Shown: piece after piece, positions 1 through 64,000 of the stretch
Layout: every line of letters begins with the position of its first letter
How positions within the stretch are numbered: position 1 is the first letter of the stretch
Source of the DNA: a virus
UHGV virus genome: UHGV-0057186
DNA length: 64,000 nt
Reading direction: 5' to 3' (one strand)
Program-made: the position numbers and the translations under genes
The notes under the pieces: model-generated
Databases searched by the model: none
Seen by the model: the letters and a program-made list of their open reading frames with translations, nothing else
Told to the model about the DNA's origin: nothing

Positions 1-205
1 CATTAACTAGCGACAGAATACCGAGAAAACCGTTCAAATCGTAAATTGCTACATCAAAATCAATAACGTCAGAAATATTCGCTTCTGCATAAGTTGTACC
101 ATTAACCGCACGAGTCATAATAAATTGACCGGATTTAAGCATAATACCAGAGTTAATAGTAGCGAAATTTTTCAGCAGAGCAGTAGTATCTTTAGACAGT
201 TTCAT
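1..205 (-). CDS. 45: Sliding clamp gp45, N-terminal part (gene continues beyond window start)
   Basis: Reverse reading from ATG 205..203 gives MKLSKDTTALLKNFATINSGIMLKSGQFIMTRAVNGTTYAEANISDV..., matching the T4 gp45 N-terminus as I recall it; open to position 1. Confidence 0.85.
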   Translation of the reverse strand, partial: MKLSKDTTALLKNFATINSGIMLKSGQFIMTRAVNGTTYAEANISDVIDFDVAIYDLNGFLGILSLVN

Positions 206-260
206 GTAATTTCCTTCAATTCAAATGAGATTTAATTTTATAACTAATTAAATAAAGCAA

Positions 261-650
261 TTAACGATTAAAATCAGCTGCGATTGTTTCGGCAACAATT
301 TGAGCAGCAACAATTAGACGTTCATCTGCATTACCGCAATATTCATCTTCAAGGCGTTCACCACATGAAGTCATAATAAATTTAGCACCGGCGTTTAGAG
401 ATTCTGTAGTATGTTTGCGCATTAGTTCAATCCATTTATTACTTACTTCATGATCGATAGCTTCATAATACGCATGACGAGCAGGTGCAGATTTAATTTT
501 GTTCTGAATAACTTCCATTGCGTTATCAGAAAGAGACAAAACCCATGCTCGACGAATTTTATTTTGGTTTTGTGGATTTGATTCAGAACGCACGTGTTTT
601 GGCTGAATATCTTTTACATCAACAGTATAATTCACAGTAATTTTAGTCAT
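261..650 (-). CDS. rpbA: RNA polymerase-binding protein RpbA
   Basis: 129-aa ORF, same length and position (between 45 and 46) as T4 RpbA. Confidence 0.75.
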
Positions 651-659
651 AATACACCT

Positions 660-848
660 TTAGTCATAATAATCAGTAACAGTCCAAGCTTCATTTCTAT
701 TGGACATTATTTTTGTATATTCTGCTTTAAATGCATTCCTAAGCATAGATTCAGTAACTATATGCTCTTCATTAGAAAAATTATTTCTCAGAATATATCG
801 TTTTATTTCAGGAATAGTTAATAGATGTTGTCCAGTTGAATATTCCAT
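660..848 (-). CDS. Small hypothetical protein (45.2 position)
   Basis: 62-aa ORF tiled between rpbA and 46. Confidence 0.5.
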   Translation of the reverse strand: MEYSTGQHLLTIPEIKRYILRNNFSNEEHIVTESMLRNAFKAEYTKIMSNRNEAWTVTDYYD

Positions 849-903
849 GTTTTTCCTCCACAGAGATTATACTCTAATAAATTAAAGCATAATCTCTTAT
901 AAA

Positions 904-2586
904 TTAAACCATTACAGTAAATCGACCAACTTTCTTCATTTGAAGGTGCTGACCATATGCTTGTGGGTCATGATCTCTATGCGAAATAACAAAAACATTA
1001 GTATTTTTTAAACTATCTAAAATAGTTGAAATAGCTTTTACACCTTCAACATCGGTCGCTGAATCAAAAACTTCATCAAGAATTAGTGTGTTTATTTTAA
1101 CACCTGAAACTTTTTCAGCAATATCACGCCAAGTAAATAAAAGAGCAATATCAATTCGTGCTTTTTCACCTTGACTGAATGAAGCATAACTAAAATCTTC
1201 ACGACCACGGGATTTAATTGTCTCATTAAATTCTTCATCTAATGTAAACACATAATCCGCTTCCATTATTTTAAGATAATGGTTAATCTGCTTATTAAAT
1301 AATGGAATGTACTTTTTAATAATAGCACCTTTAATACCAGAATCTTTGAGCATATCAGTCAAAATTCCTCGGTGGTATTTTTCCATTACTAAATTAGTTT
1401 TTGTCTTAACAATTTTATCAAGTTCTTCTTGAAGCAGTGCTATTTCATCAGCATGGTCAATAAACTCAGAAGATGCTTTTTCTATAGCCGCTTTAACTTT
1501 TTTAGCTTTATCTACCGTCGTGATTAGAGATTGCTTTTTATTGCGAATATCATTTGCCAACGACTGCTGGGTTTTAATATTATCTCGGTATTCATCAACA
1601 AGAACTTTTAAATTATCACGATGTGTTGAAAGCTGTTCAAACGAATGCGTGCATTCAGAAACTTTATCTTTAATTTTAGAAACAACTTTATCACCGGAAC
1701 TTAATTGTGACAAACAGGTTGGACATAATCCACCTTCGTGATACATATTAATGACTTTATTATACGAGTCAATTTTTGATTTAATTAAAAATGCTTCTTG
1801 ACCGATTTTATTAAATGCATCAGTCGGGTCTTCATCTAAAACAATATTAACTAATCTTTCATTAGCTTCTTCTATTTCCGATTTTAGCGTTCTAGCTTCT
1901 TTTGCCAAATCATCATACATATTTTGAAGACGAGTAAGGTTGTCACCCGTTAATTTTTTCTGGCGTTCAACGTTATCATTATATATTTTAATTTGTTGGA
2001 TAATACTATCTTTTTTAACATCAAGCACTTGGTTTTGTGAATTTAATTCACGTATTAGTGCTTTATTAAGCTTATCCATTTCAGCTAATGTTCCTACCTC
2101 AAGCAGGTCTTCCACAAGCTTTCTTCGTGCAGGGGTCGACAAACCCATGAAAGGGGTATACCCTGCTGTACCAAGGACAACAATCTGCTTGAAACTGGCA
2201 TATGACATTCCGATAAGCTGTTCAAATTCTGCTTGGAAATCTTTACTGCTGGCAGATTCATTAAGACGTGTACCGTTAACGGTGATTTCGAAAACGTTTG
2301 GTTTTTGTCCTCTTTTGATATAGTACTTTTTCTCATCATATTCCATCCACAGTTCAACTAAAAGTTCTTTCTTATTTGTGCTGTTTATTAATTGACCTTT
2401 CTTTACATCACGAAATGGCTTACCAAAAAGCCCAAATGTGATGGCTTCTAGCATAGTAGACTTACCACCGCCATTTCGTCCAGTAATAAGAGTTTTTTGA
2501 ACCTTATCTAATTGAATGTCAATAGGATTTCCACCTACTGACATTATATTTTGATACCTAACTCGGTTTAGTTTAAAATTCTTCAC
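904..2586 (-). CDS. 46: Recombination/repair nuclease subunit gp46 (Rad50/SbcC-like ATPase)
   Basis: 560-aa ORF; Walker A GRNGGGKST near N-terminus, long coiled-coil middle with CPTC zinc hook-like motif, C-terminal signature/Walker B (ILDEVFD); length equals T4 gp46. Confidence 0.93.
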   Translation of the reverse strand: MKNFKLNRVRYQNIMSVGGNPIDIQLDKVQKTLITGRNGGGKSTMLEAITFGLFGKPFRDVKKGQLINSTNKKELLVELWMEYDEKKYYIKRGQKPNVFEITVNGTRLNESASSKDFQAEFEQLIGMSYASFKQIVVLGTAGYTPFMGLSTPARRKLVEDLLEVGTLAEMDKLNKALIRELNSQNQVLDVKKDSIIQQIKIYNDNVERQKKLTGDNLTRLQNMYDDLAKEARTLKSEIEEANERLVNIVLDEDPTDAFNKIGQEAFLIKSKIDSYNKVINMYHEGGLCPTCLSQLSSGDKVVSKIKDKVSECTHSFEQLSTHRDNLKVLVDEYRDNIKTQQSLANDIRNKKQSLITTVDKAKKVKAAIEKASSEFIDHADEIALLQEELDKIVKTKTNLVMEKYHRGILTDMLKDSGIKGAIIKKYIPLFNKQINHYLKIMEADYVFTLDEEFNETIKSRGREDFSYASFSQGEKARIDIALLFTWRDIAEKVSGVKINTLILDEVFDSATDVEGVKAISTILDSLKNTNVFVISHRDHDPQAYGQHLQMKKVGRFTVMV

Positions 2587-2846
2587 AAAAGATTCCTTTT
2601 AATGTATCTTTTAGACCATTCTATCATATCATCATAATCTAAAAAGTATTCATCAAATTCAGCCACGCAAACAACGCCTTGTGCTGTTTTTGATGTAATA
2701 TAAATTATTCCAACATATCTAGAATCTTCTTCGGTATAATCAATATTTGCTATGAATTCATCATTAATGTCAAATGTCGAAAACTTCACAGTATGCATCC
2801 TTAATACAAGATACAGCCATATCTTGTAATGATTTAGGTGTGTCAT
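2583..2846 (-). CDS. Small hypothetical protein (46.1 position); start probably internal
   Basis: 87-aa ORF, 4-nt overlap with gene 46 start. Confidence 0.45.
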   Translation of the reverse strand: MTHLNHYKIWLYLVLRMHTVKFSTFDINDEFIANIDYTEEDSRYVGIIYITSKTAQGVVCVAEFDEYFLDYDDMIEWSKRYIKRNLL

Positions 2847-3033
2847 TATCTAAAATGTTGAAGTTAAAAGATACAGCCCAGTCAGTGCAGACCGTAACCT
2901 TTTTAATACAATTATCTTCAACCTCTAGCGGTTCAAACCAATATTCAATAATTTCTTTATGACCAATATCATCTTTTACTTCGCATTCAAAATGCTGACT
3001 CATCATAACATTTTTAAATTCATCAAAAGTCAT
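2770..3033 (-). CDS. Small hypothetical protein (46.2 position)
   Basis: 87-aa ORF, stop overlaps gene 47 start region. Confidence 0.45.
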   Translation of the reverse strand: MTFDEFKNVMMSQHFECEVKDDIGHKEIIEYWFEPLEVEDNCIKKVTVCTDWAVSFNFNILDNDTPKSLQDMAVSCIKDAYCEVFDI

Positions 3034-4049
3034 TGTGTTGCCTCTACATATAGCTGATTCGCATATTGAATAAGTGCTTCACGGTCAGAATCAGTGATGT
3101 CTGGAATTGCATTAATGTATTCTTCCATCAACGTCTGAAGAGATTGAACTTCAACTTCTTCACTTTCATCTGACTCGACAGAGTTATCAATTTTTGACAC
3201 AACTCGTAATGAATGCACAACTTTTTCTAGTTCAGATTCGAACTTCGTCAGATTTTTGTCTACCTCAGTTACTATAACACGTACTGATAGATTTGTAAAA
3301 TCTTTATAGTCAATTTTTCCTTTAAATGGATAATGAATTCTACGATGCCAGGTAGTATTGTTTGGAATAAATTCCATTCGTTCTGTTTCTGTATCAAACA
3401 TCCAGAACCCACGAGGGTCATTCTCGTCACCTGCAGTTAGTGTCCATGGTGTCCCAATATATCTGACGTTAGCAGCCTCAGAGATAGTATGGAAGTGACC
3501 AGACCACACTTCCTTATAAGTCTTAAGGAAATCAGGTTCAAGACCGTGAGATTTCATTCCTTTATAAAAATAAAATCCGTTCAGTTCCCAGTGACCAACG
3601 CAAAAAGAAGCAGATGAAGTTTTGATGTGTTCAAGAATTTCACCAGTATTTTCTTCACACATCCAAGGAATTAAATCAATTAAACATCCGTCAAAATCTA
3701 CTGTAGTAGGCTTATCATATACTTTAACATTAGGATATTTAGCCAAAAGCTCAGTAGAGGCATTTGGAGTTAAAGTATTTTTAAAGTGCATATCATGGTT
3801 TCCTACAACAGTATGTAGGGTAATACCAGCATCATCAAGCATTTGAACTATTTCACGAGCGAACTCCATAGTTTTATGCGTGATTGCTTTTCGCACATCA
3901 AAAATATCGCCGTATTGAATCCATGTAGTAATTCCATTTTTCTTAGAATATTCTATTGCTTGTTTAATTCCATCCAACTGAATGGATTGAACCCACTCAT
4001 CATCGGCTTTAACGCCTAAATGCCAATCACCTAAATTTAAAATTTTCAT
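3030..4049 (-). CDS. 47: Recombination/repair nuclease gp47 (Mre11/SbcD-like phosphoesterase)
   Basis: 339-aa ORF with calcineurin-like phosphoesterase motifs GDWHLG, GDIFD, GNHD; length equals T4 gp47. Confidence 0.93.
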   Translation of the reverse strand: MKILNLGDWHLGVKADDEWVQSIQLDGIKQAIEYSKKNGITTWIQYGDIFDVRKAITHKTMEFAREIVQMLDDAGITLHTVVGNHDMHFKNTLTPNASTELLAKYPNVKVYDKPTTVDFDGCLIDLIPWMCEENTGEILEHIKTSSASFCVGHWELNGFYFYKGMKSHGLEPDFLKTYKEVWSGHFHTISEAANVRYIGTPWTLTAGDENDPRGFWMFDTETERMEFIPNNTTWHRRIHYPFKGKIDYKDFTNLSVRVIVTEVDKNLTKFESELEKVVHSLRVVSKIDNSVESDESEEVEVQSLQTLMEEYINAIPDITDSDREALIQYANQLYVEATQ

Positions 4050-4225
4050 ATATCAAGAACCGTCATTGAAATGCAAAATAAAATTATTGAAATAAACCCA
4101 TCTGGCGTGCTAAAGAACCCAATCCAACATGCTCTAGTGAATAGATAAAATGCAAGAAAAAGTATCACATATCCAAGAAATATCATTATATCAAACTCCG
4201 TATAAAGCTAAAGGGCCAAAGCCCT

Positions 4226-5428
4226 TTATTTTGTAATAATGTCAAACTGTTCTTTAAAGCAGAAGCTTGAATCTTGATGCTGATACAAAAATTCATAAGC
4301 TTTTTCGCGTTCGCGGTCATAAAGAGTTCGATCAGATGACAGTTCTTTAATACGTTCAAATGTTGATTCCATGTCATTTTCATCAAACCAAATGATACCG
4401 CTATCATGCGAGGTCAAAGGAGTATTATCAACACGGAATTTTAAATTTTCGCCAGTAGATTTCCAAAATACCGGAATTGTTCCACATGCACCAAGCTCGA
4501 GATGAGTATATTCTAAAGAACGTTGTAGATATTTTTTATCCAACTTACTCAACTGATAACCAAAACCGGATTTACTCATACGTTCAAGCATTTCGCTATT
4601 TACATAACGGTCAAGAATTTGCGTTGGCAAATTAGAAGCAATTTTAATTTGGTCTACTTGATGAAGACGATAATACTCGTATGGAATTCCTTTTTCTTTA
4701 ATAGGAATGAACGCTGGAGAACGTTCCAGACCTTCCATAATAGTACTTAGTCCTGCAGGTTTAAGATGTTTTTCATGAAAATCAAACATCTGATAAAAAC
4801 CTTTCCATGTGGTCGTACGACCAATCCAACGGTTGATATTCATGTTAATTTCAGAAACATCTTTCCAGTAGGTTGACCGAACCTTCGCAATATCCATAGG
4901 AGGCTGAAAGTTATATACTGTCGGTGCTTCTTCAATATCATCAAACAGAGAAACTGTTTCAGGATACCATTCTTTCATCAGAACTTTATTAAAATCACCA
5001 TTATCAGAATGGCTAAAAATAACATCAGCTCGACGAACAGTTTCTTCTAATCCCAAATTTCGGCGCAAAGAAAGAGAAGAATGGTCATGTTGATAAACTA
5101 CAACACGAACAGAAGGTTTAATGTTATCAATAATTTTTTTATAGTTATTAATAGTGTCTTCTTCAACCGAAGTAGCAGGAACTGAATTGATAATTAGAAT
5201 ATCACAATCATTTACCAGCTTAAGTGTTTTATCATATTCTTTTGCCAATAAAACCGGAATTGAAAATGATTTATAATCATGCGCGCAATTACGAGTAAAT
5301 GATTTATCTTTAGCATAAACCAAAGTTACTTCATGACCATTCTTAATAAACCAATCACGTTGCTCAAGAGAAAATTTAGTTACACCACAACCTTCAAGAC
5401 CTCTAGCCATAAAAATACATACTTTCAT
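4226..5428 (-). CDS. a-gt: DNA alpha-glucosyltransferase (hmC-DNA glucosylation)
   Basis: 400-aa ORF MKVCIFMARGLEGCGVTKFSLEQRDWFIKNGHEVTLVYAKDK..., matches T4 AGT as I recall it in sequence and length. Confidence 0.88.
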   Translation of the reverse strand: MKVCIFMARGLEGCGVTKFSLEQRDWFIKNGHEVTLVYAKDKSFTRNCAHDYKSFSIPVLLAKEYDKTLKLVNDCDILIINSVPATSVEEDTINNYKKIIDNIKPSVRVVVYQHDHSSLSLRRNLGLEETVRRADVIFSHSDNGDFNKVLMKEWYPETVSLFDDIEEAPTVYNFQPPMDIAKVRSTYWKDVSEINMNINRWIGRTTTWKGFYQMFDFHEKHLKPAGLSTIMEGLERSPAFIPIKEKGIPYEYYRLHQVDQIKIASNLPTQILDRYVNSEMLERMSKSGFGYQLSKLDKKYLQRSLEYTHLELGACGTIPVFWKSTGENLKFRVDNTPLTSHDSGIIWFDENDMESTFERIKELSSDRTLYDREREKAYEFLYQHQDSSFCFKEQFDIITK

Positions 5429-5469
5429 TTAATATCCTCTTTGTTTTGGTTTATTTTACCAAAAATTTA

Positions 5470-5498
5470 TAAAGCAATATAGGAGCCGAAGCTCCTAT
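5470..5498 (-). terminator. Hairpin (ggagccgaagctcc) followed by T-rich tract on minus strand
   Basis: Inverted repeat 5482..5495 with GAAG loop; T-rich 3' flank on minus strand. Confidence 0.4.
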
Positions 5499-5671
5499 CC
5501 ACATAATACGCCATACAGAGGCTCGTTAGAACTTTTAAATTTTATGCGCTTATATTTTATAGTTCCTTCTGCTTTAGCTTTATCATGAGACTCTTTAAAG
5601 CGTCTCATCATTTCCTCTTTAGAGGAACGAATTTTATTATAATCTATTTCAGAAGTCTGGGTGTTCATCTT

Positions 5672-5878
5672 TCATAACTGCCACCATTTTTTGACTTGAT
5701 AAGAATCAACCCACACTTTCATATTAGGGTCTGCTCTTACAATAGGAGGATTAACTTCTTTAATTGAACTATCATGGTATTCTTTTTCAGAAATTTTCAC
5801 ACAAAGATGACCATTCAAAGATTCAGTAAATCCTGCATTAATTTTAAGACGCTTGAATTTTACGTGTGTAAGCATCAA
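5672..5878 (-). CDS. Hypothetical small protein
   Basis: 68-aa ORF; overlaps next ORF by 35 nt, start uncertain. Confidence 0.35.
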   Translation of the reverse strand: MMLTHVKFKRLKINAGFTESLNGHLCVKISEKEYHDSSIKEVNPPIVRADPNMKVWVDSYQVKKWWQL

Positions 5879-6161
5879 TCATATCCTCAATTTGCGATCT
5901 AGTAGTCTTCCAAAGAATACTGATGAGTTCATCGTTATATGGCTGTTTCAGAATATCCCGACTTTTCTTGATAGCATATTCGTATTGAGCAAAATTATTG
6001 TTTTCAGCTGCGATCTGAGCGTGCTTATAAAGACGATTCAGTTCGCGTTTGTTTTTAGACAATAACTTATTTGCTTTTCTTTCTGCTTCAAGACGGTTCT
6101 TTTCTTCAATAGAAGAAATAAGCTTTTCCACTTCATCATTAATTTCGGGTTTATCAGTCAT
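5844..6161 (-). CDS. Hypothetical protein
   Basis: 105-aa ORF tiled between a-gt and 55. Confidence 0.5.
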   Translation of the reverse strand: MTDKPEINDEVEKLISSIEEKNRLEAERKANKLLSKNKRELNRLYKHAQIAAENNNFAQYEYAIKKSRDILKQPYNDELISILWKTTRSQIEDMIDAYTRKIQAS

Positions 6162-6162
6162 A

Positions 6163-6381
6163 TTATTTCTCTAATATAAAATAAAAATCATCATCTGTTA
6201 AATGATACCGATAGTTTAATTCTACACCATTAGATTTAAAAGCGGTATCATACGGATTTTCTGGATCAATATCAATGTCAAGAGCTAAAACTTCCCTGAG
6301 ATACATTTTAAGTAAATAGGGAATAGCTTCAACTTCAGGTATTTCTTCCAAGAATCCGGAGAGGTTAATCGTTAGCCTCAT
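6163..6381 (-). CDS. Hypothetical protein
   Basis: 72-aa ORF immediately downstream of gene 55. Confidence 0.5.
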
Positions 6382-6922
6382 ATAAAAAATCCAAACTAGG
6401 AGAATCGTCTACAACACTTTTCTTTTCAGCCCCCGGTGTTCTATAGGTTGATTCTTCGTAATGCGTCATTTTATCGTAGATGTCTTGAATAAAAGTTTCA
6501 TCTACTAACGCAACCATATCGTCGTCACGACTGTCATAGACATTGTGAACGAAGTAACTATATTTCTTTGCAACTTCCTTACGTTCTTTTTTAATACGTT
6601 GGACGAATGCATTAAAACAAGCTTGAGTTATATATGCATGTGGGTTTTTATATTTCGTTTCATCAAAATTGTGAAGCCCCTTAATAGAAGCTTCTATACC
6701 ATCTGCAATCATTTCTTGTTTCCAAGACTGGGTGTATCCTGAAAAGTTGAAACGCTTAGATAAGCCTTCTGCAATAAGCATAATGGCTAATCCGATAGTA
6801 TCATTCTGACGAACTACTTTATTTGGGTCTTTATTATTTGCTAATTCTGTTTTCCAATCAATAATAGCTTGTAAAAGCTCTTTATTGTTTACGTAATTAT
6901 ATTTAGGCTTAGTTTCTGACAT
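6365..6922 (-). CDS. 55: Late-transcription sigma factor gp55
   Basis: ORF track start 6928 is GTG; ATG at 6922 preceded by aagaggtgaaa gives 185 aa [33 protein letters not shown]..., matching T4 gp55. Confidence 0.9.
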
Positions 6923-7000
6923 TTTCACCTCTTAGCTCAATTCATAGATCTATTATATCATAATATTTGAAGATCTATCTTAAAGCATAGAGGATATCAG

Positions 7001-7270
7001 TTATCTAAGTAAACAGTATGCTTGGAATACTTTCTCCATCATCTTTTTAAATTCATGAATATCTATATAATGACTAGTTAGATCAGCATGATATAAAAAG
7101 TCTAAAAACTTTTCATGTGTACTAACATATTCACTTTCATTTAATTCAGAAACATGGCTTTCCCAATATCCAACACCAGTCTTATTTGGGAAAAATGAAA
7201 TTTTCATGTATTGGTCAACATAGAAAATGCCATAATTTTCAATAGTAATAGAAATATTAATAAATTTCAT
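7001..7270 (-). CDS. Hypothetical protein
   Basis: 89-aa ORF. Confidence 0.45.
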   Translation of the reverse strand: MKFINISITIENYGIFYVDQYMKISFFPNKTGVGYWESHVSELNESEYVSTHEKFLDFLYHADLTSHYIDIHEFKKMMEKVFQAYCLLR

Positions 7271-7482
7271 ACATTCATCAACTTAGCCGCTCCAAGAGCT
7301 GCATCTAGTGAATCAAATTGGTCAACATATTCAATCAATTCGCCGTAATTGGCATATAACCACCATTGGCTAAATTCATACTCAAGGATGAATCCATTTC
7401 CTTCAATTTGAGTTAAACCATTGCCGTTTGTATTTACTTCATATCCGGCAAGACGCAAATCGTTAATAAGAGCTTCGTTCAT
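7267..7482 (-). CDS. Hypothetical protein
   Basis: 71-aa ORF, 4-nt overlap with downstream ORF. Confidence 0.45.
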   Translation of the reverse strand: MNEALINDLRLAGYEVNTNGNGLTQIEGNGFILEYEFSQWWLYANYGELIEYVDQFDSLDAALGAAKLMNV

Positions 7483-7484
7483 AA

Positions 7485-7811
7485 TTATACCTTAGTAATT
7501 TTCAGGTCTGCAAATTTTTTCTTGCGTTGATTTTTCATGCGACGAATAGTTTTATCGGAAATTTCATGCTTTTGATAAGCTTTAGATTCTACACCAAAAG
7601 CTTTAACATCAAATTCTGACAAGATATATTGAACCAACAATTCACGGACAGTATTGCGTCCAATCTTCTGATCATTCTGTTTCATCATTTGATGAAGCTC
7701 TTTTTCCCATTTATCCAAAATTTGAGGAGTTACAATATCGCCTTTTTCTAGCAAAGAAACTACTTTATCATATGCGTAAGAATTGATGGCGTTTTTAATT
7801 TGAATAGTCAT
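7485..7811 (-). CDS. Hypothetical protein
   Basis: 108-aa ORF. Confidence 0.5.
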   Translation of the reverse strand: MTIQIKNAINSYAYDKVVSLLEKGDIVTPQILDKWEKELHQMMKQNDQKIGRNTVRELLVQYILSEFDVKAFGVESKAYQKHEISDKTIRRMKNQRKKKFADLKITKV

Positions 7812-7845
7812 ACATTATCCTCAATTGCGTTAAAATTTTATTATC

Positions 7846-7865
7846 CAAAAAGGGCCGAAGCCCTT
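7846..7865 (-). terminator. Intrinsic terminator (gggcttcggccc + TTTTT on minus strand)
   Basis: Hairpin agggccgaagccct 7851..7864 followed on minus strand by TTTTTGG. Confidence 0.55.
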
Positions 7866-8064
7866 AGCTAAACTTTTTGGCACCCTTCCAGCCTTCGTAC
7901 ATCATTGCGACTGACAATGACAAAGCTCCTTCGCATGCTGTGTACTTATTATTCCAGAACCAATTTAGAAAAACTTCGTCCTCAATACCATTGTGTTTCA
8001 TGTTCTGGAAAAATTTGGCGCGTTCTTCACGAAGCTTTTGCGATAACATAGATTCAGGATTCAT
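7864..8064 (-). CDS. Hypothetical protein
   Basis: 66-aa ORF. Confidence 0.45.
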   Translation of the reverse strand: MNPESMLSQKLREERAKFFQNMKHNGIEDEVFLNWFWNNKYTACEGALSLSVAMMYEGWKGAKKFS

Positions 8065-8280
8065 TTAAATTTCCCAATTACCATTTTCATCAATGAATTT
8101 AATCCAGTCATTTACTGACCACTTAGTTGTATCGCCTTTTGGAGTAACATTTAAAGTGTATAACCCCTGCTTAAAAAGCATTCGTTTGATATTCATATTT
8201 TCCTCAGCTGTAACGATAACACTCGTTTGATTTGCGCTTAGCAACTCGTTGAGATGTATTATAATCAAAATCATCGTCAA
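8065..8280 (-). CDS. Hypothetical small protein (true start probably internal, near 8196)
   Basis: ORF track 71 aa; overlaps upstream ORF. Confidence 0.35.
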   Translation of the reverse strand: MTMILIIIHLNELLSANQTSVIVTAEENMNIKRMLFKQGLYTLNVTPKGDTTKWSVNDWIKFIDENGNWEI

Positions 8281-8593
8281 TGTAAACTGATTTTTTCAAC
8301 TTTCTTACTTCACCACGCAGTTGACGATTCAATTCATTCTTAACCTCTGAATCAACACCTCGCATACGTCGCCATTTATCTGAACGAAAAATGTTTTCAA
8401 CCATATCTTTATGACTTACCCCATCAGGAGCTTTACGCTTTCCGAAATAGTCATAATCACGAACTTTCAAGTCTTTACGACGATACGTTTTACCCATGGA
8501 GTTTAATTTCCTTAGCAACTGAACTAAATACAGCACGATCACAAATAATGTGTTTATGTAACTTAAGTATAAGATAATAAACATCATAACCAT
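8204..8593 (-). CDS. Hypothetical basic protein (true start probably MGKTYRR at about 8497)
   Basis: 129-aa ORF; N-terminal 32 codons overlap neighbouring ORF. Confidence 0.4.
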   Translation of the reverse strand: MVMMFIILYLSYINTLFVIVLYLVQLLRKLNSMGKTYRRKDLKVRDYDYFGKRKAPDGVSHKDMVENIFRSDKWRRMRGVDSEVKNELNRQLRGEVRKLKKSVYIDDDFDYNTSQRVAKRKSNECYRYS

Positions 8594-8672
8594 TTACGTA
8601 AGTAACACGAACAACATTACCATTAATAAAATAATATTGTCCCTTTTTAATTTCTTTATCAACCACAACCAT
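8490..8672 (-). CDS. Hypothetical small protein
   Basis: 60-aa ORF with gaggaa RBS upstream of ATG 8672. Confidence 0.4.
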   Translation of the reverse strand: MVVVDKEIKKGQYYFINGNVVRVTYVNGYDVYYLILKLHKHIICDRAVFSSVAKEIKLHG

Positions 8673-8702
8673 ATCAATTCCTCAAAGGTAATTCATATGT
8701 TA

Positions 8703-8731
8703 ATAATACCACGGTTTGAACTTGTTGTAAA
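8703..8731 (-). promoter_or_regulatory. T4-type early promoter (sigma70; -35 TTTACA, 17-bp spacer, TGG-TATTAT extended -10)
   Basis: Minus strand reads GTTTACAACAAGTTCAAACCGTGGTATTAT; AT-rich UP-like region upstream. Confidence 0.6.
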
Positions 8732-8804
8732 CAACTTTGTGAAAAATATTTTAGGGAATGACAAGAAGGGAACGATAGCTTAGAATGGTAATATACAGAA
8801 TGTA

Positions 8805-8826
8805 AGAAAGAAAGGCCCAGAGGGCC
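8805..8826 (-). terminator. Intrinsic terminator downstream of nrdH-like gene
   Basis: Hairpin ggccc-aga-gggcc 8814..8826, followed on minus strand by TTTCTTTCTT. Confidence 0.5.
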
Positions 8827-8830
8827 CGTC

Positions 8831-9283
8831 TTAGTCTTCTATGATATCTCTATCATATCCAAGTGAAATGAGAGTTTCTTTGAAGTGTTTAATGTTCTTT
8901 TGTCTAGAATCATTGATGAAAATGACTGGATAACAAATGTTAAGAGATGTGAATCCAGCGCGTTTAGCAAGAGATACAATCAGTGGACGATCATACTCAA
9001 TCTTACCATTATTTGTAAGAACTTTATAGAAAGTAAAAGGAGCATTAAGCTCCTTTAGAAGTTTTGTAACTGATTGACATCCAGGACAACGACCTACTTC
9101 ATCTGGAATTCCATAGACTTCAATCTTATTCTTTAAGTTCGAGTTTTGTTCCACGAGAAATAATTCCTTGATAAGCCCAGTATGGCGGGTTAACAGAATC
9201 ATCGCCAGAATTTTCTTCAGGAAAATAAACCTGGATAACAAATCCAGATGCATCAAAGGTAAAATAAACCGTAGGTAATTCAC
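8831..9283 (-). CDS. nrdH: Glutaredoxin-like protein (NrdH-like); start uncertain, probably internal (about 9130-9140)
   Basis: C-terminal ~95 aa contains KIEVYGIPDEVGRCPGCQSVTKLL (thioredoxin-fold CxxC active site); 5' part overlaps another ORF in a different frame. Confidence 0.6.
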   Translation of the reverse strand: MNYLRFILPLMHLDLLSRFIFLKKILAMILLTRHTGLIKELFLVEQNSNLKNKIEVYGIPDEVGRCPGCQSVTKLLKELNAPFTFYKVLTNNGKIEYDRPLIVSLAKRAGFTSLNICYPVIFINDSRQKNIKHFKETLISLGYDRDIIED

Positions 9284-9437
9284 CTAACAATTCAGCGCGG
9301 TTATTAATTTCTTCAAGTTCTCGTTCTCGTCCAGCCCAAAAACTAGGATTTAGACTACATTCATAGAAATAATAGTCATTACCGAACATATCAAAACCCT
9401 TCCAACTCTCTACCACATATCGCTCAAAACTAATCAT
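9126..9437 (-). CDS. Hypothetical protein
   Basis: 103-aa ORF upstream of nrdH-like gene. Confidence 0.45.
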   Translation of the reverse strand: MISFERYVVESWKGFDMFGNDYYFYECSLNPSFWAGRERELEEINNRAELLGELPTVYFTFDASGFVIQVYFPEENSGDDSVNPPYWAYQGIISRGTKLELKE

Positions 9438-9439
9438 AA

Positions 9440-9655
9440 TTAGGCCTTTTTATCAAGAACAGCATTCAGTTTGTTAGTAATTTTATCCAGACGCTCATTG
9501 AACTCGCTAGAAGATAAGCCTTTTTCTGGAGAAATTAAGCTAATCACGAAAAATATAGCAATAAAAGGAATAAGAAAAATAGCACCAACTGCCATAAACA
9601 AAAAGAACGTTACAGTTGTAAGAAAATCAGCTAAACCTTTACGAAATTTATACAT
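9440..9655 (-). CDS. Small single-pass membrane protein
   Basis: 71-aa ORF with hydrophobic segment FFLFMAVGAIFLIPFIAIFFVISLI. Confidence 0.45.
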   Translation of the reverse strand: MYKFRKGLADFLTTVTFFLFMAVGAIFLIPFIAIFFVISLISPEKGLSSSEFNERLDKITNKLNAVLDKKA

Positions 9656-9664
9656 ATTTTACCC

Positions 9665-9889
9665 TTAATTGATTAACCAAGCATTGATAAGCACTAAACT
9701 ATATTGCGAATAAAATTCTGGACCAAAATGAAAAATCATATCATTTATAGTATCCATAATGTAATTCAATTTAATCATGTGTCCACACCCCATCGGTATT
9801 TGACCAAAGTCGCTGATTATCTGATCCTCGCCACAGCTTTTTGGTCGGAAGATTTTTCTCATACTTCCCATCAATAATAACATCAACAT
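9665..9889 (-). CDS. Hypothetical small protein; 5' end overlaps nrdG, true start probably internal
   Basis: 74-aa ORF in different frame from nrdG 3' end. Confidence 0.3.
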   Translation of the reverse strand: MLMLLLMGSMRKIFRPKSCGEDQIISDFGQIPMGCGHMIKLNYIMDTINDMIFHFGPEFYSQYSLVLINAWLIN

Positions 9890-10241
9890 ATTTAAGCATT
9901 TCTAGTTGTTTAATATCTTCAAACTTATATCCTGTCCACAACCAAATGCTTTTATTGGGATAAAGATTTTTAATAGTTTGAACCACAGAGTGAATCACGT
10001 CTCTGTTATCAGGATAGAGAGGGTCACCTCCGGTTATAGTCAATCCTTCTATATAATCATTATTCAAACATTCAATTAATTGTTCTAGTGTTTCACCAGT
10101 GAATGGAACACCATTTCTAGCATTCCATGTTGATTTATTATAACACCCTTCACATTTATGCAAACAACCTGTAACGAAAAGAACGGTCCTGCAGCCAGGA
10201 CCATTAACAAAATCGCAAGGATAAAATCTATCATAATTCAT
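9771..10241 (-). CDS. nrdG: Anaerobic ribonucleotide reductase activating protein (radical SAM)
   Basis: 156-aa ORF with CxxxCxxC radical-SAM cluster motif (GCLHKCEGC); 4-nt overlap with nrdD stop. Confidence 0.9.
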   Translation of the reverse strand: MNYDRFYPCDFVNGPGCRTVLFVTGCLHKCEGCYNKSTWNARNGVPFTGETLEQLIECLNNDYIEGLTITGGDPLYPDNRDVIHSVVQTIKNLYPNKSIWLWTGYKFEDIKQLEMLKYVDVIIDGKYEKNLPTKKLWRGSDNQRLWSNTDGVWTHD

Positions 10242-12055
10242 TGGTGCTTAACCCTATGCATGATTTCTTTATTTTTGCCGAGATTAAATCCGCGTTCGTT
10301 CGGATTTCCCAAATAACCACATGTTCTTCTTATTGTGTTCATCTTTTTAGGATCAGTTTCTCCACAAATAGAACAAACAAATCCGTTTTCAGTAGGAGTC
10401 ATTTCATGGGTACTTCCACATGTAAAACATTTATCTACTGGCATATTAACACCAAAATAATCTAAATGTTGTGCAGCATAATCCCAGACAGCCTCAAGAC
10501 CTTTTAGGTTATTTTTCATATCAGGAAGTTCAACATAAGAAATGTGACCACCTGTCGCAATGAAATGATATGGGGCTTCGCGAGAAATCTTTTCAAACGG
10601 AGTAATATTTTCTTCTACTGAAACATGGAAACTGTTAGTGTACCATCCTTTATCGGTAACATCTTTTACACTTCCATATTTTTCGGTATCAAGTTTACAG
10701 AAGCGATAACAAAGGTTTTCAGCAGGAGTCGAATACAAACTAAAAGCAAACCCAGTTCTTTCAGTCCACTGTTTAAGACGAGCATTCATTTTAGTCAAAA
10801 TTTCTTGTCCAATATCACGACCGACAAGAATATTCAATTCATGAATACCAATGTATCCTAGGGACACTGAACTTCTACCGTTTTTAAATAACTCAATTAT
10901 GTCGTCATCAGGTTTAAGACGAACCCCGAATGCACCTTCTTGGTAAAGAATAGGAGCAACAGTCGCTTTAACTCCTTTTAAGGAATTGATTCTACACATC
11001 AAAGCTTCAAAACACAGATCCATTCGTTCATTGAATAATTCAACAAATTTCTGTTCATTGAATTGTGTTCCAATATAAGAATCTAACGCGATGCGAGGAA
11101 GATTCAGTGTTACAACACCAAGATTATTACGTCCATCAAGAATTTCATTACCAGTCGAATCTTTCCATACGCTCAAGAAACTACGGCAACCCATTGGAGA
11201 AACAGGAATAGATGAACCAGTGATAGCTTTATTGTTCTTAGCTGAAATAATATCAGGATACATTCTTTTGCTTGCACACTCTAGAGCAAGCTGCTTAATA
11301 TCATAGTTCGGATCGTCTTTATAAAGATTAACACCTTCTTCAACGAACATAACAAGCTTAGGGAAAATAGGAGTTATTCCATCACGACCAAGACCTTTAA
11401 TGCGGTTTTTAAGAATTGCCTTCTGAATCATTCGTTCAGTCCAGTCAGTTCCCGTACCAAATGTAATTGTCACAAAAGGCGTTTGTCCGTTTGAACTAAA
11501 GAGAGTATTTACTTCATATTCATAAGCTTGGAATGCGTCATAGACATCTTTTTCTGTCTTAGATTGAGCATAATTCAACGCATCAGCGATTTGCCATTTT
11601 TCTGCATCTTCAACATGTTTTGCATAGGTGCGTTTAACATAAGGAGAAAGAACTTTATCGACATTCGCAAATGTAGTTCCGCCATACTGATGTGAAGCAA
11701 CCTGTGCAGTAATTTGTGCCATAATTGCAGTAGCAACGCCAATTGATTTAGGAGTTTCAATCTGCGCATTACCAAGCTTAAATCCGTTCTCAAGCATTCC
11801 TTTTAAATCTACTAAACAGCAATTAGTAAAAGGCAATGATATACTGTAATCTAAATCATGAAAATGAATTAATCCAACATTATGGGCATTTACAATATGA
11901 CTTGGAAGAATACGACAAGCGATATGTTTAGAAACAATACCGGCCATTAAATCTCTTTTTGTTGGAAAGACGCGAGAATCTTTGTTGGCGTTTTCTGTAT
12001 TTAATTCTTTATCTTTATTTGAAATAAAATTTAAAACATCTTTTTCTAAAGACAT
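10238..12055 (-). CDS. nrdD: Anaerobic ribonucleoside-triphosphate reductase NrdD, uninterrupted (no intron)
   Basis: 605-aa continuous ORF; C-terminal glycyl-radical motif RRTCGYLG and Zn-ribbon CFTCG...CSICG. Confidence 0.92.
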   Translation of the reverse strand: MSLEKDVLNFISNKDKELNTENANKDSRVFPTKRDLMAGIVSKHIACRILPSHIVNAHNVGLIHFHDLDYSISLPFTNCCLVDLKGMLENGFKLGNAQIETPKSIGVATAIMAQITAQVASHQYGGTTFANVDKVLSPYVKRTYAKHVEDAEKWQIADALNYAQSKTEKDVYDAFQAYEYEVNTLFSSNGQTPFVTITFGTGTDWTERMIQKAILKNRIKGLGRDGITPIFPKLVMFVEEGVNLYKDDPNYDIKQLALECASKRMYPDIISAKNNKAITGSSIPVSPMGCRSFLSVWKDSTGNEILDGRNNLGVVTLNLPRIALDSYIGTQFNEQKFVELFNERMDLCFEALMCRINSLKGVKATVAPILYQEGAFGVRLKPDDDIIELFKNGRSSVSLGYIGIHELNILVGRDIGQEILTKMNARLKQWTERTGFAFSLYSTPAENLCYRFCKLDTEKYGSVKDVTDKGWYTNSFHVSVEENITPFEKISREAPYHFIATGGHISYVELPDMKNNLKGLEAVWDYAAQHLDYFGVNMPVDKCFTCGSTHEMTPTENGFVCSICGETDPKKMNTIRRTCGYLGNPNERGFNLGKNKEIMHRVKHQ

Positions 12056-12867
12056 AATTCTAATTTATCCTTTTGAAATTCTTCGTCTAAATATGGGTTC
12101 CAACCCATTTTAAACCTTTTGATGAAATTATCAATTCTAAATTTTGGTAAGTTTAAATCCGCAAAAATAGATGATTTACTTTTAAAATCTGGACTTAAAT
12201 AATCATATAAAATTTCTGCGTATTTTAACCATAATATACAAGTACCAGATTTAATTGCTCTCGGAGTTTTCCAAGGTTTTACACCATACATCGGATTTCC
12301 ACTTCCTTTATGCCTGATAGAAGATGAAATTCCAATTTTAATTTTAGCTTCCTTTGTATGCGAAAATCCACGATGCGGATTTTCTTTCCAGTATTTTTTA
12401 GAAGCTTCTGATATTTTCTTTCTGGCTAAATTAGTATGATGCTTTCCATAAAATCCATGATTTTTGCCTTTATTACGATTTCTTTTAATCATGGTTATTG
12501 ATTGCTTTTCTCTAGTTTCTTTAGAAGGAGAAACACCGTACGTTGTAAATTGACCATCAGCATATGCTAAATTAAAATACTCTTTATTCCATACATCTTT
12601 TTCTATATTCTTTTGAAATTCAGCTTCAATGCTAGTTATTTGTTCATCTCCGACTAATTGAAAATATAATATTTCAACTTTCGGCGTTTCTTTCAACAGG
12701 GCTTTTTGAAATTCGGAAGATGACGAAGACGAATAATAAAATTTACCATTTTTATCAATAATATTCGTTCCGTCAAAAGTGCAATTAGTTTTACTTCCAA
12801 TGTAATAATATGGCGGGGTTTTAGCATTAATTCTATTAATAAATGATAGTTTATATACTACATTCAT
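12046..12867 (-). CDS. Free-standing GIY-YIG homing endonuclease (Seg-like)
   Basis: 273 aa; N-terminal VYKLSFINRINAKTPPYYYIGSKTN (GIY...YIG), downstream NUMOD-like repeats (GKNHGFYGKHHT, GFSHTKEAKIKIGISSS, GSGNPMYG); 10-nt overlap with nrdD start. Confidence 0.75.
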   Translation of the reverse strand: MNVVYKLSFINRINAKTPPYYYIGSKTNCTFDGTNIIDKNGKFYYSSSSSSEFQKALLKETPKVEILYFQLVGDEQITSIEAEFQKNIEKDVWNKEYFNLAYADGQFTTYGVSPSKETREKQSITMIKRNRNKGKNHGFYGKHHTNLARKKISEASKKYWKENPHRGFSHTKEAKIKIGISSSIRHKGSGNPMYGVKPWKTPRAIKSGTCILWLKYAEILYDYLSPDFKSKSSIFADLNLPKFRIDNFIKRFKMGWNPYLDEEFQKDKLELCL

Positions 12868-13337
12868 TTTAAACTCTTTCTAAGCTGCTTCTTGAATGAA
12901 GCTATTAATTGTGTTTTGGTGTCAGATTCATTATATTCAAATCCTCTTTGAAGCATCTCAGCCATCATTTCCTCTTTTCCTAAACGAGAAAATTCCTTTG
13001 ATTTATCTCCAACAAAGTTAGGGTGAATATTATTTTGGGTGTAATCGGATTTTAAATAAGTAAGTAAATTTTCTAACCATTCAAGATAATCAACACCTTG
13101 TCCCTTTAAGCCAGAACGATTAAATTTATGCTTCATTTGACCTTCTGCGGCATTACAGAGATTACAAAGCAATCCACGTACCTTTCCTGCTTTTGGTCCA
13201 TTTAATTCATGGTCATGGTCGAGGTGATTAGCTTGAACATCAGGATTTAGTTCTCGTTGGCAAATTAAGCATTTACCGTTTTGTGCATCATAAAATTTCT
13301 GTTTTTCTTCTTTATATAATTTGCCAGTCAATAACAT
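12864..13337 (-). CDS. 49: Endonuclease VII (Holliday junction resolvase)
   Basis: 157 aa; CLICQRELN...HLDHDHELNG...CNLCN motifs and length as in T4 gp49. Confidence 0.9.
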   Translation of the reverse strand: MLLTGKLYKEEKQKFYDAQNGKCLICQRELNPDVQANHLDHDHELNGPKAGKVRGLLCNLCNAAEGQMKHKFNRSGLKGQGVDYLEWLENLLTYLKSDYTQNNIHPNFVGDKSKEFSRLGKEEMMAEMLQRGFEYNESDTKTQLIASFKKQLRKSLK

Positions 13338-13378
13338 AATAAACCCTTACCTTAAATAGATAAGGGTATTTATTATTT

Positions 13379-13882
13379 TCAAGTATTGTAAAACATTTGA
13401 TTCAATCGCTTATATTGCCGAATCTTTTGGTCAGAAAAAGAAATTTGAGTTTCAAGCCATTCAATGTACTCTGCGGCAGCTTGCATTAAATTTCCTTCAT
13501 AGCCATCGTTATTTTCTTGTGCAGCTAATTTAGCTAATGCGTATGAAATACGTTCACCTTGAAAATCGGCTTTAGGCTTCTGAACAACTTGATTAGTTCG
13601 CTCTACAACTTCTTCAATTTCGCCATTTTCGACTGATTCAGTATTCCACAAGCACCAATACGTAATTGGCTTATCGTAGATGTTAATAATCTTTCCGCCG
13701 GAAAGTTCAATTTCAATAATTCCAGTATCAGGTTCTATATCATCTTCGCATTCTTTTGCAAGTTCACGAACTTTAAAGACAGTACCTGCACTAAGTTCCG
13801 GCCAGTAATTACACAGCCCTGTATCAGCACGATTAATTCTAAACCACTTATCTACTGTAATCATGTCCCATCTCCATATCAA
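13379..13882 (-). CDS. Hypothetical protein at the pin position (possible protease inhibitor Pin; start may be internal)
   Basis: 167-aa ORF immediately downstream of gene 49, as pin is in T4; identity by position and approximate length only. Confidence 0.45.
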   Translation of the reverse strand: MIWRWDMITVDKWFRINRADTGLCNYWPELSAGTVFKVRELAKECEDDIEPDTGIIEIELSGGKIINIYDKPITYWCLWNTESVENGEIEEVVERTNQVVQKPKADFQGERISYALAKLAAQENNDGYEGNLMQAAAEYIEWLETQISFSDQKIRQYKRLNQMFYNT

Positions 13883-13986
13883 TTAAGTCATTTATCGTTG
13901 GTTCATTATATACTGTTTCTTCATCAGTGTAAACCGGTTCTTCCGGCTCTGGCTCTACAGTTTCCCATCTAGCCGCCCACCAAGGT

Positions 13987-14181
13987 TTAACCCCGAAGCT
14001 TATTAAGTTCTTCATAACCAATCCAGGATTCTAATCCTGATGGCAGGTCACATTCAATTTCCCAAAGAAGTTCTTCAATTTTCTGAAGACGATCTAGTTC
14101 TTCAGCTGGAATAGTAACCATTGATGGAGTTCTTGATACACTAATATCGTAAATCATATTTACCCCAGTTTGACCATGCAA
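13987..14181 (-). CDS. Hypothetical small protein
   Basis: 64-aa ORF. Confidence 0.4.
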   Translation of the reverse strand: MHGQTGVNMIYDISVSRTPSMVTIPAEELDRLQKIEELLWEIECDLPSGLESWIGYEELNKLRG

Positions 14182-14375
14182 TCACCGTATTTCCACTTAG
14201 AAATAGACTTTTCACCATTAGAATAATAAACTTCGAGTTTAGCACGATTATTTTTAATTTGAATAACCTTGGCTGTCATCAAAGTTCCATACCCATAGTA
14301 AACTGCAACTTCATCACCTACATATACCGCGCTTCCGCGGTAATCATGGATATAATCAGTTCCTTCGAGCATCAT
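14160..14375 (-). CDS. Hypothetical small protein
   Basis: 71-aa ORF, overlaps nrdC stop by 4 nt. Confidence 0.45.
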   Translation of the reverse strand: MMLEGTDYIHDYRGSAVYVGDEVAVYYGYGTLMTAKVIQIKNNRAKLEVYYSNGEKSISKWKYGDCMVKLG

Positions 14376-14635
14376 TTAAAGTATTCCCGCAATTGGTCAA
14401 ATCCACCAATATGACTTCCATCAGGAGCAAATACCTGAGGCATCGTCAAGCCGATTTGAGTATCACGACCTAGTTTAGTCAGAAGCTCAGCGATTTTCTC
14501 ATCATCAAAAACACCTTTTTCCGGCATAATGTTGATAAATTCAAACGGTTGTTTCTTCACAGTCAAGAGACGTTTTGCATTATCGCAATACACACATTTA
14601 TGGATGTTGCTATCATAACCATATACTTTAAACAT
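14372..14635 (-). CDS. nrdC: Thioredoxin/glutaredoxin NrdC
   Basis: 87 aa MFKVYGYDSNIHKCVYCDNAKRLL..., matches T4 thioredoxin as I recall it (CVYC active site). Confidence 0.92.
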   Translation of the reverse strand: MFKVYGYDSNIHKCVYCDNAKRLLTVKKQPFEFINIMPEKGVFDDEKIAELLTKLGRDTQIGLTMPQVFAPDGSHIGGFDQLREYFK

Positions 14636-14636
14636 A

Positions 14637-14879
14637 TTATTCCTTAATTCCTAGTACTTGTTTAAAAGTCTCGTCGTAATCAAGACTTTGACCCGTTTGT
14701 TCTTTATGTTTGTATATAATATCACTTACTTCTGATAGCATATTTTTGTATGAACGAGTTAAAGCAGATTTAAGCACGCTGTATCTATCAGGAAATTTAC
14801 CATGTTCATTATAATAAGCTATTGCTAATTCACGGACTGCCTTTTCGGCAGTCTCCATATATTCTTTACGCTTGGTCAT
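14637..14879 (-). CDS. Hypothetical protein
   Basis: 80-aa ORF. Confidence 0.5.
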
Positions 14880-14881
14880 TT

Positions 14882-15250
14882 TTAATCCAAAATATTATTA
14901 GGCATTGGTTGAACACTCGCAAGTTCTTTAAAGAACTCAGTAGAGTCAGGTAATTTAACCATTTCCGGAGCATGCTTACTAAATTTATGTTTACAATGAC
15001 GACATTTATATTCAAGCTCTGGTTTACGCCAGTTAATCAATTGGACCTGTTCAGTACCGCACTCAGGACAATTAGGAACGTTTTTAGAAGCCCTTTCGCG
15101 ACGTTCAACCATAACCATAATAGCGTCCCATGCTGGAGGTTTAAAATCTAAATCGTCAGTAACTAGCAGTCCTTTATCAAACCCAGCGCATGGAGTCCAT
15201 TCAGGAAAATCTGAAGCTTCGGCAATATCTTCTAATAAGCGCTTTTTCAT
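14882..15250 (-). CDS. Zinc-ribbon protein (CPECG...CRHCKHKF)
   Basis: 122-aa ORF with two CxxC pairs. Confidence 0.5.
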
Positions 15251-16173
15251 TTCAGTACCTCAATAGCATCACGTAAACCATTTGCTTTGGCGGTTAAAGC
15301 CTTAATAACTTTAGTATGCTCTTCAATCTGTTTTTCAACTTCAATCAAACGGGCACTGAGATATTCGCGTTCTTCTTTCATAGTATCATTCCCATGATTG
15401 GGCTTTGGCGTAGGTTTAAATTTATTAGGGTCCTTTAACTTAATAACAACTTTAGTTTCAAACAGTGAAAGACCATAATTCGTATTATCATCAAAGGATT
15501 CAACTACGTCCATTTTAGACAATAACGTACGAAGATTATAAGTCAAAGAACGAATCGTTTTATTATGTTTATTAGCTTCACATGGTTTCATATATGGAAG
15601 ATTTTTATATATTTCATGCGGAGCACAAACAATAATTGACAATTCAAATGGTCCATTCTGTGATGATGGAATGAATTTAGCCGTAACCCAATCTTTTACA
15701 TTTACATTAATAGTACGATCATCGCCATGACAAAACAGTCTACGAGAATGCTTAAAAAGCATATTCACATTATTATTAAATTCGTGTGAAAACTCACTGG
15801 CAAATTTTTCTTTACTATTTTTAGAAAACCATTCTTCTAAATAAGTTCTTTTCACGTCGTTAATAATATTAAATGTAACAACATTAGCATTTGATACATT
15901 AGTCTCAATGTAGCTTGGATACATAAATTTTTTAACATTATTAACAGCTATCACAGAAGATAGTAATCGGGAACGTTTGAACCACTCGAGCAAAGAACCA
16001 AGAGAATGTGAATACGCATTTTGTGTATCTTTACAAATATGGTTTTCCCATCCAATATAGTCTAAAAAATCACGAAGAATATTATTGATTACTGCTCTGT
16101 GTCCGATCTGATAATTACGATGTTTAGTAATAAGACCATCAAAATAATCAATATAATGTTTACGAGTTTTCAT
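15247..16173 (-). CDS. Hypothetical protein with C-terminal coiled-coil tail
   Basis: 308-aa ORF; see paralog-array finding. Confidence 0.55.
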   Translation of the reverse strand: MKTRKHYIDYFDGLITKHRNYQIGHRAVINNILRDFLDYIGWENHICKDTQNAYSHSLGSLLEWFKRSRLLSSVIAVNNVKKFMYPSYIETNVSNANVVTFNIINDVKRTYLEEWFSKNSKEKFASEFSHEFNNNVNMLFKHSRRLFCHGDDRTINVNVKDWVTAKFIPSSQNGPFELSIIVCAPHEIYKNLPYMKPCEANKHNKTIRSLTYNLRTLLSKMDVVESFDDNTNYGLSLFETKVVIKLKDPNKFKPTPKPNHGNDTMKEEREYLSARLIEVEKQIEEHTKVIKALTAKANGLRDAIEVLK

Positions 16174-16225
16174 GTTCTTCTCACTTGGTTAATGGTTTAT
16201 ACTCCGAGCCATCCTTGGCTTTAAA

Positions 16226-17227
16226 TTACTTAATTAACTGTAAAGCTTGTTCAAGACGATCCAGGCGATTAACAGATTCTTCCCAAATCCTTTTAGCTTG
16301 CTCATATTCTTTCTGTGCTTTATTAGAAATTTCTAGAACTTCTTTATAAGCTTTTTCTAGTGCAATAACTTCTGGACGAATTTCTACTGGTTCAGGCGAA
16401 TCGTCAAGACATTCCATTAGTTCCTCAAGGGTAGTTTCTTCTTTAGGAGTATTCACAATTTCATCACATTTTTGTTGGTAAATTTCTTTATCAGTCGGTG
16501 AGTACGCACACTTTACTTCACGGAGACTAACTACAATTTTATATCCTTCCCAACCGCATATATTCTTAAAAGGATAAGTATGAATATTTTCTACTGTTTC
16601 CATACAAAGTAATGCGGTCTCTAACTGACGAGTTATATCGCTAGCAATTGAGAAAAATTTATTAATGTTCTTTTGATTAGCTTCTGGTGTAAAAAATTCA
16701 TAATTCACAAAAATAGCTGCTTTATTTTTATCAAGCTCATATTCTTTTATGATAATCATATCAGAAGCCCAAGGATGGATTTGACGATAATCACCATAGC
16801 ATAATTTAGAAGCTGATTTTAGAATTTGCTTCTTGAAAAGTCTAAAATTACTAATCCAACGACGAGTAAAAATATTCTCAGGGTCTTCTTTATTATTAAG
16901 ATGATAAGAATTAACATCACCGAACCAACTGTATCCTACTACATCTTTAGTTCGTTTAATTTCTTTCCCAAATTTACCAAGAATATCTTGATTAACTAAA
17001 TATGAAAGAAGACGAGAACCTTTAAAAGTTTCCTTAATATCATCTTTATATTCGCGACTAGAAATTTTATGAACTTCATGAATAAATTTGCTTGAAGAAA
17101 CAATACTTGCATCAATATTATTGAGCCATTGATTGATAATGGAAATAACACTATTCTGACTAAACACAGGTTTAACTTTATCATCAATAACGCTATTGAA
17201 TGATTTGATATATTCGTTACGAGTCAT
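16226..17227 (-). CDS. Hypothetical protein with C-terminal coiled-coil tail (start refined to ATG 17227, MTRNEYIK)
   Basis: ORF track start 17278 lies upstream of the promoter -10; ATG 17227 has gaggag RBS. Confidence 0.55.
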   Translation of the reverse strand: MTRNEYIKSFNSVIDDKVKPVFSQNSVISIINQWLNNIDASIVSSSKFIHEVHKISSREYKDDIKETFKGSRLLSYLVNQDILGKFGKEIKRTKDVVGYSWFGDVNSYHLNNKEDPENIFTRRWISNFRLFKKQILKSASKLCYGDYRQIHPWASDMIIIKEYELDKNKAAIFVNYEFFTPEANQKNINKFFSIASDITRQLETALLCMETVENIHTYPFKNICGWEGYKIVVSLREVKCAYSPTDKEIYQQKCDEIVNTPKEETTLEELMECLDDSPEPVEIRPEVIALEKAYKEVLEISNKAQKEYEQAKRIWEESVNRLDRLEQALQLIK

Positions 17228-17256
17228 ATTAATCTCCTCAGTAGAAAGTAAGAACA

Positions 17257-17285
17257 TTATACCACATCCTTGTGGCAAAGTAAAC
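17257..17285 (-). promoter_or_regulatory. T4-type early promoter (GTTTAC ... TGG-TATAAT)
   Basis: Minus strand GTTTACTTTGCCACAAGGATGTGGTATAATG. Confidence 0.6.
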
Positions 17286-18304
17286 TAGTTTAGTGCATTT
17301 AGTGCATTGTTCAGTTTAGAACGTTGCTTCGTAAGATTTTTGACTTTTTCTTGAGCTTTTTCTAGCATCTTTTCAGCTTCTAACACTTCATTAGTTGCTT
17401 TAACGAGTTCATCATCTACTGCCTTGATAGACTTCTCAATCGCATCCGCGTGCCATTTTTCAACAGGTTTAAAACTCGGATTTTCAACAGGAAGAAAATT
17501 CACTTTATTGAATTTCCATGTATCTTTATTACCTGAACTATACATCCAAAATTTAGGATCGTTTGATGAGTAATTGGATAAATTTAAGATATCTTGCACT
17601 TCCTGCTTTTTCTCTTGCGGGACTTCGTCCTTTCTCAAAAAATCGTATTTAAATGAAACGATCATATCAAGTTCATACGTTGTTGTATGTTCCCAATTTC
17701 GCTCAAAATGAGGTAAAATCTTAGACTGAACCGCGGCAACTACATCCATATACTTAAATGCTTCTGTCAACTGTGATTTAAGGCATTCACAAATTGAAAG
17801 AGAATTTTTTGTATTAGGTTTAAAGCTAATTCGTGCAGTTCTGTTATTTTCTTTTAATGGTCTTACTTCCATCTGAAGAGTATAACCATCAAATTTCAGA
17901 TTCTTTAAGTTAATATCAGAACCTTTTAATCGACTAGCCGTCGACAAAATTTGCTTTAATTGTTTACGGAATAGAGCAATAAATCTCCACTCAATACGAT
18001 AATGATTTGGATTGAAAAATCCAGATGATAAATCGACCTTACTCTGACCAACACCTTGAACAAATAGAGGATTTTTATAATCAATAGTTTTACAGAAATC
18101 AGTGAGCTGCTCACGAGCAGTCATTTGTGTAATATACCCCGCTTTACTAAAATGACGTAATAATTCACTGCTATTTAGATATTTAAAGTGAATAGCACGA
18201 TTAACTTTATCAGGGTCTAAATTATTTTCACACAAAAATGTCATAACATTACGAGTATCGCTGCCAGTACGAACCATATCTTCAATTTGAGAACGAGTTT
18301 TCAT
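17285..18304 (-). CDS. Hypothetical protein with C-terminal coiled-coil tail
   Basis: 339-aa ORF. Confidence 0.55.
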   Translation of the reverse strand: MKTRSQIEDMVRTGSDTRNVMTFLCENNLDPDKVNRAIHFKYLNSSELLRHFSKAGYITQMTAREQLTDFCKTIDYKNPLFVQGVGQSKVDLSSGFFNPNHYRIEWRFIALFRKQLKQILSTASRLKGSDINLKNLKFDGYTLQMEVRPLKENNRTARISFKPNTKNSLSICECLKSQLTEAFKYMDVVAAVQSKILPHFERNWEHTTTYELDMIVSFKYDFLRKDEVPQEKKQEVQDILNLSNYSSNDPKFWMYSSGNKDTWKFNKVNFLPVENPSFKPVEKWHADAIEKSIKAVDDELVKATNEVLEAEKMLEKAQEKVKNLTKQRSKLNNALNALN

Positions 18305-18312
18305 GGTGTTCC

Positions 18313-19215
18313 TTAAGATTTAAGTAAATCAACAATTTTAATTAACTTTTCACGCTCAGATTTAGCTTTACTACTCAGTCCAGATAGTCTGAAAATTTCA
18401 TCATCATATTGTTGAATAGAAATATTCAGCTCTTCAATCTGTTTATTAAAATAATCAATTTGTTCAGAATGTTTTTCGTTACTACGAACTGGTACAGGTT
18501 TTGTAGGCAATTTAGTTGAACTGGATTCATCCGGGCGATAAATTAAAACACAACTTGAACCAATAGGGCATTTTGCACCAGATGAATATTCTAATGTTCC
18601 AGCTTCTTTTAAAACTTCAAAAGCTAAACAGAGATGATGCCCCATATTAACATAATCTGTAGAGTGAGCTCTGATATAATAATCATCGCCACGAATACTA
18701 AATTTAAAGCATTTAAGGTCTTCTGTATTATTGGTCTTAAAAATCATTTGTTTATCTAGACCTTTAGCTAATCGAGCGCCTAATGCTAATAATCGTCGTT
18801 GATTTTCCCACAAATCTGCGATCATTTGGTCAAATGATAATTTCGGCATTAGTCGACCATAAAGGTCATATCCTTTATTATAATTGCGAAGGATTTCACT
18901 CGCATTAATACGAGACAACGCTCCAATTTTATTAAGGGCTTTCATGATGCGATTAGATAAACCCATTCCAGATCCGTTTGTTCGTTGCAAATGTTTATCT
19001 AATCCAAACCCAATATCAACTTTAAATTTATCTAAAATTTCAGCATGAACATCTCTGTCAATAACATTCAAATCCAAAGTTGGGTTAAATCTATGAAAAA
19101 ATTTATCTGGCTCTCCACGACGAAGTACAGTCCATTCATTTAATTTTTTATTAACTAAAGATTTAATTACTGCATTGACATTATTAATTACTACTGACAT
19201 ATTTTTCTCACTCAA
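18313..19215 (-). CDS. Hypothetical protein with C-terminal coiled-coil tail
   Basis: 300-aa ORF. Confidence 0.55.
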   Translation of the reverse strand: MSEKNMSVVINNVNAVIKSLVNKKLNEWTVLRRGEPDKFFHRFNPTLDLNVIDRDVHAEILDKFKVDIGFGLDKHLQRTNGSGMGLSNRIMKALNKIGALSRINASEILRNYNKGYDLYGRLMPKLSFDQMIADLWENQRRLLALGARLAKGLDKQMIFKTNNTEDLKCFKFSIRGDDYYIRAHSTDYVNMGHHLCLAFEVLKEAGTLEYSSGAKCPIGSSCVLIYRPDESSSTKLPTKPVPVRSNEKHSEQIDYFNKQIEELNISIQQYDDEIFRLSGLSSKAKSEREKLIKIVDLLKS

Positions 19216-19616
19216 TTTTCAATTTTACTAAATACACAGAATATGATGGAAAAGACTATATAAGCACCGAATACAGATTGAACTAATACCATTCCAAAGA
19301 ACCAAACAATATTATCAAACAATGTCTGTTTTACGTCGAAAGGACGTAAACTTACAGTAATATTATCACCTTTTTCTATTGAAGAATACATCTCTGGGGA
19401 AATATATTCACTAAATCTATAACCGTCTTTGAGTTCATATACAGCAATAAACGATAAACTAGACCCCTTTCCTTGAGTTCCTGTAAAGGTATTAACTACA
19501 GTAACATCATAATCTTTATAATGCATATAATCATTAATAGCATAATAACCATATGCAACTACTACACATAAACAACATATCAATAAATTCAATCTTTTAA
19601 TTATCAACTGTTTCAT
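19212..19616 (-). CDS. Membrane protein (N- and C-terminal hydrophobic helices)
   Basis: 134-aa ORF; LLICCLCVVVAYGYYAI and FFGMVLVQSVFGAYIVFSIIFCVF segments. Confidence 0.5.
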   Translation of the reverse strand: MKQLIIKRLNLLICCLCVVVAYGYYAINDYMHYKDYDVTVVNTFTGTQGKGSSLSFIAVYELKDGYRFSEYISPEMYSSIEKGDNITVSLRPFDVKQTLFDNIVWFFGMVLVQSVFGAYIVFSIIFCVFSKIEN

Positions 19617-19645
19617 AATAATCTCAATTAAAAGGGCTTAGAACC

Positions 19646-19669
19646 ATTATACCATCCTTGGTATAAAGC
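19646..19669 (-). promoter_or_regulatory. Candidate MotA-dependent middle promoter (GCTTTA box 12 bp upstream of TATAAT)
   Basis: Minus strand ccGCTTTAtaccaaggatggTATAATgg; spacing fits T4 middle-promoter architecture. Confidence 0.4.
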
Positions 19670-19671
19670 GG

Positions 19672-20199
19672 TTATGCGAGTACCGTCTTTAACCGTTCTT
19701 CAAACTTCCGAAGAGTATTTTGGCGTTCAGCTCTTTGCTTTTTGTAAGTTTCAATACGCTCTGAAATGAGAGTGTATCGTTCATTTACTGATTCTTTCAT
19801 AAAATCAGGAATTTCATGAGAAGCTTTAATCTCGTCAAATTTATCAATAACTGCTTGCTCTTCAGCAATTAAGTTATCATACATCAAAATATCTTTCTTG
19901 ATGAACTCAATATCTTCTTGAGTTACACGAGATAATTTAGATGCTTTATCCTTTTTGTACTGTTCGTTAGTATCACGAGACCAGTGTAATGTACGATTTT
20001 TATTCGTATTCTTGTAAATTTCTACAATACCAATCTCATCGATAATAACGATCCAATTCCAACGAGATTTGTAAATTTGTCCTCCGTCAACCGTGATTTC
20101 ACCTCCGATTGAGATGTCATTAAAGAACTTGCTTTGTGCTTCAGATTTAAATTTACCATCGTTGTAATTTACCAGGTTGAAAATATCTTTAGCGTTCAT
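19672..20199 (-). CDS. Hypothetical protein
   Basis: 175-aa ORF with ggagga RBS. Confidence 0.55.
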   Translation of the reverse strand: MNAKDIFNLVNYNDGKFKSEAQSKFFNDISIGGEITVDGGQIYKSRWNWIVIIDEIGIVEIYKNTNKNRTLHWSRDTNEQYKKDKASKLSRVTQEDIEFIKKDILMYDNLIAEEQAVIDKFDEIKASHEIPDFMKESVNERYTLISERIETYKKQRAERQNTLRKFEERLKTVLA

Positions 20200-20227
20200 T
20201 TTGTGTTCCTCCGTAGTTGATAGTTGT

Positions 20228-20256
20228 ATAGTACCACAGAGGAACAGTCTTGTAAA
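20228..20256 (-). promoter_or_regulatory. T4-type early promoter (GTTTACA...TGG-TACTAT-ACAACTATCAAC)
   Basis: Conserved -35/extended -10/start-region family shared with >10 other sites in window. Confidence 0.6.
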
Positions 20257-20259
20257 CCA

Positions 20260-20574
20260 CTAAAAGAAACTTCTTTCACAATTTTTTCCACTGAACCACG
20301 CGCTCACTGCTTTCTTAGTCTCAGGAGCAGTGTTATCCATAAACCATTCAAAGGCAGCCTTTTTATGATTCTGGAGGGCTTCTCGGGCTTTAATCTGCTC
20401 ACGGTCTATTAACACTAACATATGAGCCTTTCTTGTCACCATGGGCTTCTTATGATTTTTTGAATATTCCCAATCATTTGTCCATCGCATCGTTGTTGCG
20501 AATTGAAGTACAGCTTCTTTAATTTTAGTTTCGTAAATTTCACGAGCCTTTGAGTATAACATCATTACCTCCAT
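20260..20574 (-). CDS. Hypothetical protein
   Basis: 104-aa ORF. Confidence 0.5.
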   Translation of the reverse strand: MEVMMLYSKAREIYETKIKEAVLQFATTMRWTNDWEYSKNHKKPMVTRKAHMLVLIDREQIKAREALQNHKKAAFEWFMDNTAPETKKAVSAWFSGKNCERSFF

Positions 20575-20663
20575 TCACCAGTTTAATTCTAGTCATCTTT
20601 TTGATGGCAGTCCATATAATCTATTTCTGAACTGCCTTTTTGTCATAGAAGTCCTCTTATGAA

Positions 20664-21632
20664 TTATTTCAGAAGAGTAACCTCAGCGATTTCTTCCCAA
20701 CCGTTTTTGTCGGTCATAATAAAGTCAGCAAGATAAAGAGCAGTACGCAGTGAAACATTGCGTAAACGATTAACATTGACTTTCATCCATGATAATGCTT
20801 TATAAGTTTCTTCATCAGAAAGACCGCGTTTTTGCATCATGTCAGTTGAAAGAATAACATCTTCAACCCTGACCATAATTTCTTCATTAGTGTGAACACC
20901 CAAATCTAAATAAACTGAGCGGGACACTAATGCTTGTAAATGTGGAGCAAGTTTAGTACCACGGTCTAATTCGCGGTCAATGTCAACGTTTGTGATAAAA
21001 ACAATCGTTCCTTTAAATTCAAACTCACGCTCAATGCCTTTTTCTTCTAAGTAAGAAGACGCAGTACTCCAGCAGACTTTACGGGTCTCTCCAGTGTCCA
21101 GAGCGGCTTTTAGAAGATTAAGAATGTCCATATCAGAGAAAACATCCACATCATCAATCAAAAGGACAGAATTCTCTTCACGATTATTCCAAAGCTGCTC
21201 ATAAAGACCAATACCAGAGATTTTACCATTAATGCTTTTATATTCAATGTATCCAATATCATTTGCTTTATTTAAAGCTTTATCTAAAGAATACGTTTTA
21301 CCAATACCTGCTGCGCCAGAGATAATTAATGAACGAATATTTCCATTAATAATACCATTCGTCATCATTCCCATAACATTAAATCTTTTATTAATGCGGG
21401 TTTTCATATCTTCATACGATTCTTTAACTTCTTCAACTTTTACACCATCATATGAAATGTCTGATTTGTAAACCCAAACACCGCGACGTTTACCGTCAAT
21501 TTCAACAAAAACTTTACCATCTCCTTGTGCATCTACCGGAGCATTATCTGGGAACCATTCGCCTAAAAGCTCAAAAGTTCCAGAGATTTCTTTACCGAAG
21601 TAGATACCCTTATTGATAGTTACAGTTTTCAT
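20664..21632 (-). CDS. P-loop ATPase (Walker A GAAGIGKT, Walker B VLLIDDVD)
   Basis: 322-aa ORF with both NTP-binding motifs. Confidence 0.6.
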   Translation of the reverse strand: MKTVTINKGIYFGKEISGTFELLGEWFPDNAPVDAQGDGKVFVEIDGKRRGVWVYKSDISYDGVKVEEVKESYEDMKTRINKRFNVMGMMTNGIINGNIRSLIISGAAGIGKTYSLDKALNKANDIGYIEYKSINGKISGIGLYEQLWNNREENSVLLIDDVDVFSDMDILNLLKAALDTGETRKVCWSTASSYLEEKGIEREFEFKGTIVFITNVDIDRELDRGTKLAPHLQALVSRSVYLDLGVHTNEEIMVRVEDVILSTDMMQKRGLSDEETYKALSWMKVNVNRLRNVSLRTALYLADFIMTDKNGWEEIAEVTLLK

Positions 21633-21659
21633 TTTATTCTCCTTTGATTTGATAGGACT

Positions 21660-21688
21660 ACTATAACATAGTCCTATCAGTTTGTATA
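21660..21688 (-). promoter_or_regulatory. Early promoter, weaker -35 (TG-T-TATAGT extended -10, CTATCAAA start region)
   Basis: Minus strand ...actatgTTATAGTagtcctatcaaa. Confidence 0.4.
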
Positions 21689-21689
21689 C

Positions 21690-21890
21690 TTATTTTGACA
21701 TTTCTTCGATGTCACGACGATACCCGTCACGAACTTCACGAAGAGCTTCAAGGCCACACATAGGCTCGATACCAGTAATGTGAACTTGATTAATCTGATA
21801 CTCTACATCTTCTAACTGAGCGAAAACATAACGACGTTCAGCTGCACAACCAGATTTAGCTTTACCGAAACGTTTATTCAAAGTAGTCAT
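21690..21890 (-). CDS. Hypothetical small protein
   Basis: 66-aa ORF with ggag RBS. Confidence 0.45.
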   Translation of the reverse strand: MTTLNKRFGKAKSGCAAERRYVFAQLEDVEYQINQVHITGIEPMCGLEALREVRDGYRRDIEEMSK

Positions 21891-21928
21891 TTTGTATCTC
21901 CAATTTACTCATTTGTTTTGATAGGTCT

Positions 21929-21957
21929 ATAGTATCAACAACTACAGACCATGTAAA
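21929..21957 (-). promoter_or_regulatory. T4-type early promoter
   Basis: Minus strand GTTTACATGGTCTGTAGTTGTTGATACTATAGACCTATCAAAA. Confidence 0.6.
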
Positions 21958-21961
21958 CAAT

Positions 21962-22225
21962 TTATTTTAATTTTCGCCAAATTTTTACTGCTTCTCGCCT
22001 CGATACTTCTACGGCGCCAAGTTCTATAGCTTTTTGACGACGACTTGCACGTAAGTCATAATGTTTAATGCGTTTATCTTGAAACCAAGAACGTTTCATT
22101 CCTATTGCTTCTGCCATTTCGTGAAGCTCTTCAATATCTCCATCAGTGAACATATGACAATTTTTAGTTGGATGACCGCGAAGTTTCCATCCATGATTCA
22201 TTAAAACATCTACGTAAACTGTCAT
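21962..22225 (-). CDS. Hypothetical basic protein
   Basis: 87-aa ORF. Confidence 0.5.
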   Translation of the reverse strand: MTVYVDVLMNHGWKLRGHPTKNCHMFTDGDIEELHEMAEAIGMKRSWFQDKRIKHYDLRASRRQKAIELGAVEVSRREAVKIWRKLK

Positions 22226-22407
22226 TGATTCTTCTCCAAATAAGTTTCGATAATTTTCTGGGCGAGATAAACCGCGTTATCTTCAGTTGCGTCTTCTAAG
22301 AAACTTTCAAAACACTCTGAAATTTCTTCTGTATCAATCAACTTTTTTACTTCAATTGGTGTAATTTTCATTTTGTTTTCCGTTTAAGTGTTTGTTTTGA
22401 TAGTTGT

Positions 22408-22436
22408 ATAGTACCATAAAGCTTTATGCTTGTAAA
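22408..22436 (-). promoter_or_regulatory. T4-type early promoter adjacent to terminator (PeSL-like cassette)
   Basis: Minus strand GTTTACAAGCATAAAGCTTTATGGTACTATACAACTATCAAAAC. Confidence 0.6.
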
Positions 22437-22461
22437 CAGTTTTGTGAAAAATTTTTGAAAT

Positions 22462-22485
22462 AAAAAAGGGAGCCCGAAGGCTCCC
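22462..22485 (-). terminator. Intrinsic terminator (gggagccttcgggctccc + TTTTTT)
   Basis: Perfect 7-bp GC stem with CGAA/TTCG loop followed by T-run on minus strand, 3 nt after the NTase gene stop. Confidence 0.7.
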
Positions 22486-22487
22486 TA

Positions 22488-23501
22488 TCATTTATAATAG
22501 CTTCGGTGGTTTTCAAGATAAACCTTCTCAAGGAAGTCATCCCAGAAACCCATGTCTACTTTTTGCTGCATACCGTTCTTAGAAGCTTCAGTAGATGCTG
22601 CTTCTACTTGATCGACCACATCTTCCAAAAACTCTTGAACTGTTTTAAATGGATGTTTACCCAACTTCACGTCGAGAATAAATGGAGCATCTTGGAGTGG
22701 ATAAACCAAGTCACCAGTTTTGTAAATTTCCAATAGTTGGAGTCCACCACGGCAGGCATGGCTCAGAGCTTTCCAGTCAATGCCTTCATTGGCTTCGGCC
22801 TTACGAGCGCGTTCACCGTATTCAGCATCTAATTTGTTCAGTGACTGCTTAAGCTCAATAAGAGAAAGCGTTGTCTGATATTTACGACCCAACACAGTGT
22901 AGAACGTTTGTGGGCCTGTTTTCTCATGATTATGGAACACCCATTCACAGAATTCGTTTTCTGGAAGACGATGCTTAATATCTTCAACTTTAGTACGACG
23001 CTGCTTAATAGAACCATCTTCTTGGTAATCAATCCATTGCTCAGGGATTTGATTAACTACTTTCAATACATCACGTAATGCAGCCAAACGAGAACCCTTG
23101 ACGCCATATTTAGAAGCTTGCTTACGGACATATCCTAAATAGGATTTCATGTTAGTCGTATAAAAACGAGAACGGTTGTCTTGAATAAACTTCCACACAT
23201 CAGGCAAATCAGATTTAACCACTAGTTCAGGTGGAGTGTGAAGCATATCCAATGCTACGGTTTCACCATCTGCTGCTAATTTAAAGAAATATTTAAGACT
23301 GTATAGTTCATGGTCAATATCATCTTTAGTGTTTTTAGATGATGTGTTGTTAGTGTTTTTACTCATATGCTCTTTGACATTTCCGATAAGAATATCGCGA
23401 GCAGGAGGAACAAAGATTTCTTTAAAATCTACATCAGATTCTGGGGTAGAAGTTCCATAAAGATGACTACCAAAATAGCTTTTCATTACTGTTTTCATCA
23501 T
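22488..23501 (-). CDS. Pol-beta-superfamily nucleotidyltransferase-fold protein (function unknown)
   Basis: 337 aa; N-terminal YFGSHLYGTSTPESDVDF (G-S-x11-D-x-D) and later ALDML acidic motif; start overlaps upstream stop in ATGA. Confidence 0.6.
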   Translation of the reverse strand: MMKTVMKSYFGSHLYGTSTPESDVDFKEIFVPPARDILIGNVKEHMSKNTNNTSSKNTKDDIDHELYSLKYFFKLAADGETVALDMLHTPPELVVKSDLPDVWKFIQDNRSRFYTTNMKSYLGYVRKQASKYGVKGSRLAALRDVLKVVNQIPEQWIDYQEDGSIKQRRTKVEDIKHRLPENEFCEWVFHNHEKTGPQTFYTVLGRKYQTTLSLIELKQSLNKLDAEYGERARKAEANEGIDWKALSHACRGGLQLLEIYKTGDLVYPLQDAPFILDVKLGKHPFKTVQEFLEDVVDQVEAASTEASKNGMQQKVDMGFWDDFLEKVYLENHRSYYK

Positions 23502-23971
23502 TCAGCCTTATATTCAATAACAGGACATACTTTAGCTTTACGCGCTTTTAAAAATTCGACGATAATAGATTTCTTGGGTTGAATAGGAGGTAAACCTTTA
23601 TACGCCCTATCAATATTTTCTACATGTAAAGCATAATCCTTTTTCCATTTATAATCTTTATATTTTTCACGCAGTTGTGCAGGAATAACAAATGAACCGA
23701 TAATAAGTAAAACAAGCAAAATGGCAAGTATAAATGCTGATGGAATAAGAGTCCATAAACTACCAAAAATAAGCCATTTCTGCATGATTTCTGCGCAGAT
23801 AATAGTTAGACCTACGAGTATAGTACATCCGAAAAAAGAAACGAAAAATGTAGGAATAACAATAGACCAAAAATACGCGCACAGTGTCTTAGGTCGTTGC
23901 CATTCATCGTTAAACAATTTGAATAATTTATAGTGCCAAGAGTTTTCATTAATAATCATAATTATAATCAT
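23498..23971 (-). CDS. Small polytopic membrane protein, translationally coupled to downstream NTase
   Basis: 157 aa; hydrophobic stretches YFWSIVIPTFFVSFFGCTILVGLTIICAEI and LIFGSLWTLIPSAFILAILLVLLIIGSFVIP; basic C-terminal tail. Confidence 0.55.
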   Translation of the reverse strand: MIIIMIINENSWHYKLFKLFNDEWQRPKTLCAYFWSIVIPTFFVSFFGCTILVGLTIICAEIMQKWLIFGSLWTLIPSAFILAILLVLLIIGSFVIPAQLREKYKDYKWKKDYALHVENIDRAYKGLPPIQPKKSIIVEFLKARKAKVCPVIEYKAE

Positions 23972-24489
23972 CCTTTCATTGAAGGCGTAACGGTTGTTAA
24001 ATACTTAATCATAGCTTCAGCTTCTGATTTTGATAATGAAATTTCTCCATTGTTTTGACGAATAGAAATAAAATCCGGATGACGGTCACCACCGGCTTTT
24101 AAAACACACATATAAGTATCAGTTTCATCTTCAATATTTGAAATGATTGAAGCAGTTCCACACGAATGTGGTTTTTGATAAATCAATACAGCTTTTCTTC
24201 CACCATTTGACTGTTCATAAACTTTTAATACATCAAACAAATCACTTCTTTTATCAATAGCTAAAATGTTGTTTTCATCTTCAATGTTAAATCCTTCGGA
24301 TACTTCATAAAGTGTCACCCATAAATCACCTATATCGATAGTAGCATTTTCCTTTCCATGACTTTCAAGAGCATGACAAATTTTCTTGATTTCGTCATAA
24401 CTCATTTTAATAATATCATCTCCTTGACTAAGAAAGATGTCATTTTTAAATTCAACACGAATTAAACCGCTTCCACTTGAAATAAACAT
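23968..24489 (-). CDS. Hypothetical protein, paralog B of tandem pair
   Basis: 173 aa; C-terminus SKSEAEAMIKYLTTVTPSM resembles neighbour. Confidence 0.55.
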   Translation of the reverse strand: MFISSGSGLIRVEFKNDIFLSQGDDIIKMSYDEIKKICHALESHGKENATIDIGDLWVTLYEVSEGFNIEDENNILAIDKRSDLFDVLKVYEQSNGGRKAVLIYQKPHSCGTASIISNIEDETDTYMCVLKAGGDRHPDFISIRQNNGEISLSKSEAEAMIKYLTTVTPSMKG

Positions 24490-24495
24490 ATTTCC

Positions 24496-25038
24496 TCACT
24501 TTGAAATCATAGTTGGAATGACAGAATCAAGATAAGTCTTTAACGCAATAGCTTCGTCTTTGGTAAATGTGACAATATGCGCTCGAAAATCATCAATTTG
24601 ACGAATAGTTAAGACATCTCCATCTTCATAACATTTTGATACATTTAAAACAGTTTCATCATTCTGATCGCACTGATCGCAAGCGTTAGTAATAATAGCA
24701 TTGCAATTTTTAAGCCATTTTAAACTATGTTTTCTTTCATTAGAATAATAAAAATATTTAATGTAAGTTATAAAATTATCCCAATTATTAATTGATAAGC
24801 ATATTGACTCGCTTTCAATGTTAAATCCTGGGCATAAAGAATAGAAATGAATTTTATGCTCATCATTAATGCTTACAATTTTATCAGTGTAAGGTTTTTC
24901 AATTTGGGTTAAATGAATAATTTCGCTAGGCGTAAAATATAGCATATCGTCTTCTTGCGTCAAACGATACATATTATTTACTTTTTCTATAGCCAATTCA
25001 CCAAAAAATGAACTAACTTCTAATACTAATCGTTTCAT
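24496..25038 (-). CDS. Hypothetical protein, paralog A of tandem pair
   Basis: 180 aa; shares GFNIE motif and C-terminus TKDEAIALKTYLDSVIPTM with neighbour. Confidence 0.55.
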   Translation of the reverse strand: MKRLVLEVSSFFGELAIEKVNNMYRLTQEDDMLYFTPSEIIHLTQIEKPYTDKIVSINDEHKIHFYSLCPGFNIESESICLSINNWDNFITYIKYFYYSNERKHSLKWLKNCNAIITNACDQCDQNDETVLNVSKCYEDGDVLTIRQIDDFRAHIVTFTKDEAIALKTYLDSVIPTMISK

Positions 25039-25039
25039 A

Positions 25040-25318
25040 TTAATCCTTTTTATTTGCGCTGATTTGTTCTAAAATTTTAGAGTATTCCTTTGTATCAGAT
25101 TTACGTACAATTGATACACTATAAGGCATACTATCGGTGTCTTTTATAAAGCGTTCCAAATGACACTCTAACAAAATTTCTGGATTATAAATCGTGTACA
25201 TCAAATTACCTGTTGCTCCACGATATTGGCAGATTTCTACTGATTGAACACCATTCCATAATTTTGTTAAAACTAAGTCACCTACTTCTAATTTAGGAAA
25301 ACTCATATTATTCACCAA
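25040..25318 (-). CDS. Hypothetical protein
   Basis: 92-aa ORF. Confidence 0.5.
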   Translation of the reverse strand: MVNNMSFPKLEVGDLVLTKLWNGVQSVEICQYRGATGNLMYTIYNPEILLECHLERFIKDTDSMPYSVSIVRKSDTKEYSKILEQISANKKD

Positions 25319-25493
25319 TTAAAGTTTCAATATAAGAATCAAGATTTACTTTAGCTTCTTCCATAAGAGTTTTGTATTTAATCTTGTTAGCATGTCCGGA
25401 GAAAGCTGATTCATCAATAATTGTTGATGTATGAACAGCTTTACTATACGTCTCAATTAATTCTCTTAATTTAAAAGCCTGCTCACTTGTCAT
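25308..25493 (-). CDS. Small helical protein (member of local small-paralog family)
   Basis: 61 aa; aggag RBS 7 nt upstream of ATG 25493. Confidence 0.5.
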   Translation of the reverse strand: MTSEQAFKLRELIETYSKAVHTSTIIDESAFSGHANKIKYKTLMEEAKVNLDSYIETLIGE

Positions 25494-25625
25494 TACATAC
25501 TCCTTTGAATAATATCAATAATGTTGTTCACCAGATTATAAGTAAACATTGGGTAATTATATTGAATCATCACATACACAACAAACAAAACTTTCATTCT
25601 CTTCTCCTTGGCAGTTGACAAGATT

Positions 25626-25655
25626 ACTATACCATAACCTTGCCAACTTGTAAAC
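25626..25655 (-). promoter_or_regulatory. T4-type early promoter heading the accessory cassette
   Basis: Minus strand GTTTACAAGTTGGCAAGGTTATGGTATAGTAATC. Confidence 0.6.
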
Positions 25656-25820
25656 CATTAAATGACGTTTTCAATAAAATTCTGAAGCTTTGTGTGAGCA
25701 TCAACCATGATTTTCATTTCTTCTTTTGCGAAAGCTGTACCTCTTTCCCGAGCAGAATACTCATAGTCAGAAACTGCATTAGCATATTCTTCAATTAGTT
25801 TCATTAAAAACATCTGCTTT

Positions 25821-26015
25821 TCAGTTTTCATTATTCCACCTAATCATTTCAAGATATTGAACTAACTTAGCTTTAGATTTATCCAAATCCTTTTTAGCTG
25901 CTTCTATACCGTCGTATGAATATCCTTCACAATGCTCAACTGCTAATTGATATGAATCTATTTCAATATCACGTGCTAATTTAATGATTTTTTCAAACTG
26001 TTCGCGTGTTAGCAT
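25821..26015 (-). CDS. Small helical protein (small-paralog family)
   Basis: 64-aa ORF. Confidence 0.45.
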   Translation of the reverse strand: MLTREQFEKIIKLARDIEIDSYQLAVEHCEGYSYDGIEAAKKDLDKSKAKLVQYLEMIRWNNEN

Positions 26016-26017
26016 AC

Positions 26018-26257
26018 TTAAACTCTCGTATTATGATCGATAATTTCATCAAGAAACATATCTAACGCTTCTAAAGCATTATCCACTTTAGTTTCAAAGT
26101 CTTTAATGCCTTTATTCGAAATACCCGATGAATACCAAGCAAAGTTAATGCGCTCCTCGTCTGCTTTACGAATTAAAGCTACCAATTCCTTAATTTTATC
26201 AGCTTGTTCGATACTAATCATTATTCCACCACATATGAAAGAGAGAATATTGCACAC
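26018..26257 (-). CDS. Small helical protein (small-paralog family)
   Basis: 79-aa ORF. Confidence 0.45.
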
Positions 26258-26454
26258 GCCATATGAGTTGCAACTTCATCACACATATTATAACGTTTCT
26301 TGAGAAATTCTACAAGTTCTTCACTAGTAACTTCATCCATGTCGACGAAAAAATCACCATTAATGATGACGTAGATATTTCCTTCTTGATTGAGTGCTTC
26401 AATTTTCATGATGTTCTCCTCTTTATCCGATGGTTGTATAGTACCACAGCTCAA
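26221..26454 (-). CDS. Hypothetical small protein
   Basis: 77-aa ORF. Confidence 0.4.
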
Positions 26455-26467
26455 ACGGAAAGTAAAC
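26438..26467 (-). promoter_or_regulatory. T4-type early promoter adjacent to terminator (PeSL-like)
   Basis: Minus strand GTTTACTTTCCGTTTGAGCTGTGGTACTATACAACCATC. Confidence 0.6.
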
Positions 26468-26477
26468 CGGTAAAATG

Positions 26478-26500
26478 AAAAAAGTCTCCCGAAGGAGACT
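26478..26500 (-). terminator. Intrinsic terminator downstream of rI.-1
   Basis: Hairpin gtctcc-ttcg-ggagac followed by TTTTTT on minus strand. Confidence 0.7.
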
Positions 26501-26504
26501 AATG

Positions 26505-26891
26505 TTATTCGAGGGAAAGAAGATACTTACTTTGGTAAAACATTCCAGTAATATCATCTATCGTGCTTTGGATGGCTGGAGGCATTTCTTTATAAATGCT
26601 GTTAGATTGGTCTAGTATGCGATCAATCATTTTAATTGTGTCGGTAGGAAGTTTACTAGCATCTGGAATTGAAGGTGTGTATTTTCTACCAGAATACCCC
26701 AAATATTGCTCACCAAATTTATCAATCAAATCTGGCAACTCGGAGAAAATAAAATCGTATGCTTTGTGTCTAGCATAACTTTTAGTTTCAAAATGTGCAG
26801 AATGAAAATAAGCTTGTGCAGCCATTAATAAACCTAAGTATTCATCTGCCTTTGAAGGTTTTCCACTTTGTGAAAAGTCGCTGAATTTCAT
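26505..26891 (-). CDS. Hypothetical protein (rI.-1 position)
   Basis: 128-aa ORF, 4-nt overlap with rI. Confidence 0.55.
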
Positions 26892-27181
26892 TCAGTCTCC
26901 AATTTAATGTTCATAATTCTAGCGTATGATTGTGCCATCTCCGCGCCTCGTTCTATACATTCAAAATCAGAAGAGCACGGGTCATTTTTATAGGTCGTTC
27001 TCATAAAACTATAGAATTGTTCAGACGATTCTACGCTTTTATTTTCAAAAAGCATATAAACGTGCCTAATACCAGATTCCATAAATTTATCAAAATGAGG
27101 ATCGACATTCACTTCAATCGGTGGAGATAAAGCAAACGCTAATCCTAGCATGGCAAATAGTGCCGTTGCTTTTAAGGCCAT
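26888..27181 (-). CDS. rI: Lysis-inhibition regulator RI (antiholin)
   Basis: 97 aa MALKATALFAMLGLAFALSPPIEVNVDPHFDKFMESGIRHVYMLFENKS..., matches T4 RI as I recall it; N-terminal signal-anchor. Confidence 0.88.
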   Translation of the reverse strand: MALKATALFAMLGLAFALSPPIEVNVDPHFDKFMESGIRHVYMLFENKSVESSEQFYSFMRTTYKNDPCSSDFECIERGAEMAQSYARIMNIKLETE

Positions 27182-27193
27182 AAAGGCCTCCTA

Positions 27194-27406
27194 TCATTTT
27201 TGTCCTGTATTTACTTTATGCCGATGCACGGCCTTAACTTTATCAAGGTATTTTTCAAAATTTCGCAATCTAGTATAGTCTGCCGGAGATTGGTTGAGTG
27301 ATACTTCTCGACGCAAAGCTGAAATGATATTTCCAACTTCCCTACGAATTTCATCTAATTGAAGAACGGTAAGATTGCGAAGTTGCTTTTCAGTTAATTG
27401 TAGCAT
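27194..27406 (-). CDS. Hypothetical protein (rI.1 position)
   Basis: 70-aa ORF. Confidence 0.5.
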
Positions 27407-27432
27407 ATATACCCCTTTAGTTAGATAAACCT

Positions 27433-27440
27433 ATTTATAA
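27433..27440 (-). promoter_or_regulatory. Late promoter TATAAATA
   Basis: Exact TATAAATA on minus strand about 25 nt upstream of ATG 27406. Confidence 0.5.
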
Positions 27441-27448
27441 CTTTTGCA

Positions 27449-28030
27449 CTAACCGAGCTTTTTAGTTAATTCATTCCAATGTTTTCTACACAAAGAAACA
27501 TAAATTTCATCACCAATACAGATTTGATTACCTTCTTTAACTGGTGTTCCATCTTCCATTAATCGAGCTGTCATAATAGCTTTTTTACCACAATGACAAA
27601 CTGCCTTTAGTTCAATAAGTTTATCTGCAATCGCCAAAAGTTCTTTAGAACCTTCAAATAATTTTCCAGCGAAATCAGTCCTTAGTCCATAAGCCATAAC
27701 AGGAACATTATATGTATCAACAATTCGGCTTAATTGATGCACTTGTTCAGTTTTTAAAAACTGAGCTTCATCTACAAATACACAATGAATATCTTTTTGT
27801 GCTTCAGCCCATTTATAGAACTCAAAAATATCCATATCATCCGTAATAATATTCGCTTCCTGTTTAATTCCAATGCGAGAAACGACTTCACAGACAGAAT
27901 CGCGAGTATCAATAGCAGGCTTAAGAACTAATACACTCATTCCACGTTCTTTATAATTATGCGCAGCAGTCAAAAGAGAAGCAGATTTTCCAGCATTCAT
28001 TGCTGCATAAGTAAAAATTAAACTCGCCAT
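27449..28030 (-). CDS. tk: Thymidine kinase
   Basis: 193 aa; P-loop AMNAGKSASLL, Zn motif CHCGKKA...CRKH, length as in T4 Tk. Confidence 0.92.
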   Translation of the reverse strand: MASLIFTYAAMNAGKSASLLTAAHNYKERGMSVLVLKPAIDTRDSVCEVVSRIGIKQEANIITDDMDIFEFYKWAEAQKDIHCVFVDEAQFLKTEQVHQLSRIVDTYNVPVMAYGLRTDFAGKLFEGSKELLAIADKLIELKAVCHCGKKAIMTARLMEDGTPVKEGNQICIGDEIYVSLCRKHWNELTKKLG

Positions 28031-28039
28031 ATCACCTTC

Positions 28040-28225
28040 TTAAAGCGTATTCACATAAGCTATTAATTCATTTTCTTTCTTATCAAACCGATCAGCAAAT
28101 TCTTCCTGCTGTTCAGGAGATAGCGGGCCGTATTCATCATAAAAGGTGTTTGCTTCTGTATGCTCATCTAGAAGTTCATGGATAAGCTCAAACAATTTAT
28201 CTTTTTGTTCTTTGCTTAGGCTCAC
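28040..28225 (-). CDS. Small helical protein
   Basis: 61-aa ORF. Confidence 0.45.
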   Translation of the reverse strand: MSLSKEQKDKLFELIHELLDEHTEANTFYDEYGPLSPEQQEEFADRFDKKENELIAYVNTL

Positions 28226-28394
28226 AGTATGTCAATCCCCAAAAGTTTTAAAATGACTCGTTTCTGATTCATAACCGCTACGATTGAATGACCGTTGGGG
28301 TCTTTTTGACCTGATCCAATTATAAATCCTTTTTGCGCAGAAAGTTTAATCAAAACATCAAGTTCACGTAATAATTGATATTTTAAATCATCAT

Positions 28395-28622
28395 TCATTT
28401 TGGTTTACCTTCTTTAACGAAATCAGGATAAGGATAAAATCCTGAATAAAATCCTTCACCTTTATGATTGATGCATCCTTTATTAGAACAATAGCACCAA
28501 TAATCGAAATCACAAGTCATTTCATCGTTGCATAAAGCAAAAACAACCGGCCACTTACACTTTTCGCAGTGGGCATTTTTAAGAATACTAGTTTGGCTCA
28601 TAACCATGTAACCTTTAAGCAA
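28395..28622 (-). CDS. Cys-rich small protein (putative Zn ribbon)
   Basis: 75 aa with CEKCKW...CNDEMTCDFDYWCYCSNKGC. Confidence 0.45.
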   Translation of the reverse strand: MLKGYMVMSQTSILKNAHCEKCKWPVVFALCNDEMTCDFDYWCYCSNKGCINHKGEGFYSGFYPYPDFVKEGKPK

Positions 28623-28825
28623 TATTCTTCTACATGTTGTTTACGACCTTTCTTATCAATAAAGGTATATTCAACGAATGTTCCAATGTAGTCTTTATCT
28701 ACATCATGTGGACTATTAATTGGACATTTAGTACGGCAAATGCGTTCCCATTGACGAATAATTACTGCCTTATTCTTTGGGTCATACGGATGTGGATAAT
28801 GTATATTCATAATAACGGTTCCCAA
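28598..28825 (-). CDS. Hypothetical small protein
   Basis: 75-aa ORF. Confidence 0.45.
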   Translation of the reverse strand: MGTVIMNIHYPHPYDPKNKAVIIRQWERICRTKCPINSPHDVDKDYIGTFVEYTFIDKKGRKQHVEEYCLKVTWL

Positions 28826-29274
28826 TCAACAATCACAATTTCTAATTTAGAGGAATATGTATCTAAAATCCCCTCAATAATATCCCAGTTCCCTTTACCT
28901 ATGCCTGCACCAATCCTAGGCATATAGATTGTAGGTTTAATCAGTTTATTTTCACCAAACTCATTTAATTCTAACATACAATTCATTAAAGCGGAATACT
29001 CAAAATTTGGCCCCGGTTGAAATTGAGTATAAAGATTGAAGCAGTAAGCTTTATGAGTCCTAAAGTATTTTTCATAGACTGAGTAAGAACCGAGTTTAGT
29101 TACATCGCCCCATTCTGTCTGTAATTTATCAGCTTCCAAAATTTTAGGGAAAGCTTTAGTTAATTGACCTGCGACTCCAGCTTTCATCGTGTGAAAACAA
29201 TTACATCCATGCGCAATATTTTTACCTTCAGCGAAAAGGGCGACAATATCGCCCTTGATATATTTTACAATCAT
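28807..29274 (-). CDS. Macro-domain protein (ADP-ribose binding/processing fold)
   Basis: 155 aa; KGDIVALFAEGKNIAHGCNCFHTMKAGVAGQL and PRIGAGIGKGNW resemble macro-domain Gly-rich loops. Confidence 0.6.
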   Translation of the reverse strand: MIVKYIKGDIVALFAEGKNIAHGCNCFHTMKAGVAGQLTKAFPKILEADKLQTEWGDVTKLGSYSVYEKYFRTHKAYCFNLYTQFQPGPNFEYSALMNCMLELNEFGENKLIKPTIYMPRIGAGIGKGNWDIIEGILDTYSSKLEIVIVDWEPLL

Positions 29275-29618
29275 CTAGTACTCAATCCTCGATTATAAGA
29301 ATCTACCAAACGGTCAACCATTGAATGACAAGCGGCTTTATCTTTTTCCTCCGCAACTGAACATTCTAAGGTATTCCACTTTTTAGCATATCGTTTTAAC
29401 AATGTATCATTTTTGTATCTGCTTGATTTATCTCTTTCTCCGTCTTTATATGCATATATTAATTTCTGCGCAAATTCAGCTTGGCATGCTTTATTTTTCC
29501 CGCAATAATCCGCTGCAGTACGGTTTACATACTCTCTAATTTCAGTATATGATGTATCTGCTAACGCAGAAGCAGAAAATGAAATTAATCCTATACATAA
29601 AACCAAAATTTTAGTCAT
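29271..29618 (-). CDS. Secreted Cys-containing small protein (signal peptide)
   Basis: 115 aa; N-terminal MTKILVLCIGLISFSASALA signal peptide; 4 Cys. Confidence 0.5.
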   Translation of the reverse strand: MTKILVLCIGLISFSASALADTSYTEIREYVNRTAADYCGKNKACQAEFAQKLIYAYKDGERDKSSRYKNDTLLKRYAKKWNTLECSVAEEKDKAACHSMVDRLVDSYNRGLSTR

Positions 29619-30156
29619 TTACTATTTCCAAAAGTTTATTATTTTTAAGGTAATTAGCCTTTTCTAGGACTTCAGAAGCATATTTAGAACCAGCTTTAAC
29701 ATTCCATCCCGAATTATAAGAGGATATTGCTTTTCTTATATCGCCCTTATGTATATTTAACCAATAAGAAAGTTCAATGTACGCCCAGGAAGCTGAATTG
29801 GATCGTTTATTCAACATTCTTTTTATTTCAGCATCGGTCATATTATAACCAAGTTCCTTAACTCTCGCTCGCATAGTAGGCAAATAATTTTGGAACATTC
29901 CGTAGGCGTGATGCTTTGGTTTAGATTTTAAATTAACTCCGCCAGAGCTTTCTTGCCATAAAATGGCTGCCATTATATGACCTAATCCGCTCTTGTGGAT
30001 ATTTTTGTGTGTTTTATATTTTCCATCCTTAGAAAATTGTTCCCCGAATTGATACGCGTAACGCATGTTATCGAGTTGGACATTACTGAAAGTATGCTCG
30101 GAGCTATGCGCCATCATTGAAATGGCCAATAGACCAGCGAGTAGTGCTTTTCTCAT
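29611..30156 (-). CDS. Secreted lytic transglycosylase-like protein (SLT domain)
   Basis: 181 aa; signal peptide MRKALLAGLLAISMMAHS; motifs AAILWQESSGG, AYGMFQ, SYNSG. Confidence 0.6.
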   Translation of the reverse strand: MRKALLAGLLAISMMAHSSEHTFSNVQLDNMRYAYQFGEQFSKDGKYKTHKNIHKSGLGHIMAAILWQESSGGVNLKSKPKHHAYGMFQNYLPTMRARVKELGYNMTDAEIKRMLNKRSNSASWAYIELSYWLNIHKGDIRKAISSYNSGWNVKAGSKYASEVLEKANYLKNNKLLEIVND

Positions 30157-30163
30157 GCTTACC

Positions 30164-30625
30164 TCATTGAGTTTTAATTACTGCTTTAGAAGCCTTTCCT
30201 GGTAAACGACGACTGTTAATAATTGCCATCCTACATTGAAGTGACGGGTCTTTGAACTTCGCGTTAGGTTTACAAACTGTAAATCCAAGCCAAAGATTTC
30301 CATCTGTGATTTCTAAACGTCCAGGACGATATTCAACCCCATCAATAAAATCCTCGTCAATGTCAGGGCGCGGAGGCATACTCAGGAATTCATTAACTTC
30401 TAAAACATGGTCTTTTATTTTATGGAATAATTCAAAAACATATGTCTCGTCAATCTCCCGTTGAATTGCACGATCAAGAAGATGCTGAGAATATTTTAGA
30501 TGAAACGATGAGACCCCTGCTGCTTTTGATGCCTCACGAATCTCATTGTTAATTTGACGAAACTCCGACTCAAAGTGACGACGAAGCTTATTTCGACGGA
30601 TAAAAACTTCTGTATTGATAGTCAT
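30164..30625 (-). CDS. regB: Endoribonuclease RegB
   Basis: 153-aa ORF with RBS aagaggag; length/position as T4 RegB; early promoter immediately upstream. Confidence 0.8.
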   Translation of the reverse strand: MTINTEVFIRRNKLRRHFESEFRQINNEIREASKAAGVSSFHLKYSQHLLDRAIQREIDETYVFELFHKIKDHVLEVNEFLSMPPRPDIDEDFIDGVEYRPGRLEITDGNLWLGFTVCKPNAKFKDPSLQCRMAIINSRRLPGKASKAVIKTQ

Positions 30626-30652
30626 GTTATTCTCCTCTTAACTGATAGAAAA

Positions 30653-30682
30653 ATTATACCACAGTCAAGAGGAAAAGTAAAC
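30653..30682 (-). promoter_or_regulatory. T4-type early promoter of regB
   Basis: Minus strand GTTTACTTTTCCTCTTGACTGTGGTATAATTTTTCTATCAG. Confidence 0.65.
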
Positions 30683-30684
30683 AG

Positions 30685-30963
30685 TTATTCTTTAAATCTA
30701 ATCAATTTATTCATAGACTTTGAAACTTCTGCACGAACCTCATGTAGATTTTTGAGCTGTTCAAGACGCTGCTCATAGTAAGCAATTTCATCTTCTTCGA
30801 GACAGTCCTGTGAATCTTCTTTAAGATAACGTGCATAGTCCTGGAAAGCGTTACGAACTACTTCCTGGAAGTCATCAAGACTTTGAATTTTCTTAGGAGC
30901 AACAGATACACGACGAGGGGCAGTATAATACTCATAACCAAACCCTGCGCTTAATTGAGCCAT
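30685..30963 (-). CDS. Hypothetical protein (vs.3 position; start refined to ATG 30963)
   Basis: TAATG overlap with upstream gene stop. Confidence 0.45.
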
Positions 30964-31229
30964 TAATATTTTTCCTCTGGTTGGAACACAGCACGACAAG
31001 CCCACATACTGGCTTCTTTGAGTTTCGTTTTAGCAATAGTTAACTGATCGAGGCTTTCGGCGTAATTCTTCGCGAGTTCATCATCTTCACAGCTATCAAA
31101 TGCTTCCCAAAATTCATCGTATAAAGCATCAAAGATAAGTCCTAAACGAACTTCAGCGTCTTTAATAGCATTTACTTTACCGATTTTTTCGTCGGTATGT
31201 GGCTTATAACCTTTAATATCTTCAATCAT
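30963..31229 (-). CDS. Candidate Acb2-like cyclic-oligonucleotide sponge (vs.4 position)
   Basis: 88 aa from ATG 31229 (RBS gaggaag): [44 protein letters not shown]...; second gene after regB as vs.4 is in T4; assignment from memory of T4 Vs.4. Confidence 0.45.
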
Positions 31230-31443
31230 ATTTGACTTCCTCACCAGTACATAAATCGTATTCAACTAAACGAATAGGTTCATGAATGCCATATCCTTGA
31301 ACAGAAATTTCTGTAGTAGGATAAATTCCATTAATATCACCCATGTTCCATGCTTCGTTAAATTGCTGTTCGCCTGAATTACTAAACCATTCGGCGAAAG
31401 CATTTAGCACATCTTTAGAACCTTCAATAATTATCTTTGCCAT
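31222..31443 (-). CDS. Hypothetical small protein
   Basis: 73-aa ORF, stop overlaps downstream start. Confidence 0.45.
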   Translation of the reverse strand: MAKIIIEGSKDVLNAFAEWFSNSGEQQFNEAWNMGDINGIYPTTEISVQGYGIHEPIRLVEYDLCTGEEVKYD

Positions 31444-31805
31444 TACAAACTCTCAGTAAAGGTACGAGCGATAACGTCGCGCTGCTGTTCCGGAGTCAGA
31501 GAGTTAAAGCGAACTGCATAACCGGATACACGGATGGTCAGCTGCGGATATTTTTCCGGATGCTTAACTGCATCTTCCAGAGTTTCACGACGCAGAACGT
31601 TAACGTTCAGGTGTTGACCACCTTCAATTTTAACTGTAGGCTGTTGCTCAATTTCAATTTCACGGGCATGCAAACCGTAGAAAATTTCTGGGTCTACAAA
31701 AGAGTCCTCTTTAAAGGTTTTAGAGACAATAATTCGTGCTTGAATACCATCTTCAAAATAAATAGTACCTTTATGTGTGCCTTCAAGAATTTGATATGCT
31801 TTCAT
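31443..31805 (-). CDS. Autonomous glycyl-radical cofactor-like protein (GrcA/YfiD-like)
   Basis: 120 aa; C-terminal [25 protein letters not shown] glycyl-radical motif of the PFL family. Confidence 0.65.
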
Positions 31806-31812
31806 ATAAACC

Positions 31813-32193
31813 TCAATTAGAAAATAAATTTATCCAAGATTGTTCTTTAATTAAAAATGGCTCAGAATCATATGCCATTAAACTCTGTGTGATTAGTCCT
31901 TTAAAAGGCCCATCAATAAATTCCATGGTAAAATATGGAATTTTATTCATTAGCCGTGCATTAGGAGCAGTACACAAAACTCTGCATCCTTTGAATACGC
32001 CTTTTTGTAATTTGTATTGCTTAGGATAAAATTCGCTCAAGACGTTGTTATTTGCCAAAATTTCAAAATGATTCACCAATTTATTTTTAATAGTTTTTGG
32101 CGAAAAATAAAGATATTCGAAAAGCTGAGTGTCTGTCATCATTGCATTCCGATTACGAAAAACTGTGGACGAGTAATACCACCAATGCAACAT
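31813..32193 (-). CDS. Hypothetical protein
   Basis: 126-aa ORF; start probably internal. Confidence 0.4.
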
Positions 32194-32726
32194 TTAATAT
32201 TACAGCAGCAGTGTACAGTGTCAATATGGACACTATAAATCTTATCCATATCAGGAGATTTGACAGGCTCATCAATTATATACAAAATTCGCGAAAGCGA
32301 TAAACCTCTGAACTTGCTTCCTTTATTACCGATAAAACTGCGCACAGAATCAGTAAATAAACGAAAACGTATATCATCGCTAGAATAACGAGAAAATTCC
32401 TTTTTAATGTTATTTGCAGAAATTTTAGCGTAAGCTGAAGTATTAGAAAGAACAATAACTGTTCCGCCATCATACAACCAATTAGCAGCAAAGTTAGTCA
32501 CAGCAATTGATTTACCAGATTGACGTCCACCATCTAGTCGAAGTGTGCAGTACTGTTTAAGTAATTCTTCAAATGGCGGGATATAATCGTTTTTACAAAT
32601 TTCTTCTACTCTAGCATCAGAATGGTGTGTAAAAGCATTCATCAGGGATAGATAAGGACCAGTTAAAAATGTTCTCATTTTATTCTCTCTAAATTTGGGC
32701 CATTCCATGGCGCATGAATTGTCCAT
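32139..32726 (-). CDS. P-loop NTPase-like protein
   Basis: 195 aa; GGRQSGKS Walker A-like and LYIIDEP Walker B-like. Confidence 0.45.
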   Translation of the reverse strand: MDNSCAMEWPKFRENKMRTFLTGPYLSLMNAFTHHSDARVEEICKNDYIPPFEELLKQYCTLRLDGGRQSGKSIAVTNFAANWLYDGGTVIVLSNTSAYAKISANNIKKEFSRYSSDDIRFRLFTDSVRSFIGNKGSKFRGLSLSRILYIIDEPVKSPDMDKIYSVHIDTVHCCCNIKCCIGGITRPQFFVIGMQ

Positions 32727-32831
32727 TTCTGTATTTACCCATTACCGCACTTGGGCTCGACCTTATTACAGGTTGGCGGGAATCCCTCATAGAATCATGA
32801 GGTCCAGCTTGTTCCCATATTTCTTATTTGC

Positions 32832-33305
32832 TTATTTGAATGATTTGACGTACTGAATAGAACCTTTACTATTCACGAAAGCGATTTTACCATTTTTATT
32901 ATACATGGTAGCAGTACGCTGATAGCCATAAGTTTGTTTACCAGATTGATAACCAACTAATGCGAAATTATCTTCACCCATTTTATTCTGTTTAGCGCGA
33001 ATACGTTCATGACCGTGTGCCATAAGAACCTTAGCATCACCAGTTGAAATTGATCTACGAGTTTTTTCATCTTCAACTGTATTAACAAAGTCGTCAAATG
33101 AATCAAATTTAGCATGGGATTTATTATACAGTTTTCCATCTACTGCATAATTATATCCCTGTACATCCATCTCAACTTCTGTACCATCATCCAATACAGC
33201 AGTAATTTTTTGACCTTTTTTAAATTTCAAAAGATCAGTAAAAGATTCAGCAATAATTTGAGAATTAATAGCTGCTTCAGTGATAAATTCTTGATATGTT
33301 TTCAT
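32832..33305 (-). CDS. Internal (capsid-targeted) protein, 157 aa
   Basis: N-terminus MKTYQEFITEA is the T4 capsid-targeting sequence with LxE prohead-protease site. Confidence 0.65.
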   Translation of the reverse strand: MKTYQEFITEAAINSQIIAESFTDLLKFKKGQKITAVLDDGTEVEMDVQGYNYAVDGKLYNKSHAKFDSFDDFVNTVEDEKTRRSISTGDAKVLMAHGHERIRAKQNKMGEDNFALVGYQSGKQTYGYQRTATMYNKNGKIAFVNSKGSIQYVKSFK

Positions 33306-33361
33306 ATGTTTCCTTTAAATGTAAATATTTTTGCCGTAATACTTGTACCAGTGTGGCTTCA

Positions 33362-33730
33362 TTAAAATTTTTCATCGAGTCGTTGTTGACTCAATTTAAT
33401 AGCTGATTTGCATGGATTATAATCATTTTTCCATTCTGCTGGAATATCGCTGATGTCAGGAACTTCAGTATCTTTTATACTAAACCCACGTTTTAAGCAT
33501 TCCGTTATAATGTCTGATTGACGCTTTCGCAAAAATTCTAACTTATCGTAAAAGAACGTAACATGACCAGAGCCTAAAATAAACTCGGAAGATATTTTAA
33601 AATCTTTAACCCGCTTACCATTTGCCACATGTTTACGAACTATACCAAAAACACGCGGCAATTCACGATACTCAGCCATAAGATGTTGGTCGGTCAGTTC
33701 AGAAACAAGTGTTAAATTGATACGAGTCAT
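33362..33730 (-). CDS. denV: Endonuclease V (pyrimidine-dimer DNA glycosylase), C-terminus lost by apparent -1 frameshift
   Basis: [29 protein letters not shown]... from ATG 33730 (RBS ggagga); ends ...QQRLDEKF*, while [15 protein letters not shown] is in the +1 frame at 33315..33362. Confidence 0.8.
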
Positions 33731-33757
33731 AATTTCCTCCAAGTAGTTGATGAATGT

Positions 33758-33787
33758 ATAGTATCAAAGTCCTTGGAGGAAGTAAAC
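33758..33787 (-). promoter_or_regulatory. T4-type early promoter of denV
   Basis: Minus strand GTTTACTTCCTCCAAGGACTTTGATACTATACATTCATCAAC. Confidence 0.6.
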
Positions 33788-33788
33788 A

Positions 33789-35029
<1,241 letters not shown>

Positions 35030-35048
<19 letters not shown>

Positions 35049-35533
35049 TCAGTGATAAAGCTATTTAAATTTTGAGCATATTTCTTTTCATCATAAATCT
35101 TTTGCTGTCTGCGTAAACGCCATGGCATTTCAATGAACACGCACCATATTCCTGATAGTACTGCTGCTGTAAAAATATTAACAAGTATAATTAAAAGAAT
35201 CCAATCTTCCGTTCTGCCTACTGGACTTTCTCCAAAGAAGCAAAATACAAATGATGTCACAGGAAAACTAATAATATACCACAGAATAACCTTCTTATCT
35301 GTGAACCAATCAGCGTTCGTTAACTTAGCACGACCATTTTGAATACACACGAATTTATCATCTGTTACAGTAGATGGCTTAACTGCTTGATATCCCATTC
35401 TAAACTCCCTAATTAATCGTTTCTTTGTATCTTCAGAACAGCCGCTCCAGTCAACTCTATCGACTGAAATGCCATCGTCCCCATCATCTAAATCATACCA
35501 GCGAGTTTTTAAAATCATTTGATTTTCCTGCAA
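35030..35533 (-). CDS. Membrane protein (family of three tandem paralogs)
   Basis: 167 aa; TM segment(s), C-terminal ...ITECRKLK. Confidence 0.5.
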
Positions 35534-35889
35534 TCACTCACAAACTCTTTCATTGATTCATTTTCAATATAAGATATGTAGTTATTATATTCTTTTAATT
35601 GTATTTTGTAATCCTTTTTTCTTTGCCAATTTATTTTAAAATTATCATAATGAAAATATAAAATAATACCAAAGAATGAAAATAATGAAATTGCTATAGT
35701 ATAATGAAGTTCACTCCAAACTTCTATTATATCTACTATACCGCTGACGTTACTGCGGATGTTTAAAATAAAACAGTCAATTAACAATCCAATAAGACTA
35801 CCCGCAAGAGCTGCAGCCAATGCCACAGCAAAAATTAAAAATGACTCAGAAAAAGAATATTTGACTTTATTTAGTTTTGGCTTTTGCAT
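35515..35889 (-). CDS. Membrane protein (tandem paralog)
   Basis: 124 aa; two TM segments, C-terminal ...VSDCRKIK. Confidence 0.5.
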   Translation of the reverse strand: MQKPKLNKVKYSFSESFLIFAVALAAALAGSLIGLLIDCFILNIRSNVSGIVDIIEVWSELHYTIAISLFSFFGIILYFHYDNFKINWQRKKDYKIQLKEYNNYISYIENESMKEFVSDCRKIK

Positions 35890-36284
35890 CGTGATTCCTT
35901 AACAAATTTCATAATTTCATTAAATTCATACATATCTAGTTTAAGCTGATGTTCCTTTTTAATCTTTTTACACTGAGCTTTCCATTCACGTACGCGTTTA
36001 CGATAATGTCTTCCTTGATACCAGTATCCTACCCAATTTATAGGTACTAATAAAAATGGAACTACAAATGGAAGAATTAATACTAACAGAAATATTACGT
36101 CAGATTCAATATCAGTCATAAAGTCTATAACCATTCCAACAATCAATAGAATTACAAATGATATAGCTGTCACAGGACCTATTAATATATCAGTAGGAAT
36201 TAGCTGGCGCTTTAATTCATACTTCACAGGTTTACTTGGAAGATACATTGATGGCTTTGACATATTCTCTACATTCCTTAACAA
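35871..36284 (-). CDS. Membrane protein (tandem paralog)
   Basis: 137 aa; two TM segments, basic C-terminal tail. Confidence 0.5.
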   Translation of the reverse strand: MLRNVENMSKPSMYLPSKPVKYELKRQLIPTDILIGPVTAISFVILLIVGMVIDFMTDIESDVIFLLVLILPFVVPFLLVPINWVGYWYQGRHYRKRVREWKAQCKKIKKEHQLKLDMYEFNEIMKFVKESRCKSQN

Positions 36285-36840
36285 ATTTTTCTAGTAATAA
36301 ATCGCTTTCAAAACTAGGATTTTCCACGAATTTATCAAAAAGATCATCAACAATAGTTAAGATATTCTTTTTACTAAGAATACGCTTATTTTCATATTTT
36401 GTTTCAGAGTCAACTATAAGAGTAAAGAAATATTTCTTTCCCTGAAATTTTACCGTAGTATCAATATAAAATAAATTTGACTTTTGTAAATTACGTTTAA
36501 ACCATGCGTCACTTAAACTATAAACGCCAAGATAATCAAAATCGTCGTTTAAATAACATACTGTCCATTCAGGAGAAATGAAATCAGTAAATTCAACATC
36601 AAAATCACACGTCAATGAATGAATTGATTCAATACTGTTAATGAGTATTCCAGGACGTATTAAAGACTTTTTACCTCTAGAAAATCTTCCGGAAAGGCTT
36701 TCATCAGTTTCATATGAAGACCCCCAATAGTAATTACGTCCTTCTGCCATGCGTTTAAGAGCATTTAGTAATTGGTCTGGAACATCAACCTGTCTTTGGA
36801 ACTCTTCAAACATTGAATTGAAATCACTTTGCATTTTCAT
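36232..36840 (-). CDS. Hypothetical protein
   Basis: 202-aa ORF. Confidence 0.5.
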   Translation of the reverse strand: MKMQSDFNSMFEEFQRQVDVPDQLLNALKRMAEGRNYYWGSSYETDESLSGRFSRGKKSLIRPGILINSIESIHSLTCDFDVEFTDFISPEWTVCYLNDDFDYLGVYSLSDAWFKRNLQKSNLFYIDTTVKFQGKKYFFTLIVDSETKYENKRILSKKNILTIVDDLFDKFVENPSFESDLLLEKFVKECREYVKAINVSSK

Positions 36841-36881
36841 TCCTATTTACTCCAAGTATAAGGGGCCGAAGCCCCTTATCA

Positions 36882-37475
36882 TTATTTCAGAGAATTAATG
36901 TATTCCTGAACATCGGCAGAGGTAGTTTCAACCCCAGAAATATTACCGTTAAAGGTTTCAACTCGAGCAAGGGTATCTTCAATATCAACCTTAGTCAGTG
37001 CTGCAATTTCAACTACATCATCAGCAGTACTAATTCCAAGGGCATTTGCTGCACGAGTTTCACGGATATATTCCAATTTAACCGCAAGTTCTTGACGAGC
37101 ATCATCTAACTCAACTACTTTCTTGGCGATTTCAATTCGCATTTCAGCATAACCGTCAGCCTTAGTAGTCAACTGCTCAGCTGTTCGACGATATAGTAAA
37201 CCGAGTTTAGCATGCATTGTTACATCTTGGCCTTCGGAAAGAAGTTTACGAATTTCACGCTCTTTTGATTCGGCCTGTCGATTCTTTTCGATAACAAGTT
37301 CACGAATACGTTTTTCTTCGTTAATAGATTTAACAGAAGCAGTTTTTAGATCTTTAATTTTATCAAGTAGTTTTGCTGCTGCAGCAGTATACTGTTCTTC
37401 GACAGATAGATTTTTAGCCATAGCAGAACCAAGTTTAGTGCGAATAAACTCAACAATTTTCTTCAGTGTGTTCAT
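36882..37475 (-). CDS. PspA/IM30-like coiled-coil protein (tentative)
   Basis: 197 aa, extended helical heptad pattern; N-terminal amphipathic start and overall size resemble PspA family; by eye only. Confidence 0.4.
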
Positions 37476-37579
37476 AGTATTTCCTTAGGTTGATTAAGAT
37501 TTAAAATCCGTAAAAGTAGTATTATACTCTATCATCAAGTTACAGGCTCATAATATCTCAATCATGAGCCTATGTAAAC

Positions 37580-37843
37580 TTATTTCATATTATTAAAATA
37601 TTCTTCTGCGATTTCGTCGTTATCGTGGTAAACTTTAGAAGACAGTTTAACATAACCTTCAGCAGTGAACATATTAATCACAACCTTTACAGTATACCAC
37701 TGTCCGTCTTCATTACCCATTACTGCGTAAGTTTCAAACATCGGATGGTCAGGACCGATAACTTTAATATCATTCACTGTACGACCAAAATCTTCTGAAA
37801 CGCATTTCATAAAGAAGTTGAACAGTTCGCCGTAATTATCCAT
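37580..37843 (-). CDS. Hypothetical protein (start refined to ATG 37843, MDNYGELF)
   Basis: ORF track start lies inside the promoter; ATG 37843 has ggag RBS. Confidence 0.45.
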   Translation of the reverse strand: MDNYGELFNFFMKCVSEDFGRTVNDIKVIGPDHPMFETYAVMGNEDGQWYTVKVVINMFTAEGYVKLSSKVYHDNDEIAEEYFNNMK

Positions 37844-37887
37844 TTCATTCTCCAAGTTGTTTTTCTGTATCAGTAGTTGATAGTTGT

Positions 37888-37916
37888 ATAGTACCATGGA
37901 AGAACAGTCTTGTAAA
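37888..37916 (-). promoter_or_regulatory. T4-type early promoter
   Basis: Minus strand GTTTACAAGACTGTTCTTCCATGGTACTATACAACTATCAAC. Confidence 0.6.
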
Positions 37917-38049
37917 CCATTTTGTGAAAAAAAAATTTTTAAAAGTTTTAGGGAATTCTAGGGAGGGATGGGCAATTAAAGGATAGGATAATATATTATA
38001 AAGGGTATAAACTAAATGATGCCTAGAGAGGTCCAGAAAGGCCTAGATA

Positions 38050-38075
38050 CCAAAAAGCCCTATCATTTAGATAGG
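38050..38075 (-). terminator. Intrinsic terminator
   Basis: Hairpin ccctatc-taaat-gataggg then CTTTTTGG on minus strand. Confidence 0.6.
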
Positions 38076-38084
38076 GATTTAAAA

Positions 38085-38369
38085 TTATTTGCTTAGTTTA
38101 GTTATTATAGCTTCTGCGGCAGCTTTTAGCTTAGATGCGGTGTTAATACGATTTTTAATTTCAGTATACGCATCGCCAAGAACATCAAGGCTATCGGAAT
38201 AAACACTTACACTATTGCGTTCGCTATTTGAAATAGAACCTTTAGTTTTGCGATCAAAATCGGTGTACACGTCTTGAAGATCACGGGCTGCCTTCTTTGC
38301 ATCATCCAATGCCATTGCTTCCATGGCCCAGTGTGTTTCAGGGTCTATGTTTTCAATCTCACGGGTCAA
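38085..38369 (-). CDS. Hypothetical protein (non-ATG start in ORF track; start uncertain)
   Basis: 94-aa ORF beginning TTG. Confidence 0.4.
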   Translation of the reverse strand: MTREIENIDPETHWAMEAMALDDAKKAARDLQDVYTDFDRKTKGSISNSERNSVSVYSDSLDVLGDAYTEIKNRINTASKLKAAAEAIITKLSK

Positions 38370-38490
38370 TGCAACTCCCAGGTCTTTTGCAAATTTTTGT
38401 TATTCAGGAGTTAATGAATCATATAACTTTTTCATTTCTTTATCTTCAATATTCATAATATTTTCCTCAAGGGGCTTTCGCCCCAATCAT

Positions 38491-38868
38491 TTAGATTTTA
38501 TTTTCCTGCACACCATAATACAGTTCATCAGACACGATATTCAGGATGCGGCGAACATATTCATCATGGTAACGACATTCAAAATCAAATTCAACTGTAG
38601 TTTCTGCTTCACGAGTAAATTTAACAACCACATTCAGGTGGTTAACAACTTTAGTAAAGCTGTCAGTAAAGAACTCTTTTGCTACTGCTTGTTGTACTTG
38701 TACTTTATACTTTGTATTGCGAATCATGTTTTCAGCTGATGCGAAATTACCAGTTTTATCAAAGTCAACAAGCGCCAGGTTGATGATGAATTTCATTTTA
38801 TTATCCCGTTTGTTTATTTGGTAACTCAGTATGGGATAATTATACACCCGGTCAATTCGGATGTACAC
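38491..38868 (-). CDS. Hypothetical protein (start probably internal, MKFIINL)
   Basis: 125-aa ORF. Confidence 0.45.
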   Translation of the reverse strand: MYIRIDRVYNYPILSYQINKRDNKMKFIINLALVDFDKTGNFASAENMIRNTKYKVQVQQAVAKEFFTDSFTKVVNHLNVVVKFTREAETTVEFDFECRYHDEYVRRILNIVSDELYYGVQENKI

Positions 38869-38904
38869 TACTTTTTGAAGAAAATTTCAAATTTATTCGG
38901 GGTA

Positions 38905-38934
38905 TAAAAAAGCCCCAACCTTTTGGTCGGGGCT
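38905..38934 (-). terminator. Intrinsic terminator downstream of IPI-like gene region
   Basis: Hairpin agccccgacc-aaaa-ggttggggct + TTTTTT on minus strand. Confidence 0.6.
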
Positions 38935-39078
38935 AAGAATGTTATTTGATTTGTTTAGCAGACCAAATGCGGTCTTTGATGATTTTTTGGAGGTCTTCAA
39001 CATACTCTAGGTCATGAGCATGTGGATTATCTTTAAAACTATAAGCTCGCGCAAGTTTCTGGCCTTCGGTCTTAATTA

Positions 39079-39402
39079 TCAAAAGTTCTTTAAGAATTGC
39101 TTCATACCTAGAGATAATTCCTTTAGCAATATTTTTTCTTGTGCTGCTTTAGGGTCAGCCTTAGGAGCAGGTTTACCAGAAGGTTTTTCGAAAGCCGCGC
39201 CAGTAGCAACCAGGCTTTTCCAGGCGGTGGTAACATAGTTACCCACAAAGCCTTCAGCTCTCATATCGTCGTAGAACTTGTACCGAGATTCGTCAGAAGC
39301 ATCTTTATAAGAATATTTACCAGCTTTAATAGCAGCAGTTGCTACAGCGCGAACATCTGAAGCGGATGCTTCGGTCATTAAAAATTGAGCATAAGTTTTC
39401 AT
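39079..39402 (-). CDS. Internal (capsid-targeted) protein, IPI-like
   Basis: 107 aa; N-terminus MKTYAQFLMTEA capsid-targeting sequence; late promoter and RBS aggaaat upstream. Confidence 0.6.
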   Translation of the reverse strand: MKTYAQFLMTEASASDVRAVATAAIKAGKYSYKDASDESRYKFYDDMRAEGFVGNYVTTAWKSLVATGAAFEKPSGKPAPKADPKAAQEKILLKELSLGMKQFLKNF

Positions 39403-39429
39403 TGTTATTTCCTGTGTTAATTAACTCAT

Positions 39430-39437
39430 CTATTTAT
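39430..39437 (-). promoter_or_regulatory. Late promoter TATAAATA for IPI-like gene
   Basis: Minus strand TTTTTGGTATAAATAGATGAG... 28 nt upstream of ATG. Confidence 0.6.
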
Positions 39438-39439
39438 AC

Positions 39440-39468
39440 CAAAAAGCCCCAACCTTTCGGCTGGGGCT
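39440..39468 (-). terminator. Intrinsic terminator following stable-RNA/tRNA region
   Basis: Hairpin agccccagcc-gaaa-ggttggggct + TTTTT on minus strand. Confidence 0.6.
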
Positions 39469-39518
39469 AAGCCTTGCGGCAACCTTGTCGGGGTTCCACC
39501 TGCTAAGGCAAGTGTTTG

Positions 39519-39676
39519 TACGAAACGCCGGGATTCGAACCCGGTTATTAAGTAGTTGACGCTACTCAATATTTTTAAAAGGCCATATCTCGACCATATC
39601 CGAACGTTCCGTCAAAAACGCTACTCGGCTTATGGCAAAGATATTTCCTCGAATCGATAATTCGGTGCGCCGTTTC
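39519..39676 (-). ncRNA. Candidate tRNA-like stable RNA (T4 species 1/2-type); boundaries approximate
   Basis: Perfect T-arm CCGGG-TTCGAAT-CCCGG (rc of 39527..39543) followed by 7-nt segment that can pair with a segment about 150 nt upstream; no ORF; no encoded CCA. Confidence 0.35.
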
Positions 39677-39755
39677 TGCTGTGATGTAAGAGGGCATCAA
39701 TAAACGTAAAGATTATTAACGCAATTCCTTACTCAGGGAACATCAGTCCGACGAC

Positions 39756-40310
39756 TTACCGGTAGCGACCCGGTTTCTCATTTGGTATTTCAAATTGTGT
39801 AGATTTAGTATCTAATTTTTTAACTATGGAACTTATGTCATGAAAGAAAAACCATTCGCCATTTATATGGTCCTGATTATAAATGCTGTGCATATATTTT
39901 TCAAGTTCTACTGCATCCTGGGAATATCTAAATGATACTATTTTAAAACTTTTAAACGGTGAAAATGTATTTGCTGTTATAACTCTAACATCAGGTTCTA
40001 TACTTCTTCCTATTTTATAATAATTAGGATTTGTAGTATCTACCATTATGTATACGAAAGCCTGTCGATAGCTTTTTTCTATATCAAATTCATCTTTAAA
40101 TTTCAAAAGATTTAGGGCGGCAGTCCTACAAAATACTTTCCATTTTGACAAGCGTTTGGCTTCAGTCATAGAAAAGAATTTTTTCTTATCTGTTATTTTA
40201 AGAAAAGCAACATTTTCAATTAGTTCTTGTGTTATTTCAAAATTACCACGGTATATTAATCCAGCTTTTATAGCCAAATTAATTTGGTCCCAGTCTACAT
40301 CACTTCTCAT
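39756..40310 (-). CDS. GIY-YIG-type (T5orf172-like) domain protein, putative homing endonuclease in tRNA cluster
   Basis: 184 aa; central FVYIMVDTTNPNYYKIGRS...R...E...N pattern. Confidence 0.55.
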   Translation of the reverse strand: MRSDVDWDQINLAIKAGLIYRGNFEITQELIENVAFLKITDKKKFFSMTEAKRLSKWKVFCRTAALNLLKFKDEFDIEKSYRQAFVYIMVDTTNPNYYKIGRSIEPDVRVITANTFSPFKSFKIVSFRYSQDAVELEKYMHSIYNQDHINGEWFFFHDISSIVKKLDTKSTQFEIPNEKPGRYR

Positions 40311-40330
40311 AATATTATTCTCTCAATAAT

Positions 40331-40407
40331 TTGGCCAGGGTGAAAGGATTCTAACCTTTAACCTGCGGTTTAGAGGACCGCTACTCTATACAATTGAGTT
40401 ACACCCC
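40331..40407 (-). tRNA. tRNA-Arg (anticodon UCU)
   Basis: Hand-folded: acceptor CGGGGTG/CACCCTG, anticodon stem GCGGT/ACCGC loop CCTCTAA, T-arm AAAGG-TTAGAAT-CCTTT, encoded CCA. Confidence 0.7.
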
Positions 40408-40533
40408 GTAATTAGTTCACAGCAATACCTACTCCAACAATCAAGATGTCTTCACACGAAATTAAGAGAAGAGTGATCAGTTTAACCCCTATAATCGCGT
40501 CAAGTGATATTAATGTGACAACTGTCACAAGTT

Positions 40534-40608
40534 TGGCGGACGTGATAGGATTCGAACCTATAACAAATCGCTTAACAGGCGATCGCTCTGCCATTGAGCT
40601 ACACATCC
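40534..40608 (-). tRNA. tRNA-Asn (anticodon GUU)
   Basis: Acceptor GGATGTG/CACGTCC, D-arm GCTC-AATGGCA-GAGC, anticodon loop CTGTTAA, T-arm ATAGG-TTCGAAT-CCTAT, CCA encoded. Confidence 0.7.
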
Positions 40609-40612
40609 AAAT

Positions 40613-40699
40613 TGGTGGGGAGTGATGGAGTCGAACCACCCGAGTCGCAATGACAATGGATTTACAGTCCACACCGCTACCTCTACGGGATAACTCCCC
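40613..40699 (-). tRNA. tRNA-Tyr (anticodon GUA), class II with long variable arm
   Basis: Acceptor GGGGAGT/ACTCCCC perfect, anticodon loop CTGTAAA, T-arm GGTGG-TTCGACT-CCATC, CCA encoded. Confidence 0.65.
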
Positions 40700-40708
40700 A
40701 AATTAATT

Positions 40709-40783
40709 TGGTGGCCCTGGGTGGAATTGAACCACCATCTGGCGATTATGAGTCGCTTGCTTGAACCTTCCAGCTACAGGGCC
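40709..40783 (-). tRNA. tRNA with CAU anticodon (Ile2-lysidine type or Met)
   Basis: Acceptor GGCCCTG/CAGGGCC, anticodon loop CTCATAA, T-arm GGTGG-TTCAATT-CCACC, CCA encoded. Confidence 0.7.
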
Positions 40784-40784
40784 T

Positions 40785-40860
40785 TGGTGCTGATTGACGG
40801 AATCGAACCGCCGACCTTCTCATTACAAGTGAGTTGCTCTACCTACTGAGCTAAATCAGC
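40785..40860 (-). tRNA. tRNA-Thr (anticodon UGU)
   Basis: Acceptor GCTGATT/AATCAGC, D-arm GCTC-AGTAGGTA-GAGC, anticodon loop CTTGTAA, T-arm GGCGG-TTCGATT-CCGTC. Confidence 0.75.
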
Positions 40861-40865
40861 AAAAC

Positions 40866-40955
40866 TGGCGGAGGCGATAGGATTTGAACCTATGAGTCGC
40901 CGGAGCGACTGCCGGTTTTCAAGACCGGTGCATTAAACCACTCTGCCACGCCTCC
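40866..40955 (-). tRNA. tRNA-Ser (anticodon UGA), class II
   Basis: Acceptor GGAGGCG/CGCCTCC, anticodon stem CCGGT/ACCGG loop CTTGAAA, long variable arm, T-arm ATAGG-TTCAAAT-CCTAT. Confidence 0.75.
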
Positions 40956-40957
40956 AG

Positions 40958-41031
40958 TCTCCATACAAGGATTTGAACCTTGGACCTCCTGATCCCAAAT
41001 CAGGCGCTCTACCAAACTGAGCTACACGGAG
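40958..41031 (-). tRNA. tRNA-Pro (anticodon UGG)
   Basis: Acceptor CTCCGTG/TATGGAG, D-arm AGCTCAGTTTGGTAGAGC, anticodon loop TTTGGGA, T-arm CAAGG-TTCAAAT-CCTTG; abuts tRNA-Ser with 2-nt spacer. Confidence 0.7.
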
Positions 41032-41041
41032 TAAATTAAAT

Positions 41042-41115
<74 letters not shown>

Positions 41116-41120
41116 AAATT

Positions 41121-41207
41121 TGGTGCGAGAAGTGGGACTCGAACCCACAAGGAAATCATTCCGCAGCATTTTAAGTGCTGTGCCTTTACCAATTTGACCA
41201 TTCTCGC
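41121..41207 (-). tRNA. tRNA-Leu (anticodon UAA), class II
   Basis: Acceptor GCGAGAA/TTCTCGC, anticodon stem CAGCA/TGCTG loop CTTAAAA, T-arm GTGGG-TTCGAGT-CCCAC. Confidence 0.75.
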
Positions 41208-41208
41208 G

Positions 41209-41281
41209 CTGGGAATAAAGGACTCGAACCTTTGCATCCTGGAATCAAAATCCAGTGCCTTACCAACTTGGCTAATTCCCA
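41209..41281 (-). tRNA. tRNA-Gln (anticodon UUG)
   Basis: Acceptor TGGGAAT/ATTCCCA, anticodon stem CTGGA/TCCAG loop TTTTGAT, T-arm AAAGG-TTCGAGT-CCTTT; abuts tRNA-Leu with 1-nt spacer. Confidence 0.75.
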
Positions 41282-41367
41282 ATTATTAACAAAGGCTCTT
41301 AAGCAAGAACCCTTGATGATAGAGGGTATTAATCAGTGCGATATGAGTTAATAATAACAAATAATTC

Positions 41368-41883
41368 TTAAAGCAAATTAAACATTTTAACGGTCGGCAA
41401 AACAATTTCTTCTTCTATATAAGAGTATTTAACACTCTCAACTACACGCAAAAAATCATAATCATAATACTCAGAAGCATTACCTAAAATATTAATAAGT
41501 CCTTCAAGCACTTTATTACCATTCACAAAGAATAAGTCAAATACACGTTCTTCATCTTCTTCAGATTTATTACCAAGATCAACTTCTATGCGAAAGACCT
41601 TTTTAATGAATTCTGGATAAAGCTGGTCTGAGAACAGTCCTTCAACTAAGTATTCATAAATAAAAAGAGATTGCTCGCTGAACAAACCATTACCACAATA
41701 GCGCTCAATTTTAGTACTAGAATATCTGCTTTTAAACTTCTTTAAAAGATACTGAAATTGTAAGATTTCATGCTCTTCTACGCCAAACAGTGTTTTGGTT
41801 TTATAGTTGTCACCATCATTTTCCCAGGTAGTGACATCAATTACGTAGCCCTGCGGAATTGTAGTACCTAAACAAATATTCAT
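41368..41883 (-). CDS. Hypothetical protein
   Basis: 171-aa ORF. Confidence 0.5.
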   Translation of the reverse strand: MNICLGTTIPQGYVIDVTTWENDGDNYKTKTLFGVEEHEILQFQYLLKKFKSRYSSTKIERYCGNGLFSEQSLFIYEYLVEGLFSDQLYPEFIKKVFRIEVDLGNKSEEDEERVFDLFFVNGNKVLEGLINILGNASEYYDYDFLRVVESVKYSYIEEEIVLPTVKMFNLL

Positions 41884-41886
41884 TTT

Positions 41887-42183
41887 TCACCACGCTGCGT
41901 TAATGTAAGTATATTTAATACATTCAAGACCCAAAGGATTCTTGAAAATATCATATTCAAGAGGACCTTTTTCTGTTTCAATAAAGAAATCAAAATTTAC
42001 TGTATTAAATTTACGGTCTTCCTTCACTAATTTAACTTGTGAAGATGAACGGTCAATGTAAACCTTTTCAACTTCAAAACATGTTAAAATGCCATAATCA
42101 TCAATCAAGGCTTTAGCTGCTTCTTGATCATATTTATATCCATTTTCAATGGATGATACTTTAGCATAAAGAATCATTATCAA
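41887..42183 (-). CDS. Hypothetical protein
   Basis: 98-aa ORF. Confidence 0.5.
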   Translation of the reverse strand: MIMILYAKVSSIENGYKYDQEAAKALIDDYGILTCFEVEKVYIDRSSSQVKLVKEDRKFNTVNFDFFIETEKGPLEYDIFKNPLGLECIKYTYINAAW

Positions 42184-42581
42184 CCTTCATCAACAACAGT
42201 ATGCGTATTGGCATTTACGATTTGCCACCAATCAAAGCGATTAGAACCATACATCGGTTTGTTTTCATTTTCTTTGATAATGTCACGGAGTTCATCTTCA
42301 GAGAATGCTTTAGCGATTAAATCGGTATACCCACCACGTGGATAATAATTATCACCTGCAAACAAAAGGAAATTTACCTTCCCGGAAGGAACATACGCTT
42401 CCTTAGGATACTTGTTTCCTGCGTGGTCAACCACTTCAATATAACGGTAAGGAATATCGGTTCTTTCAACCCATTGCCATGCCGCTGCAGGGGAATCGAA
42501 AGCATCTACACCTAAACGATTATCTTCATCTTTAGACGGATTATTTTCGTAATCCGCATATACATAATATTCAACGTTCAT
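42180..42581 (-). CDS. Hypothetical protein
   Basis: 133-aa ORF. Confidence 0.5.
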   Translation of the reverse strand: MNVEYYVYADYENNPSKDEDNRLGVDAFDSPAAAWQWVERTDIPYRYIEVVDHAGNKYPKEAYVPSGKVNFLLFAGDNYYPRGGYTDLIAKAFSEDELRDIIKENENKPMYGSNRFDWWQIVNANTHTVVDEG

Positions 42582-42766
42582 TATTCACCTTTAGAAATTT
42601 TATCCATAACGATAGCAATTAAACCAATTAAAAATGCTACTACAAGTGAAAAAACATTTTCTGCCGTAGTCAATAATCCGCATATAAATCCAACAAACAT
42701 TGAAAAACTGAAAGCGGAAGCAGAAATTGCAATAGCAACATTTCGAATTAATTCACAGCGTTTCAT
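42581..42766 (-). CDS. Small membrane protein (start refined to ATG 42766, MKRCELIR)
   Basis: 61 aa with gaggag RBS; ORF track start lies upstream of the promoter. Confidence 0.45.
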   Translation of the reverse strand: MKRCELIRNVAIAISASAFSFSMFVGFICGLLTTAENVFSLVVAFLIGLIAIVMDKISKGE

Positions 42767-42794
42767 TTTATTCTCCTCAGTAGTTGATAGGGTA

Positions 42795-42824
42795 ATAGTA
42801 TCACTACCCCATCTAAAAGTAAAT
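42795..42824 (-). promoter_or_regulatory. T4-type early promoter
   Basis: Minus strand ATTTACTTTTAGATGGGGTAGTGATACTATTACCCTATCAAC. Confidence 0.55.
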
Positions 42825-43058
42825 TTATTTTTTACGAAAAATTGATTTATTTTCTGCTGCCCATTTTTCAATAACTGCAGCAGGACCAGTAACAACAATT
42901 TTATCACCGTAATCTTCTGCGGCGAGTTGACCGAAATTATCTAATGCATCACGAAGAACTCCATGAGGCATTTCACCCATTTTATCTTTCTTGCCGGTGT
43001 AAATAAACTCAACTTTTGCATCAGAAGATTCAGCGATAAATTCTTTGAAAGTTTTCAT
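42825..43058 (-). CDS. Internal (capsid-targeted) protein, 77 aa
   Basis: From ATG 43058: MKTFKEFIAES... capsid-targeting sequence. Confidence 0.55.
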   Translation of the reverse strand: MKTFKEFIAESSDAKVEFIYTGKKDKMGEMPHGVLRDALDNFGQLAAEDYGDKIVVTGPAAVIEKWAAENKSIFRKK

Positions 43059-43095
43059 TTTAGTTTCCATTCGATTGTTTTGTTTTGATAGGGTA

Positions 43096-43124
43096 ATAGT
43101 ATCACAACTAAAACCCTATGTAAA
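43096..43124 (-). promoter_or_regulatory. T4-type early promoter
   Basis: Minus strand GTTTACATAGGGTTTTAGTTGTGATACTATTACCCTATCAAAAC. Confidence 0.6.
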
Positions 43125-43149
43125 CAACTTTGTGAAATTATTTTAAATC
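43118..43149. repeat. 32-bp perfect direct repeat, copy 1 (gene 3' end + promoter -35 region)
   Basis: atgtaaacaactttgtgaaattattttaaatc identical to 43448..43479. Confidence 0.85.
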
Positions 43150-43395
43150 TTCTAATCGTTTCTTCATCTTAGAACCATTTTTAGCAATTTCTCCTGCATC
43201 GGAGCATAATGCTAAAAGTGCTTTAACTTTAGTTTGGTCTCCTTTAAAAGATGAAGGATCGACTGCAGCAGCAAGTTCTTTAATACGAGAGAAAAGACGC
43301 TCAGCTTCAGCTAAAGCCATTCCAAGCTTTACTTCCATACCGTGAGAAGATTCAGTGATAGTAGTTTTTGTAGCAAACTCTTTGAAAGTTTTCAT
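43138..43395 (-). CDS. Internal (capsid-targeted) protein, 85 aa
   Basis: MKTFKEFATKTTITESS...; central region clearly similar to 33789..34070 product. Confidence 0.55.
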   Translation of the reverse strand: MKTFKEFATKTTITESSHGMEVKLGMALAEAERLFSRIKELAAAVDPSSFKGDQTKVKALLALCSDAGEIAKNGSKMKKRLEDLK

Positions 43396-43425
43396 TTTAT
43401 TTTCCTAATTAATTTTGATGAGATA

Positions 43426-43447
43426 ATAGTATCACTATCTCATCAGC

Positions 43448-43454
<7 letters not shown>
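43426..43454 (-). promoter_or_regulatory. T4-type early promoter
   Basis: Minus strand GTTTACATGCTGATGAGATAGTGATACTATTATCTCATC. Confidence 0.6.
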
Positions 43455-44164
<710 letters not shown>

Positions 44165-44165
<1 letters not shown>

Positions 44166-44890
44166 TATAGTACCTTTAGTGTATTTTTAATTTTAGAAAA
44201 AAGTTCTTCAAGAGAACCATCGTTTGTAATTACTAAATCGCCATCACGAATTGGCAATCCAGCTTCTGTAATATGTGTATCATTGGATTTTTGACCAGGA
44301 CGAACTACATGAATTACTGTAGCACCCATCGCCCTAGCCGCATCCATTTCATGATCTTGACGGGTATCAGGAACGATATAATAATCATAACCTGAGTTAA
44401 ATTTATCAAGATAATCTAAAGCAAATAATTTTACCCAGTACATGCGGTCGAAGTTATTAACAATCAAATCCGTACCTAGGGCTTGCATCAGACGACGGAC
44501 TGACCATTGATCTTCAATATTATTTATAACGTCAGTAATTTTGTTAAATGCTACGAAATTAACTGATTCTTTTCCTTCGTCGTCAAAAACAAACACGCCT
44601 TTAATCGGGCTTTTACTATTAAGATAGCAAAATGCTTGTTCCATAATCATAATTACTTCTAATTTAGTCAAATTCAAATTAGTCTCACGATCATAGTCAA
44701 TTCCTTCAAACTCTTTACGAGTTAAGCAAGGATAATCATTGTTTGCAGCAAATACACCCCATGCATAAGCCAATGCATCCTTAATAGGACCAGCAAGTTG
44801 ATATTTAACTGCAGAATAATTATTCATGATAAAATCTGCAGTAGTATCTTTTCCACTACGCTTTACACCACTTAAAAAGATTAGTTTCAT
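44165..44890 (-). CDS. 1: dNMP (hmdCMP/dTMP/dGMP) kinase gp1
   Basis: 241 aa; P-loop GVKRSGKDT; length as T4 gp1. Confidence 0.88.
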
Positions 44891-44939
44891 GTGTTTCTCC
44901 TCAAATTTAGTTAAGATTATAACACATGAAACTGAAGCA

Positions 44940-45470
44940 TTAAACTTCTGCTATAATTTTGCCATCTTTTTCTACTTGAAAATACGTATAAGGAATCGTT
45001 GCTGTGCATACTAAAGCCGGGTCTGAATCTTCCGTGTAGCTAAATTCTACTTCAGACAGGTCAGAAACCCAGGGCTTATAAAAATTTATTGACATCACGA
45101 TTTCAGTTTTACTATTATCTAAAATGTAAAGCGTAATGTATTCAGGACCTGTTTTTTGGGCAGTATTTTCGCCTGTAAGATAGTTACTAGTTCCTAACAT
45201 CCATTCATACATTCCTATCCACGACTTAAGTTCTTCATCAACTATAAATCTCACAATGAGTGGATCATACTCAAATGTAACACCTGGACGTTGTGCTCGA
45301 CCCAGGCCAAATGGCCCAGTCACGGTATCAGTAACAGGTATCCTAATTCCTGGAATAGGAACTGACTGAGCATTTAAAGTAAAAGCAGATGTAGTATTAC
45401 TATGCGGTATTGATACTACAAAGTTAGTTGTATTTGCTTGGTTAAAAATTTGTTGCAGTGCTTGCGACAT
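44940..45470 (-). CDS. 3: Tail sheath stabiliser/tail tube terminator gp3 (start refined to ATG 45470)
   Basis: 176 aa from ATG with gaggaa RBS; position between 1 and 2. Confidence 0.75.
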   Translation of the reverse strand: MSQALQQIFNQANTTNFVVSIPHSNTTSAFTLNAQSVPIPGIRIPVTDTVTGPFGLGRAQRPGVTFEYDPLIVRFIVDEELKSWIGMYEWMLGTSNYLTGENTAQKTGPEYITLYILDNSKTEIVMSINFYKPWVSDLSEVEFSYTEDSDPALVCTATIPYTYFQVEKDGKIIAEV

Positions 45471-45576
45471 ATATTCCTCATAATGCTTTATAAATGTTGG
45501 TGGTATAATGGGTCTAAGTCCCTTCCATTCAATTCCAATTAGAACAAACAATAGAAAAGAATGGAAGATAATAGAA

Positions 45577-46401
45577 TTAGATATTTGACCAGACTTTGTT
45601 TGCAGAGAAACGTTTTCCTTTTGAAACGAACTGCTGAAGTGGCATTAACACAACGTTCGCCCAGTCTTTCGGGGCGATTTCAACAAGGCTACCCATAATA
45701 TTACCGGGGATATATGCCTTAATCATTTGGTCTGCACCCCTAAATCCTTTCACTTGACTCCAATCAATTTTTAATTTCGTTTTATTAGTAATAGTAGGTG
45801 TATTTGAATATTGCTTTAAAAGCTCTTCTAGGAATTGCTGGCGAGCTTTAGGTGGAATATAGTGCAAGTTCAATCCGTACATTAAATTATGCTTACCTAA
45901 ACCAAGGTAAATTATTAAAGGAAATTTATCCCAGTAAGGAAGAGTTTCCTTGTGTTTAGCATCATAAGCAAAAGCATATATTCGTCCCGGCTGCGGGCGA
46001 ACAACTTTATGTCCTTTTACTTGCTTAATAGTTTCAGCAAACCACTTTCTGGTTTTATTATTAATTGCTGCACCTTCATTACGAATTTTATCACGCAATG
46101 TTTGTCTGAATGAATTTATCATAAGCAGTTGTCTTTCTTGCTTATTGAGTTTATTCATTGGTTTTGATTCAAGCTTTTGAATCTTTTCAGCCGTTTTAAT
46201 TCCTGAAGCATATTTTGACATTGCTGAAGTAAACGTAGAGTATTTGATTCCTCTTTCTTCAGCAAATTGCTTTCCTGTCATTCCTTTTGCTTTGGCCTTT
46301 TTATATTCAAGACCTATCTGAATCCATTTCTTTTCGTTTAATGATTGCTTAACCTTTGGAACTTGGGGAGTGCTTTCATTAATTATTTGAAAAATAGCCA
46401 T
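45577..46401 (-). CDS. 2: DNA end-protector protein gp2
   Basis: 274-aa basic protein; length/position as T4 gp2; ATGA overlap with gene 4. Confidence 0.8.
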
Positions 46402-46853
46402 TATGCCCCCTTAAAGCCAAGAGCTCGTAATCCATCTTCTGTTAAAATTCTAAATTTTATTCCACGCTTTTCAGCTAAAGATTGTGCTGCTTTCCATTTG
46501 TCGGTGTTAACAGACCAGGTATAAATTTCATTCATAAATCTTTTCTTCGCTGCGGTTGTTAGATGCGCCGGTTTAACTGGTGGTTGTGTTTCTTTTTTAG
46601 GTTTTATTTCAATAAAAAATTCTTGTCCAGAAGAATCTTTCATCCAAATATCCATGAAGTATCTACGTTTTTTCCCTTCTGCATTACAAAAATAAGGAAT
46701 TACTGCTGTTTCACTACCCCATGCAATAATTTCTGGATTTTTATCTAACCATTCAAAAAAGAATTTTTCCCAATTTGATCTATACGTAATTTTTTTAGGG
46801 TCACCTCTATACTTTGATATATTTTTAGGAACCCATTTTCCAGAATATGCCAT
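46401..46853 (-). CDS. 4: Head completion protein gp4
   Basis: 150-aa ORF; length/position as T4 gp4. Confidence 0.8.
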
Positions 46854-46864
46854 TGGATTCTCCT

Positions 46865-46872
46865 TATAAATA
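46865..46872 (+). promoter_or_regulatory. Late promoter TATAAATA for gene 53
   Basis: Exact TATAAATA 29 nt upstream of ATG 46901. Confidence 0.6.
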
Positions 46873-46879
46873 GATAATA

Positions 46880-46887
46880 TATTTATA
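46880..46887 (-). promoter_or_regulatory. Late promoter TATAAATA for gene 4 (divergent)
   Basis: Exact TATAAATA on minus strand upstream of ATG 46853. Confidence 0.55.
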
Positions 46888-46900
46888 AACAGGAGGGCCC

Positions 46901-47491
46901 ATGCTCTTTACATTTTTTGATCCGATTGAATATGCGGCCAAAACGGTGAATAAAAACGCGCCGACTATTCCTATGACAGATATTTTTAGAAACTATAAAG
47001 ACTATTTTAAACGCGCTCTTGCGGGATACCGCTTACGTACTTATTATATCAAAGGTTCACCACGCCCGGAAGAATTAGCAAATACTATATATGGAAATCC
47101 ACAGTTGTATTGGGTTTTATTGATGTGTAATGATAATTATGACCCGTATTATGGATGGATTACTTCACAAGAAGCAGCTTATCAAGCATCTATACAAAAA
47201 TACAAAAATGTAGGTGGAGACCAAATAGTATATCATGTGAATGAGAACGGTGAAAAATTTTATAATTTAATATCATACGATGATAATCCATATGTTTGGT
47301 ATGATAAAGGTGATAAAGCTAGAAAATATCCTCAATATGAAGGAGCACTTGCTGCTGTTAATACGTATGAAGATGCTGTTCTTGAAAATGAAAAACTTCG
47401 TCAAATAAAAATAATAGCAAAATCAGACATTAATTCATTTATGAACGACCTTATACGTATAATGGAGAAATCTTATGGAAATGATAAGTAA
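46901..47491 (+). CDS. 53: Baseplate wedge protein gp53
   Basis: 196 aa; length/position as T4 gp53. Confidence 0.85.
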   Translation: MLFTFFDPIEYAAKTVNKNAPTIPMTDIFRNYKDYFKRALAGYRLRTYYIKGSPRPEELANTIYGNPQLYWVLLMCNDNYDPYYGWITSQEAAYQASIQKYKNVGGDQIVYHVNENGEKFYNLISYDDNPYVWYDKGDKARKYPQYEGALAAVNTYEDAVLENEKLRQIKIIAKSDINSFMNDLIRIMEKSYGNDK

Positions 47492-49202
47492 TAACCTTAA
47501 TTGGTTTGTTGGTGTTGTTGAAGATAGAATGGACCCATTAAAATTAGGTCGTGTTCGTGTTCGTGTGGTTGGTCTGCATCCACCTCAAAGAGCACAAGGC
47601 GATGTAATGGGTATTCCAACTGAAAAATTACCATGGATGTCAGTTATTCAACCTATAACTTCTGCAGCAATGTCTGGAATTGGAGGTTCTGTTACTGGAC
47701 CGGTAGAAGGAACTAGAGTTTATGGTCATTTTTTAGACAAATGGAAAACTAACGGAATTGTCCTTGGCACGTATGGTGGAATAGTTCGCGAAAAACCGAA
47801 TAGACTTGAAGGATTTTCTGACCCAACTGGGCAATATCCTAGACGTTTAGGAAATGATACTAATGTATTAAACCAAGGCGGAGAAGTAGGATATGATTCG
47901 TCTTCTAACATTATCCAAGATAGTAACTTAGACACTGCAATAAATCCCGATGATAGACCACTATCAGAGATTCCAACCGATGATAATCCAAATATGTCAA
48001 TGGCTGAAATGCTTCGCCGTGATGAAGGATTAAGATTAAAAGTTTATTGGGATACCGAAGGATATCCGACAGTTGGTATTGGTCATCTTATCATGAAGCA
48101 GCCAGTTCGTGATATGGCTCAAATTAATAAAGTTTTATCAAAACAAGTTGGTCGTGAAATTACTGGAAACCCAGGTTCTATTACGATGGAAGAGGCGACG
48201 ACTTTATTTGAACGTGATTTGGCTGATATGCAACGGGACATTAAATCACATTCTAAAGTAGGACCAGTCTGGCAAGCTGTCAACCGTTCTCGTCAAATGG
48301 CGTTAGAAAATATGGCATTTCAGATGGGTGTTGGTGGTGTAGCTAAATTTAACACAATGTTAACTGCTATGTTAGCAGGAGATTGGGAAAAAGCGTATAA
48401 AGCCGGTCGTGATTCATTATGGTATCAACAAACAAAAGGCCGTGCATCCCGTGTTACCATGATTATTCTTACGGGAAATTTAGAATCATATGGCGTTGAA
48501 GTGAAAACCCCAGCTAGGTCTCTATCAGCAATGGCTGCTACTGTAGCTAAATCTTCTGACCCTGCTGACCCTCCTATTCCAAATGACTCGAGAATTTTAT
48601 TCAAAGAACCAGTTTCTTCATATAAAGGTGAATATCCTTATGTGCATACAATGGAAACTGAAAGTGGACATATTCAGGAATTTGATGATACCCCTGGGCA
48701 AGAACGATACAGATTAGTTCATCCAACTGGAACTTATGAAGAAGTATCACCGTCAGGAAGAAGAACAAGAAAAACTGTTGATAATTTGTATGATATAACC
48801 AACGCTGATGGTAATTTTTTGGTAGCCGGTGATAAAAAGACTAACGTCGGTGGATCAGAAATTTATTACAACATGGATAATCGTCTTCACCAGATAGATG
48901 GAAGCAATACAATATTTGTACGTGGCGACGAAACGAAAACTGTTGAAGGCAATGGAACTATCCTAGTTAAAGGTAATGTTACTATTGTAGTTGAAGGTAA
49001 TGCTGACATTACAGTTAAAGGAGATGCTACCACTTTAGTTGAAGGAAATCAAACTAACACAGTAAATGGAAATCTTTCTTGGAAAGTTGCTGGGACAGTT
49101 GATTGGGACGTTGGTGGTGATTGGACAGAAAAAATGGCATCTATGAGTTCTATTTCATCTGGTCAATACACAATTGATGGATCGAGGATTGACATTGGCT
49201 AA
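47475..49202 (+). CDS. 5: Baseplate central spike/cell-puncturing protein gp5 with lysozyme domain
   Basis: 575 aa; N-terminal OB-fold region, internal T4L-like lysozyme domain (MAEMLRRDEGLRLKVYWDTEGYPTVGIGHLI), C-terminal beta-helix VxGxxxxx repeats. Confidence 0.93.
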   Translation: MEMISNNLNWFVGVVEDRMDPLKLGRVRVRVVGLHPPQRAQGDVMGIPTEKLPWMSVIQPITSAAMSGIGGSVTGPVEGTRVYGHFLDKWKTNGIVLGTYGGIVREKPNRLEGFSDPTGQYPRRLGNDTNVLNQGGEVGYDSSSNIIQDSNLDTAINPDDRPLSEIPTDDNPNMSMAEMLRRDEGLRLKVYWDTEGYPTVGIGHLIMKQPVRDMAQINKVLSKQVGREITGNPGSITMEEATTLFERDLADMQRDIKSHSKVGPVWQAVNRSRQMALENMAFQMGVGGVAKFNTMLTAMLAGDWEKAYKAGRDSLWYQQTKGRASRVTMIILTGNLESYGVEVKTPARSLSAMAATVAKSSDPADPPIPNDSRILFKEPVSSYKGEYPYVHTMETESGHIQEFDDTPGQERYRLVHPTGTYEEVSPSGRRTRKTVDNLYDITNADGNFLVAGDKKTNVGGSEIYYNMDNRLHQIDGSNTIFVRGDETKTVEGNGTILVKGNVTIVVEGNADITVKGDATTLVEGNQTNTVNGNLSWKVAGTVDWDVGGDWTEKMASMSSISSGQYTIDGSRIDIG

Positions 49203-49236
49203 TATACTTCCAATGAGCGCTGATTTAGGAGAATCC

Positions 49237-49731
49237 ATGGAAGGTTCTTCTATCGACGTCACCTTTACCGCTCAATTAGAAACAGGTGAAACGTTAGTAT
49301 CTATAAATATAACTAGTTACGAAGAAACTCCTGGGGTTTTAGTAGAAGAAAATCGCTTATATGGAACATATGAATCTGTGTTTGGATTTGGAAATGACGC
49401 GTTGAAATATCGTTTAGGCGATGAATTTAAAACTGCTGCTTCATGGGAAGAACTTCCTACTGATTCTGATACTCAGTTGTATTTGTGGAAAGCTCCTCAG
49501 AACCTCCAGAAGACATTCACTTACGAAGTAACATTAATATATGACTACCAAGAACAAAGTGAATCTGGAGGTTCTGGCAGTAATTCTAGGTCATCTTCTG
49601 ATACTACTGAACCGACAGATCCTCCTGCTCCAGTAAGAAAAACTCTCGTTAAAAATTATACTAAAACTATAGTTGGAAATTGGAGTCGTTGGGCTAATAA
49701 ATTAAGAAGCTATGTGTATGAGAGGTCATAG
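49237..49731 (+). CDS. Hypothetical protein at the 5.1 position (ORF track start 49174; ATG 49237 has aggag RBS)
   Basis: Acidic Ser/Gly-rich protein between 5 and 5.4. Confidence 0.5.
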
Positions 49732-50025
49732 ATGTCAGGATTAAGTTATGATAAGTGTGTTACTGCCGGCCATGAAGCATGGCCTCCAACAGTTGTGAAT
49801 GCTACACAAAGTAAAGTATTCACTGGAGGAATTGCTGTTCTCGTAGCAGGTGATCCAATTACAGAACATACAGAAATTAAAAAGCCATATGAAACACATG
49901 GCGGAGTGACACAACCCAGAACTTCTAAGGTATATGTCACTGGAAAGAAAGCTGTTCAAATGGCTGATCCAATATCATGCGGTGATACTGTGGCTCAGGC
50001 ATCATCTAAAGTATTCATTAAATAG
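49732..50025 (+). CDS. 5.4: PAAR-repeat spike-tip protein gp5.4
   Basis: 97 aa; PAAR-like segments ([17 protein letters not shown]). Confidence 0.8.
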
Positions 50026-50033
50026 GATTTAAA

Positions 50034-52016
50034 ATGGCAAATACCCCTGTAAATTATCAATTAACAAGAACAGCAAATGCTATTCCCGAGATATTCGTCG
50101 GGGGTACGTTTGCTGAAATAAAACAAAACCTCATTGAATGGCTTAATGGCCAAAATGAATTTTTGGATTATGATTTTGAAGGCTCAAGATTAAACGTTCT
50201 GTGCGACCTTTTGGCTTATAATACGCTGTACATTCAACAGTTTGGTAATGCTGCTGTGTATGAAAGCTTTATGCGTACTGCTAACTTACGAAGTTCAGTT
50301 GTTCAAGCTGCACAAGATAACGGATATTTACCTACTTCAAAATCCGCTGCGCAGACCGAAATTATGTTAACATGCACCGACGCATTGAATAGGAATTACA
50401 TTACTATTCCTCGCGGAACTCGCTTTTTAGCATATGCAAAAGATACTTCTGTTAATCCATATAACTTCGTTTCTACCGAAGACGTTATTGCTATTCGTGA
50501 TAAAAATAACCAATATTTTCCGCGTTTAAAATTGGCCCAGGGACGTATAGTAAGAACTGAAATCATTTATGATAAATTAACACCTATTATCATTTATGAT
50601 AAAAATATTGATAGAAACCAGGTTAAATTATACGTTGATGGAGCAGAATGGATTAACTGGACAAGAAAGTCAATGGTTCATGCTGGTTCTACATCAACAA
50701 TTTACTACATGCGTGAAACTATTGATGGAAACACTGAATTCTATTTTGGTGAAGGTGAAATTTCTGTTAATGCTTCTGAAGGAGCTTTGACCGCTAATTA
50801 TATCGGAGGTCTCAAACCTACTCAGAACTCTACGATTGTTATTGAGTACATTAGTACTAATGGTGCTGACGCGAACGGAGCAGTCGGATTTTCATACGCA
50901 GATACATTAACAAATATAACTATCATCAATATTAATGAAAATCCAAACGGTGACCCAGATTTTGTTGGGGCAGATGGAGGCGGTGATCCAGAAGATATTG
51001 AGCGTATTCGCGAATTGGGTACTATTAAACGCGAAACCCAGCAACGATGCGTAACTGCGACTGACTACGATACATTCGTTTCAGAGAGATTTGGTTCTAT
51101 TATTCAGGCAGTTCAGACTTTCACTGATTCTACTAAACCTGGGTATGCATTTATTGCTGCTAAACCTAAATCAGGTCTGTATTTAACTACTGTACAGCGT
51201 GAAGATATTAAAAATTATCTCAAAGACTATAATTTAGCTCCTATTACGCCATCAATTATTTCTCCTAATTATCTTTTTATTAAGACTAATTTAAAAGTCA
51301 CATATGCTTTAAATAAACTACAAGAATCCGAGCAGTGGCTTGAAGGTCAAATAATTGATAAAATTGATCGCTATTATACCGAAGATGTAGAAATTTTTAA
51401 CTCGTCTTTCGCTAAATCTAAGATGTTAACTTATGTAGATGATGCAGATCATTCTGTCATTGGTTCATCAGCGACTATTCAAATGGTTCGTGAAGTACAA
51501 AACTTCTATAAAACACCTGAAGCAGGTATTAAATACAATAATCAAATAAAAGATCGTTCTATGGAATCTAATACGTTTTCATTTAATTCTGGACGAAAGG
51601 TTGTAAATCCTGATACTGGTTTAGAAGAAGATGTATTATATGATGTTCGTATAGTATCAACAGACCGAGATTCTAAAGGAATTGGTAAAGTTATTATTGG
51701 TCCATTTGCTTCTGGCGATGTTACAGAAAATGAAAACATTCAGCCATATACAGGCAATGATTTTAATAAATTAGCAAATTCTGATGGACGCGACAAATAC
51801 TATGTTATCGGTGAAATAAATTATCCGGCTGACATGATTTATTGGAATATCGCTAAAATTAATTTAACATCTGAAAAATTTGAGGTTCAGACTATTGAAT
51901 TATATTCTGACCCAACCGATGATGTTATCTTTACCCGTGATGGTTCACTGATTGTATTTGAAAATGATTTACGTCCGCAATACTTAACTATCGATTTGGA
52001 GCCTATATCACAATGA
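50034..52016 (+). CDS. 6: Baseplate wedge protein gp6
   Basis: 660 aa; length/position as T4 gp6. Confidence 0.9.
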   Translation: MANTPVNYQLTRTANAIPEIFVGGTFAEIKQNLIEWLNGQNEFLDYDFEGSRLNVLCDLLAYNTLYIQQFGNAAVYESFMRTANLRSSVVQAAQDNGYLPTSKSAAQTEIMLTCTDALNRNYITIPRGTRFLAYAKDTSVNPYNFVSTEDVIAIRDKNNQYFPRLKLAQGRIVRTEIIYDKLTPIIIYDKNIDRNQVKLYVDGAEWINWTRKSMVHAGSTSTIYYMRETIDGNTEFYFGEGEISVNASEGALTANYIGGLKPTQNSTIVIEYISTNGADANGAVGFSYADTLTNITIININENPNGDPDFVGADGGGDPEDIERIRELGTIKRETQQRCVTATDYDTFVSERFGSIIQAVQTFTDSTKPGYAFIAAKPKSGLYLTTVQREDIKNYLKDYNLAPITPSIISPNYLFIKTNLKVTYALNKLQESEQWLEGQIIDKIDRYYTEDVEIFNSSFAKSKMLTYVDDADHSVIGSSATIQMVREVQNFYKTPEAGIKYNNQIKDRSMESNTFSFNSGRKVVNPDTGLEEDVLYDVRIVSTDRDSKGIGKVIIGPFASGDVTENENIQPYTGNDFNKLANSDGRDKYYVIGEINYPADMIYWNIAKINLTSEKFEVQTIELYSDPTDDVIFTRDGSLIVFENDLRPQYLTIDLEPISQ

Positions 52017-55000
52017 CAGTAAAAGCACCTTCAGTCACTAGTCTCAGAATTTCCAAGTTATCCGCAAATCAGGTGCAAGTACGCTGGGATGACGTTGGTG
52101 CTAATTTCTACTATTTTGTAGAAATCGCTGAGACAAAAACAGACTCGGGGGAAAATCTCCCGAGTGATCAATATCGTTGGATTAATTTAGGATATACAGC
52201 AAACAATAGTTTCTTTTTTGATGATGCTGATCCACTAACATCATACATCATTAGAGTAGCTACAGCTGCACAAGATTTTGAGCAATCTGATTGGGTTTAT
52301 ACGGAAGAGTTTGAAACTTTTGCTACGAATGCTTACACATTTCAAAACATGATTGAAATGCAATTAGCCAATAAATTCATTCAGGAAAAATTTACTCTTA
52401 ACAATTCTAATTATGTCAATTTTAATAATGACACTATAATGGCTGCATTGATGAATGAATCGTTCCAATTCAGCCCATCATATGTTGATGTTTCATCAAT
52501 CAGTAATTTTATTATTGGTGAAAATGAGTATCATGAAATACAAGGTTCCATTCAGCAAGTATGTAAGGATATTAACCGAGTTTATTTGATGGAATCAGAA
52601 GGGATTCTATATCTTTTTGAGCGTTATCAACCCGTGGTTAAAGTATCTAATGATAAAGGACAAACCTGGAAAGCTGTGAAGCTCTTCAATGACCGTGTAG
52701 GATATCCTTTATCTAAGACAGTATATTACCAATCTGCGAACACAACATACGTTCTAGGATACGACAAGATTTTCTATAGCCGTAAATCGACTGACGTTAG
52801 ATGGTCAGCAGATGATGTCAGATTCAGTTCGCAGGATATAACATTTGCTAAACTTGGCGACCAGTTACATTTAGGATTTGATGTAGAAATCTTTGGTACT
52901 TATGCGACTTTACCAGCGAATGTATATCGTATAGCTGAAGCCATTACTTGTACGGATGATTATATCTATGTTGTTGCCAGAGATAAAGTTAGATATATAA
53001 AAACGAGTAATGCACCTATAGATTCTGACCCGTTATCACCAACATACTCGGAAAGACTTTTTGAACCTGATACAATGACTATAACTGGAAATCCTAAAGC
53101 AGTATGCTATAAAATGGATTCTATCGGTGATAAAGTTTTTGCTCTTATTATTGGTGAAGTTGAAACATTAAATGCCAATCCGAGAACTTCAAAAATAATT
53201 GATTCTGCTGATAAAGGAATATATGTTTTAAATCATGACGAAAAAACATGGAAAAGAGTTTTCGGTAATACCGAAGAAGAAAGAAGACGTATTCAACCTG
53301 GATACGCAAACATGTCAACTGACGGTAAATTAGTTTCTCTGTCTTCGAGTAATTTTAAATTTTTAAGTGATAATGTTGTTAATGACCCTGAAACTATGGT
53401 GAAATATCAGTTAATCGGTGCTGTTAAATATGAATTTCCCCGTGAATGGTTAGCTGATAAGCATTATCATATGATGGCATTTATAGCGGATGAAAAATCT
53501 GATTGGGAGACTTTTACTCCTCAACCAATGAAATACTACGCAGAACCGTTCTTTAATTGGTCTAAAAAATCTAACACACGCTGTTGGATAAACAACTCTA
53601 ATAGAGCTGTAGTAGTTTATGCTGATTTAAAATACACTAAAGTTATAGAAAATATTCCGGAAACATCACCAGATAGATTAGTTCATGAATACTGGGATGA
53701 TGGTGATTGTACGATAGTAATGCCAAATGTTAAATTCACGGGATTTAAAAAATATGCGTCTGGGATGCTTTTTTATAAATCTTCTGGTGAAATAATTTCT
53801 TACTATGATTTTAACTATCGTGTGAGAGATACAGTAGAAATTATTTGGAAGCCGACTGGAGTATTTTTAAAAGCATTTTTACAAAACCAAGAGCATGAGA
53901 CTCCTTGGTCACCAGAAGAAGAGCATGGATTAGCTGATCCTGATTTAAGACCATTAATTGGCACAATGATGCCTGATTCTTATTTGTTGCAGGATTCGAA
54001 TTTTGAGGCATTTTGCGAAGCATATATTCAGTATCTTTCTGATGGATATGGAACTCAGTATAACAATTTACGAAATTTAATTCGTAACCAATATCCACGA
54101 GAAGAGCATGCGTGGGAATATTTGTGGTCAGAGATATATAAAAGAAACATTTATTTAAATGCTGATAAACGTGATGCTGTTGCGAGATTCTTTGAATCAC
54201 GTAGCTATGATTTTTATTCTACTAAAGGAATTGAAGCATCATACAAGTTTCTTTTTAAAGTTCTTTATAATGAAGAAGTTGAAATTGAAATTGAATCTGG
54301 GGCCGGTACTGAATATGACATAATCGTTCAATCTGATTCTTTGACTGAAGATTTAGTAGGACAAACGATTTATACGGCAACAGGAAGATGTAATGTTACT
54401 TATATAGAAAGAAGTTATTCTAATGGTAAATTGCAATGGACCGTAACTATTCATAATCTTTTGGGAAGATTAATTGCTGGTCAAGAAGTTAAAGCAGAAA
54501 GACTCCCTAATTTTGAAGGCGAAATTATTCGTGGAGTTAAAGGAAAGGATTTGCTTCAAAACAATATAGACTATATTAATAGAAGTAGATCATACTATGT
54601 AATGAAAATTAAATCCAATTTACCTTCTTCCCGCTGGAAATCTGACGTTATTCGTTTTGTTCATCCAGTAGGATTTGGATTTATAGCAATTACCCTTTTA
54701 ACGATGTTTATTAATGTTGGTTTAACTCTTAAACACACAGAGACAATAATTAATAAATATAAAAACTATAAATGGGATTCTGGATTGCCTACTGAATATG
54801 CTGATAGAGTAGCTAAATTAACTCCAACCGGTGAAATTGAGCATGATTCAGTAACAGGCGAAGCAATTTATGAGCCTGGCCCAATGGCTGGTGTAGAATA
54901 TCCTCTTCCTGATGACTATAATGCTGAAAATAATAATTCAATATTTCAAGGTCAATTGCCGTCTGAACGACGTAAATTAATGAGTCCTTTATTTGATGCA

Positions 55001-55111
55001 TCTGGAACAACATTTGCGCAATTTAGAGATTTAGTTAATAAACGTCTAAAAGATAATATAGGAAATCCAAGAGACCCTGAAAATCCAACACAGGTTAAAA
55101 TAGATGAATGA
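52013..55111 (+). CDS. 7: Baseplate wedge protein gp7
   Basis: 1032 aa; length/position as T4 gp7. Confidence 0.9.
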   Translation: MTVKAPSVTSLRISKLSANQVQVRWDDVGANFYYFVEIAETKTDSGENLPSDQYRWINLGYTANNSFFFDDADPLTSYIIRVATAAQDFEQSDWVYTEEFETFATNAYTFQNMIEMQLANKFIQEKFTLNNSNYVNFNNDTIMAALMNESFQFSPSYVDVSSISNFIIGENEYHEIQGSIQQVCKDINRVYLMESEGILYLFERYQPVVKVSNDKGQTWKAVKLFNDRVGYPLSKTVYYQSANTTYVLGYDKIFYSRKSTDVRWSADDVRFSSQDITFAKLGDQLHLGFDVEIFGTYATLPANVYRIAEAITCTDDYIYVVARDKVRYIKTSNAPIDSDPLSPTYSERLFEPDTMTITGNPKAVCYKMDSIGDKVFALIIGEVETLNANPRTSKIIDSADKGIYVLNHDEKTWKRVFGNTEEERRRIQPGYANMSTDGKLVSLSSSNFKFLSDNVVNDPETMVKYQLIGAVKYEFPREWLADKHYHMMAFIADEKSDWETFTPQPMKYYAEPFFNWSKKSNTRCWINNSNRAVVVYADLKYTKVIENIPETSPDRLVHEYWDDGDCTIVMPNVKFTGFKKYASGMLFYKSSGEIISYYDFNYRVRDTVEIIWKPTGVFLKAFLQNQEHETPWSPEEEHGLADPDLRPLIGTMMPDSYLLQDSNFEAFCEAYIQYLSDGYGTQYNNLRNLIRNQYPREEHAWEYLWSEIYKRNIYLNADKRDAVARFFESRSYDFYSTKGIEASYKFLFKVLYNEEVEIEIESGAGTEYDIIVQSDSLTEDLVGQTIYTATGRCNVTYIERSYSNGKLQWTVTIHNLLGRLIAGQEVKAERLPNFEGEIIRGVKGKDLLQNNIDYINRSRSYYVMKIKSNLPSSRWKSDVIRFVHPVGFGFIAITLLTMFINVGLTLKHTETIINKYKNYKWDSGLPTEYADRVAKLTPTGEIEHDSVTGEAIYEPGPMAGVEYPLPDDYNAENNNSIFQGQLPSERRKLMSPLFDASGTTFAQFRDLVNKRLKDNIGNPRDPENPTQVKIDE

Positions 55112-56108
55112 TTCAAGTGTTATCTATCGTGCGATAGTTACTTCAAAATTTAGAACAGAAAAAATGTTGAATTTTTATAATTCAATTGGAAGTGGTCCGG
55201 ATAAAAACACTATCTTTATCACATTTGGAAGATCAGAACCGTGGTCATCAAATGAAAATGAGGTGGGCTTTGCCCCACCTTATCCAACCGATTCTGTATT
55301 AGGCGTAACTGACATGTGGACGCATATGATGGGAACAGTAAAGGTTCTTCCATCAATGCTTGACGCAGTTATTCCTCGTCGAGATTGGGGAGATACTAGA
55401 TATCCGGATCCATACACATTTAGAATTAACGATATTGTAGTGTGTAACTCAGCTCCTTACAACGCTACTGAATCAGGCGCAGGCTGGTTAGTATATCGTT
55501 GTTTAGATGTTCCTGATACTGGAATGTGTTCAATTGCATCTTTAACTGATAAGGATGAATGCCTTAAATTAGGCGGAAAATGGACACCTTCTGTTAGGTC
55601 AATGACTCCTCCTGAAGGTCGAGGAGATGCTGAAGGAACAATTGAACCTGGGGACGGGTATGTATGGGAATATCTTTTTGAGATTCCGCCTGATGTATCT
55701 ATAAATAGATGCACGAATGAATATATCGTGGTTCCTTGGCCTGAGGAATTAAAAGAAGACCCGACTAGATGGGGGTATGAAGATAATCTCACTTGGCAGC
55801 AAGATGATTTTGGATTAATTTACCGTGTTAAGGCAAATACTATCCGTTTTAAAGCATATTTAGATTCAGTTTATTTTCCTGAAGCTGCATTGCCAGGAAA
55901 TAAAGGATTTAGACAAATATCAATAATCACGAATCCTCTTGAAGCTAAAGCTCATCCAAATGACCCAAACGTTAAAGCTGAAAAGGATTATTATGACCCA
56001 GAAGATTTAATGAGGCATTCGGGCGAAATGATTTATATGGAAAATAGGCCACCTATTATTATGGCAATGGATCAAACAGAAGAAATCAATATTCTGTTTA
56101 CATTTTAA
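55104..56108 (+). CDS. 8: Baseplate wedge protein gp8
   Basis: 334 aa; length/position as T4 gp8. Confidence 0.9.
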   Translation: MNDSSVIYRAIVTSKFRTEKMLNFYNSIGSGPDKNTIFITFGRSEPWSSNENEVGFAPPYPTDSVLGVTDMWTHMMGTVKVLPSMLDAVIPRRDWGDTRYPDPYTFRINDIVVCNSAPYNATESGAGWLVYRCLDVPDTGMCSIASLTDKDECLKLGGKWTPSVRSMTPPEGRGDAEGTIEPGDGYVWEYLFEIPPDVSINRCTNEYIVVPWPEELKEDPTRWGYEDNLTWQQDDFGLIYRVKANTIRFKAYLDSVYFPEAALPGNKGFRQISIITNPLEAKAHPNDPNVKAEKDYYDPEDLMRHSGEMIYMENRPPIIMAMDQTEEINILFTF

Positions 56109-56113
56109 ATTAA

Positions 56114-56139
56114 GGGAGCCCATGGGCTCCCTTTTTCTT
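56114..56139 (+). terminator. Intrinsic terminator after gene 8
   Basis: Hairpin gggagccc-atg-ggctccc followed by TTTTTCTTT. Confidence 0.7.
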
Positions 56140-56147
56140 TATAAATA
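56140..56147 (+). promoter_or_regulatory. Late promoter TATAAATA for gene 9
   Basis: Exact TATAAATA 25 nt upstream of ATG 56172. Confidence 0.65.
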
Positions 56148-56171
56148 CTATAAACTCATAAGGAAACCGCT

Positions 56172-57038
56172 ATGTTCATTCAAGAACCAAAGAAATTGAT
56201 TGATACCGGCGAAATTGGTAACGCTTCTACTGGTGATATCTTATTCGACGGTGGTAATAAAATTAATAGTGATTTTAACGCAATTTATAATGCGTTTGGC
56301 GATCAGCGTAAAATGGCAGTAGCAAATGGCACTGGAGCAGATGGTCAAATTATCCATGCTACTGGGTATTATCAAAAACACTCTATTACAGAGTACGCAA
56401 CTCCAGTGAAAGTTGGCACTAGACATGATATTGATACCTCTACTGTAGGTGTTAAAGTTATTATTGAAAGAGGCGAACTCGGCGATTGTGTTGAATTCAT
56501 TAACTCTAATGGATCAATATCAGTTACTAATCCTTTAACAATTCAAGCTATTGATTCAATTAAAGGTGTTTCAGGTAATTTAGTAGTAACTAGCCCATAT
56601 AGTAAAGTAACTTTACGCTGTATTTCATCTGATAATTCTACATCGGTTTGGAATTATTCTATTGAAAGTATGTTTGGACAAAAGGAATCACCGGCTGAAG
56701 GTACATGGAATATTTCTACATCCGGATCAGTTGATATTCCACTATTTCATCGCACTGAATACAATATGGCTAAATTGTTAGTTACGTGCCAATCGGTAGA
56801 TGGAAGAAAAATTAAAACGGCAGAAATAAATATTCTTGTAGATGCTGTTAATTCAGAAGTCATTTCTTCTGAATATGCTGTCATGCGGGTTGGAAATGAA
56901 ACAGAAGAAGACGAAATCGCTAATATTGCATTTAGTATTAAAGAAAATTATGTAACGGCAACTATAAGTTCTTCAACTGTCGGTATGAGAGCAGCAGTTA
57001 AAGTTATCGCTACGCAGAAAATCGGGGTGGCTCAATAA
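56172..57038 (+). CDS. 9: Baseplate protein gp9 (long tail-fibre socket)
   Basis: 288 aa; length/position as T4 gp9. Confidence 0.9.
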   Translation: MFIQEPKKLIDTGEIGNASTGDILFDGGNKINSDFNAIYNAFGDQRKMAVANGTGADGQIIHATGYYQKHSITEYATPVKVGTRHDIDTSTVGVKVIIERGELGDCVEFINSNGSISVTNPLTIQAIDSIKGVSGNLVVTSPYSKVTLRCISSDNSTSVWNYSIESMFGQKESPAEGTWNISTSGSVDIPLFHRTEYNMAKLLVTCQSVDGRKIKTAEINILVDAVNSEVISSEYAVMRVGNETEEDEIANIAFSIKENYVTATISSSTVGMRAAVKVIATQKIGVAQ

Positions 57039-58843
57039 TGAAACAAAATATTAATATCGGTAATGTTGTAGATGATGGTACCGGTGACTACCTGCGTAAA
57101 GGTGGTATAAAAATAAATGAAAACTTTGATGAGCTTTATTACGAGCTTGGTGATGGAGATGTTCCATATTCAGCCGGTGCCTGGAAAACTTATAATGCTT
57201 CATCAGGACAAACATTAACAGCAGAATGGGGAAAATCATATGCTATTAACACTTCATCTGGAAGAGTAACTCTACAACTTCCTAAAGGAACCGTTAATGA
57301 TTATAATAAAGTAATTAAAGCTAGGGATGTATTTGCAACATGGAATGTTAATCCAGTTACTCTAGTAGCCGCTTCTGGTGATACTATTAAAGGATCATCG
57401 TCATCAGTTGAAATTAATGTTCAATTTAGCGATTTAGAGTTAGTTTATTGTGCTCCAGGACGTTGGGAATATGTCAAAAACAAACAAATTGACAAAATTA
57501 TTAGTTCAGATATTAGTAATGTAGCACGTAAAGAATTTTTAGTCGAAGTTCAAGGACAAACAGACTTTTTAGATGTTTTCCATGGAACTAGTTATAATGT
57601 CAATAACATCAGAGTAAAACACCGCGGTAACGAATTATATTACGGCGATGTATTTAGTGAAAACAGTGACTTTGGCTCTCCGGGGGAAAATGAAGGAGAA
57701 TTAATTCCTCTTGATGGATTTAATATTAGGTTAAGACAGCCTTGTAATATTGGCGACACTGTTCAAATTGAAACGTTTATGGATGGTGTATCACAATGGA
57801 GAAGTTCATATACAAGACGCCAAATAAAAGTACTGGATTCAAAACTAACATCAAAGACTTCTTTAGAAGGAAGTATTTACGTTACTGATTTATCAACAAT
57901 GAAATCAATTCCATTTTCAGCTTTTGGATTAATTCCTGGCGAACCCATTAATCCTAATTCTCTTGAGGTTCGTTTTAATGGAATTTTACAGCAACAGGCT
58001 GGAACAGCTGGGTATCCTCTGTTTTTGTGCGAAGGCGCTAATTCAGATACGCAAGAAGGATGTATATCTCTTGGTGGCGAATGGAAAGAATCAAACACAG
58101 ATTATTCTATAGAATATGAAGATGGAAAACCTGTCAGTCTTTTATTTGATAGAAAATTTGAATCAGGTGATATAATCGTTATAACATGGTTTAATAATGA
58201 TTTAGGAACTCTTTTAGAAAAAGATGACATTATTGAATTAACTGATGACCGTTATGTTAGTAAAGGATCATCTACTGAAGTTACTGGGGATGTAGCCTTA
58301 ACAGATTTTGATAAAATCGGTTGGCCAAATGTTGAAAAAGTTGATTCTTATACTAGAACGTATAATTCAATATCATCTATTTTCGATAGCATTTATCCTG
58401 TAGGTTCAATTTATGAAAATGCTATAAATCCAAATAATCCGGTGACTTATATGGGATTTGGTTCATGGAAATTATTTGGTAAAGGACAAGTTTTAGTAGG
58501 ATGGAATGATGATGTTACGGATCCAAACTTTGCTTTAAACAATAATGATTTAGATTCTAGCGGAAATCCTTCACATACTGCCGGTGGAACAGTTGGAACA
58601 ACATCGGTGACACTTGAGAACGCAAATCTTCCTGCGACTAAAACTGATGAAAAAGTTTTAATTGAAGATGAAAACGGATCAGTTATTATTGGAGGTTGTC
58701 AATATGACCCAGACGAAACTGGTCCTATATATACAAAATATCGTGAAGACTACGCAACAACAAACTCTTCACATACTCCTCCTGCTAATATTAGTAATAT
58801 TCAACCGTCTATTACTGTATACCGTTGGATAAGGATTGCATAA
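57038..58843 (+). CDS. 10: Baseplate wedge protein gp10
   Basis: 601 aa; TAATG overlap with gene 9 stop. Confidence 0.9.
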
Positions 58844-59502
58844 TGAGTTTACTTAATAATAAAGCGGGAGTTATTTCCCGCTTAGCAGATTTTCTTGGTT
58901 TTAGAACTAAGAAAAATGATATTTCGGTTATGAATAATCAGCCAGTAGGCGCTGTAACAATTTCACAAATAGCAAAAGGTTTTTATGACCCGAATGTAGA
59001 ATCTGCTATCAATGATGTTAGAAATATGGCAGAGCAACAGGTTGGAGCTGTATTAGTTAATATAAGCGGCGTATCTCCTACTGGCGTGCAACAAACAGAC
59101 TATTGGTCATTTGAAGGAACCGTTACTGATACTTCAGCCAAACCAGGTGATCCAGTTATTGTTAACATGTTTGGTATTCCAGTTAAAGCTACTAATGGAA
59201 TGACTTCAATCGAATTCACTAGTGCCGTTAGAATAGCTCTACAGGAAATGGTTGTAAAATTTATTGCAATTGATTCGTTTGAAGACCATCCTACCATAGG
59301 AAATAAAATACAAGTTAAGTATTTAGATAACCAAGAACATATCTTAGAACAATACTCTGATAAAGGAATTACTTTCAAACAGGAAATAATTTCTCCTTCT
59401 AAACCTGGGTACGGAACTTGGCAATTATTAGGTGCGCAAACTGTCACGCTAGATAGTCACACACAACCTACAGTATTTTATTATTTTGAGAGAATAGCAT
59501 GA
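58843..59502 (+). CDS. 11: Baseplate protein gp11 (short tail-fibre attachment; start refined to ATG 58843)
   Basis: 219 aa [20 protein letters not shown]...; TAATG overlap with gene 10. Confidence 0.88.
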
Positions 59503-61049
59503 GTAACAATACATATCAGCACGTATCAAATGAATCAAAATATGTTAAATTCGATCCAGTAGGATCGAATTTTCCTGACACTGTTACGACAGTGCAGTCT
59601 GCATTATCAAAAATAAGCAATATCGGCGTAAATGGTATTCCTGATGCAACTATGGAAGTTAAAGGAATAGCAATGATTGCGTCAGAACAAGAGGTTTTAG
59701 ATGGAACTAATAATTCTAAAATCGTTACCCCAGCTACATTAGCAACAAGATTATTGTATCCAAATGCTACTGAAACTAAGTATGGTTTAACGCGCTATTC
59801 AACAAATGAAGAAACATTAGAAGGATCAGATAATAATTCATCAATAACGCCACAAAAACTGAAATACCATACTGACGATGTGTTCCAAAATAGATATTCG
59901 TCTGAGTCATCAAACGGGGTTATTAAAATATCATCTACACCTGCAGCTTTGGCCGGCGTAGATGATACTACGGCAATGACTCCATTAAAAACCCAAAAAC
60001 TTGCAATAAAATTAATTTCACAAATAGCTCCTTCAGAAGACACTGCAACAGAATCGGTGAGAGGAGTAGTTCAATTATCTACTGTTGCGCAAACTCGTCA
60101 AGGAACTCTCCGCGAAGGATATGCAATTTCCCCGTATACCTTTATGAATTCTGTTGCAACACAAGAATATAAGGGTGTTATACGTTTAGGAACACAATCG
60201 GAAATTAACAGTAATTTGGGAGATGTTGCAGTAACAGGTGAAACACTAAATGGTCGAGGAGCTACTGGTTCTATGCGCGGAGTAGTTAAATTAACGACGC
60301 AAGCCGGTATTGCCCCTGAAGGTGATAGTTCTGGAGCATTAGCATGGAACGCAGATGTAATTAATACTCGTGGTGGACAAACTATTAATGGTTCTTTAAA
60401 TTTAGACCATCTTACAGCAAACGGAATTTGGTCGCGCGGCGGAATGTGGAAAAATGGCGATCAACCTGTTGCCACTGAAAGATATGCGTCCGAAAGAATT
60501 CCAGTTGGGACTATTATGATGTTTGCAGGTGATTCAGCACCTCCAGGTTGGATTATGTGTCATGGTGGAACCGTGTCAGGTGACCAATTTCCTGATTATA
60601 GAAACGTAGTTGGATCAAGATTTGGTGGTGATAGGAACAATCCTGGTATTCCTGATATGCGAGGTCTTTTCGTCAGAGGAGCCGGTACTGGCGGTCATAT
60701 TTTAAATCAACGAGGACAAGATGGTTATGGAAAGGATAGACTTGGTGTAGGATGTGACGGAATGCATGTTGGTGGTGTCCAGGCACAACAAATGTCATAC
60801 CATAAACACGCCGGTGGTTGGGGGGAATATATCAGAAGTGAAGGCCCATTTGGCGCGTCTGTTCATCAAGGATATCTTGGAACTGGAAAACATGCCGACT
60901 GGGATAATGCTTCATACTTCACTAATGATGGATTTGAATTAGGCGGACCGAGAGATGCCCTTGGTACACTTAATCGTGAAGGATTAATTGGTTATGAAAC
61001 TAGACCATGGAATATATCATTAAACTATATTATTAAAGTTCATTACTAA
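59499..61049 (+). CDS. 12: Short tail fibre protein gp12
   Basis: 516 aa; position after gene 11; C-terminal receptor-binding domain with HxH motif ([10 protein letters not shown]). Confidence 0.9.
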
Positions 61050-62519
<1,470 letters not shown>

Positions 62520-62522
62520 CAT

Positions 62523-62538
62523 GGGGCCGCAAGGCCCC
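62523..62538 (+). other. GC-rich hairpin after wac (possible weak terminator/RNA stabiliser)
   Basis: ggggccgcaaggcccc inverted repeat, no clean U-run. Confidence 0.35.
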
Positions 62539-62550
62539 AAAGGATTTTAA

Positions 62551-64000
<1,450 letters not shown>

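Follow-up and report, generated by a model that had tools for sequence, protein, structure and literature searches.

The open reading frame directly upstream of the anaerobic ribonucleotide reductase gene nrdD in the T4-like (Tequatrovirus) genome UHGV-0057186 is best read as a free-standing homing endonuclease gene (HEG) that belongs to the SegG branch and homes at nrdD, and we put the probability of this reading at roughly 0.72. The protein is an uncharacterised relative of T4 SegG, and the kind of element is already well known. Its presumed target is nrdD in phages that do not carry the endonuclease gene. The window referred to below is the whole 64,000-nt stretch that was analysed, and the features concerned lie in it as follows.

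12864..13337, minus strand: gene 49 (endonuclease VII), the upstream neighbour, with Pfam Endonuclease_7 and Endonuc-dimeris matches
12864..12867, minus strand: ATGA in which the gene 49 stop and the endonuclease start overlap, seen in the sequence; left boundary of the cassette
12046..12867, minus strand: free-standing SegG-family homing endonuclease gene, an ORF of 273 codons plus stop, PHROG 7504
12535..12867, minus strand: N-terminal catalytic domain, divergent GIY-YIG of SegG type (aa 1-111)
12280..12534, minus strand: linker with two NUMOD3 DNA-binding motifs (about aa 112-196), missing from T4 SegG
12049..12279, minus strand: C-terminal domain, presumed to serve DNA binding and target recognition (about aa 197-273), possibly weakly SegG-like
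12046..12055, minus strand: 10-nt overlap of the endonuclease 3' end and the nrdD start, seen in the sequence
11834..12055, minus strand: first 222 nt of nrdD, a foreign allele moving together with the endonuclease gene; right arm of the cassette
10238..12055, minus strand: nrdD, anaerobic ribonucleotide reductase large subunit, 605 codons without intron, with Pfam NRDD and Gly_radical matches

The position, strand and 10-nt overlap of the 273-aa ORF are as an earlier note on this DNA had described them, and the AAGGA ribosome-binding site of nrdD sits within the endonuclease gene. The ORF matches PHROG 7504 'homing endonuclease' (E 1.4e-34). It is more than a chance feature, because it is kept in 50 phage records, all five copies examined are intact and pN/pS ranges from 0.05 to 0.48; on these ratios the ORF is shown to be under purifying selection. 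No second copy of the endonuclease was found within the 64,000-nt window. The existing annotation of the gene is the generic 'homing endonuclease'.

The nrdD gene was also correctly described as one continuous ORF of 605 codons, since Pfam NRDD spans its product from end to end (residues 21-604, E 3.4e-171) and an Rfam scan of 9500..13900 at E<=1 returned no family, group I introns included. T4 nrdD is indeed interrupted, by an intron that carries I-TevII. An intron-encoded endonuclease was rejected for the window, given the empty Rfam scan and the location of the ORF between two genes, both of which it overlaps. Gene 49 in the window is 98.7% identical to that of T4.

The GIY-YIG assignment required evidence other than the curated Pfam models, because these are silent: neither PF01541 (GIY-YIG) nor PF19835 (SegE_GIY-YIG) matched the endonuclease or 18-19 of its relatives at E<=1. 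T4 SegG likewise has no Pfam match, which indicates that the test lacks sensitivity for the SegG branch; I-TevII is matched by PF19835. Searches of PDB sequences with the single protein and with an N-domain profile gave chance matches only, and Foldseek against the PDB found nothing significant for full-length or N-domain models (I-TevI at E 6-9, TM 0.45-0.51). The evidence comes instead from kinship with T4 SegG, with which BLASTP aligns the endonuclease at 40% identity over 128 aa (E 3e-27), the alignment ending at about aa 126. In tblastn searches the endonuclease matches segG in T4, RB9 and others, and a profile of the catalytic domain collects 550 representative proteins at E<=1e-3. For the C-terminal domain, BLASTP produced no alignment to SegG. 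A three-sequence C-terminal profile (the query, P0002 and P0004) is collinear with residues 133-204 of T4 SegG, weakly so and in a single-sequence search (12.5 bits, E 7e-6), and the possibly SegG-like motif in this part of the protein reads PWKTxRA ... GWxPxxDxE[FY]. The AF2 model has low confidence in the C-terminal domain. The alignments of the catalytic domain support placing the endonuclease in the SegG branch of GIY-YIG nucleases, with T4 SegG as its closest named relative.

Both motifs that name the superfamily are present, as V3-V4-Y5 and Y22-I23-G24, with Y5, Y22 and G24 unchanged in 19 relatives. The full set of family-invariant residues is Y5, R12, P19, Y22, G24, S25, K26, Y44, S47, E81, N99 and A103, and these 12 are common to the endonuclease and T4 SegG. 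GIY and YIG are usually 10-11 residues apart. The earlier note had counted 14 residues here, which needs correction to 16 (Y5-x16-Y22, VVY...YIG), and the extra segment is predicted to form a short helix at aa 10-15. The active site of I-TevI comprises the catalytic Glu E75, the metal-site Asn N90 and a conserved helix-1 Arg, R27. The YIG of the endonuclease aligns with Y17-V18-G19 of I-TevI, and in the hhalign alignment E81 falls on E75 and N99 on N90; E81 and N99 are invariant in the family and unchanged across the five copies compared. The catalytic Arg and Glu had been named as the residues to check by alignment, and the outcome is divided. The Glu is kept, but the aligned segment holds no conserved Arg at the R27 position. 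Active T4 SegG shows this pattern too: there, as here, R12 (between GIY and YIG) and K26 are the only invariant basic residues. It is conceivable, though doubtful, that the SegG branch, this endonuclease included, uses a rearranged GIY-YIG active site with R12 in place of R27, possibly together with K26. R12, carried on the extra short helix between the GIY and YIG strands, might then supply the charge of R27. If true, a catalytic residue would have been relocated in a branch of at least 550 representative proteins that current curated profiles do not recognise.

T4 SegG is an experimentally active free-standing GIY-YIG endonuclease encoded between genes 59 and 32 (PMC2988022 Table 1; Liu et al., 2003, cited there). 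Like segG, the gene in the window is free-standing, co-oriented with its neighbours, promoter-less and directly upstream of a conserved gene, and the C-terminal domains of the two proteins may be weakly similar. However, segG lies at 59|32 with gene 32 as its target, whereas the site here is 49|nrdD and the target presumably nrdD. Orthology with segG itself was rejected on this difference of locus, and the gene is therefore a paralogue of segG at a new site. The window protein is also 63 aa longer than SegG because of the linker with its two NUMOD3 motifs, in which the NUMOD-like repeats of the earlier note are confirmed (Pfam NUMOD3, E 5.5e-8, two stretches, the best at aa 130-153). The record of phage JK42 annotates the endonuclease gene as 'SegG'.

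Indications of mobility come from the distribution of the gene. It is found in 50 of about 1000 phage records that hold the region, at 95-100% identity and always between gene 49 and nrdD, and in 49 of these 50 the match extends over 80% or more of the gene. About 695 of the approximately 1000 records are at least 90% identical. In T4, DalCa and NBG1 the site is empty, with gene 49 and nrdD overlapping directly at an ATGA; judged against these genomes, the endonuclease gene is shown to be an insertion. Scans of IMG/VR and JGI metagenomes for more diverged orthologues returned near-identical copies only.

Comparison of carriers from two genera defines what moved. Between Tequatrovirus and Mosigvirus the endonuclease gene is 97-99% identical, whereas gene 49 is about 80-82% identical (pS 0.67-0.69) and is of host-genus type right up to the left boundary of the cassette, although its last ~30 nt are conserved between the genera. 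Nucleotides 1-240 of nrdD are 95-100% identical among carriers of both genera (100% between the window and the Mosigvirus ST0), and beyond nt ~222 each phage reverts to the allele of its own genus. On these boundaries the cassette is shown to be about 1.03 kb long, made up of 812 nt of the endonuclease gene and the first 222 nt of nrdD. A near-identical cassette in both genera with own-genus flanks implies horizontal movement as a unit.

The right arm of this cassette differs strongly from the allele found in phages without the endonuclease gene. Nucleotides 1-222 of nrdD are 63-65% identical to that allele (pS 0.75, pN 0.29), and in 60-nt windows against DalCa identity is 55-77% in the tract and 88-100% downstream of it. 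The boundary of the tract immediately precedes the PFTNCCLVDLKG-coding block of nrdD. Exactly 50 records hold the tract at 95% identity or more, and in the other 933 identity reaches about 80% at most. Outside HEG-carrying phages and OLB35, a search for the donor lineage of the variant 5' end found nothing closer than ~75%. The variant 5' end is presumed to be a cleavage-resistant allele. Its linkage to the endonuclease gene is not independent evidence of immunity, because a tract diverged by 35% is inseparable from the gene by homologous recombination.

Three decayed copies were found. In OLB35 the endonuclease gene has been lost by an in-frame deletion, with nrdD in frame and its variant 5' end kept. 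In FL18 a fusion has removed nrdD, and two flanking endonuclease genes are associated with this complete loss. In the metagenomic contig L012 a frameshifted orthologue is inserted at about nt 165 of nrdD, after codon 55 of a resident T4-type gene; this single short contig suggests a cut site near nrdD nt 165.

With regard to expression, a promoter belonging to the endonuclease gene was sought as the T4 late TATAAATA and as a MotA box, and no consensus late or middle promoter was found, nor any promoter consensus between gene 49 and the endonuclease gene. A scan for sigma-70-like sites gave 14, a number compatible with chance (10.2 +/- 2.8 expected). Phage Lutter has an annotated 'promoter' here, which was rejected as a driver of the ORF because it overlies the start codon. 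The gene thus appears to have no promoter of its own and to match the 'promoter-less cassette' class, which includes segC, segF, segG and others (PMC2988022). It is probably co-transcribed with gene 49, and the ATGA overlap probably couples the translation of the two.

In the intronless homing model, the product of a free-standing endonuclease gene cleaves, in a competitor, the conserved gene that lies next to it; the flanks are co-converted and local marker exclusion results (PMC2988022). The earlier note had proposed this model for nrdD, and the precise presence/absence polymorphism, the patchy distribution (50 of ~1000), the kinship with SegG, the cross-genus identity, the bounded foreign tract in nrdD and the retention of the catalytic Glu and Asn and of both Tyr residues all support it. 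In a cell infected by both kinds of phage, the enzyme would attack the competitor's common T4-type nrdD allele, binding it and cutting it within the first ~222 nt. The break would be resected and then repaired from the HEG-carrying genome, with crossovers falling on one side within the conserved 3' end of gene 49 and on the other within the PFTNCCLVDLKG-coding block of nrdD, which is likewise conserved. Repair would transfer the endonuclease gene and, with it, its own diverged, presumably uncuttable nrdD 5' end, and markers around nrdD would be excluded locally. Deletions and frameshifts would follow as the element decays.

The same cassette could belong to a true HEG whose recognition or cleavage site lies at the gene 49|nrdD junction or in gene 49, such that insertion itself gives immunity and the diverged nrdD end merely hitch-hikes from the donor. 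The left boundary falls exactly at the ATGA junction, next to the conserved end of gene 49, and the linkage of the diverged tract is silent on immunity, as set out above. However, those free-standing T4 endonucleases that have been characterised cleave at a distance of hundreds of bp, within the conserved gene next to their own (PMC2988022), and the L012 orthologue sits within a T4-type nrdD, away from the junction. OLB35, which keeps the variant nrdD 5' end without the endonuclease gene, is neutral evidence at best. We regard a junction or gene 49 target as unlikely.

Two further explanations question the activity or the role of the protein rather than its target. The ORF could be an inactive or decaying relic, a past mover or a passive passenger in a recombination-prone region that no longer cuts DNA. 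The missing Arg at the canonical position, the failure of Pfam and Foldseek on the domain and the decayed copies in OLB35, FL18 and L012 would fit such a relic, and the genera exchange the nrdD-nrdG region as a whole in any case (pS 0.1-0.24 there, 0.69 in gene 49). This is nevertheless improbable in view of the pN/pS of 0.05-0.48, the intact state of all five copies examined and the match to at least 80% of the gene in all but one of the records; moreover, the protein keeps every residue invariant across a family that includes active T4 SegG, and SegG fails the same Pfam test. The purifying selection on the ORF, and the fact that it holds the ribosome-binding site and start of nrdD, could also reflect co-option for a host-phage function instead of, or besides, selfish spread, such as regulating nrdD expression, interfering with competitors or amplifying anti-defence loci. 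For the last of these, one paper reports SegB-driven amplification (PMC13096335). Yet about 93% of related phages are without the gene, OLB35 deleted it while nrdD stayed in frame, and nothing in the neighbourhood resembles anti-defence cargo, which makes co-option highly improbable. Homing at nrdD by an active SegG-branch endonuclease remains the preferred reading.

SegF and MobE (at nrdA|nrdB) share with the window gene the intronless homing model proposed here, but their cleavage sites and inheritance have been measured, whereas the window gene is known from its genomic footprint. The link between SegF and intronless homing was reportedly made by Belle and colleagues in 2002.

Other endonucleases are already associated with the same operon. 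SegH (in phages U5 and LZ2) and T4 MobC are both encoded between nrdD and nrdG (PMC2988022), and since these free-standing genes attach to the same operon as the window gene, nrdD is a known hotspot. They differ from it in lying at the other end of nrdD; in the window, the nrdD stop overlaps the nrdG start and neither gene is present there. MobC is also an HNH enzyme, and SegH is a canonical Seg-type GIY-YIG protein (YIG...DGYMGSG). Identity with SegH was rejected, as the similarity is faint and confined to the linker (E 0.008). I-TevII belongs to the GIY-YIG superfamily and targets nrdD as well, but it is encoded by an intron inside T4 nrdD, whereas nrdD in the window has none. Besides I-TevII, MobC and SegH, the window gene gives the T-even nrdD-nrdG operon a fourth kind of endonuclease gene, and a literature search found no paper that names or characterises it at 49|nrdD.

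A specialist in T4 mobile elements would find nothing surprising here. The value of the locus lies in an unusually clean natural record of intronless homing, with a cassette of ~1 kb, both boundaries defined, two genera and three separate decay products, and in a cassette that rewrites the first 74 codons of NrdD. Judged by synonymous divergence, which is lower than in the adjacent gene 49, nrdD-nrdG has been homogenised between Tequatrovirus and Mosigvirus to a far greater extent, a pattern that repeated endonuclease-driven conversion would produce. Furthermore, since the SegG branch is invisible to the Pfam GIY-YIG models, such genes are under-annotated. Phage fPS-2 combines an endonuclease gene of the window type with an intron endonuclease and a third endonuclease gene.

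The earlier note had described a free-standing GIY-YIG homing endonuclease gene beside an intron-less nrdD, and its coordinates and anatomy were correct according to ORF calls, Pfam matches, gene overlaps and an Rfam scan. The sole slip concerned the spacing of the motif: the actual pattern is Y5-x16-Y22, not x14. The locus occupies 9.7-13.9 kb of the window and comprises, in minus-strand order:

upstream of gene 49, minus strand, pin, the first gene in this order
12864..13337, minus strand, gene 49 (endonuclease VII), with a Pfam endonuclease VII match
12046..12867, minus strand, SegG-like endonuclease ORF of 273 codons
10238..12055, minus strand, nrdD of 605 codons, one continuous ORF matching the full-length Pfam NrdD model over residues 21-604
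9771..10241, minus strand, nrdG, directly after nrdD

The gene 49 stop and the endonuclease ATG overlap as ATGA, the final 10 nt of the endonuclease ORF overlap the nrdD start, and the nrdD ribosome-binding site (AAGGA) lies within the 3′ end of the endonuclease ORF. The uninterrupted state of nrdD was confirmed by its single ORF and Pfam match, and neither a group I intron nor any other Rfam family was matched in 9500..13900. T4 instead carries, in agreement with the earlier note, an nrdD intron with an endonuclease gene (I-TevII), together with mobC between nrdD and nrdG; the window has neither. At 10238-10241 the stop codon of nrdD and the start codon of nrdG overlap; the window therefore has no mobC or segH here, unlike T4, LZ2 and PP01, which have one of these genes inserted at the junction. 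Between pin and gene 49 (13343-13367, minus strand) a hairpin with a trailing T run resembles a terminator; DalCa, fPS-2, Lutter and NBG1 have annotated terminators in the same position.

Gene 49 of the window shares 98.7% identity with T4 gene 49, which places the window in Tequatrovirus. The endonuclease gene is lacking from T4, DalCa and the Mosigvirus NBG1, and there the gene 49 stop and the nrdD start overlap directly. When aligned with these empty-site phages, the window is identical as far as TTTAAAATGA and divergent beyond. This comparison shows that the endonuclease gene is an insertion at the gene 49/nrdD junction.

The closest named relative of the encoded protein was T4 SegG (tblastn search of annotated phages with its N-terminal 111 aa), with 40% identity over 128 aa (BLASTP, E 3e-27). 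SegG is tabulated as an active free-standing GIY-YIG endonuclease with gene 32 as its target (PMC2988022 Table 1). PHROGs assigned the protein to phrog_7504, 'homing endonuclease' (E 1.4e-34). Pfam recognised NUMOD3 only (E 5.5e-8, two stretches), which bears out the NUMOD-like repeats read from the sequence; no Pfam GIY-YIG model matched the protein or 18 relatives at E<=1. T4 SegG (1501-2133 of its comparison locus, L004) likewise gave zero Pfam matches at E<=1, and the miss is thus a trait of the whole SegG branch, which comprises at least 550 representative proteins and is invisible to the Pfam GIY-YIG models. Profile-profile comparison with canonical GIY-YIG sequences (E 2.2e-5, probability 76%) paired Y22-I23-G24 with Y17-V18-G19 of I-TevI, E81 with E75, and N99 with N90. 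All 12 family-invariant residues (Y5, R12, P19, Y22, G24, S25, K26, Y44, S47, E81, N99 and A103) are present in the window protein. Alignment had been suggested as a check on the catalytic Arg and Glu: the Glu is found as E81, but the profile-profile alignment has no conserved Arg opposite I-TevI R27. This Arg is also missing from active SegG, so its absence is not a sign of degeneracy. The only invariant basic residues of the family are R12, in an extra short helix between both motifs, and K26. It is possible that the catalytic arginine has changed place in the SegG branch. The C-terminal ~77 aa show a weak but collinear resemblance to the SegG C-terminus, with the two NUMOD3 motifs as an inserted linker. 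These alignments assign the protein to the SegG family, with the predicted catalytic Tyr, Glu and Asn retained. SegH identity was rejected, as the likeness was confined to the linker (E 0.008).

Of ~1000 phage records covering the region, 50 contained the endonuclease gene, in every case flanked by gene 49 and nrdD. Phages with the gene belong to both Tequatrovirus (such as the window, fPS-2 and Lutter) and Mosigvirus (such as ST0, AV109 and JK42). Between the genera, gene 49 is 80-82% identical and the endonuclease gene 97-99%. Over nt 1-240 of nrdD, identity is 100% between the window and ST0, 63-65% between carriers and DalCa/NBG1, which lack the gene, and 97% between DalCa and NBG1; the rest of nrdD is 92-96% identical in all pairs. 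The right boundary falls at nrdD nt ~222, immediately before the block encoding PFTNCCLVDLKG, past which the window resembles the Tequatrovirus DalCa and JK42 the Mosigvirus NBG1. Both boundaries therefore delimit a mobile unit of ~1.03 kb, comprising the endonuclease gene and nrdD codons 1-74. Exactly 50 records match the variant 5′ end of nrdD at 95% identity or more, all others at no more than ~80%, and these 50 are the gene-carrying records apart from two phages (OLB35 and FL18). These comparisons show that the cassette was transferred between the genera.

No promoter of its own was found for the endonuclease gene, in keeping with the seg and mob genes classed as promoter-less (PMC2988022). 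The gene would be transcribed by read-through from the gene 49 promoters, with translational coupling. In a co-infecting phage lacking the gene, the enzyme would then cut the 5′ part of the T4-type nrdD; after resection of the break, the carrier genome would serve as repair template, with crossovers in the conserved 3′ end of gene 49 and beyond nrdD nt ~222. The outcome would be local marker exclusion.

Alternatively, the target may be the gene 49/nrdD junction itself. Homologous recombination cannot separate the 35%-diverged tract and the endonuclease gene, so linkage alone is no proof of cleavage immunity. The only hint at the break position comes from a 4714-nt contig of a more distant T4-like phage (L012, Logan SRR27536177; 2188-3180), which has, in this order, gene 49, a 55-codon T4-type nrdD remnant, an endonuclease orthologue (55-66% identical, frameshifted near aa 47-50) and a full nrdD whose 5′ end is of the variant type; here the cassette is joined to the resident nrdD at nt ~165. 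The endonuclease gene may also be an inactive relic, or the endonuclease may have a co-opted function; the ORF is intact in five of five copies, with pN/pS of 0.05-0.48, values that indicate purifying selection. Cleavage of nrdD remains the proposed mechanism, and the intronless-homing arrangement put forward in the earlier note is supported by the comparative evidence of insertion, SegG family membership, inter-genus transfer and selection.

The two exceptional Mosigvirus phages are, like L012, decay products. OLB35 (MH992122.1, an UNVERIFIED record; locus L005, 2480-2520) has the variant nrdD 5′ end without the endonuclease gene: a deletion of 812 nt spared the first 21 nt of the gene, which now run in frame into nrdD at codon 8, and the resulting NrdD starts with MNVVYKLLYFIS (MNVVYKL) and is still 605 aa long. 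In Escherichia phage FL18 (PP400780.1; locus L006, 2497-3988), endonuclease aa 1 to ~203 are fused to the last ~19 NrdD residues, and next come a SegH gene with 99% identity to its LZ2 counterpart and then nrdG; the whole conserved nrdD has evidently been deleted between two flanking endonuclease genes.

Synonymous divergence between Tequatrovirus and Mosigvirus is 0.67-0.69 for gene 49 and 0.1-0.24 for nrdD and nrdG (window 12864-13337 versus 9771-12055; comparison loci L003, L009 and L011), and the operon has therefore probably been exchanged far more than its neighbour. The nrdD-nrdG operon appears to be homogenised between both genera, which fits the local density of endonucleases (I-TevII, MobC, SegH and the SegG-like gene). 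Yersinia phage fPS-2 (NC_054943.1; locus L010, 2997-6808) has three endonuclease genes around nrdD: the SegG-like gene upstream, an intron-type gene that interrupts nrdD, and on the downstream side a further 'homing endonuclease'.

The ORF is already labelled 'homing endonuclease' in GenBank records, and 'SegG' in one; a literature search found no publication naming or testing it. T4 SegG resides at 59/32 and targets gene 32, whereas the window protein is, by its similarity and position, a SegG paralogue at a new site within a well-known class. A domain profile found 550 representative proteins among 1.84 billion, with free-standing relatives at other T4-like sites: 59/32 (relative P0004, T4 segG), gp5/5.1 (relative P0003) and beside rpbA. 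Recombination seems to have joined the catalytic domain to various DNA-binding modules. SegG-type catalytic domains with differing C-terminal domains occur at gp5/5.1 (the segC position), rpbA and gene 59, an example being 3001-3822 of an ENA contig (L016, ERZ13617658).

Follow-up and report, generated by a model that had tools for sequence, protein, structure and literature searches.

Among the closest described relatives of the enzyme considered here are the RlaP nucleotidyltransferases (NTases), a name that goes back to Burroughs and Aravind (2016; cited through PMC12776372 and PMC7824862). Two Pseudomonas RlaPs, from P. fluorescens and P. aeruginosa, add one or two NMPs onto RNA 3′-OH ends in a Mn2+-dependent manner, prefer a cleaved-tRNA mimic and increase the aminoacylation of tRNA that is missing a nucleotide (PMC12776372). 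In the crystal structure of the P. fluorescens enzyme (PfRlaP), an NTase domain is joined to a C-terminal helical domain, which a C-terminal helix closes off (PMC12776372). The same work, a 2025 preprint, names NrdC.11 of phage T4 as an RlaP and places the NrdC.11-type proteins in a separate cluster of its similarity network (cluster 5), apart from the canonical RlaPs. In jumbo phages, the distribution of RlaP mirrors that of RNA ligases, and Iyer et al. list CCA-adding enzymes beside RlaP as phage RNA-repair NTases (PMC7824862). CCA-adding enzymes are likewise Pol-beta NTases and work template-independently to replace nucleotides at the 3′ ends of tRNA, but they belong to another Pfam family and act at the acceptor end, whereas RlaP is proposed to act at the broken anticodon loop.

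A second described system, Hailong, associates the NTase HalB with the channel HalA (PDB 9dbh; PMC13434031), and resembles the present locus in that an NTase gene is paired with a gene for a membrane protein; in the present locus the two genes are adjacent and overlapping. Here, we compare these systems with a string of minus-strand genes in virus genome UHGV-0057186, the window being the whole 64,000-nucleotide stretch that was analysed.

Gene content and signals of the interval

The interval contains the following features, in order of transcription:

25626–25654, minus strand: early-type promoter, T4-like (GTTTACA, 17 nt, TG-n-TATAGT)
25493–25597, minus strand: mobD.2 homologue, 34 aa, first gene past the promoter, colinear with T4 mobD.2
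25308–25493, minus strand: 61-aa protein, DUF7438 (PF24219, Pfam E 1.4e-15), PHROG 4859
25040–25318, minus strand: 92-aa ORF, phage Tudor domain PF24144 (Pfam E 2.7e-40)
24496–25038, minus strand: mobD.1 orthologue, 180 aa, y05I-like, PF24449 and PF24448 (Pfam E 1.3e-39 and 2.2e-23)
23968–24489, minus strand: 173-aa MobD.1 paralogue, PF24449 and PF24448 (Pfam)
23498–23959, minus strand: small membrane protein, 153 aa from Met5, PHROG 944 (the ORF extends to 23971)
22488–23501, minus strand: nrdC.11 orthologue, RlaP-family Pol-beta nucleotidyltransferase, 337-aa ORF
22461–22486, minus strand: intrinsic terminator (8-bp stem, UUCG loop, U6)

A sequence-only reading of this DNA had listed six minus-strand ORFs between an early promoter and a strong hairpin followed by a T-run. 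All six were recovered with their coordinates unchanged, but a seventh had been overlooked, namely the 34-aa MobD.2 homologue at 25597–25493, which has AAGGAG 7 nt ahead of its ATG. At the same place, a longer 42-aa ORF opening on TTG was discarded, as it would begin roughly where transcription is expected to start or slightly before it, leaving too little room for a ribosome-binding site.

The candidate promoter (TTTACA-17-TATAGT with a TG-extended −10, 25654–25626) lies between the stop of a 57-aa ORF (25658) and the MobD.2 start (25597). In DNA as rich in A+T as this, matches to promoter-like hexamers turn up frequently (41 found versus 30 ± 5 in shuffles), so that a scan alone is insufficient, and the case rests on position, quality and conservation: the site obtains the top score within 20000–27500 (10/12) and is nearly unchanged in T4 (96% identity) and T6 (99%), which at the sequence level bears out the early promoter proposed previously. 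A TTTACA-17-TACTAT layout is repeated in other gaps, at 21957–21929, at 20256–20228 and at 22436–22408, the last being the next early-type promoter after the terminator. This terminator (22486–22461) has a G+C stem of 8 bp and a predicted fold of −17.7 kcal/mol (z = −4.0), equalled by none of 200 shuffles; it is as strong as had been announced, and it is kept in both T4 and T6. The T4 GenBank records carry no annotated promoter or terminator features for comparison. With an early-type sigma-70 promoter, a single coding strand and an intrinsic terminator, all of them marks of a T4 early unit seen at the sequence level, the interval 25654–22461 is predicted to form one early transcription unit.

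Within this unit, the 61-aa protein is 100% identical in T6 and has no match in T4. The Tudor-domain ORF probably encodes 88 aa from an ATG at 25306: the Pfam match begins at residue 5 and the T6 annotation spans 267 nt. Positions 25037–25481 are without T4 counterpart, this ORF being missing from T4. The 180-aa protein is 83% identical to T4 MobD.1, and the 173-aa protein, 96% identical in T6 and without match in T4, shares with it both Pfam domains and 28.7% identity (E 3.6e-11), so that the two proteins of about 175 aa are indeed paralogous, as first described. The assertion that no protein of the string was a named T4 gene fails for this MobD.1 orthologue as for the 337-aa protein, which is NrdC.11 (see below). 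Databases often misname the genes of this interval, for instance as ‘thioredoxin’, ‘molybdopterin-guanine dinucleotide biosynthesis protein MobD’ or ‘prohead core protein’, and such names are not to be taken at face value.

The whole interval was found in 360 phage records, versus 47 records with a true mobD, and NrdC.11 homologues in 1565 phage records across the Straboviridae. Judging from these records, this is the majority Tequatrovirus arrangement, common to T6 and most relatives, and not the unrecognised accessory cassette that had been suggested. The site had been correctly located as that of T4 mobD: in T4, this homing endonuclease gene occupies the place of, and has replaced, the membrane-protein gene and the 173-aa MobD.1 paralogue. 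The T4 nrdC.11 locus otherwise agrees in its placement, with nrdC.10 on one side and the mobD region on the other, and in its promoter and terminator, but differs by mobD lying directly upstream and by the lack of the 92- and 61-aa genes. Downstream of the terminator, UHGV-0057186 carries an extra 722-bp insertion of three ORFs compared with T4. Because a viable genome-reduced T4 has lost nrdC.11–mobD.3 (PMC9825161), nrdC.11 is dispensable in the laboratory.

The nucleotidyltransferase

The 337-aa protein is 97.9% identical at the amino-acid level, over its full length, to T4 NrdC.11 (NP_049709), for which the RefSeq product is ‘nucleotidyltransferase’. Homologues and the T6 annotation begin at the second ATG, and the protein is thus probably 336 aa long, from the ATG at 23498, with a 1-nt overlap (TGATG). 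Pfam RlaP (PF10127) matches it with 44.2 bits against a gathering cut-off of 23 (E 2.5e-11), residues 7–135 aligning with profile positions 23–142 of 249, and the same precomputed assignment is attached to nearly all NrdC.11 homologues listed. On sequence grounds, the gene is therefore the already known and annotated T4 gene nrdC.11, a member of the RlaP family.

Profile–profile comparison of NrdC.11-type proteins with canonical RlaPs gave a 93% probability (E 3e-7). In this alignment GS and DxD pair, D63 falls on an invariant Asp and D85 on an invariant Glu of the canonical proteins. The significant Pfam and profile alignments cover only the N-terminal 120–130 residues; the C-terminal halves compare without significance (E 0.55), and the K-x3-[HY]-x2-R that aligns between them is only suggestive of a common motif. 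Compared with canonical RlaPs (236–288 aa), the NrdC.11 type is about 70 residues longer and has its own invariant DWKAxSHAxR motif.

The superfamily assignment made at first sight, Pol-beta nucleotidyltransferase, is upheld by PF10127 and by structure. The AlphaFold (AF2) model of the NrdC.11 orthologue (pLDDT 91.6) consists of a Pol-beta NTase domain and a helical domain, a layout that may correspond to that of the Pseudomonas RlaPs. Between the two lies a beta-rich insertion (residues 155–209), which canonical RlaPs appear to be without, judged by length and by the absent alignment; it is followed by the C-terminal bundle, which is HEPN-like, of the KNTase type and not of the PAP/OAS1 type. 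The top structural neighbours were NTases only in both searches, the closest being HalB, 3c18 and kanamycin nucleotidyltransferase. With kanamycin nucleotidyltransferase/ANT(4′) and PDB 3c18, identity is 8–12% and TM-scores are low (0.24–0.29); there is no sequence-level relation to these proteins, whose substrates are small molecules. Sequence searches of the PDB with the protein, its 130-sequence profile and the canonical RlaP profile returned nothing relevant.

The motif had been read as G-S-x11-D-x-D; GS and DxD stand, but the spacer is x10 (G11-S12-x10-D23-x-D25). All 130 homologues compared share G11-S12, D23, D25 and D61, while D63 and D85 are always acidic (D/E). In the model, GS lies at the end of strand 3–10 and DxD at the start of strand 24–31; D61 opens strand 62–68 and D63 is within it. 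The full Pol-beta set (hG[GS], [DE]x[DE] and a third conserved Asp) is present and aligned with canonical RlaPs, confirming GS...DxD as the conserved catalytic motif. The acidic residue of ALDML, offered as a further catalytic position, is D85, always D or E in the homologues and paired with the invariant Glu of canonical RlaPs; the canonical third carboxylate is more likely D63.

The motif could also suggest a cGAS/DncV-like (CD-NTase) or OAS-like enzyme making cyclic or linear oligonucleotides, for signalling or as an anti-defence decoy. GS...DxD is the only trait that NrdC.11 shares with these enzymes, and it belongs to the superfamily as a whole. RlaP is the sole Pfam assignment, the C-terminal bundle is of another type, no CD-NTase figures among the top structural matches of the model, and PADLOC (E 0.01 or better) gave no match for the NTase or for any other protein of the interval. 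Nor was a linked effector with a nucleotide-sensor domain seen, the membrane protein having no Pfam domain. A signalling enzyme of this kind is thus extremely unlikely. NCBIfam gave no usable match for any of these proteins either.

The membrane protein and its relation to the nucleotidyltransferase

The gene upstream of nrdC.11 had been described as encoding 157 aa with two or three transmembrane helices. It does encode a membrane protein, with two hydrophobic stretches and two long helices (26–64 and 72–120) flanked by N- and C-terminal strands in the AF2 model (pLDDT 85), but its length is 153 aa. Alignments of its family, which counts 455 representatives at 50% clustering, start at Met5. 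The conserved motifs are NSWHY..LCxYFW and KAKKxKVCPxIEF, and S7, W8, C27, Y29, C145 and P146 are invariant in 85 homologues. Without match in Pfam, NCBIfam or PADLOC, the protein is a member of a large, widespread and uncharacterised phage family, separate from the NTase.

Co-translation of this protein with the NTase had been deduced from ATGA sequences at 23498–23501 and 23968–23971. Both are literally there; nevertheless, the second is probably no real junction, because homologues of the membrane protein begin at Met5 (start 23959). Moreover, nearly all gene pairs of the region overlap, or are spaced, by just a few bases, so that such a junction indicates nothing specific to this pair.

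The two proteins had further been viewed as a possible module. In one form of this idea, an oligonucleotide made by the NTase would gate or regulate the membrane protein in the manner of Hailong; in another, the pair would act as a membrane-tethered device for nucleotide signalling or superinfection exclusion. The likeness to HalA–HalB is architectural only, as neither homology of both components nor co-inheritance of the pair was found here. Indeed, the distribution of the genes argues against a module at several levels:

— In T4, nrdC.11 persists although the membrane protein is missing, and the NTase likewise occurs without this gene in Aeromonas, Slopekvirus, Vibrio and Rhodobacter phages; it is frequent for a phage to carry one gene and not the other.

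— In Gelderlandvirus, Klebsiella and Serratia phages, intervening genes keep the two apart, and the NTase start is overlapped instead by a soluble gene of 140–147 aa.

— For three members of the membrane-protein family that occur elsewhere than in T4-like phages, no PF10127 gene lies closer than about 5 kb.

Together with the lack of PADLOC matches for both proteins and the ordinary character of the overlap, these observations leave a two-gene module very improbable. The membrane protein adjoins nrdC.11 through shared gene-order ancestry and local gene loss, with no obligate partnership. The sole positive hint of cooperation is positional: in two Straboviridae subfamilies, and in Acinetobacter phage Konradin among others, its gene remains upstream of nrdC.11 at a distance of no more than about 1 kb, which may therefore reflect a looser functional link. 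Cooperation, in which the membrane protein would hold or regulate the NTase at the inner membrane, or a product of the NTase would control it as in Hailong, seems to us a long shot; if true, T4 would have lost that layer when mobD invaded.

A probable role in RNA-end repair

We consider it fairly probable that the interval is the Tequatrovirus mobD.2-to-nrdC.11 unit, ending in an RlaP tRNA-repair NTase of which the membrane protein is no obligate partner. By analogy, NrdC.11 would most likely extend the 3′ ends of damaged tRNA by one or two nucleotides, ahead of their ligation, an activity that we infer from distant bacterial RlaPs and from gene context. NrdC.11, an RlaP (PF10127) with its Pol-beta NTase domain at the N-terminus and a helical, HEPN-like domain at the C-terminus, would refill the nucleotides that RloC and other anticodon nucleases of the host trim from cleaved tRNA; Pnkp and the RNA ligases of the phage would then restore a working tRNA. 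Against this reading, no RNA ligase or kinase gene lies within the interval, and nrdC.11 is dispensable as noted above; in T4, Pnkp and two RNA ligases are encoded at other genomic sites.

Gene context was assessed for full-length NrdC.11-type genes of bacteria and archaea (80 loci retained from 145 matched stretches), with neighbours counted over 45 loci. A canonical RlaP lies immediately downstream of the NrdC.11-type gene in 13–14 of these 45; other neighbours are RtcA (two loci), a Pnkp ligase (one) and a T4 Rnl1-type ligase (one). A seemingly recurrent upstream neighbour of about 340–380 aa proved to be a set of unrelated proteins (radical SAM, aminotransferases, ABC permease, RtcA, AbiEii).

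Alternatively, NrdC.11 could be an offensive or host-takeover enzyme, either adding nucleotides to the 3′ ends of host tRNA or other RNA and thereby blocking their use (like NTase toxins of the MenT/AbiEii type) or nucleotidylating a protein or small molecule (KNTase/MNT-like). The Pseudomonas RlaPs left E. coli proteins and DNA unmodified (PMC12776372), and the gene context at the level of the family is that of RNA repair; both argue against such a role, which appears unlikely.

As a discovery, the locus matters little: the gene string is a common T-even arrangement, and the enzyme, a named T4 gene, belongs to a family that has been described and for which a functional hypothesis is in print. 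NrdC.11 may counter nucleotide-trimming anticodon nucleases. As to genome organization, it is T4 that departs from the common arrangement here: mobD took the place of a membrane-protein gene and of a MobD.1 paralogue, both retained in most of its relatives.

Extent and gene content of the predicted transcription unit

The sequence-only reading described the interval 22462–25655 as an unrecognised accessory cassette, a promoter-to-terminator gene string in which no product was recognised as a named T4 gene. The string itself is borne out, with corrections, by a site scan, the fold z-score and conservation in T4 and T6, and every ORF named is present on the minus strand, coordinates included. 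However, the gene list omitted the first gene, two of the products are NrdC.11 and MobD.1 of T4, and at least 80% of the interval is present in 360 phage records. The features are as follows.

25654–25626, minus strand: early-type promoter (GTTTACA, 17 nt, TATAGT with TG in front)
25597–25493, minus strand: mobD.2 homologue, 34 aa, T4 mobD.2 counterpart, first gene 3' of the promoter
25493–25308, minus strand: 61-aa protein, DUF7438 (PF24219)
25318–25040, minus strand: 92-aa protein, phage Tudor domain (PF24144)
180-aa protein, minus strand: T4 MobD.1, 83% identical
173-aa protein, minus strand: paralogue of the 180-aa protein, as had been proposed (both PF24449 and PF24448; 28.7% identity, E 3.6e-11)
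23959–23498, minus strand: membrane protein
23501–22488, minus strand: nucleotidyltransferase (NTase), 337 aa, T4 NrdC.11, 97.9% identical; RefSeq product ‘nucleotidyltransferase’
22486–22461, minus strand: terminator (8-bp G+C stem, UUCG loop, six U)
Flanking ATPase, 322 aa: T4 NrdC.10, 99.4% identical

Pairs of promoter-like hexamers abound in AT-rich DNA of this kind (41 in the sequence versus 30 ± 5 in shuffles), and the promoter was therefore called from position, quality and conservation. Indeed, 25654–25626 is the top-scoring site in a scan of 20000–27500, lies in an intergenic gap directly 5' of the first gene, and shows 96% identity in T4 and 99% in T6; its architecture is repeated in further gaps (22436–22408, 21957–21929 and 20256–20228). 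The terminator (−17.7 kcal/mol, z = −4.0 versus shuffles) is kept in both T4 and T6. A 9-bp inverted repeat surrounds the promoter −10 element (25611–25645; GTTGGCAAG ... CTTGTCAAC) and is perfect in T4 (GTTGACAAG / CTTGTCAAC); its downstream arm sits at the beginning of the transcript, and the arms could pair in RNA reading through from upstream.

The NTase probably starts at the second ATG (336 aa, as in T4 and T6) and the membrane protein at Met5 (153 aa), where the family alignments (455 representatives) also start. One of the two proposed ATGA stop/start junctions is thus probably not a real one. Since nearly all gene pairs of the region overlap or are spaced by only a few bases, the overlap between the NTase and membrane-protein genes has no meaning specific to that pair.

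Gene names in public records matching 22400–25700 are untrustworthy: NrdC.11 is frequently labelled ‘thioredoxin’ and even ‘HNH homing endonuclease’, MobD.1 and MobD.4 ‘molybdopterin-guanine dinucleotide biosynthesis protein MobD’, and the 61-aa protein ‘helicase loader’ or ‘kilA’, while the membrane protein carries a remark on similarity to a ‘prohead core protein’.

The source of the window is a Tequatrovirus, and the interval shares 99.8% identity with phage vB_EcoM_FJ1 and 96.6% with T6. As for lineage specificity among T-even genomes, the interval proved widespread (585 matching phage records), and it is T4 that differs. DNA comparison confirmed that T4 carries mobD at this site, in place of 23503–24470 (membrane protein and 173-aa paralogue), and lacks 25037–25481 (92- and 61-aa genes). 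True mobD (identity at least 95%) occurs in only 47 phage records, versus 427 with a membrane protein at least 80% identical; T4 is therefore exceptional here and the window represents the common state. T4 and T6 both lack a three-ORF insertion at 21643–22364. These 722 bp, between the nrdC.11 terminator/promoter and nrdC.10, encode proteins of 49, 87 (DUF4031, PF13223) and 66 aa on the minus strand and include an extra early-type promoter (21957–21929). Only nine phage records hold the complete insertion and many hold one or other half, indicating a mosaic site.

NrdC.11 as a member of the RlaP family

The Pol-beta fold predicted for the 337-aa protein was confirmed by family, model and profile evidence. 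RlaP (PF10127) is its sole Pfam family (44.2 bits versus a gathering score of 23, residues 7–135 covered), and it belongs to PHROG 388, ‘nucleotidyltransferase’ (E 8e-137 over the full length). The AlphaFold model (mean pLDDT 91.6, pTM 0.78) comprises an N-terminal alpha/beta NTase domain, a beta-rich insertion (155–209) and a C-terminal helical bundle. Across 130 aligned sequences, with identity down to about 25%, G11-S12, D23, D25 and D61 are invariant, and D63 and D85 are Asp or Glu in every sequence. The GS...DxD motif noted previously thus stands, although its spacing is GS-x10-DxD, not x11. ALDML is a true family motif (D85), but D63, on strand 62–68, is the likelier occupant of the canonical third-carboxylate position.

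Profile–profile comparison with canonical RlaPs (the shorter bacterial type) drawn from bacterial loci gave 93% probability and E 3e-7 over 121 N-terminal columns, aligning GS, DxD, D63 with an invariant Asp and D85 with an invariant Glu. The C-terminal halves showed no significant alignment in this comparison (E 0.55); NrdC.11-type proteins therefore form a divergent RlaP branch.

Full-length NrdC.11-type genes were also collected from bacterial and archaeal assemblies (best 80 of 145 confirmed matches kept). Among the 45 loci with full flanks, a canonical RlaP lies directly 3' in 13–14, RtcA is nearby in two, and a Pnkp ligase and a T4 Rnl1-type ligase in one each; the remaining neighbours are heterogeneous. 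This context fits an RNA-end function and is no proof for the phage enzyme. In the bacterial tandems, the NrdC.11-type NTase precedes the canonical RlaP (236–288 aa), the stop of the first commonly overlapping the start of the second (13 of the 45 loci, at about 4000–5800 in each: L035, L038, L039, L047, L050, L069, L070, L079, L080, L085, L086, L088 and L096). The NrdC.11 type is the only RlaP type of T4-like phages at this locus. Rhodobacter phage RcXuper, a non-T4-like phage of 148 kb, has an NrdC.11-type NTase followed about 280 bp on by a tRNA-Tyr gene (L011, 2501–3859).

The membrane protein and its adjacency to the NTase

The membrane protein has no match in Pfam, NCBIfam or PADLOC and belongs to PHROG 944, ‘membrane protein’. 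An exhaustive search gave a family of 455 representatives at 50% clustering, nearly all stand-alone proteins of 120–170 aa, with conserved ends (N-terminal NSWHY..LCxYFW, C-terminal KAKKxKVCPxIEF) and a variable hydrophobic core between. C27 and C145 (153-aa numbering) are invariant and SWH is near-invariant in the family (alignments A3 and A7). In the model the terminal strands apparently neighbour each other, pointing to a small domain formed by both termini, perhaps metal-binding. Short forms (99–135 aa) exist in T2 and some other phages.

The two proteins were suggested to form a module, but the evidence speaks against an obligate association. Phage records with an NrdC.11 homologue number 1565 across Straboviridae, those with the membrane protein number 938, and T4 retains nrdC.11 without the membrane protein. 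The genes are adjacent in Mosigvirus, as in the window, but two or three genes intervene in Gelderlandvirus, Klebsiella phage Roth20 and the Serratia Winklervirus CHI14. There, a gene for a conserved soluble 140–147-aa protein lies upstream of nrdC.11 (L003 3986–4408, L004 4200–4622 and L005 4744–5187, respectively; 47–57% mutual identity, starting MEIEIVTTKKKL). It overlaps the nrdC.11 start by 4 nt in Roth20 and CHI14, and a further 183-aa gene separates the two in Gelderlandvirus; no homologue was found in the window. In Acinetobacter phage Konradin a membrane-protein homologue lies two genes 5' of the NTase. In Aeromonas, Slopekvirus, Vibrio and Rhodobacter phages the NTase is present and lacks a membrane-protein neighbour. 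Three members of the membrane-protein family were examined outside T4-like phages, in a 134-kb Vibrio phage, a prophage-like region of a bacterial contig and a 143-kb phage contig, and no PF10127 gene lies within some 5 kb of any of them. The adjacency is most simply read as gene order inherited within a mosaic region; where the intervening genes are absent, as in Tequatrovirus and Mosigvirus, the two genes would come into contact.

A known operon and its possible role

The sequence-only reading was thus largely correct in observation and went too far in interpretation: the interval represents a known early operon of T-even phages in its common form, the last gene of that operon is named and already assigned to a family, and the nrdC.11 operon finding is already known. 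The T4 segment nrdC.11–mobD.3 is deletable (PMC9825161). Elsewhere in the window, ten clustered tRNA-model matches (40335–41281, minus strand) mark the T-even tRNA gene region; nine are strong and the tenth (30.2 bits) is barely over the gathering score.

Two Pseudomonas RlaPs add one or two NMPs to RNA 3'-OH ends, modify neither DNA nor protein, favour a cleaved-tRNA mimic at its broken end, are most active with Mn2+, and increase aminoacylation of a repaired tRNA from which one anticodon-loop nucleotide had been lost (preprint PMC12776372). The same study places T4 NrdC.11 in cluster 5 of its PF10127 similarity network and proposes that RlaPs oppose ribotoxins, RloC for example, that cleave tRNA and go on to remove a nucleotide. 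Iyer and colleagues made the same prediction for phage RlaPs, whose distribution in jumbo phages mirrors that of RNA ligases (PMC7824862). The best-supported role is this published hypothesis, drawn from distant relatives: NrdC.11 would refill trimmed tRNA 3' ends, after which phage Pnkp and RNA ligase would act.

Follow-up and report, generated by a model that had tools for sequence, protein, structure and literature searches.

Gene content of the locus

The analysed DNA is a 64-kb window of the virus genome UHGV-0057186, and its source is a Tequatrovirus closely related to phage vB_EcoM_FJ1. Two adjacent genes on the minus strand encode paralog A (24496..25038, 180 aa) and paralog B (23968..24489, 173 aa), exactly where the first-pass annotation had placed a tandem pair of related ORFs. 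A is the direct ortholog of T4 MobD.1 (UniProt Y05I_BPT4), with 83% identity. B is a second MobD.1-family copy that T4 itself does not have, and at 25% identity to T4 MobD.1 it is a paralog and not an ortholog. B has the same two Pfam domains as A over its full length. T4_y05I_N (PF24449, gathering score 24.9 bits) was matched by A with 1.3e-39 and 135.3 bits and by B with 6.7e-33 and 113.7 bits, and T4_y05I_C (PF24448, gathering score 27 bits) with 2.2e-23 and 82.8 bits and with 4e-23 and 82.0 bits, respectively. Both proteins also matched phrog_1502 (3e-80 for A, 1e-66 for B). No further copy of the family was found in the 64-kb window beyond A and B.

The relationship of the two ORFs had been proposed from a shared GFNIE block and a shared C-terminal block. 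Both blocks lie inside the BLASTP alignment of A and B (the C-terminal one reads TKDEAIALKTYLDSVIPTM in one protein and SKSEAEAMIKYLTTVTPSM in the other), and the similarity is significant end to end and not limited to these motifs (29% identity, 51% positives over 178 columns, E = 3e-12, near full length). Because the full-length alignment, the Pfam domains and the PHROG family all agree, the similarity is true homology across both domains.

A and B occupy the position of T4 mobD.1, between the small genes mobD.2-mobD.5 and nrdC.11, with the same flanks. By sequence, they appear to belong to a tightly packed, putatively early unit of six minus-strand genes, in the order DUF7438, tudor, A, B, membrane protein and NrdC.11. 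Upstream of the unit lies a site resembling T4 early promoters (25626..25654, minus strand; TTTACA, 17 nt, TG-TATAGT), which agrees with 10 of 12 consensus positions and has the extended -10 TG, but is a consensus match only and not evidence of function. The first gene after this site encodes a DUF7438 small protein of 61 aa (25308..25493, minus strand; PF24219, 1.4e-15), and the next, directly upstream of A, a phage tudor-domain protein of 88 aa (25040..25306, minus strand; PF24144 Phage_tudor, 2.7e-40). The tudor gene also precedes C-domain-only family genes in other genera.

The start codon of the gene after B overlaps the B stop codon (ATGA). This gene (23498..23971, minus strand) encodes a small, basic inner-membrane protein (153-157 aa, pI 9.35) that matched phrog_944 'membrane protein' with 6.5e-50. 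An alignment of this protein shows a variable hydrophobic core between a conserved N-terminus (NSWH...SLCxYFWK) and a conserved C-terminus (FIKARKxKxCPxI). Its stop codon is in turn overlapped by the start of nrdC.11 (22488..23501, minus strand), the last gene of the unit, which encodes a Pol-beta-type nucleotidyltransferase of the RlaP family (PF10127; 2.5e-11 and 44.2 bits against a cut-off of 23 bits; phrog_388, 8e-137). T4 NrdC.11 has been assigned to the RlaP family in a preprint (PMC12776372). The membrane protein and the enzyme that had been noticed next to the pair are thus both real. A GC-rich hairpin with a T-run follows nrdC.11 directly (22467..22486, minus strand; 8 pairs, 6 of them G-C, in a terminator scan). 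The annotation of phage wV7 has a rho-independent terminator at the same position, and the hairpin is likely the end of the transcription unit.

The order family gene, membrane protein, RlaP nucleotidyltransferase is conserved. In all 26 related loci except the T4 type, and across genera, the family gene is followed at once by the membrane-protein gene, commonly with a stop/start overlap between the two. NrdC.11 lies downstream in every locus with a membrane protein except that of Gelderlandvirus SEA1 (L033), sometimes with 0-2 ORFs in between. T4 itself has a single family copy, and the homing endonuclease gene mobD stands in place of B and the neighbouring membrane-protein gene. Because mobD sits there, T4 is without the downstream membrane protein, in contrast to the A/B phages with their two copies and membrane protein.

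Distribution, descent and natural variants

A profile search of 1.84 billion cluster representatives returned only 24 family proteins, which makes the family a narrow one, mostly limited to the Tevenvirinae. Within this range B occurs at identities of 90% and above in about 434 sequenced phages, and at 92% and above in about 430. The C-domain is a module in its own right: it also exists as stand-alone proteins of 70-87 aa, whose genes are paired in tandem in Gelderlandvirus-type phages. The A/B pair is an ordinary accessory gene pair of T4-like phages that is already catalogued, and its paralogy can be read from GenBank annotation, where the copies are named MobD.1-1/MobD.1-2 in phage PST and mobD.1a/mobD.1 in ime09.

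The first-pass annotation explained the pair by tandem duplication followed by divergence. The genes are indeed tandem and diverged paralogs, but a recent duplication in situ is ruled out by the neighbour-joining (NJ) tree. In this tree the B clade falls outside a group formed by two A alleles (A1 and A2) and the single-copy Dhakavirus-type genes (98% bootstrap). One phage locus (L025) carries only a B-type gene. Given the tree and this B-only locus, either the A/B split is older than those lineages or the two types were united by recombination.

The A slot is occupied by either A1 or A2 in otherwise near-identical Tequatroviruses, whose flanking genes are about 95% identical. The tudor gene accompanies A1 in about half of the A1 loci and is missing in 3/4 A2 loci. 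A1 and A2 share about 50% identity overall, with 37% in the N-domain and 67% in the C-domain, and B and B' share 39% and 78% in the same domains; by these sequence comparisons the N-domain evolves faster than the C-domain. A and B are both under purifying selection. Among 11 diverse Tequatroviruses with both copies intact, dN/dS was 0.15 for B, 0.23 for A1 and 0.38 for A2, with 0.16 for the membrane protein and 0.06 for nrdC.11. The description of the pair as diversified therefore fits the A slot with its two alleles, but the dN/dS values of 0.15-0.38 give no sign of diversifying selection, and the divergence between the alleles has the look of cassettes exchanged by recombination, not of diversification in place. 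That B might be an artefactual ORF is ruled out by its dN/dS and its conservation. A and B are true paralogs within the T4 MobD.1 / Pfam y05I family, and selection maintains both.

Several natural variants of the region were found. A hybrid gene joins the N-domain of A to the C-domain of B at a shared 10-nt sequence, GATGAAACTG; it is present in six contigs, and the four places shown for it come from four sequencing runs. Together with deletion-fusion variants in nature, it marks a region prone to recombination and deletion. The eight T2-type records (seven of T2 and one of SV76) all have A and B as frameshifted pseudogenes. What seemed to be a 57% identical B allele in T2 is really such a pseudogene with two frameshifts, identical in sequence in 8/8 T2-type records. 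T4 tolerates deletion of its nrdC.11-mobD.3 segment (PMC9825161). A and B are dispensable in laboratory phages, and the module is non-essential for laboratory growth. The hybrid gene, the pseudogenes and the homing-endonuclease replacement indicate that it is accessory.

Predicted fold and charge

Both proteins are predicted to consist of three ββββα (PUR-type) repeats with a Pur-alpha/PC4-like fold. The AF2 models reached pLDDT values of 86.5 and 89.5 and showed a clean three-repeat secondary-structure pattern, predicted as [4β+α][4β+α][5β+α] for A and [3β+α][4β+α][5β+α] for B. The input alignment was shallow (24 sequences), and since pTM was only 0.55-0.61, it is uncertain how the domains are oriented to each other. 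The best structural match of the whole predicted model was the repeat I-II domain of Pur-alpha, and the models showed significant three-dimensional similarity to solved PC4-like/PUR (Whirly-like) members. Repeats I and III are detectably homologous in sequence (hhalign probability 86%, E = 4.8e-6, with reciprocal HMM cross-matches). Sequence searches outside the family gave nothing comparable. The Pfam PurA, Whirly and PC4 models had no match at E <= 1 in A or B, a profile search of PDB sequences returned no PUR, PC4 or Whirly chain and only insignificant ABC-transporter matches (E >= 0.07), and a KGKAAL-like (Whirly) motif is absent from both sequences. Foldseek against the BFVD viral structures found family members only, with nothing annotated beyond the family.

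Pur-alpha dimerises through its repeat III, and a lone PUR repeat is unlikely to fold by itself (PMC7549692). By analogy, repeats I and II of A and B would together make up one full PC4-like domain within the chain (type I), and the C-terminal repeat would be a half-domain (type II) that folds only by swapping its terminal helix with a second copy. This helix is highly conserved (FTKxEAxALxxYLxSVIPTM). Because the C-terminal half-domain would need a swap partner, the proteins probably act as dimers (A-A, B-B or A-B). We infer such helix-swapped pairing of C-domains from PMC7549692, from the stand-alone C-domain proteins and from the tandem C-domain-only pairs, that is, from a fold analogy applied to predicted monomer structures. 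The conserved C-domain might then serve for dimerisation and anchoring and the fast-diverging N-domain as a target-recognition head.

The family is strongly acidic. The pI is 4.98 for A, 4.82 for B and 4.2-5.0 for the other full-length members, whose net charge is -8 to -22, and Glu and Asp abound in the predicted β-strands. The exception is a stand-alone C-domain protein (P0059) with a pI of 9.2. Nucleic-acid-binding members of the PC4-like/PUR fold class have basic and aromatic β-sheet surfaces. Judged by a charge proxy only, such a face for ssDNA/RNA binding was not found here, and the acidity of the sequences argues against classical nucleic-acid binding. Because of this acidity, a basic protein is a more likely ligand than naked nucleic acid, unless A and B act as nucleic-acid mimics. 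Nor can the ligand be read from the fold, since SsgA and the DUF4176 chaperones share it and are not known as nucleic-acid binders.

Comparison with known systems

Pur-alpha (PURA) has a PC4-like domain of type I, made up of repeats I-II, and dimerises through a type II domain formed by repeat III; the predicted three-repeat layout of A and B is alike. However, Pur-alpha is basic and eukaryotic, whereas A and B are acidic (pI about 4.9) phage proteins. Structural alignments gave 4-12% identity and Pfam PurA no match, so sequence similarity to Pur-alpha is not detectable. Trypanosome MRP1/MRP2 form a guide-RNA-binding heterotetramer, and an A-B hetero-oligomer is only hypothetical. Unlike A and B, MRP1/2 are very basic RNA binders without a separate C-terminal half-domain. 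The SsgA-like proteins of actinomycetes have a Whirly-like fold and bind protein and not nucleic acid, but they are single-domain proteins of cell division without sequence relationship to A and B. The single-repeat Pur-alpha of Borrelia and the PC4-like proteins of phage T5 and bacteria are type II homodimers, again without sequence similarity to A and B. In contrast to the Borrelia and T5 proteins, the C-domains of the A/B family have the conserved end YLxSVIPTM and an adjoining membrane-protein gene (except in the T4 type).

Possible functions of the pair

In literature searches, MobD.1 / y05I turned up only as a table entry in a homing-endonuclease review, and functional data were not found. 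We slightly favour the view that A and B are functional paralogs that form PUR-repeat dimers and act in a membrane-associated accessory complex on an RNA- or DNA-related target of host or phage. A membrane-associated complex is favoured because the membrane protein is the steadiest partner of the family, with NrdC.11, an RlaP RNA 3'-end nucleotidyltransferase, further downstream in all but one of the fetched loci. Conserved gene order says little about physical interaction, as T4-like genomes are largely colinear anyway, and since T4 MobD.1 persists without the membrane protein, the link to it is not obligatory.

A and B could also be classical ssDNA/RNA binders like Pur-alpha, PC4 and Whirly, either as early transcription factors or as cofactors that recognise RNA and hand damaged tRNA or RNA ends to NrdC.11 in phage RNA repair against host anticodon nucleases. 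The first of these roles agrees with the Pfam name 'putative transcription factor', which is a name only. The uniformly acidic full-length members, with their Glu/Asp-rich predicted strands, and the missing PurA, Whirly and PC4 matches speak against nucleic-acid binding of either kind. Also against it, ORFs often intervene between the membrane-protein gene and nrdC.11, and in T4 the homing endonuclease gene parts MobD.1 from nrdC.11. We regard this explanation as doubtful. The first-pass annotation instead took the paralogs with their neighbours for a specificity or immunity module. As a superinfection-exclusion, immunity or anti-defence cassette, the pair and the adjoining membrane protein would use variable N-domains to track host or competitor targets. 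The 37% identity of the A-slot N-domains between flanks of about 95% identity, the recombination- and deletion-prone region, the membrane protein next to the pair, and genes that are non-essential and, by the promoter-like site, early would all suit it. Small acidic early proteins are typical of host-takeover and anti-defence functions. However, a toxin, nuclease or other effector partner is absent, PADLOC returned 0 matches for A, B, the membrane protein, NrdC.11, the tudor protein and NrdC.10, and NCBIfam likewise gave none for these six. In addition, all dN/dS values are well below 1, B is highly conserved (92% identity or more in about 430 phages), and the alleles seem to diverge more as replaced cassettes than by diversification in place. 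The proposal has found no direct support and seems very unlikely.

The pseudogenes of both copies in the laboratory phage T2, the loss of B from T4 and the natural hybrid and deletion-fusion variants could suggest that one gene is a recent redundant duplicate in decay, a neutral by-product of the hyperplastic region with no distinct function. Yet the 11 diverse Tequatroviruses keep each copy intact and under purifying selection, B is retained at 90% identity or more in about 434 records, the A/B split is deep, and the two genes are compactly spaced and coupled, each with a good Shine-Dalgarno sequence. This explanation is largely refuted by the tree and the dN/dS values, and we consider it hardly credible.

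The favoured reading of a dimeric, membrane-associated complex can be extended into a bolder model, which is improbable as a whole. In this model, the MobD.1 family would represent the acidic equivalent of Pur-alpha in phages and only the second known PC4-like family with type I plus type II domains. In most Tequatroviruses, an A/B heterodimer, formed through the C-terminal half-domains, would attach to the membrane protein at its basic cytoplasmic termini. It would act as a nucleic-acid mimic or as an adaptor, with control over either the RlaP-type RNA-end repair enzyme NrdC.11 or a defence protein of the host that binds RNA or DNA. Target specificity would then vary with the N-domain alleles A1, A2 and B.

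The pair is a routine feature of the hyperplastic region of T4-like genomes, and its genes, Pfam/PHROG family and paralogy were already on record. New here are a structural hypothesis for a T4 early-gene family, with a predicted Pur-alpha-like three-repeat layout and a putative obligate dimerisation half-domain, the near-uniform acidity of the family (P0059 apart), and its tight linkage to a small membrane protein beside the RlaP nucleotidyltransferase NrdC.11. The natural 'experiments' (hybrid gene, pseudogenes and homing-endonuclease replacement) that mark the module as accessory are also new. If the dimer/adaptor model is true, it would give a function to several T4 ORFs and, more speculatively, may tie them to phage RNA-repair or counter-defence biology.

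Gene order and spacing at the A/B locus

The window belongs to a T4-like phage of the genus Tequatrovirus. Over the 3.6 kb around the paralogs A and B it shares 99.7% identity with Escherichia phage vB_EcoM_FJ1 and 96–99% with T6, RB32-like and many other phages. The locus lies in the nrdC–tk early region, and every gene of the stretch is on the minus strand. A promoter-like site of the T4-early type (25654..25626, consensus match only) is followed by genes for a DUF7438 small protein (25493..25308), a phage tudor-domain protein (25306..25040), A (25038..24496), B (24489..23968), a small membrane protein (23971..23498) and NrdC.11 (23501..22488), a 337-aa RlaP-family nucleotidyltransferase. 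A strong hairpin with a T-run (22486..22467, minus strand, also a consensus match only) ends the series, and a terminator is annotated at the equivalent position in phage wV7. Only 1 nt separates the tudor stop from the A start, and 6 nt separate the A stop from the B start, with a Shine-Dalgarno GAGGA within the end of A. Stop and start codons overlap at the next two junctions, from B to the membrane-protein gene (ATGA) and from there to nrdC.11.

A second tandem paralog family, larger than the A/B pair, lies nearby. DUF7438 (PF24219) small-protein genes (57–67 aa) form a minus-strand array (25308..26221 and 28040..28225), with four tandem copies directly upstream of tudor and A (25308-25493, 25658-25831, 25821-26015 and 26018-26221) and a fifth beyond tk (28040-28225). 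They are the counterparts of T4 mobD.2a-mobD.4 and tk.1/tk.2.

A and B are diverged members of the MobD.1 family

The first-pass annotation had proposed tandem paralogs from GFNIE and C-terminal motifs matched by eye. The pairwise alignment (29% identity, 51% positives, E = 3e-12) spans essentially all of A and B; the homology is genuinely full-length, and conservation peaks in these motifs. Both proteins also match Pfam T4_y05I_N (N-domain) and T4_y05I_C (C-domain) far above the curated thresholds, as well as PHROG 1502. Paralogy and membership of the MobD.1/y05I family are thus established. A scan of the whole 64-kb window with HMMs of three sub-regions found no third family copy. As a tandem arrangement the pair is nothing unusual, and annotations already list it, as 'MobD.1-1/MobD.1-2' for Yersinia phage PST and 'mobD.1a/mobD.1' for ime09. 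The family is narrow: among 1.84 billion cluster representatives, a profile search retrieved only 24 proteins.

T4 MobD.1 is 83% identical to A and only 25% identical to B, and A is its ortholog. B at ≥90% identity occurs in about 434 phage records. In T4 the order is nrdC.11–mobD–mobD.1, where the gene for the free-standing HNH homing endonuclease MobD (T4 NC_000866, 12430..13209) exactly takes the place of B and the membrane-protein gene (window 23498..24489). This arrangement was found in just 47 of the 505 matching phage records. The literature names no cleavage target for MobD (PMC2988022), which makes the B/membrane-gene region an obvious candidate in phages that lack mobD.

The A slot of Tequatrovirus is dimorphic. 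Among the loci sampled, the T4-like allele A1 is 84–100% identical to A of the window and has a tudor gene upstream in 4 of 8 cases, while A2 is about 50% identical to A1 and lacks the tudor gene in 3 of 4. B is almost unchanged beside either allele. Dhakavirus-type phages carry one full-length family gene, and a metagenomic phage (L025) carries only a B-type gene, B'. A neighbor-joining tree (50 bootstrap replicates, rooted on P0064, the most divergent member) placed A1, A2 and the Dhakavirus-type single genes in a group with 98% support, and the B clade, including B', outside it. As far as a distance method with a long-branched root and possible recombination can tell, this placement indicates that the A/B split predates the divergence of the A1, A2 and Dhakavirus-type lineages, or that B was imported. 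Of the proposed duplication followed by divergence, the divergence stands, and on this tree the pair is not a recent local duplication.

N-domain identity is 37% between A1 and A2 and 39% between B and B', against 67% and 78% for the C-domains, which indicates faster divergence of the N-domains. The dN/dS ratios (Nei–Gojobori, 4–11 Tequatrovirus sequences, a small and non-independent sample) were 0.15 for B, 0.23 for A1 and 0.38 for A2, which shows that purifying selection keeps both paralogs; those of the membrane protein, tudor and nrdC.11 were 0.16, 0.13 and 0.06. No gene-wide positive selection was seen in this sample.

A predicted three-repeat fold

AlphaFold2 models built on the shallow 24-sequence family alignment were confident, with mean pLDDT values of 89.5 (A) and 86.5 (B). 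The pTM of 0.55–0.61 is as expected for two domains joined by a flexible linker. The predicted secondary structure of A is [β β β β α][β β β β α][β β β β β α]. Repeats I and III are homologous (hhalign probability 86%, E = 4.8e-6), their HMMs cross-match reciprocally, and they have the pattern [LI]xQxDD…[ST]xxExxxL in common.

The models support membership of the PC4-like/PUR fold class. The relationship is at the fold level only, because superpositions on the matched structures gave 4–18% sequence identity, Pfam PurA, PC4 and Whirly did not match A or B, and no PDB sequence matched the family. Membership of the Pur-alpha sequence family was rejected for lack of a PurA match. The fold-level relationship is probably the source of the Pfam label 'putative transcription factor'. 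Structural matches also include fold-class members that are not known to bind nucleic acids, namely SsgA and the DUF4176 chaperones.

In this class, two repeats in one chain make a type I domain and one repeat from each of two chains a type II domain; helices are swapped between the paired repeats, and a single repeat would hardly fold by itself. According to a review of the class, no protein other than Pur-alpha, which dimerises through repeat III, was known to combine the two types (PMC7549692).

C-domain-only proteins of 70–87 aa occur in Tegunavirus, Gelderlandvirus and Klebsiella T4-like phages, in some of them as a tandem pair. In the Salmonella phage SEA1 (Gelderlandvirus; L033, 2152..3460 and 4754..5005) the pair (78 and 76 aa) has a tudor gene before it and a membrane-protein gene after it, and a third copy (E = 8e-13) lies about 2 kb downstream with a second tudor paralog. 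An rI.-1-like tail looks fused to the C-terminus of the SEA1 membrane protein, and the SEA1 stretch covered here showed no nrdC.11.

Natural variants of the locus

The A/B locus can be dispensed with and recombines readily. The eight T2-type records (seven of T2, one of SV76) all have the same sequence here. Their A (−2 and −1 frameshifts and a 9-bp deletion) and B (−1 and −2 frameshifts) are pseudogenes (phage T2, PV958097, 2440..3519); each frameshift pair sums to −3 and leaves about 77 codons out of frame. The T2-type locus lacks the tudor gene. A natural hybrid, in which A codons 1-129 are joined in frame to the C-terminal part of B, replaces the pair on six contigs, and the four places shown (Logan metagenome contigs; L005:5001-5540, L006, L007 and L008) are from four sequencing runs. 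Its junction is the 10-nt GATGAAACTG, in register and common to both genes, which shows that the tandem paralogs recombined unequally. The deletion fusions P0045, P0046 and P0012, to nrdC.11 or to a small upstream gene, mark the locus as a deletion hotspot. Two fusion proteins, one from a T4 variant, join the MobD.1 N-terminus to the NrdC.11 C-terminus, and phage TadeuszReichstein fuses a MobD.5-like N-terminus to a B C-domain. T4 without nrdC.11–mobD.3, obtained by CRISPR genome reduction, is viable (PMC9825161).

The nrdC.11/nrdC.10 interval (21690..22371, minus strand) is a variable mini-cassette, here with ORFs of 49 aa, 87 aa (DUF4031) and 66 aa. At this position T2 and the phages with the hybrid gene encode a Mod-like ADP-ribosyltransferase (PF26816), and in T4 nrdC.10 directly follows nrdC.11.

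A proposed dimeric acidic adaptor and its alternatives

The predicted repeat layout of A and B is the same as that of Pur-alpha. Together with the fold-class rules (PMC7549692), it would mean that the N-domain (approximately residues 1–100) is in itself a full type I domain and that the C-domain is a half-domain, obliged to pair with a second C-domain in A–A, B–B or A–B dimers. C-domain pairing would fit the conservation of the C-terminal helix block (FTKxEAxALxxYLxSVIPTM), which exceeds that of every other family element, and the occurrence of C-domain genes alone and in recurrent tandem pairs in other phages. It would also fit the survival in nature of a chimeric C-domain (strands 1–2 from A, the remainder from B).

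The membrane protein is basic (pI 9.35) and covered by no Pfam family. In alignment, its N-terminus (MxINxxSWHxxxH...RPxSLCxYFWK) and C-terminus (FIKARKxKxCPxIxF) are kept across genera; these conserved ends are cytoplasmic, and the hydrophobic core is poorly conserved. Of the 26 related loci examined, all but those of the T4 type have a family gene directly before the membrane-protein gene, and the stop codon of the one commonly overlaps the start codon of the other, although T4-like genomes are colinear and conserved gene order is weak evidence for interaction. Inserted ORFs sometimes separate the membrane-protein gene from nrdC.11.

All full-length family members are strongly acidic (pI 4.2–5.0, net charge −8 to −22), whereas the nucleic-acid-binding faces of Pur-alpha, PC4, Whirly and MRP are basic. 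This acidity, the basic membrane protein and the gene order lead us to favour an acidic adaptor or mimic that acts as a dimer in association with the membrane protein; confidence in the fold-plus-dimer model as a whole is moderate. The acidity also counts against the main alternative, that A and B are classical nucleic-acid binders or RNA-repair cofactors, which we regard as unlikely even though ssDNA/RNA binders dominate the fold class and the neighbouring NrdC.11 is of the RlaP family. Bacterial RlaP proteins are linked to RNA repair (PMC12776372; PMC7824862) and extend damaged RNA 3' ends by 1–2 nucleotides (preprint, PMC12776372), which suggests that NrdC.11 may be an extra component of T-even RNA repair. 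Still less probable is a specificity or immunity module, as the first-pass annotation had read the diversified pair next to an enzyme and a membrane protein: the locus contains no effector, PADLOC gave zero matches, and the dN/dS values lie far below 1.

The novel points are that the MobD.1 family is explicitly read as three-repeat and Pur-alpha-like, that it is uniformly acidic and conservedly coupled to a membrane protein, and that hybrid, pseudogene and replacement variants of the locus occur naturally.

Follow-up and report, generated by a model that had tools for sequence, protein, structure and literature searches.

DarTG systems halt phages through ADP-ribosylation of phage DNA, and the counter-measures of T-even phages are layered, with AdfA and AdfN acting against DarTG1 and Tk.4 (AdfM) acting against DarTG2. 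T4 lacking both anti-DarTG1 factors, adfA and adfN, is still resistant to DarTG2 (PMC11257639), so that a further anti-DarTG2 factor was to be expected. In the HIDEN-SEQ preprint of November 2025, no gene but tk.4 emerged as a significant transposon hit when the host expressed DarTG2, and a clean tk.4 knock-out renders T4 sensitive to DarTG2 (10.1101/2025.11.20.689424). HHpred tied T4 Tk.4 to the M. tuberculosis DarG in the same work, and the gene was named adfM, for anti-DarT factor Macrodomain; the evidence is genetic, and the authors go no further than to say that it “seems likely” that ADP-ribose is taken off DNA enzymatically (10.1101/2025.11.20.689424). A paper of 2006 had already assigned tk.4 orthologues to A1pp/macro (PMC1524935), and the note in the T4 RefSeq record carries this assignment too. 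A second phage-encoded orphan macrodomain that counters DarTG2, gp104 of PhiKZ from the chimalliviruses, shares the name AdfM with Tk.4, and its in vitro activity on DarT2-modified DNA has been demonstrated (Cell Rep 2026, PMC13309987). The published residues set the two proteins apart, since gp104 keeps the DarG-like N23 and K78 (PMC13309987), whereas Tk.4 has a glutamine at the position of the lysine. Two different macrodomain lineages, T4 Tk.4 (Gln84) and PhiKZ gp104 (Lys), seem to have received the name AdfM independently of each other, and this double use is a source of annotation confusion.

The window analysed here is a stretch of 64,000 nucleotides from the virus genome UHGV-0057186. 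It contains a 155-aa ORF running from ATG to TGA at 28807..29274 (-), as seen in both the ORF list and the raw sequence. An earlier sequence-only reading had described this ORF as a macro-domain protein encoded in the tk-regB early region, quoting the strings NIAHGCNC, AGVAGQL and PRIGAGIGKGNW, and we find the ORF and all three strings as described. The product is identical to T4 Tk.4 (NP_049723) at 153 of 155 positions and has the same length. Positions 27400-30700 of the window are 99.9% identical to Escherichia phage slur03 and 98% identical to AR1 (megablast), and the window is assigned from its sequence to Tequatrovirus (T4-like phage). The annotated T4 record has the gene order tk, tk.1, tk.2, tk.3, tk.4, vs, vs.1, regB, and the order around tk.4 is matched here. 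Because the window is T4-like and shows the T4 order tk.3, tk.4, vs, vs.1, regB, the ORF is identified as tk.4, and the slur03 identity and the gene order likewise confirm its placement in the tk-regB region. The feature is thus already known, as tk.4/adfM, with its macro assignment dating from 2006 and its anti-DarTG2 role from 2025.

The gene is tightly packed between its neighbours. The stop codon of the upstream gene vs (valyl-tRNA synthetase modifier; 29271..29618, -) overlaps the tk.4 start in an ATGA at 29271..29274, and the tk.4 stop overlaps the ATG of the downstream gene tk.3 (28598..28810, -; T4 tk.3 likewise has 213 nt) in a second ATGA at 28807..28810, both read from the raw sequence. 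Such overlaps at both ends represent packing typical of phage early-gene runs. Upstream of regB, a sigma-70-type promoter-like site at 30653..30681 (-), composed of TTTACT, a 17-nt spacer and TATAAT with a TG, could, by consensus match only, serve the regB, vs.1, vs, tk.4 run as its early promoter. The promoter scan of the region yields no more sites than expected from shuffled sequence, hence the expression signals are candidates only. The tk.4 gene is probably expressed early together with regB, vs.1 and vs.

Tk.4 consists of a single macrodomain. The Pfam Macro profile (PF01661) matches residues 22-132 over profile positions 2-113 of 118, with 25.0 bits, above the curated cut-off of 22 (E 1.9e-5), and PHROG 335 matches with an E value of 1.4e-64. 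In NCBIfam and in PADLOC, DarG is the sole match, and a weak one. The best matches among PDB sequences are the macrodomains of BT1257, yeast Poa1p, human TARG1/OARD1, SCO6735 and DarG. Judging from the Pfam Macro and PHROG 335 matches and the numerous homologues, tk.4 is a real gene rather than a chance ORF. The AlphaFold prediction from the single sequence reached a pLDDT of 38 and was discarded; the rerun with a 116-sequence alignment was kept and has a pLDDT of 95.2 and a pTM of 0.90. The model adopts the three-layer α/β/α macro fold, and Foldseek against the PDB places TARG1, BT1257, Poa1p and DarG at the top ranks. In addition, the two glycine-rich ADP-ribose/phosphate-binding loops, M30-x-x-G33-x-A35 and I121-G-x-G-x-x-x-G128-x-W130, are kept in 250-261 of 261 relatives. 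The nearest structural neighbours are of the TARG1, DarG and Poa1p-like types, and not of the MacroD, PARG or macroH2A types. Tk.4 is therefore a member of the macro superfamily, of its TARG1/ALC1-like (TARG1/DarG/Poa1p) clade and of the T4 Tk.4/AdfM orthologous group. Pfam Macro, PHROG 335, the PDB matches, the model and Foldseek all bear out the earlier macro-domain call, and the structure prediction proposed with it for placing the protein among macro subfamilies leads to the TARG1/DarG/Poa1p-like clade.

The conservation of the pocket was analysed in 261 relatives, comprising the homologous-protein hits and the best 150 cluster representatives, all below 60% identity. The PDB sequences of DarG (T. 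aquaticus and M. tuberculosis), T. africanus DarTG and TARG1 were aligned to the Tk.4 family with hmmalign (family HMM) and with hhalign. The segment H22-G23-C24-N25-C26 (29197..29211, -) is located at the end of strand 2, and its residues are found in 250, 258, 240, 260 and 260 relatives, respectively. N25 corresponds to the active-site residue N22 of DarG, and H22 to H23 of Poa1p. The first glycine-rich loop, M30-K31-A32-G33-V34-A35 (29170..29187, -), has the family consensus M-G-A-G-V-A and aligns with the M-G-K-G-V-A loop of DarG; G33 is present in 260 of the 261 relatives and A35 in every one. The second glycine-rich loop, P119-R-I-G-A-G-I-G126-K127-G-N-W130 (28885..28920, -), is conserved as well (P119 in 259, G122 and G124 in 260 each, W130 in 250), and its G126 is aligned with D125 of TARG1 and F152 of Poa1p. 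The family signature reads H-G-C-N-C ... M-G-x-G-x-A ... N-x-Y-T-Q ... P-x-I-G-x-G-[IL]-[AG]-G-G-x-W. K127 (28894..28896) is particular to the T4 clade (G-I-G-K-G-N-W), the position being occupied by Gly in 241 of 261 relatives.

The third element, N80-L81-Y82-T83-Q84 (29023..29037, -), lies at the end of the central strand and aligns with N-F-P-T-K80 of DarG and L-I-T-K84 of TARG1, which puts Q84 at the position of the catalytic lysine. In the hhalign profile-profile comparison, the Tk.4 family matches DarG with a probability of 99.3%, with NLYTQ on NFPTK in the same register as in hmmalign. In keeping with this register, the central strand of the Tk.4 model (E75-84) ends at residue 84, so the placement of Q84 rests on two profile alignments and a strand boundary of the model. 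Both Q84 and Y82 are invariant (261/261). Mutating the DarG lysine inactivates DarG (PMC8120803). Since the catalytic lysine is replaced by an invariant Q84, the chemistry of Tk.4 cannot be that of DarG and TARG1; in place of the lysine, Tk.4 could draw on H22, N25, Y82 and Q84, all of them invariant or nearly so. The conservation of polar pocket residues among relatives with less than 40% overall identity argues for an enzyme, though one without the lysine chemistry of DarG/TARG1. Absence of the catalytic or binding residues had been named beforehand as the observation that would speak against the macro-domain proposal; the glycine loops and N25 are kept, and the catalytic lysine of DarG/TARG1 is a glutamine.

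Comparison with the individual relatives further delimits the type of the protein. T4 Tk.4 (AdfM) is the orthologue, likewise encoded between vs and tk.3, and all family-invariant residues are identical. The DarG/DarG2 macrodomains (T. aquaticus 5M31/5M3E, M. tuberculosis 5M3I) share about 18-21% identity with Tk.4. The score of Tk.4 against the NCBIfam DarG equivalog NF048014 is 25.1 bits against a cut-off of 250, and the match covers positions 2-146 of the 338-position model, leaving no counterpart of the C-terminal DarT-binding domain of DarG. No darT gene is adjacent to tk.4, the neighbours being vs and tk.3. By equivalog score, lysine, C-terminal domain and gene neighbourhood, Tk.4 is not a DarG family member. 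Human TARG1/OARD1 (4J5R) uses a K84/D125 catalytic dyad, whereas Tk.4 has Q84/G126 at the aligned positions; without the K/D dyad, Tk.4 is classed by its sequence as distinct from TARG1. Bacteroides BT1257 (2FG1/2AFC), described as Poa1p-like, resembles Tk.4 in having Gln at the Q84 position. Yeast Poa1p (6LFQ), which acts on the small molecule ADP-ribose-1''-phosphate, has F-T-S for the Y-T-Q of Tk.4. It also has F152 for G126, a position occupied in the Tk.4 family by A in 188 and G in 72 of 261 relatives. H23 of Poa1p, within the segment H-S-C-N-C-N-G-S, aligns with H22, and its S30 with T29, a position that has T in 146 of the 261 relatives, S in 11 and varying residues in the others; roles for Poa1p H23, S30 and F152 are taken solely from the names of mutant PDB entries (6LFS = H23A; 6LFT).

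We consider it probable, though well short of certain, that the phage makes Tk.4 early as an orphan ADP-ribosyl hydrolase of the macrodomain type, which frees thymidines in phage ssDNA from the ADP-ribose attached by DarT2. The host DarT2 toxin would ADP-ribosylate thymidines in single-stranded phage DNA and thereby block replication; the two glycine-rich loops of Tk.4 would bind the DNA-linked ADP-ribose, and its removal would restore replicable DNA. The gene, the fold, the conserved pocket and the orthology with T4 tk.4 are established here, and in the literature tk.4 is needed by T4 only in the presence of DarTG2. From these we infer a hydrolase acting on thymidine-linked ADP-ribose, and Tk.4 may work like DarG without belonging to its family. 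Reversal of DarT-like DNA ADP-ribosylation was also the leading hypothesis of the sequence-only reading; it has already been tested genetically and upheld for the 99%-identical T4 orthologue, through the DarTG2 transposon hit and the knock-out that became DarTG2-sensitive. The identification of the ORF as tk.4 predicts DarTG2 resistance of this phage, which bears on host-range prediction and phage therapy. The new angle is mechanistic, namely that the Tk.4 active site is without the lysine regarded as indispensable in the only known enzymes that undo thymidine ADP-ribosylation.

A more far-reaching proposal, which we regard as tentative and somewhat doubtful, is that the Tk.4-type macrodomains (H-G-C-N-C ... 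Y-T-Q) are a lineage of very large size, carried mostly by phages, whose members take base-linked ADP-ribose off DNA independently of a lysine, or else that they have another substrate and protect against DarTG2 as a by-product. If true, lysine-independent removal would constitute a second chemistry for thymidine de-ADP-ribosylation, and loop-1 alleles such as G31K could adjust the range of substrates as an arms race with DarT variants proceeds.

The missing lysine of DarG/TARG1 and the closer sequence and structural kinship of Tk.4 to Poa1p-like proteins favour a different native substrate, a small ADP-ribose derivative. Tk.4 would then be a Poa1p-like ADP-ribose-1''-phosphate phosphatase or an O-acetyl-ADP-ribose deacetylase that clears NAD-derived by-products or toxic or signalling metabolites, and DarTG2 protection would be a side activity or an indirect one. 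The occasional phage neighbours of its homologues point the same way. In three non-T4 records (NC_048080.1, MW344055.1 and PQ360875.1), the homologue is found beside a nicotinamide phosphoribosyltransferase, a ribose-phosphate pyrophosphokinase or a MazG-like pyrophosphatase, which hints at a link with NAD+ salvage/reconstitution genes in those lineages; as support, however, these are three anecdotes among the matches listed. Moreover, the pockets of Poa1p and Tk.4 differ, given F-T-S against an invariant Y-T-Q and F152 against G126, and the only condition reported to require tk.4 in T4 is DarTG2, whose toxin modifies DNA. We therefore judge a small-molecule substrate unlikely as the main explanation, although the small-molecule and DNA activities are not mutually exclusive.

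The absence of the turnover lysine would also suit a protein that merely binds, and some macrodomains do serve only as readers. Tk.4 would in that case cover ADP-ribosylated DNA or keep it sequestered, or else block DarT2 by direct binding, in the manner of the second DarG domain. This is improbable, because the 155-aa single domain has nothing that corresponds to the DarT-binding C-terminal domain of DarG, protection by a stoichiometric shield would call for the covering of many modified sites, and H22, N25, Y82 and Q84 are conserved in 96-100% of the 261 relatives, which is typical of active sites. Tk.4 could also reverse or edit, as a device for timing the early programme, the ADP-ribosylation or RNAylation of host proteins by the phage itself, as T4-type phages encode three ADP-ribosyltransferases (Alt, ModA and ModB) and tk.4 lies in an early gene run beside the regulators regB and vs. 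Such a role is very improbable: the residue modified by the Alt and Mod enzymes is arginine, from which ADP-ribose is, to our knowledge, released by ARH/DraG-type enzymes and not by macrodomains, no such phenotype has been reported, and Tk.4 homologues occur in many phage groups beyond the T4-likes. Degradation of Thoeris or other ADP-ribose-derived signals was set aside, there being no evidence in its favour.

Relatives of Tk.4 are common. A set of 5.8 billion proteins holds 169 homologues, and the profile search of 1.84 billion 50% cluster representatives recovers roughly 19,000 relatives in all, with 1338 clusters reaching E<=1e-30 and 9897 reaching E<=1e-10. In tblastn, 2734 of 50,697 phage records (about 5%) contain a relative, including T4-likes of Escherichia, Klebsiella, Salmonella, Acinetobacter, Aeromonas and Vibrio as well as smaller phages (about 85-160 kb) of Escherichia, Salmonella, Klebsiella, Erwinia, Cronobacter and Pseudomonas. 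Among the matches listed, vs is annotated beside the tk.4 match in many T4-like records, from Tequatrovirus and from more distant Escherichia, Enterobacter and Klebsiella phages. Because relatives are common, a confirmed activity of Tk.4 would explain many annotations as “phosphatase” or “hypothetical”. Two MAG proteins labelled as Bacilli and Culicoidibacterales, P0070 and P0098 (L002, 1927-2397; L003, 8001-8480), were considered as bacterial homologues, their contigs being inspected for an adjacent darT or a prophage setting, and rejected. Their contigs carry T4-like Rnl1, PNKP, a Dda-like helicase, DNA ligase and dCMP deaminase; by this gene content they are probably mis-binned phage contigs, and the pair is hence uninformative on a toxin partner. 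In L002, the macrodomain gene is located two genes downstream of RNA ligase 1.

Only G31K and S32A, both within the first glycine-rich loop, distinguish the protein from T4 Tk.4. Codons 31-32 read AAA GCT (Lys-Ala; 29179..29184, -) instead of the GGT TCA (Gly-Ser) of T4, and the anti-DarTG2 phenotype comes from the T4 allele (G31/S32) only. The two codons are situated within a short patch of clustered nucleotide differences from T4 that follows 62 identical bases, which looks like a mosaic exchange. The KA-type 47-mer is found by megablast in 47 phage records (AR1, Yersinia phage PST, slur03 and other slur phages, and others), and the T4/T2-type 47-mer in 169. When IMG/VR was scanned for exact matches to the two loop-1 alleles, 3 and 0 contigs came up, numbers too small to be of use. 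Of the 261 relatives, 221 have G at position 31 and 9 have K, or 13 when Lys and Arg are taken together; distant members with K at this position include P0098. Given its presence in 47 phage records and the K of distant relatives, K31/A32 is a minority allele and a stable natural variant, which is probably functional and would be expected to behave as the T4 allele. Laboratory sublines of T4 differ in tk.4 by Ser36Gly (PMC8573959). In OL964745.1, a record of 159,752 bp named Escherichia phage T4, the Tk.4 match falls into two pieces with 88% identity and two macro-domain CDS are annotated, which suggests a disrupted or divergent tk.4.

Several segments around tk.4 show features of their own. 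Between tk and tk.3, the segment 28030-28597 measures 567 bp as compared with 368 bp in T4, and blastn does not align it with the tk.1/tk.2 segment of T4; we read it as a mosaic replacement directly downstream of tk.4/tk.3. Three small ORFs (-) are found there, at 28040..28225, 28222..28398 and 28395..28622, the last encoding a Cys-rich product of 75 aa (CEKC...C..C...C.C). On the other side of tk.4, vs is the most depleted T4 gene in minimal medium by HIDEN-SEQ (10.1101/2025.11.20.689424). The vs.1 product (29611..30156) has a hydrophobic, signal-peptide-like N-terminus, and vs.1 orthologues weakly match the SLT transglycosylase domain (PMC1524935). Farther away, blastn shows about 446 bp at 25036-25482 that are without counterpart between T4 mobD.1 and mobD.2, and this stretch is interpreted as an insertion or replacement relative to T4.

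Follow-up and report, generated by a model that had tools for sequence, protein, structure and literature searches.

A short open reading frame in the window (the whole 64-kb stretch of phage DNA analysed here) ends in a glycyl-radical motif. This raises two questions: which enzyme a phage-encoded radical domain might serve, and where the phage obtained it. The gene and its radical site lie as follows.

31443..31805, minus strand: coding sequence of vs.6 (Y06I), 120 amino acids plus stop, ATG start, from the list of open reading frames
31512..31532, minus strand: radical loop RVSGYAV of the pyruvate formate-lyase (PFL) type, codons 92-98, located from the GrcA and PFL alignments
31521..31523, minus strand: GGT codon of Gly95, the predicted radical site (equivalent to GrcA Gly102 and PFL Gly734), from its computed position and the alignments

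An orthologue of T4 vs.6

The open reading frame encodes a phage autonomous glycyl radical cofactor, homologous to GrcA and orthologous to the product of T4 gene vs.6 (Y06I). T4 Vs.6 (UniProt P13316; NP_049730) is equal in length and identical to the window protein at 118 of 120 residues, and the T4 gene (NC_000866, 63557..63919), labelled "autonomous glycyl radical cofactor GrcA" in RefSeq, has ~98.6% nucleotide identity to that of the window. Residue 54 is Q in the window phage and P in T4, while residue 73 is R in the window phage and H in T4; at the latter position E. coli GrcA agrees with the window phage. The source of the window is a T4-like phage (Tequatrovirus). Over the 3.5 kb surrounding the gene, Escherichia phage vB_Eco_EL is 99.9% identical and hundreds of T4-like phages are 97-99% identical, many of them with the gene labelled "autonomous glycyl radical cofactor".

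Pfam Gly_radical matched residues 60-101 (E = 2.5e-18; 67 bits, cutoff 22.2) and phrog_1209 aligned residues 1-120 with positions 1-121 of its 121 (E = 5.7e-63). The best NCBIfam match was TIGR04365, spare_glycyl (E = 1.2e-45). Its score of 154.9 bits lies under the curated equivalog cutoff of 170, owing to an N-terminal half that has diverged and that falls short of its GrcA counterpart by 7 residues. The features of GrcA proteins (TIGR04365, InterPro IPR011140) are present at sequence level, namely a small stand-alone protein, a C-terminal radical domain and the RVSGYAV loop. With phmmer, residues 22-120 aligned with residues 28-127 of the E. coli GrcA structure 6OWR (E = 9.3e-42), and HMMER still aligned phage residues 22-57 with GrcA residues 28-64. 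Residues 58-120 matched the C-terminus of PFL (1H16 and others; E = 5e-26), with 49 of 63 residues identical to PFL 697-759 (78%). The preliminary description had seen in this 120-residue reading frame the glycyl-radical motif of PFL and GrcA, and had proposed alignment with GrcA and with the PFL C-terminus as a check; the matches to Pfam, 6OWR and PFL bear it out. The C-terminal peptide that it quoted corresponds to residues 92-116, after which come TESL and the stop.

The same description had held that its reading would fail if the motif glycine varied among relatives. In an alignment of 14 proteins (11 from phages of at least eight genera and three bacterial GrcAs), a 19-residue stretch that includes Gly95 is invariant, as is a separate stretch of 11 residues, and this condition thus leaves the reading standing.

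The phage protein shares with E. coli GrcA (YfiD) its small, stand-alone nature and its two-part layout of N-terminal binding half and C-terminal radical domain. The last 60 residues, including the radical glycine, are 100% identical, whereas the N-terminal ~59 residues are only weakly similar. The phage protein is expressed from phage early transcripts, whereas expression of host grcA is under host regulation. The C-terminal radical domain of PflB (residues ~693-759; PDB 1H16, 2PFL) has in common with Vs.6 an identical 22-residue core, but Vs.6 has no catalytic barrel and so would work only by docking on damaged PFL. For the C-terminal domain of Vs.6 a matching solved structure already exists, and NMR shows the N-terminal half of GrcA to be disordered. 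A single-sequence AlphaFold2 prediction of Vs.6 gave an unusable model, with a mean pLDDT of 34.8.

Antisense to the whole of vs.6 is a TTG-start reading frame of 127 amino acids (31437..31820, plus strand). It is simply open and most likely a shadow reading frame.

Neighbouring genes and expression signals

The order denV - vs.8 - vs.7 - vs.6 - vs.5 ... regB - vs.1 is conserved relative to the T4 annotation, in which vs.6 likewise has vs.7 upstream and vs.5 downstream with a TAATG overlap. Pfam identified RegB, the SLT-like Vs.1 and DenV, and the assignments of Vs.5, Vs.7 and Vs.8 come from PHROGs. The immediate surroundings of vs.6 are:

31222..31443, minus strand: vs.5 homologue, 73 amino acids, translationally coupled downstream neighbour (phrog_1986, 9.6e-44)
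31811..31814, minus strand: GAGG, Shine-Dalgarno-like by match to the consensus, 5 nt upstream of the vs.6 ATG and overlapping the vs.7 TGA (31813..31815)
31813..32142, minus strand: vs.7 homologue, 109 amino acids from the MMTDTQ start, upstream neighbour in the same direction (phrog_2049, 2.8e-54)

The GAGG is a putative ribosome-binding signal of vs.6. In a scan of 30600..33400 for promoters and terminators, counts did not rise above the level of shuffled controls (for promoter-like sites, 12 where 10.1 were expected). A site upstream of vs.7 (32224..32197, minus strand) matched a promoter at 10 of 12 positions; it was rejected as evidence for a promoter, the scan being no better than shuffled sequence.

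The Vs.8 homologue (32139..32726, minus strand) has a Walker-A-like sequence, GGRQSGKS, and a weak match to phrog_2 (terminase-large-subunit ATPase; 2.1e-5). One deposited phage record has "terminase large subunit" among the features of the 3.5-kb region, a label that may belong to the vs.8 homologue.

Vs.6 as a probable spare part for host pyruvate formate-lyase

The function of this gene is not a discovery, having been known since 2001; the preliminary description had not recognised a gene that already has a name and an experimental record. E. coli YfiD and T4 Y06I are ~14-kDa spare-part proteins found by Knappe and co-workers and, according to PMC8683613 (citing Wagner et al. 2001, pmid 11444864), both receive a radical from PFL-activating enzyme and reactivate oxygen-cleaved PFL in vitro. 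They are the sole two validated spare-part proteins (PMC8683613). In YfiD, the structured part, residues 61-127, is the radical domain, whereas residues 1-60, though disordered, are required to bind cleaved PFL and to install the radical efficiently (PMC8683613). The RNA of T4 vs.6 is early and the protein has been detected during infection (supplement of PMC9697503).

The reading favoured here, at a probability of roughly 0.88, is that vs.6 of the window, as the orthologue of T4 vs.6, encodes a spare part of the GrcA/YfiD type for host PFL. The present analysis shows that the gene is an orthologue, that its motif is intact and that its radical domain has the same amino-acid sequence as that of the host. 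Activation by the PFL activase and rescue of cleaved PFL would carry over from T4 Y06I, given identity at 118 of 120 residues. The preliminary description had likewise suggested a stand-alone GrcA-like spare part able to rescue oxygen-cleaved PFL, which is what PMC8683613 reports for Y06I. We infer what the N-terminal half does, how the phage benefits and why it carries a copy.

On this reading, oxygen would attack the Gly734 radical of host PFL, which would be cleaved there and lose its last 25 residues. The small phage protein would dock on the cleaved enzyme through its N-terminal half, and its C-terminal domain would substitute for the lost radical domain of PFL. The host activase PflA, a radical-SAM enzyme, would then put the radical on phage Gly95, and PFL activity (pyruvate and CoA to acetyl-CoA and formate) would be restored without a new 85-kDa enzyme being made. 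As T4 shuts off host gene expression, host GrcA would probably not be replenished in the micro-oxic gut while infection lasts, and a copy made from phage early transcripts would likely take its place. A repair part for a host fermentation enzyme, carried by a virulent phage, would be an "auxiliary metabolic gene" that suits a gut with fluctuating oxygen. The searchable literature yielded no in-vivo phenotype for a vs.6 mutant.

The N-terminal half, to which the difference from the host protein is confined, is the PFL-binding part in YfiD, so kinetics or target preference could differ from those of the host protein. Since that half governs complex formation in YfiD (PMC8683613), it might instead bind intact or cleaved PFL, or titrate PflA, as a modulator or decoy that re-routes fermentation, for example acetyl-CoA or formate flux. 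The title of Kammel et al. implies that GrcA proteins do more than mend the cleaved enzyme. Such a role is unlikely, as T4 Y06I restored PFL activity in vitro (PMC8683613) and a host-identical catalytic domain is expected under selection for full catalytic competence, not for a dead decoy.

The anaerobic ribonucleotide reductase as an improbable target

A second glycyl-radical system is encoded in the window, and the preliminary description had considered that Vs.6 might conceivably rescue it.

9771..10241, minus strand: nrdG, anaerobic ribonucleotide reductase (RNR) activase (Fer4_12, Radical_SAM)
10238..12055, minus strand: nrdD, anaerobic ribonucleotide reductase (Pfam NRDD, 3.4e-171, plus Gly_radical)

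Vs.6 would then replace the oxygen-cleaved C-terminal radical domain of the phage's own NrdD and be activated by NrdG. The Pfam Gly_radical domain is common to Vs.6 and NrdD, the same phage encodes both NrdD and NrdG, and Aeromonas phage 65 has the gene order nrdG - vs.6 - nrdC. In addition, Nolan et al. (2006, PMC1524935), who found vs.6 kept in six of six T4-like genomes, speculated about a role in nucleotide metabolism. The two proteins themselves argue against this. BLASTP of Vs.6 against NrdD of the window gave a best E of 2.4, with no alignment at the radical loop. The C-terminus of NrdD reads CFTCG...CSICG and then RRTCGYLG, whereas Vs.6 has no cysteine at all, and hence no zinc ribbon, and its loop is RVSGYAV. 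A four-cysteine metal site is a defining feature of NrdD in the structures of that enzyme. The radical domain of Vs.6 is, furthermore, 100% identical to that of host GrcA and 78% identical to that of PFL. The coordinates given earlier for nrdD and nrdG were right, but the two genes do not lie alongside vs.6: they are 19.4 kb away in the window, with many genes between. With no significant similarity to NrdD, no cysteine, a loop of the PFL type and no adjacency of the genes, rescue of NrdD is not supported, and we regard it as very improbable beside the role as a spare part for host PFL.

The phage 65 locus (1..890 of the extracted sequence) was the sole case seen of a spare-part gene beside an anaerobic RNR activase; a shared need in the absence of oxygen could by itself explain this co-location. 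T4 nrdD carries a group I intron, and nrdD of the window is an uninterrupted reading frame of 605 amino acids. Directly upstream, and overlapping the nrdD start, is a reading frame of 273 amino acids (12046..12867, minus strand) with a NUMOD3 motif (5.5e-8), which looks like a free-standing homing-endonuclease-like gene.

The 3' half of vs.6 and E. coli grcA

The DNA of vs.6 divides into parts of different character, which are listed here from the 5' end of the gene.

31628..31805, minus strand: phage-specific 5' half, codons 1-59, GC 0.34, distantly related to the N-terminal half of bacterial GrcA
31453..31627, minus strand: apparently host-derived tract, gene nt 179-353 (~codons 60-118), encoding the structured glycyl-radical domain, delimited by exact-run computation
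31441..31452, minus strand: 3' end of vs.6, with the TAATG stop/start overlap onto vs.5, from the alignment and the coordinates of the reading frames

When vs.6 and E. coli grcA are aligned flush at the stop codon, 175 consecutive nucleotides (vs.6 nt 179-353) are identical. The GC content of the 3' part of the gene is 0.49, which is host-like, against 0.34 in the 5' part. In blastn against 5,426 complete E. coli genomes, gene nt 179-363 alone aligned, to grcA in 5426/5426 genomes, at 97.8-98.4% identity; upstream of nt 179 there was no blastn alignment to E. coli, this part being essentially unalignable as DNA. The best formate-lyase gene among the blastn matches listed was tdcE (~76%), so that the apparent donor of the 3' tract is grcA (98%) and not a full-length formate-lyase gene. 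Over the 3' 183 nt, identity to vs.6 is 180/183 in E. coli, 178/183 in an Escherichia cryptic-clade genome, 167/183 in Citrobacter, 156/183 in a Klebsiella metagenome-assembled genome and 151/183 in Salmonella. E. coli grcA itself diverges equally from that of Salmonella in both halves (0.846 and 0.842), which indicates vertical inheritance in the host and therefore transfer from host to phage.

Megablast of the whole window against the E. coli collection gave no match in 1..22000 or in 44001..64000. The matches listed for the middle third were the grcA tract, present in all the genomes, and a tRNA-Tyr from a single plasmid record; most genomes had a second matching place. Among the matches listed, the grcA tract is the sole segment of the 64-kb window that resembles the E. 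coli chromosome.

This mosaic points to recent gene conversion from host to phage: judging from the sequence comparisons, vs.6 is an old phage gene whose 3' half has recently been overwritten by E. coli grcA. T4 vs.6 is a mosaic with the same E. coli-identical 3' tract. The junction falls where YfiD switches from disordered to structured (structure in PMC8683613): the binding half is still that of the phage, and the radical domain is exactly that of the host. Since the overwritten half comes from E. coli grcA, the radical domain would fit host PFL and PflA exactly.

At the very end of the gene the host sequence is not kept. Gene nt 354, 357 and 358 differ synonymously from E. coli grcA (GAG AGT TTG in place of GAA AGC CTG), and these three changes create a GAGAG purine run ahead of the overlapping vs.5 start. 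Service as the vs.5 ribosome-binding site would be a plausible reason for the departure from the host sequence there.

We propose, tentatively and as something possible rather than probable, that vs.6 of the T4/RB69 type is a chimera whose radical half was overwritten recently, perhaps repeatedly, by recombination with chromosomal grcA, and that this is so far apparently undescribed. No description of the host-identical tract was found in the searchable literature; key older papers outside that search may have noted it. If the proposal is true, a strictly virulent phage with hydroxymethylcytosine DNA evolves in concert with its host in such a way that the spare part keeps its exact fit to PFL and PflA. 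Such a case of DNA flow from host to T-even phage would be rare and datable, and the sharp mosaic junction would be a clean natural marker for measuring recombination between them. The tract has a practical side as well. The gene, as grcA, has been proposed as a PCR/qPCR marker for Straboviridae (PMC12845203, 2026). As 31443..31627 is ~98% identical to chromosomal grcA in each of the 5,426 E. coli genomes, any marker in this stretch, for PCR or for read mapping, would cross-react with the host, whose DNA the primers would amplify.

Distribution and age of the tract

By tblastn, vs.6 was found in 1589 phage records, mostly of Straboviridae that infect Escherichia, Klebsiella, Salmonella, Enterobacter, Yersinia and Aeromonas, together with T5-like Demerecviridae. 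The homologues of phrog_1209 (Mosigvirus, Jiaodavirus, Karamvirus, Krischvirus, T4-like phages of Aeromonas and T5-like Demerecviridae) have the same architecture and the invariant radical loop. Among the phage genera compared, the E. coli-identical tract is limited to Tequatrovirus and Mosigvirus. In the distant genera (Karamvirus, Krischvirus, the Aeromonas phages and the T5-like phages) the homologues are full-length, the GC of their 3' part is phage-like, and their DNA identity to the sampled hosts is 70-81%; in Karamvirus, Aeromonas phage 65 and the T5-like phages, the 3' halves have a GC content of 0.34-0.43 and are 70-78% identical to sampled bacterial grcA. The existence of full-length homologues with phage-like GC in distant genera indicates that the gene is old in phages and that the E. 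coli tract is a later overwrite.

Exact identity over 175 nt with E. coli grcA and a host-like GC are also what would be seen if the 3' half were a recent host fragment, passively carried and of no selected function, or a chimera of assembly or cloning. This is the least probable of the explanations considered. The tract is in frame, and the phage 5' half to which it is joined, at the homologous position, aligns with GrcA as well. Hundreds of Tequatrovirus and Mosigvirus genomes, sequenced independently, share these junctions and show synonymous changes specific to their lineages, and the more distant phages have the full-length homologues with phage-like GC just described. The protein is, moreover, expressed in T4 (supplement of PMC9697503). 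These observations favour an overwritten phage gene.

Whether the overwriting took place once or more often can be approached through Mosigvirus. Phages ATK47, JK42, FP43 and WFK share the tract and its junctions and are identical to E. coli at 175-177 of 183 positions; their 5' halves are 88-91% identical to that of the window, and the flanking genes 45-90%. In the phage collection, 175 records have the 5' part at 80-95% identity and three have the 3' part at 90-95%. Synonymous differences between the window phage and the Mosigvirus or Mosigvirus-like phages number 2-5 in the 58 codons of the tract and 10-12 in the 59 codons of the 5' half (Fisher's exact P between 0.003 and 0.085 for the different phages). 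The smaller number in the tract is suggestive of repeated conversion. The shared junctions argue for one conversion event and subsequent spread among phages.

A GC-rich 3' half is also seen in Klebsiella phage KPN6 (Jiaodavirus; gene at 301..663 of the extracted locus), where its GC content is 0.56 and that of the 5' half is 0.37. Its identity to bacterial grcA does not exceed 87%, in a sample that did not include grcA of K. pneumoniae, and it could be an older or Klebsiella-derived host tract. A metagenome scan with a 35-mer from this GC-rich half gave no match.

In the T5-like phages Tennessee and NBEco001 (301..669 of each extracted locus), a homologue of 122 amino acids adjoins tRNA genes. 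Its C-terminus, ALTREQQNDVISRTFTQAM, is nearer to that of PFL than to that of GrcA, and the T5-like homologue may have been captured independently, with pflB and not grcA as its source.

The window has its own cluster of ten tRNA genes (40332..41281, minus strand), for Arg, Asn, Tyr, Met/Ile (cat), Thr, Ser, Pro, Gly, Leu and Gln. T4 carries eight tRNAs, and the two extra in the window are those for Asn and Tyr. The tRNA-Tyr region accounts for the other megablast match listed in the E. coli collection, a tRNA-Tyr at 90.5% identity on a plasmid record of 101 kb (NZ_CP077546.1).
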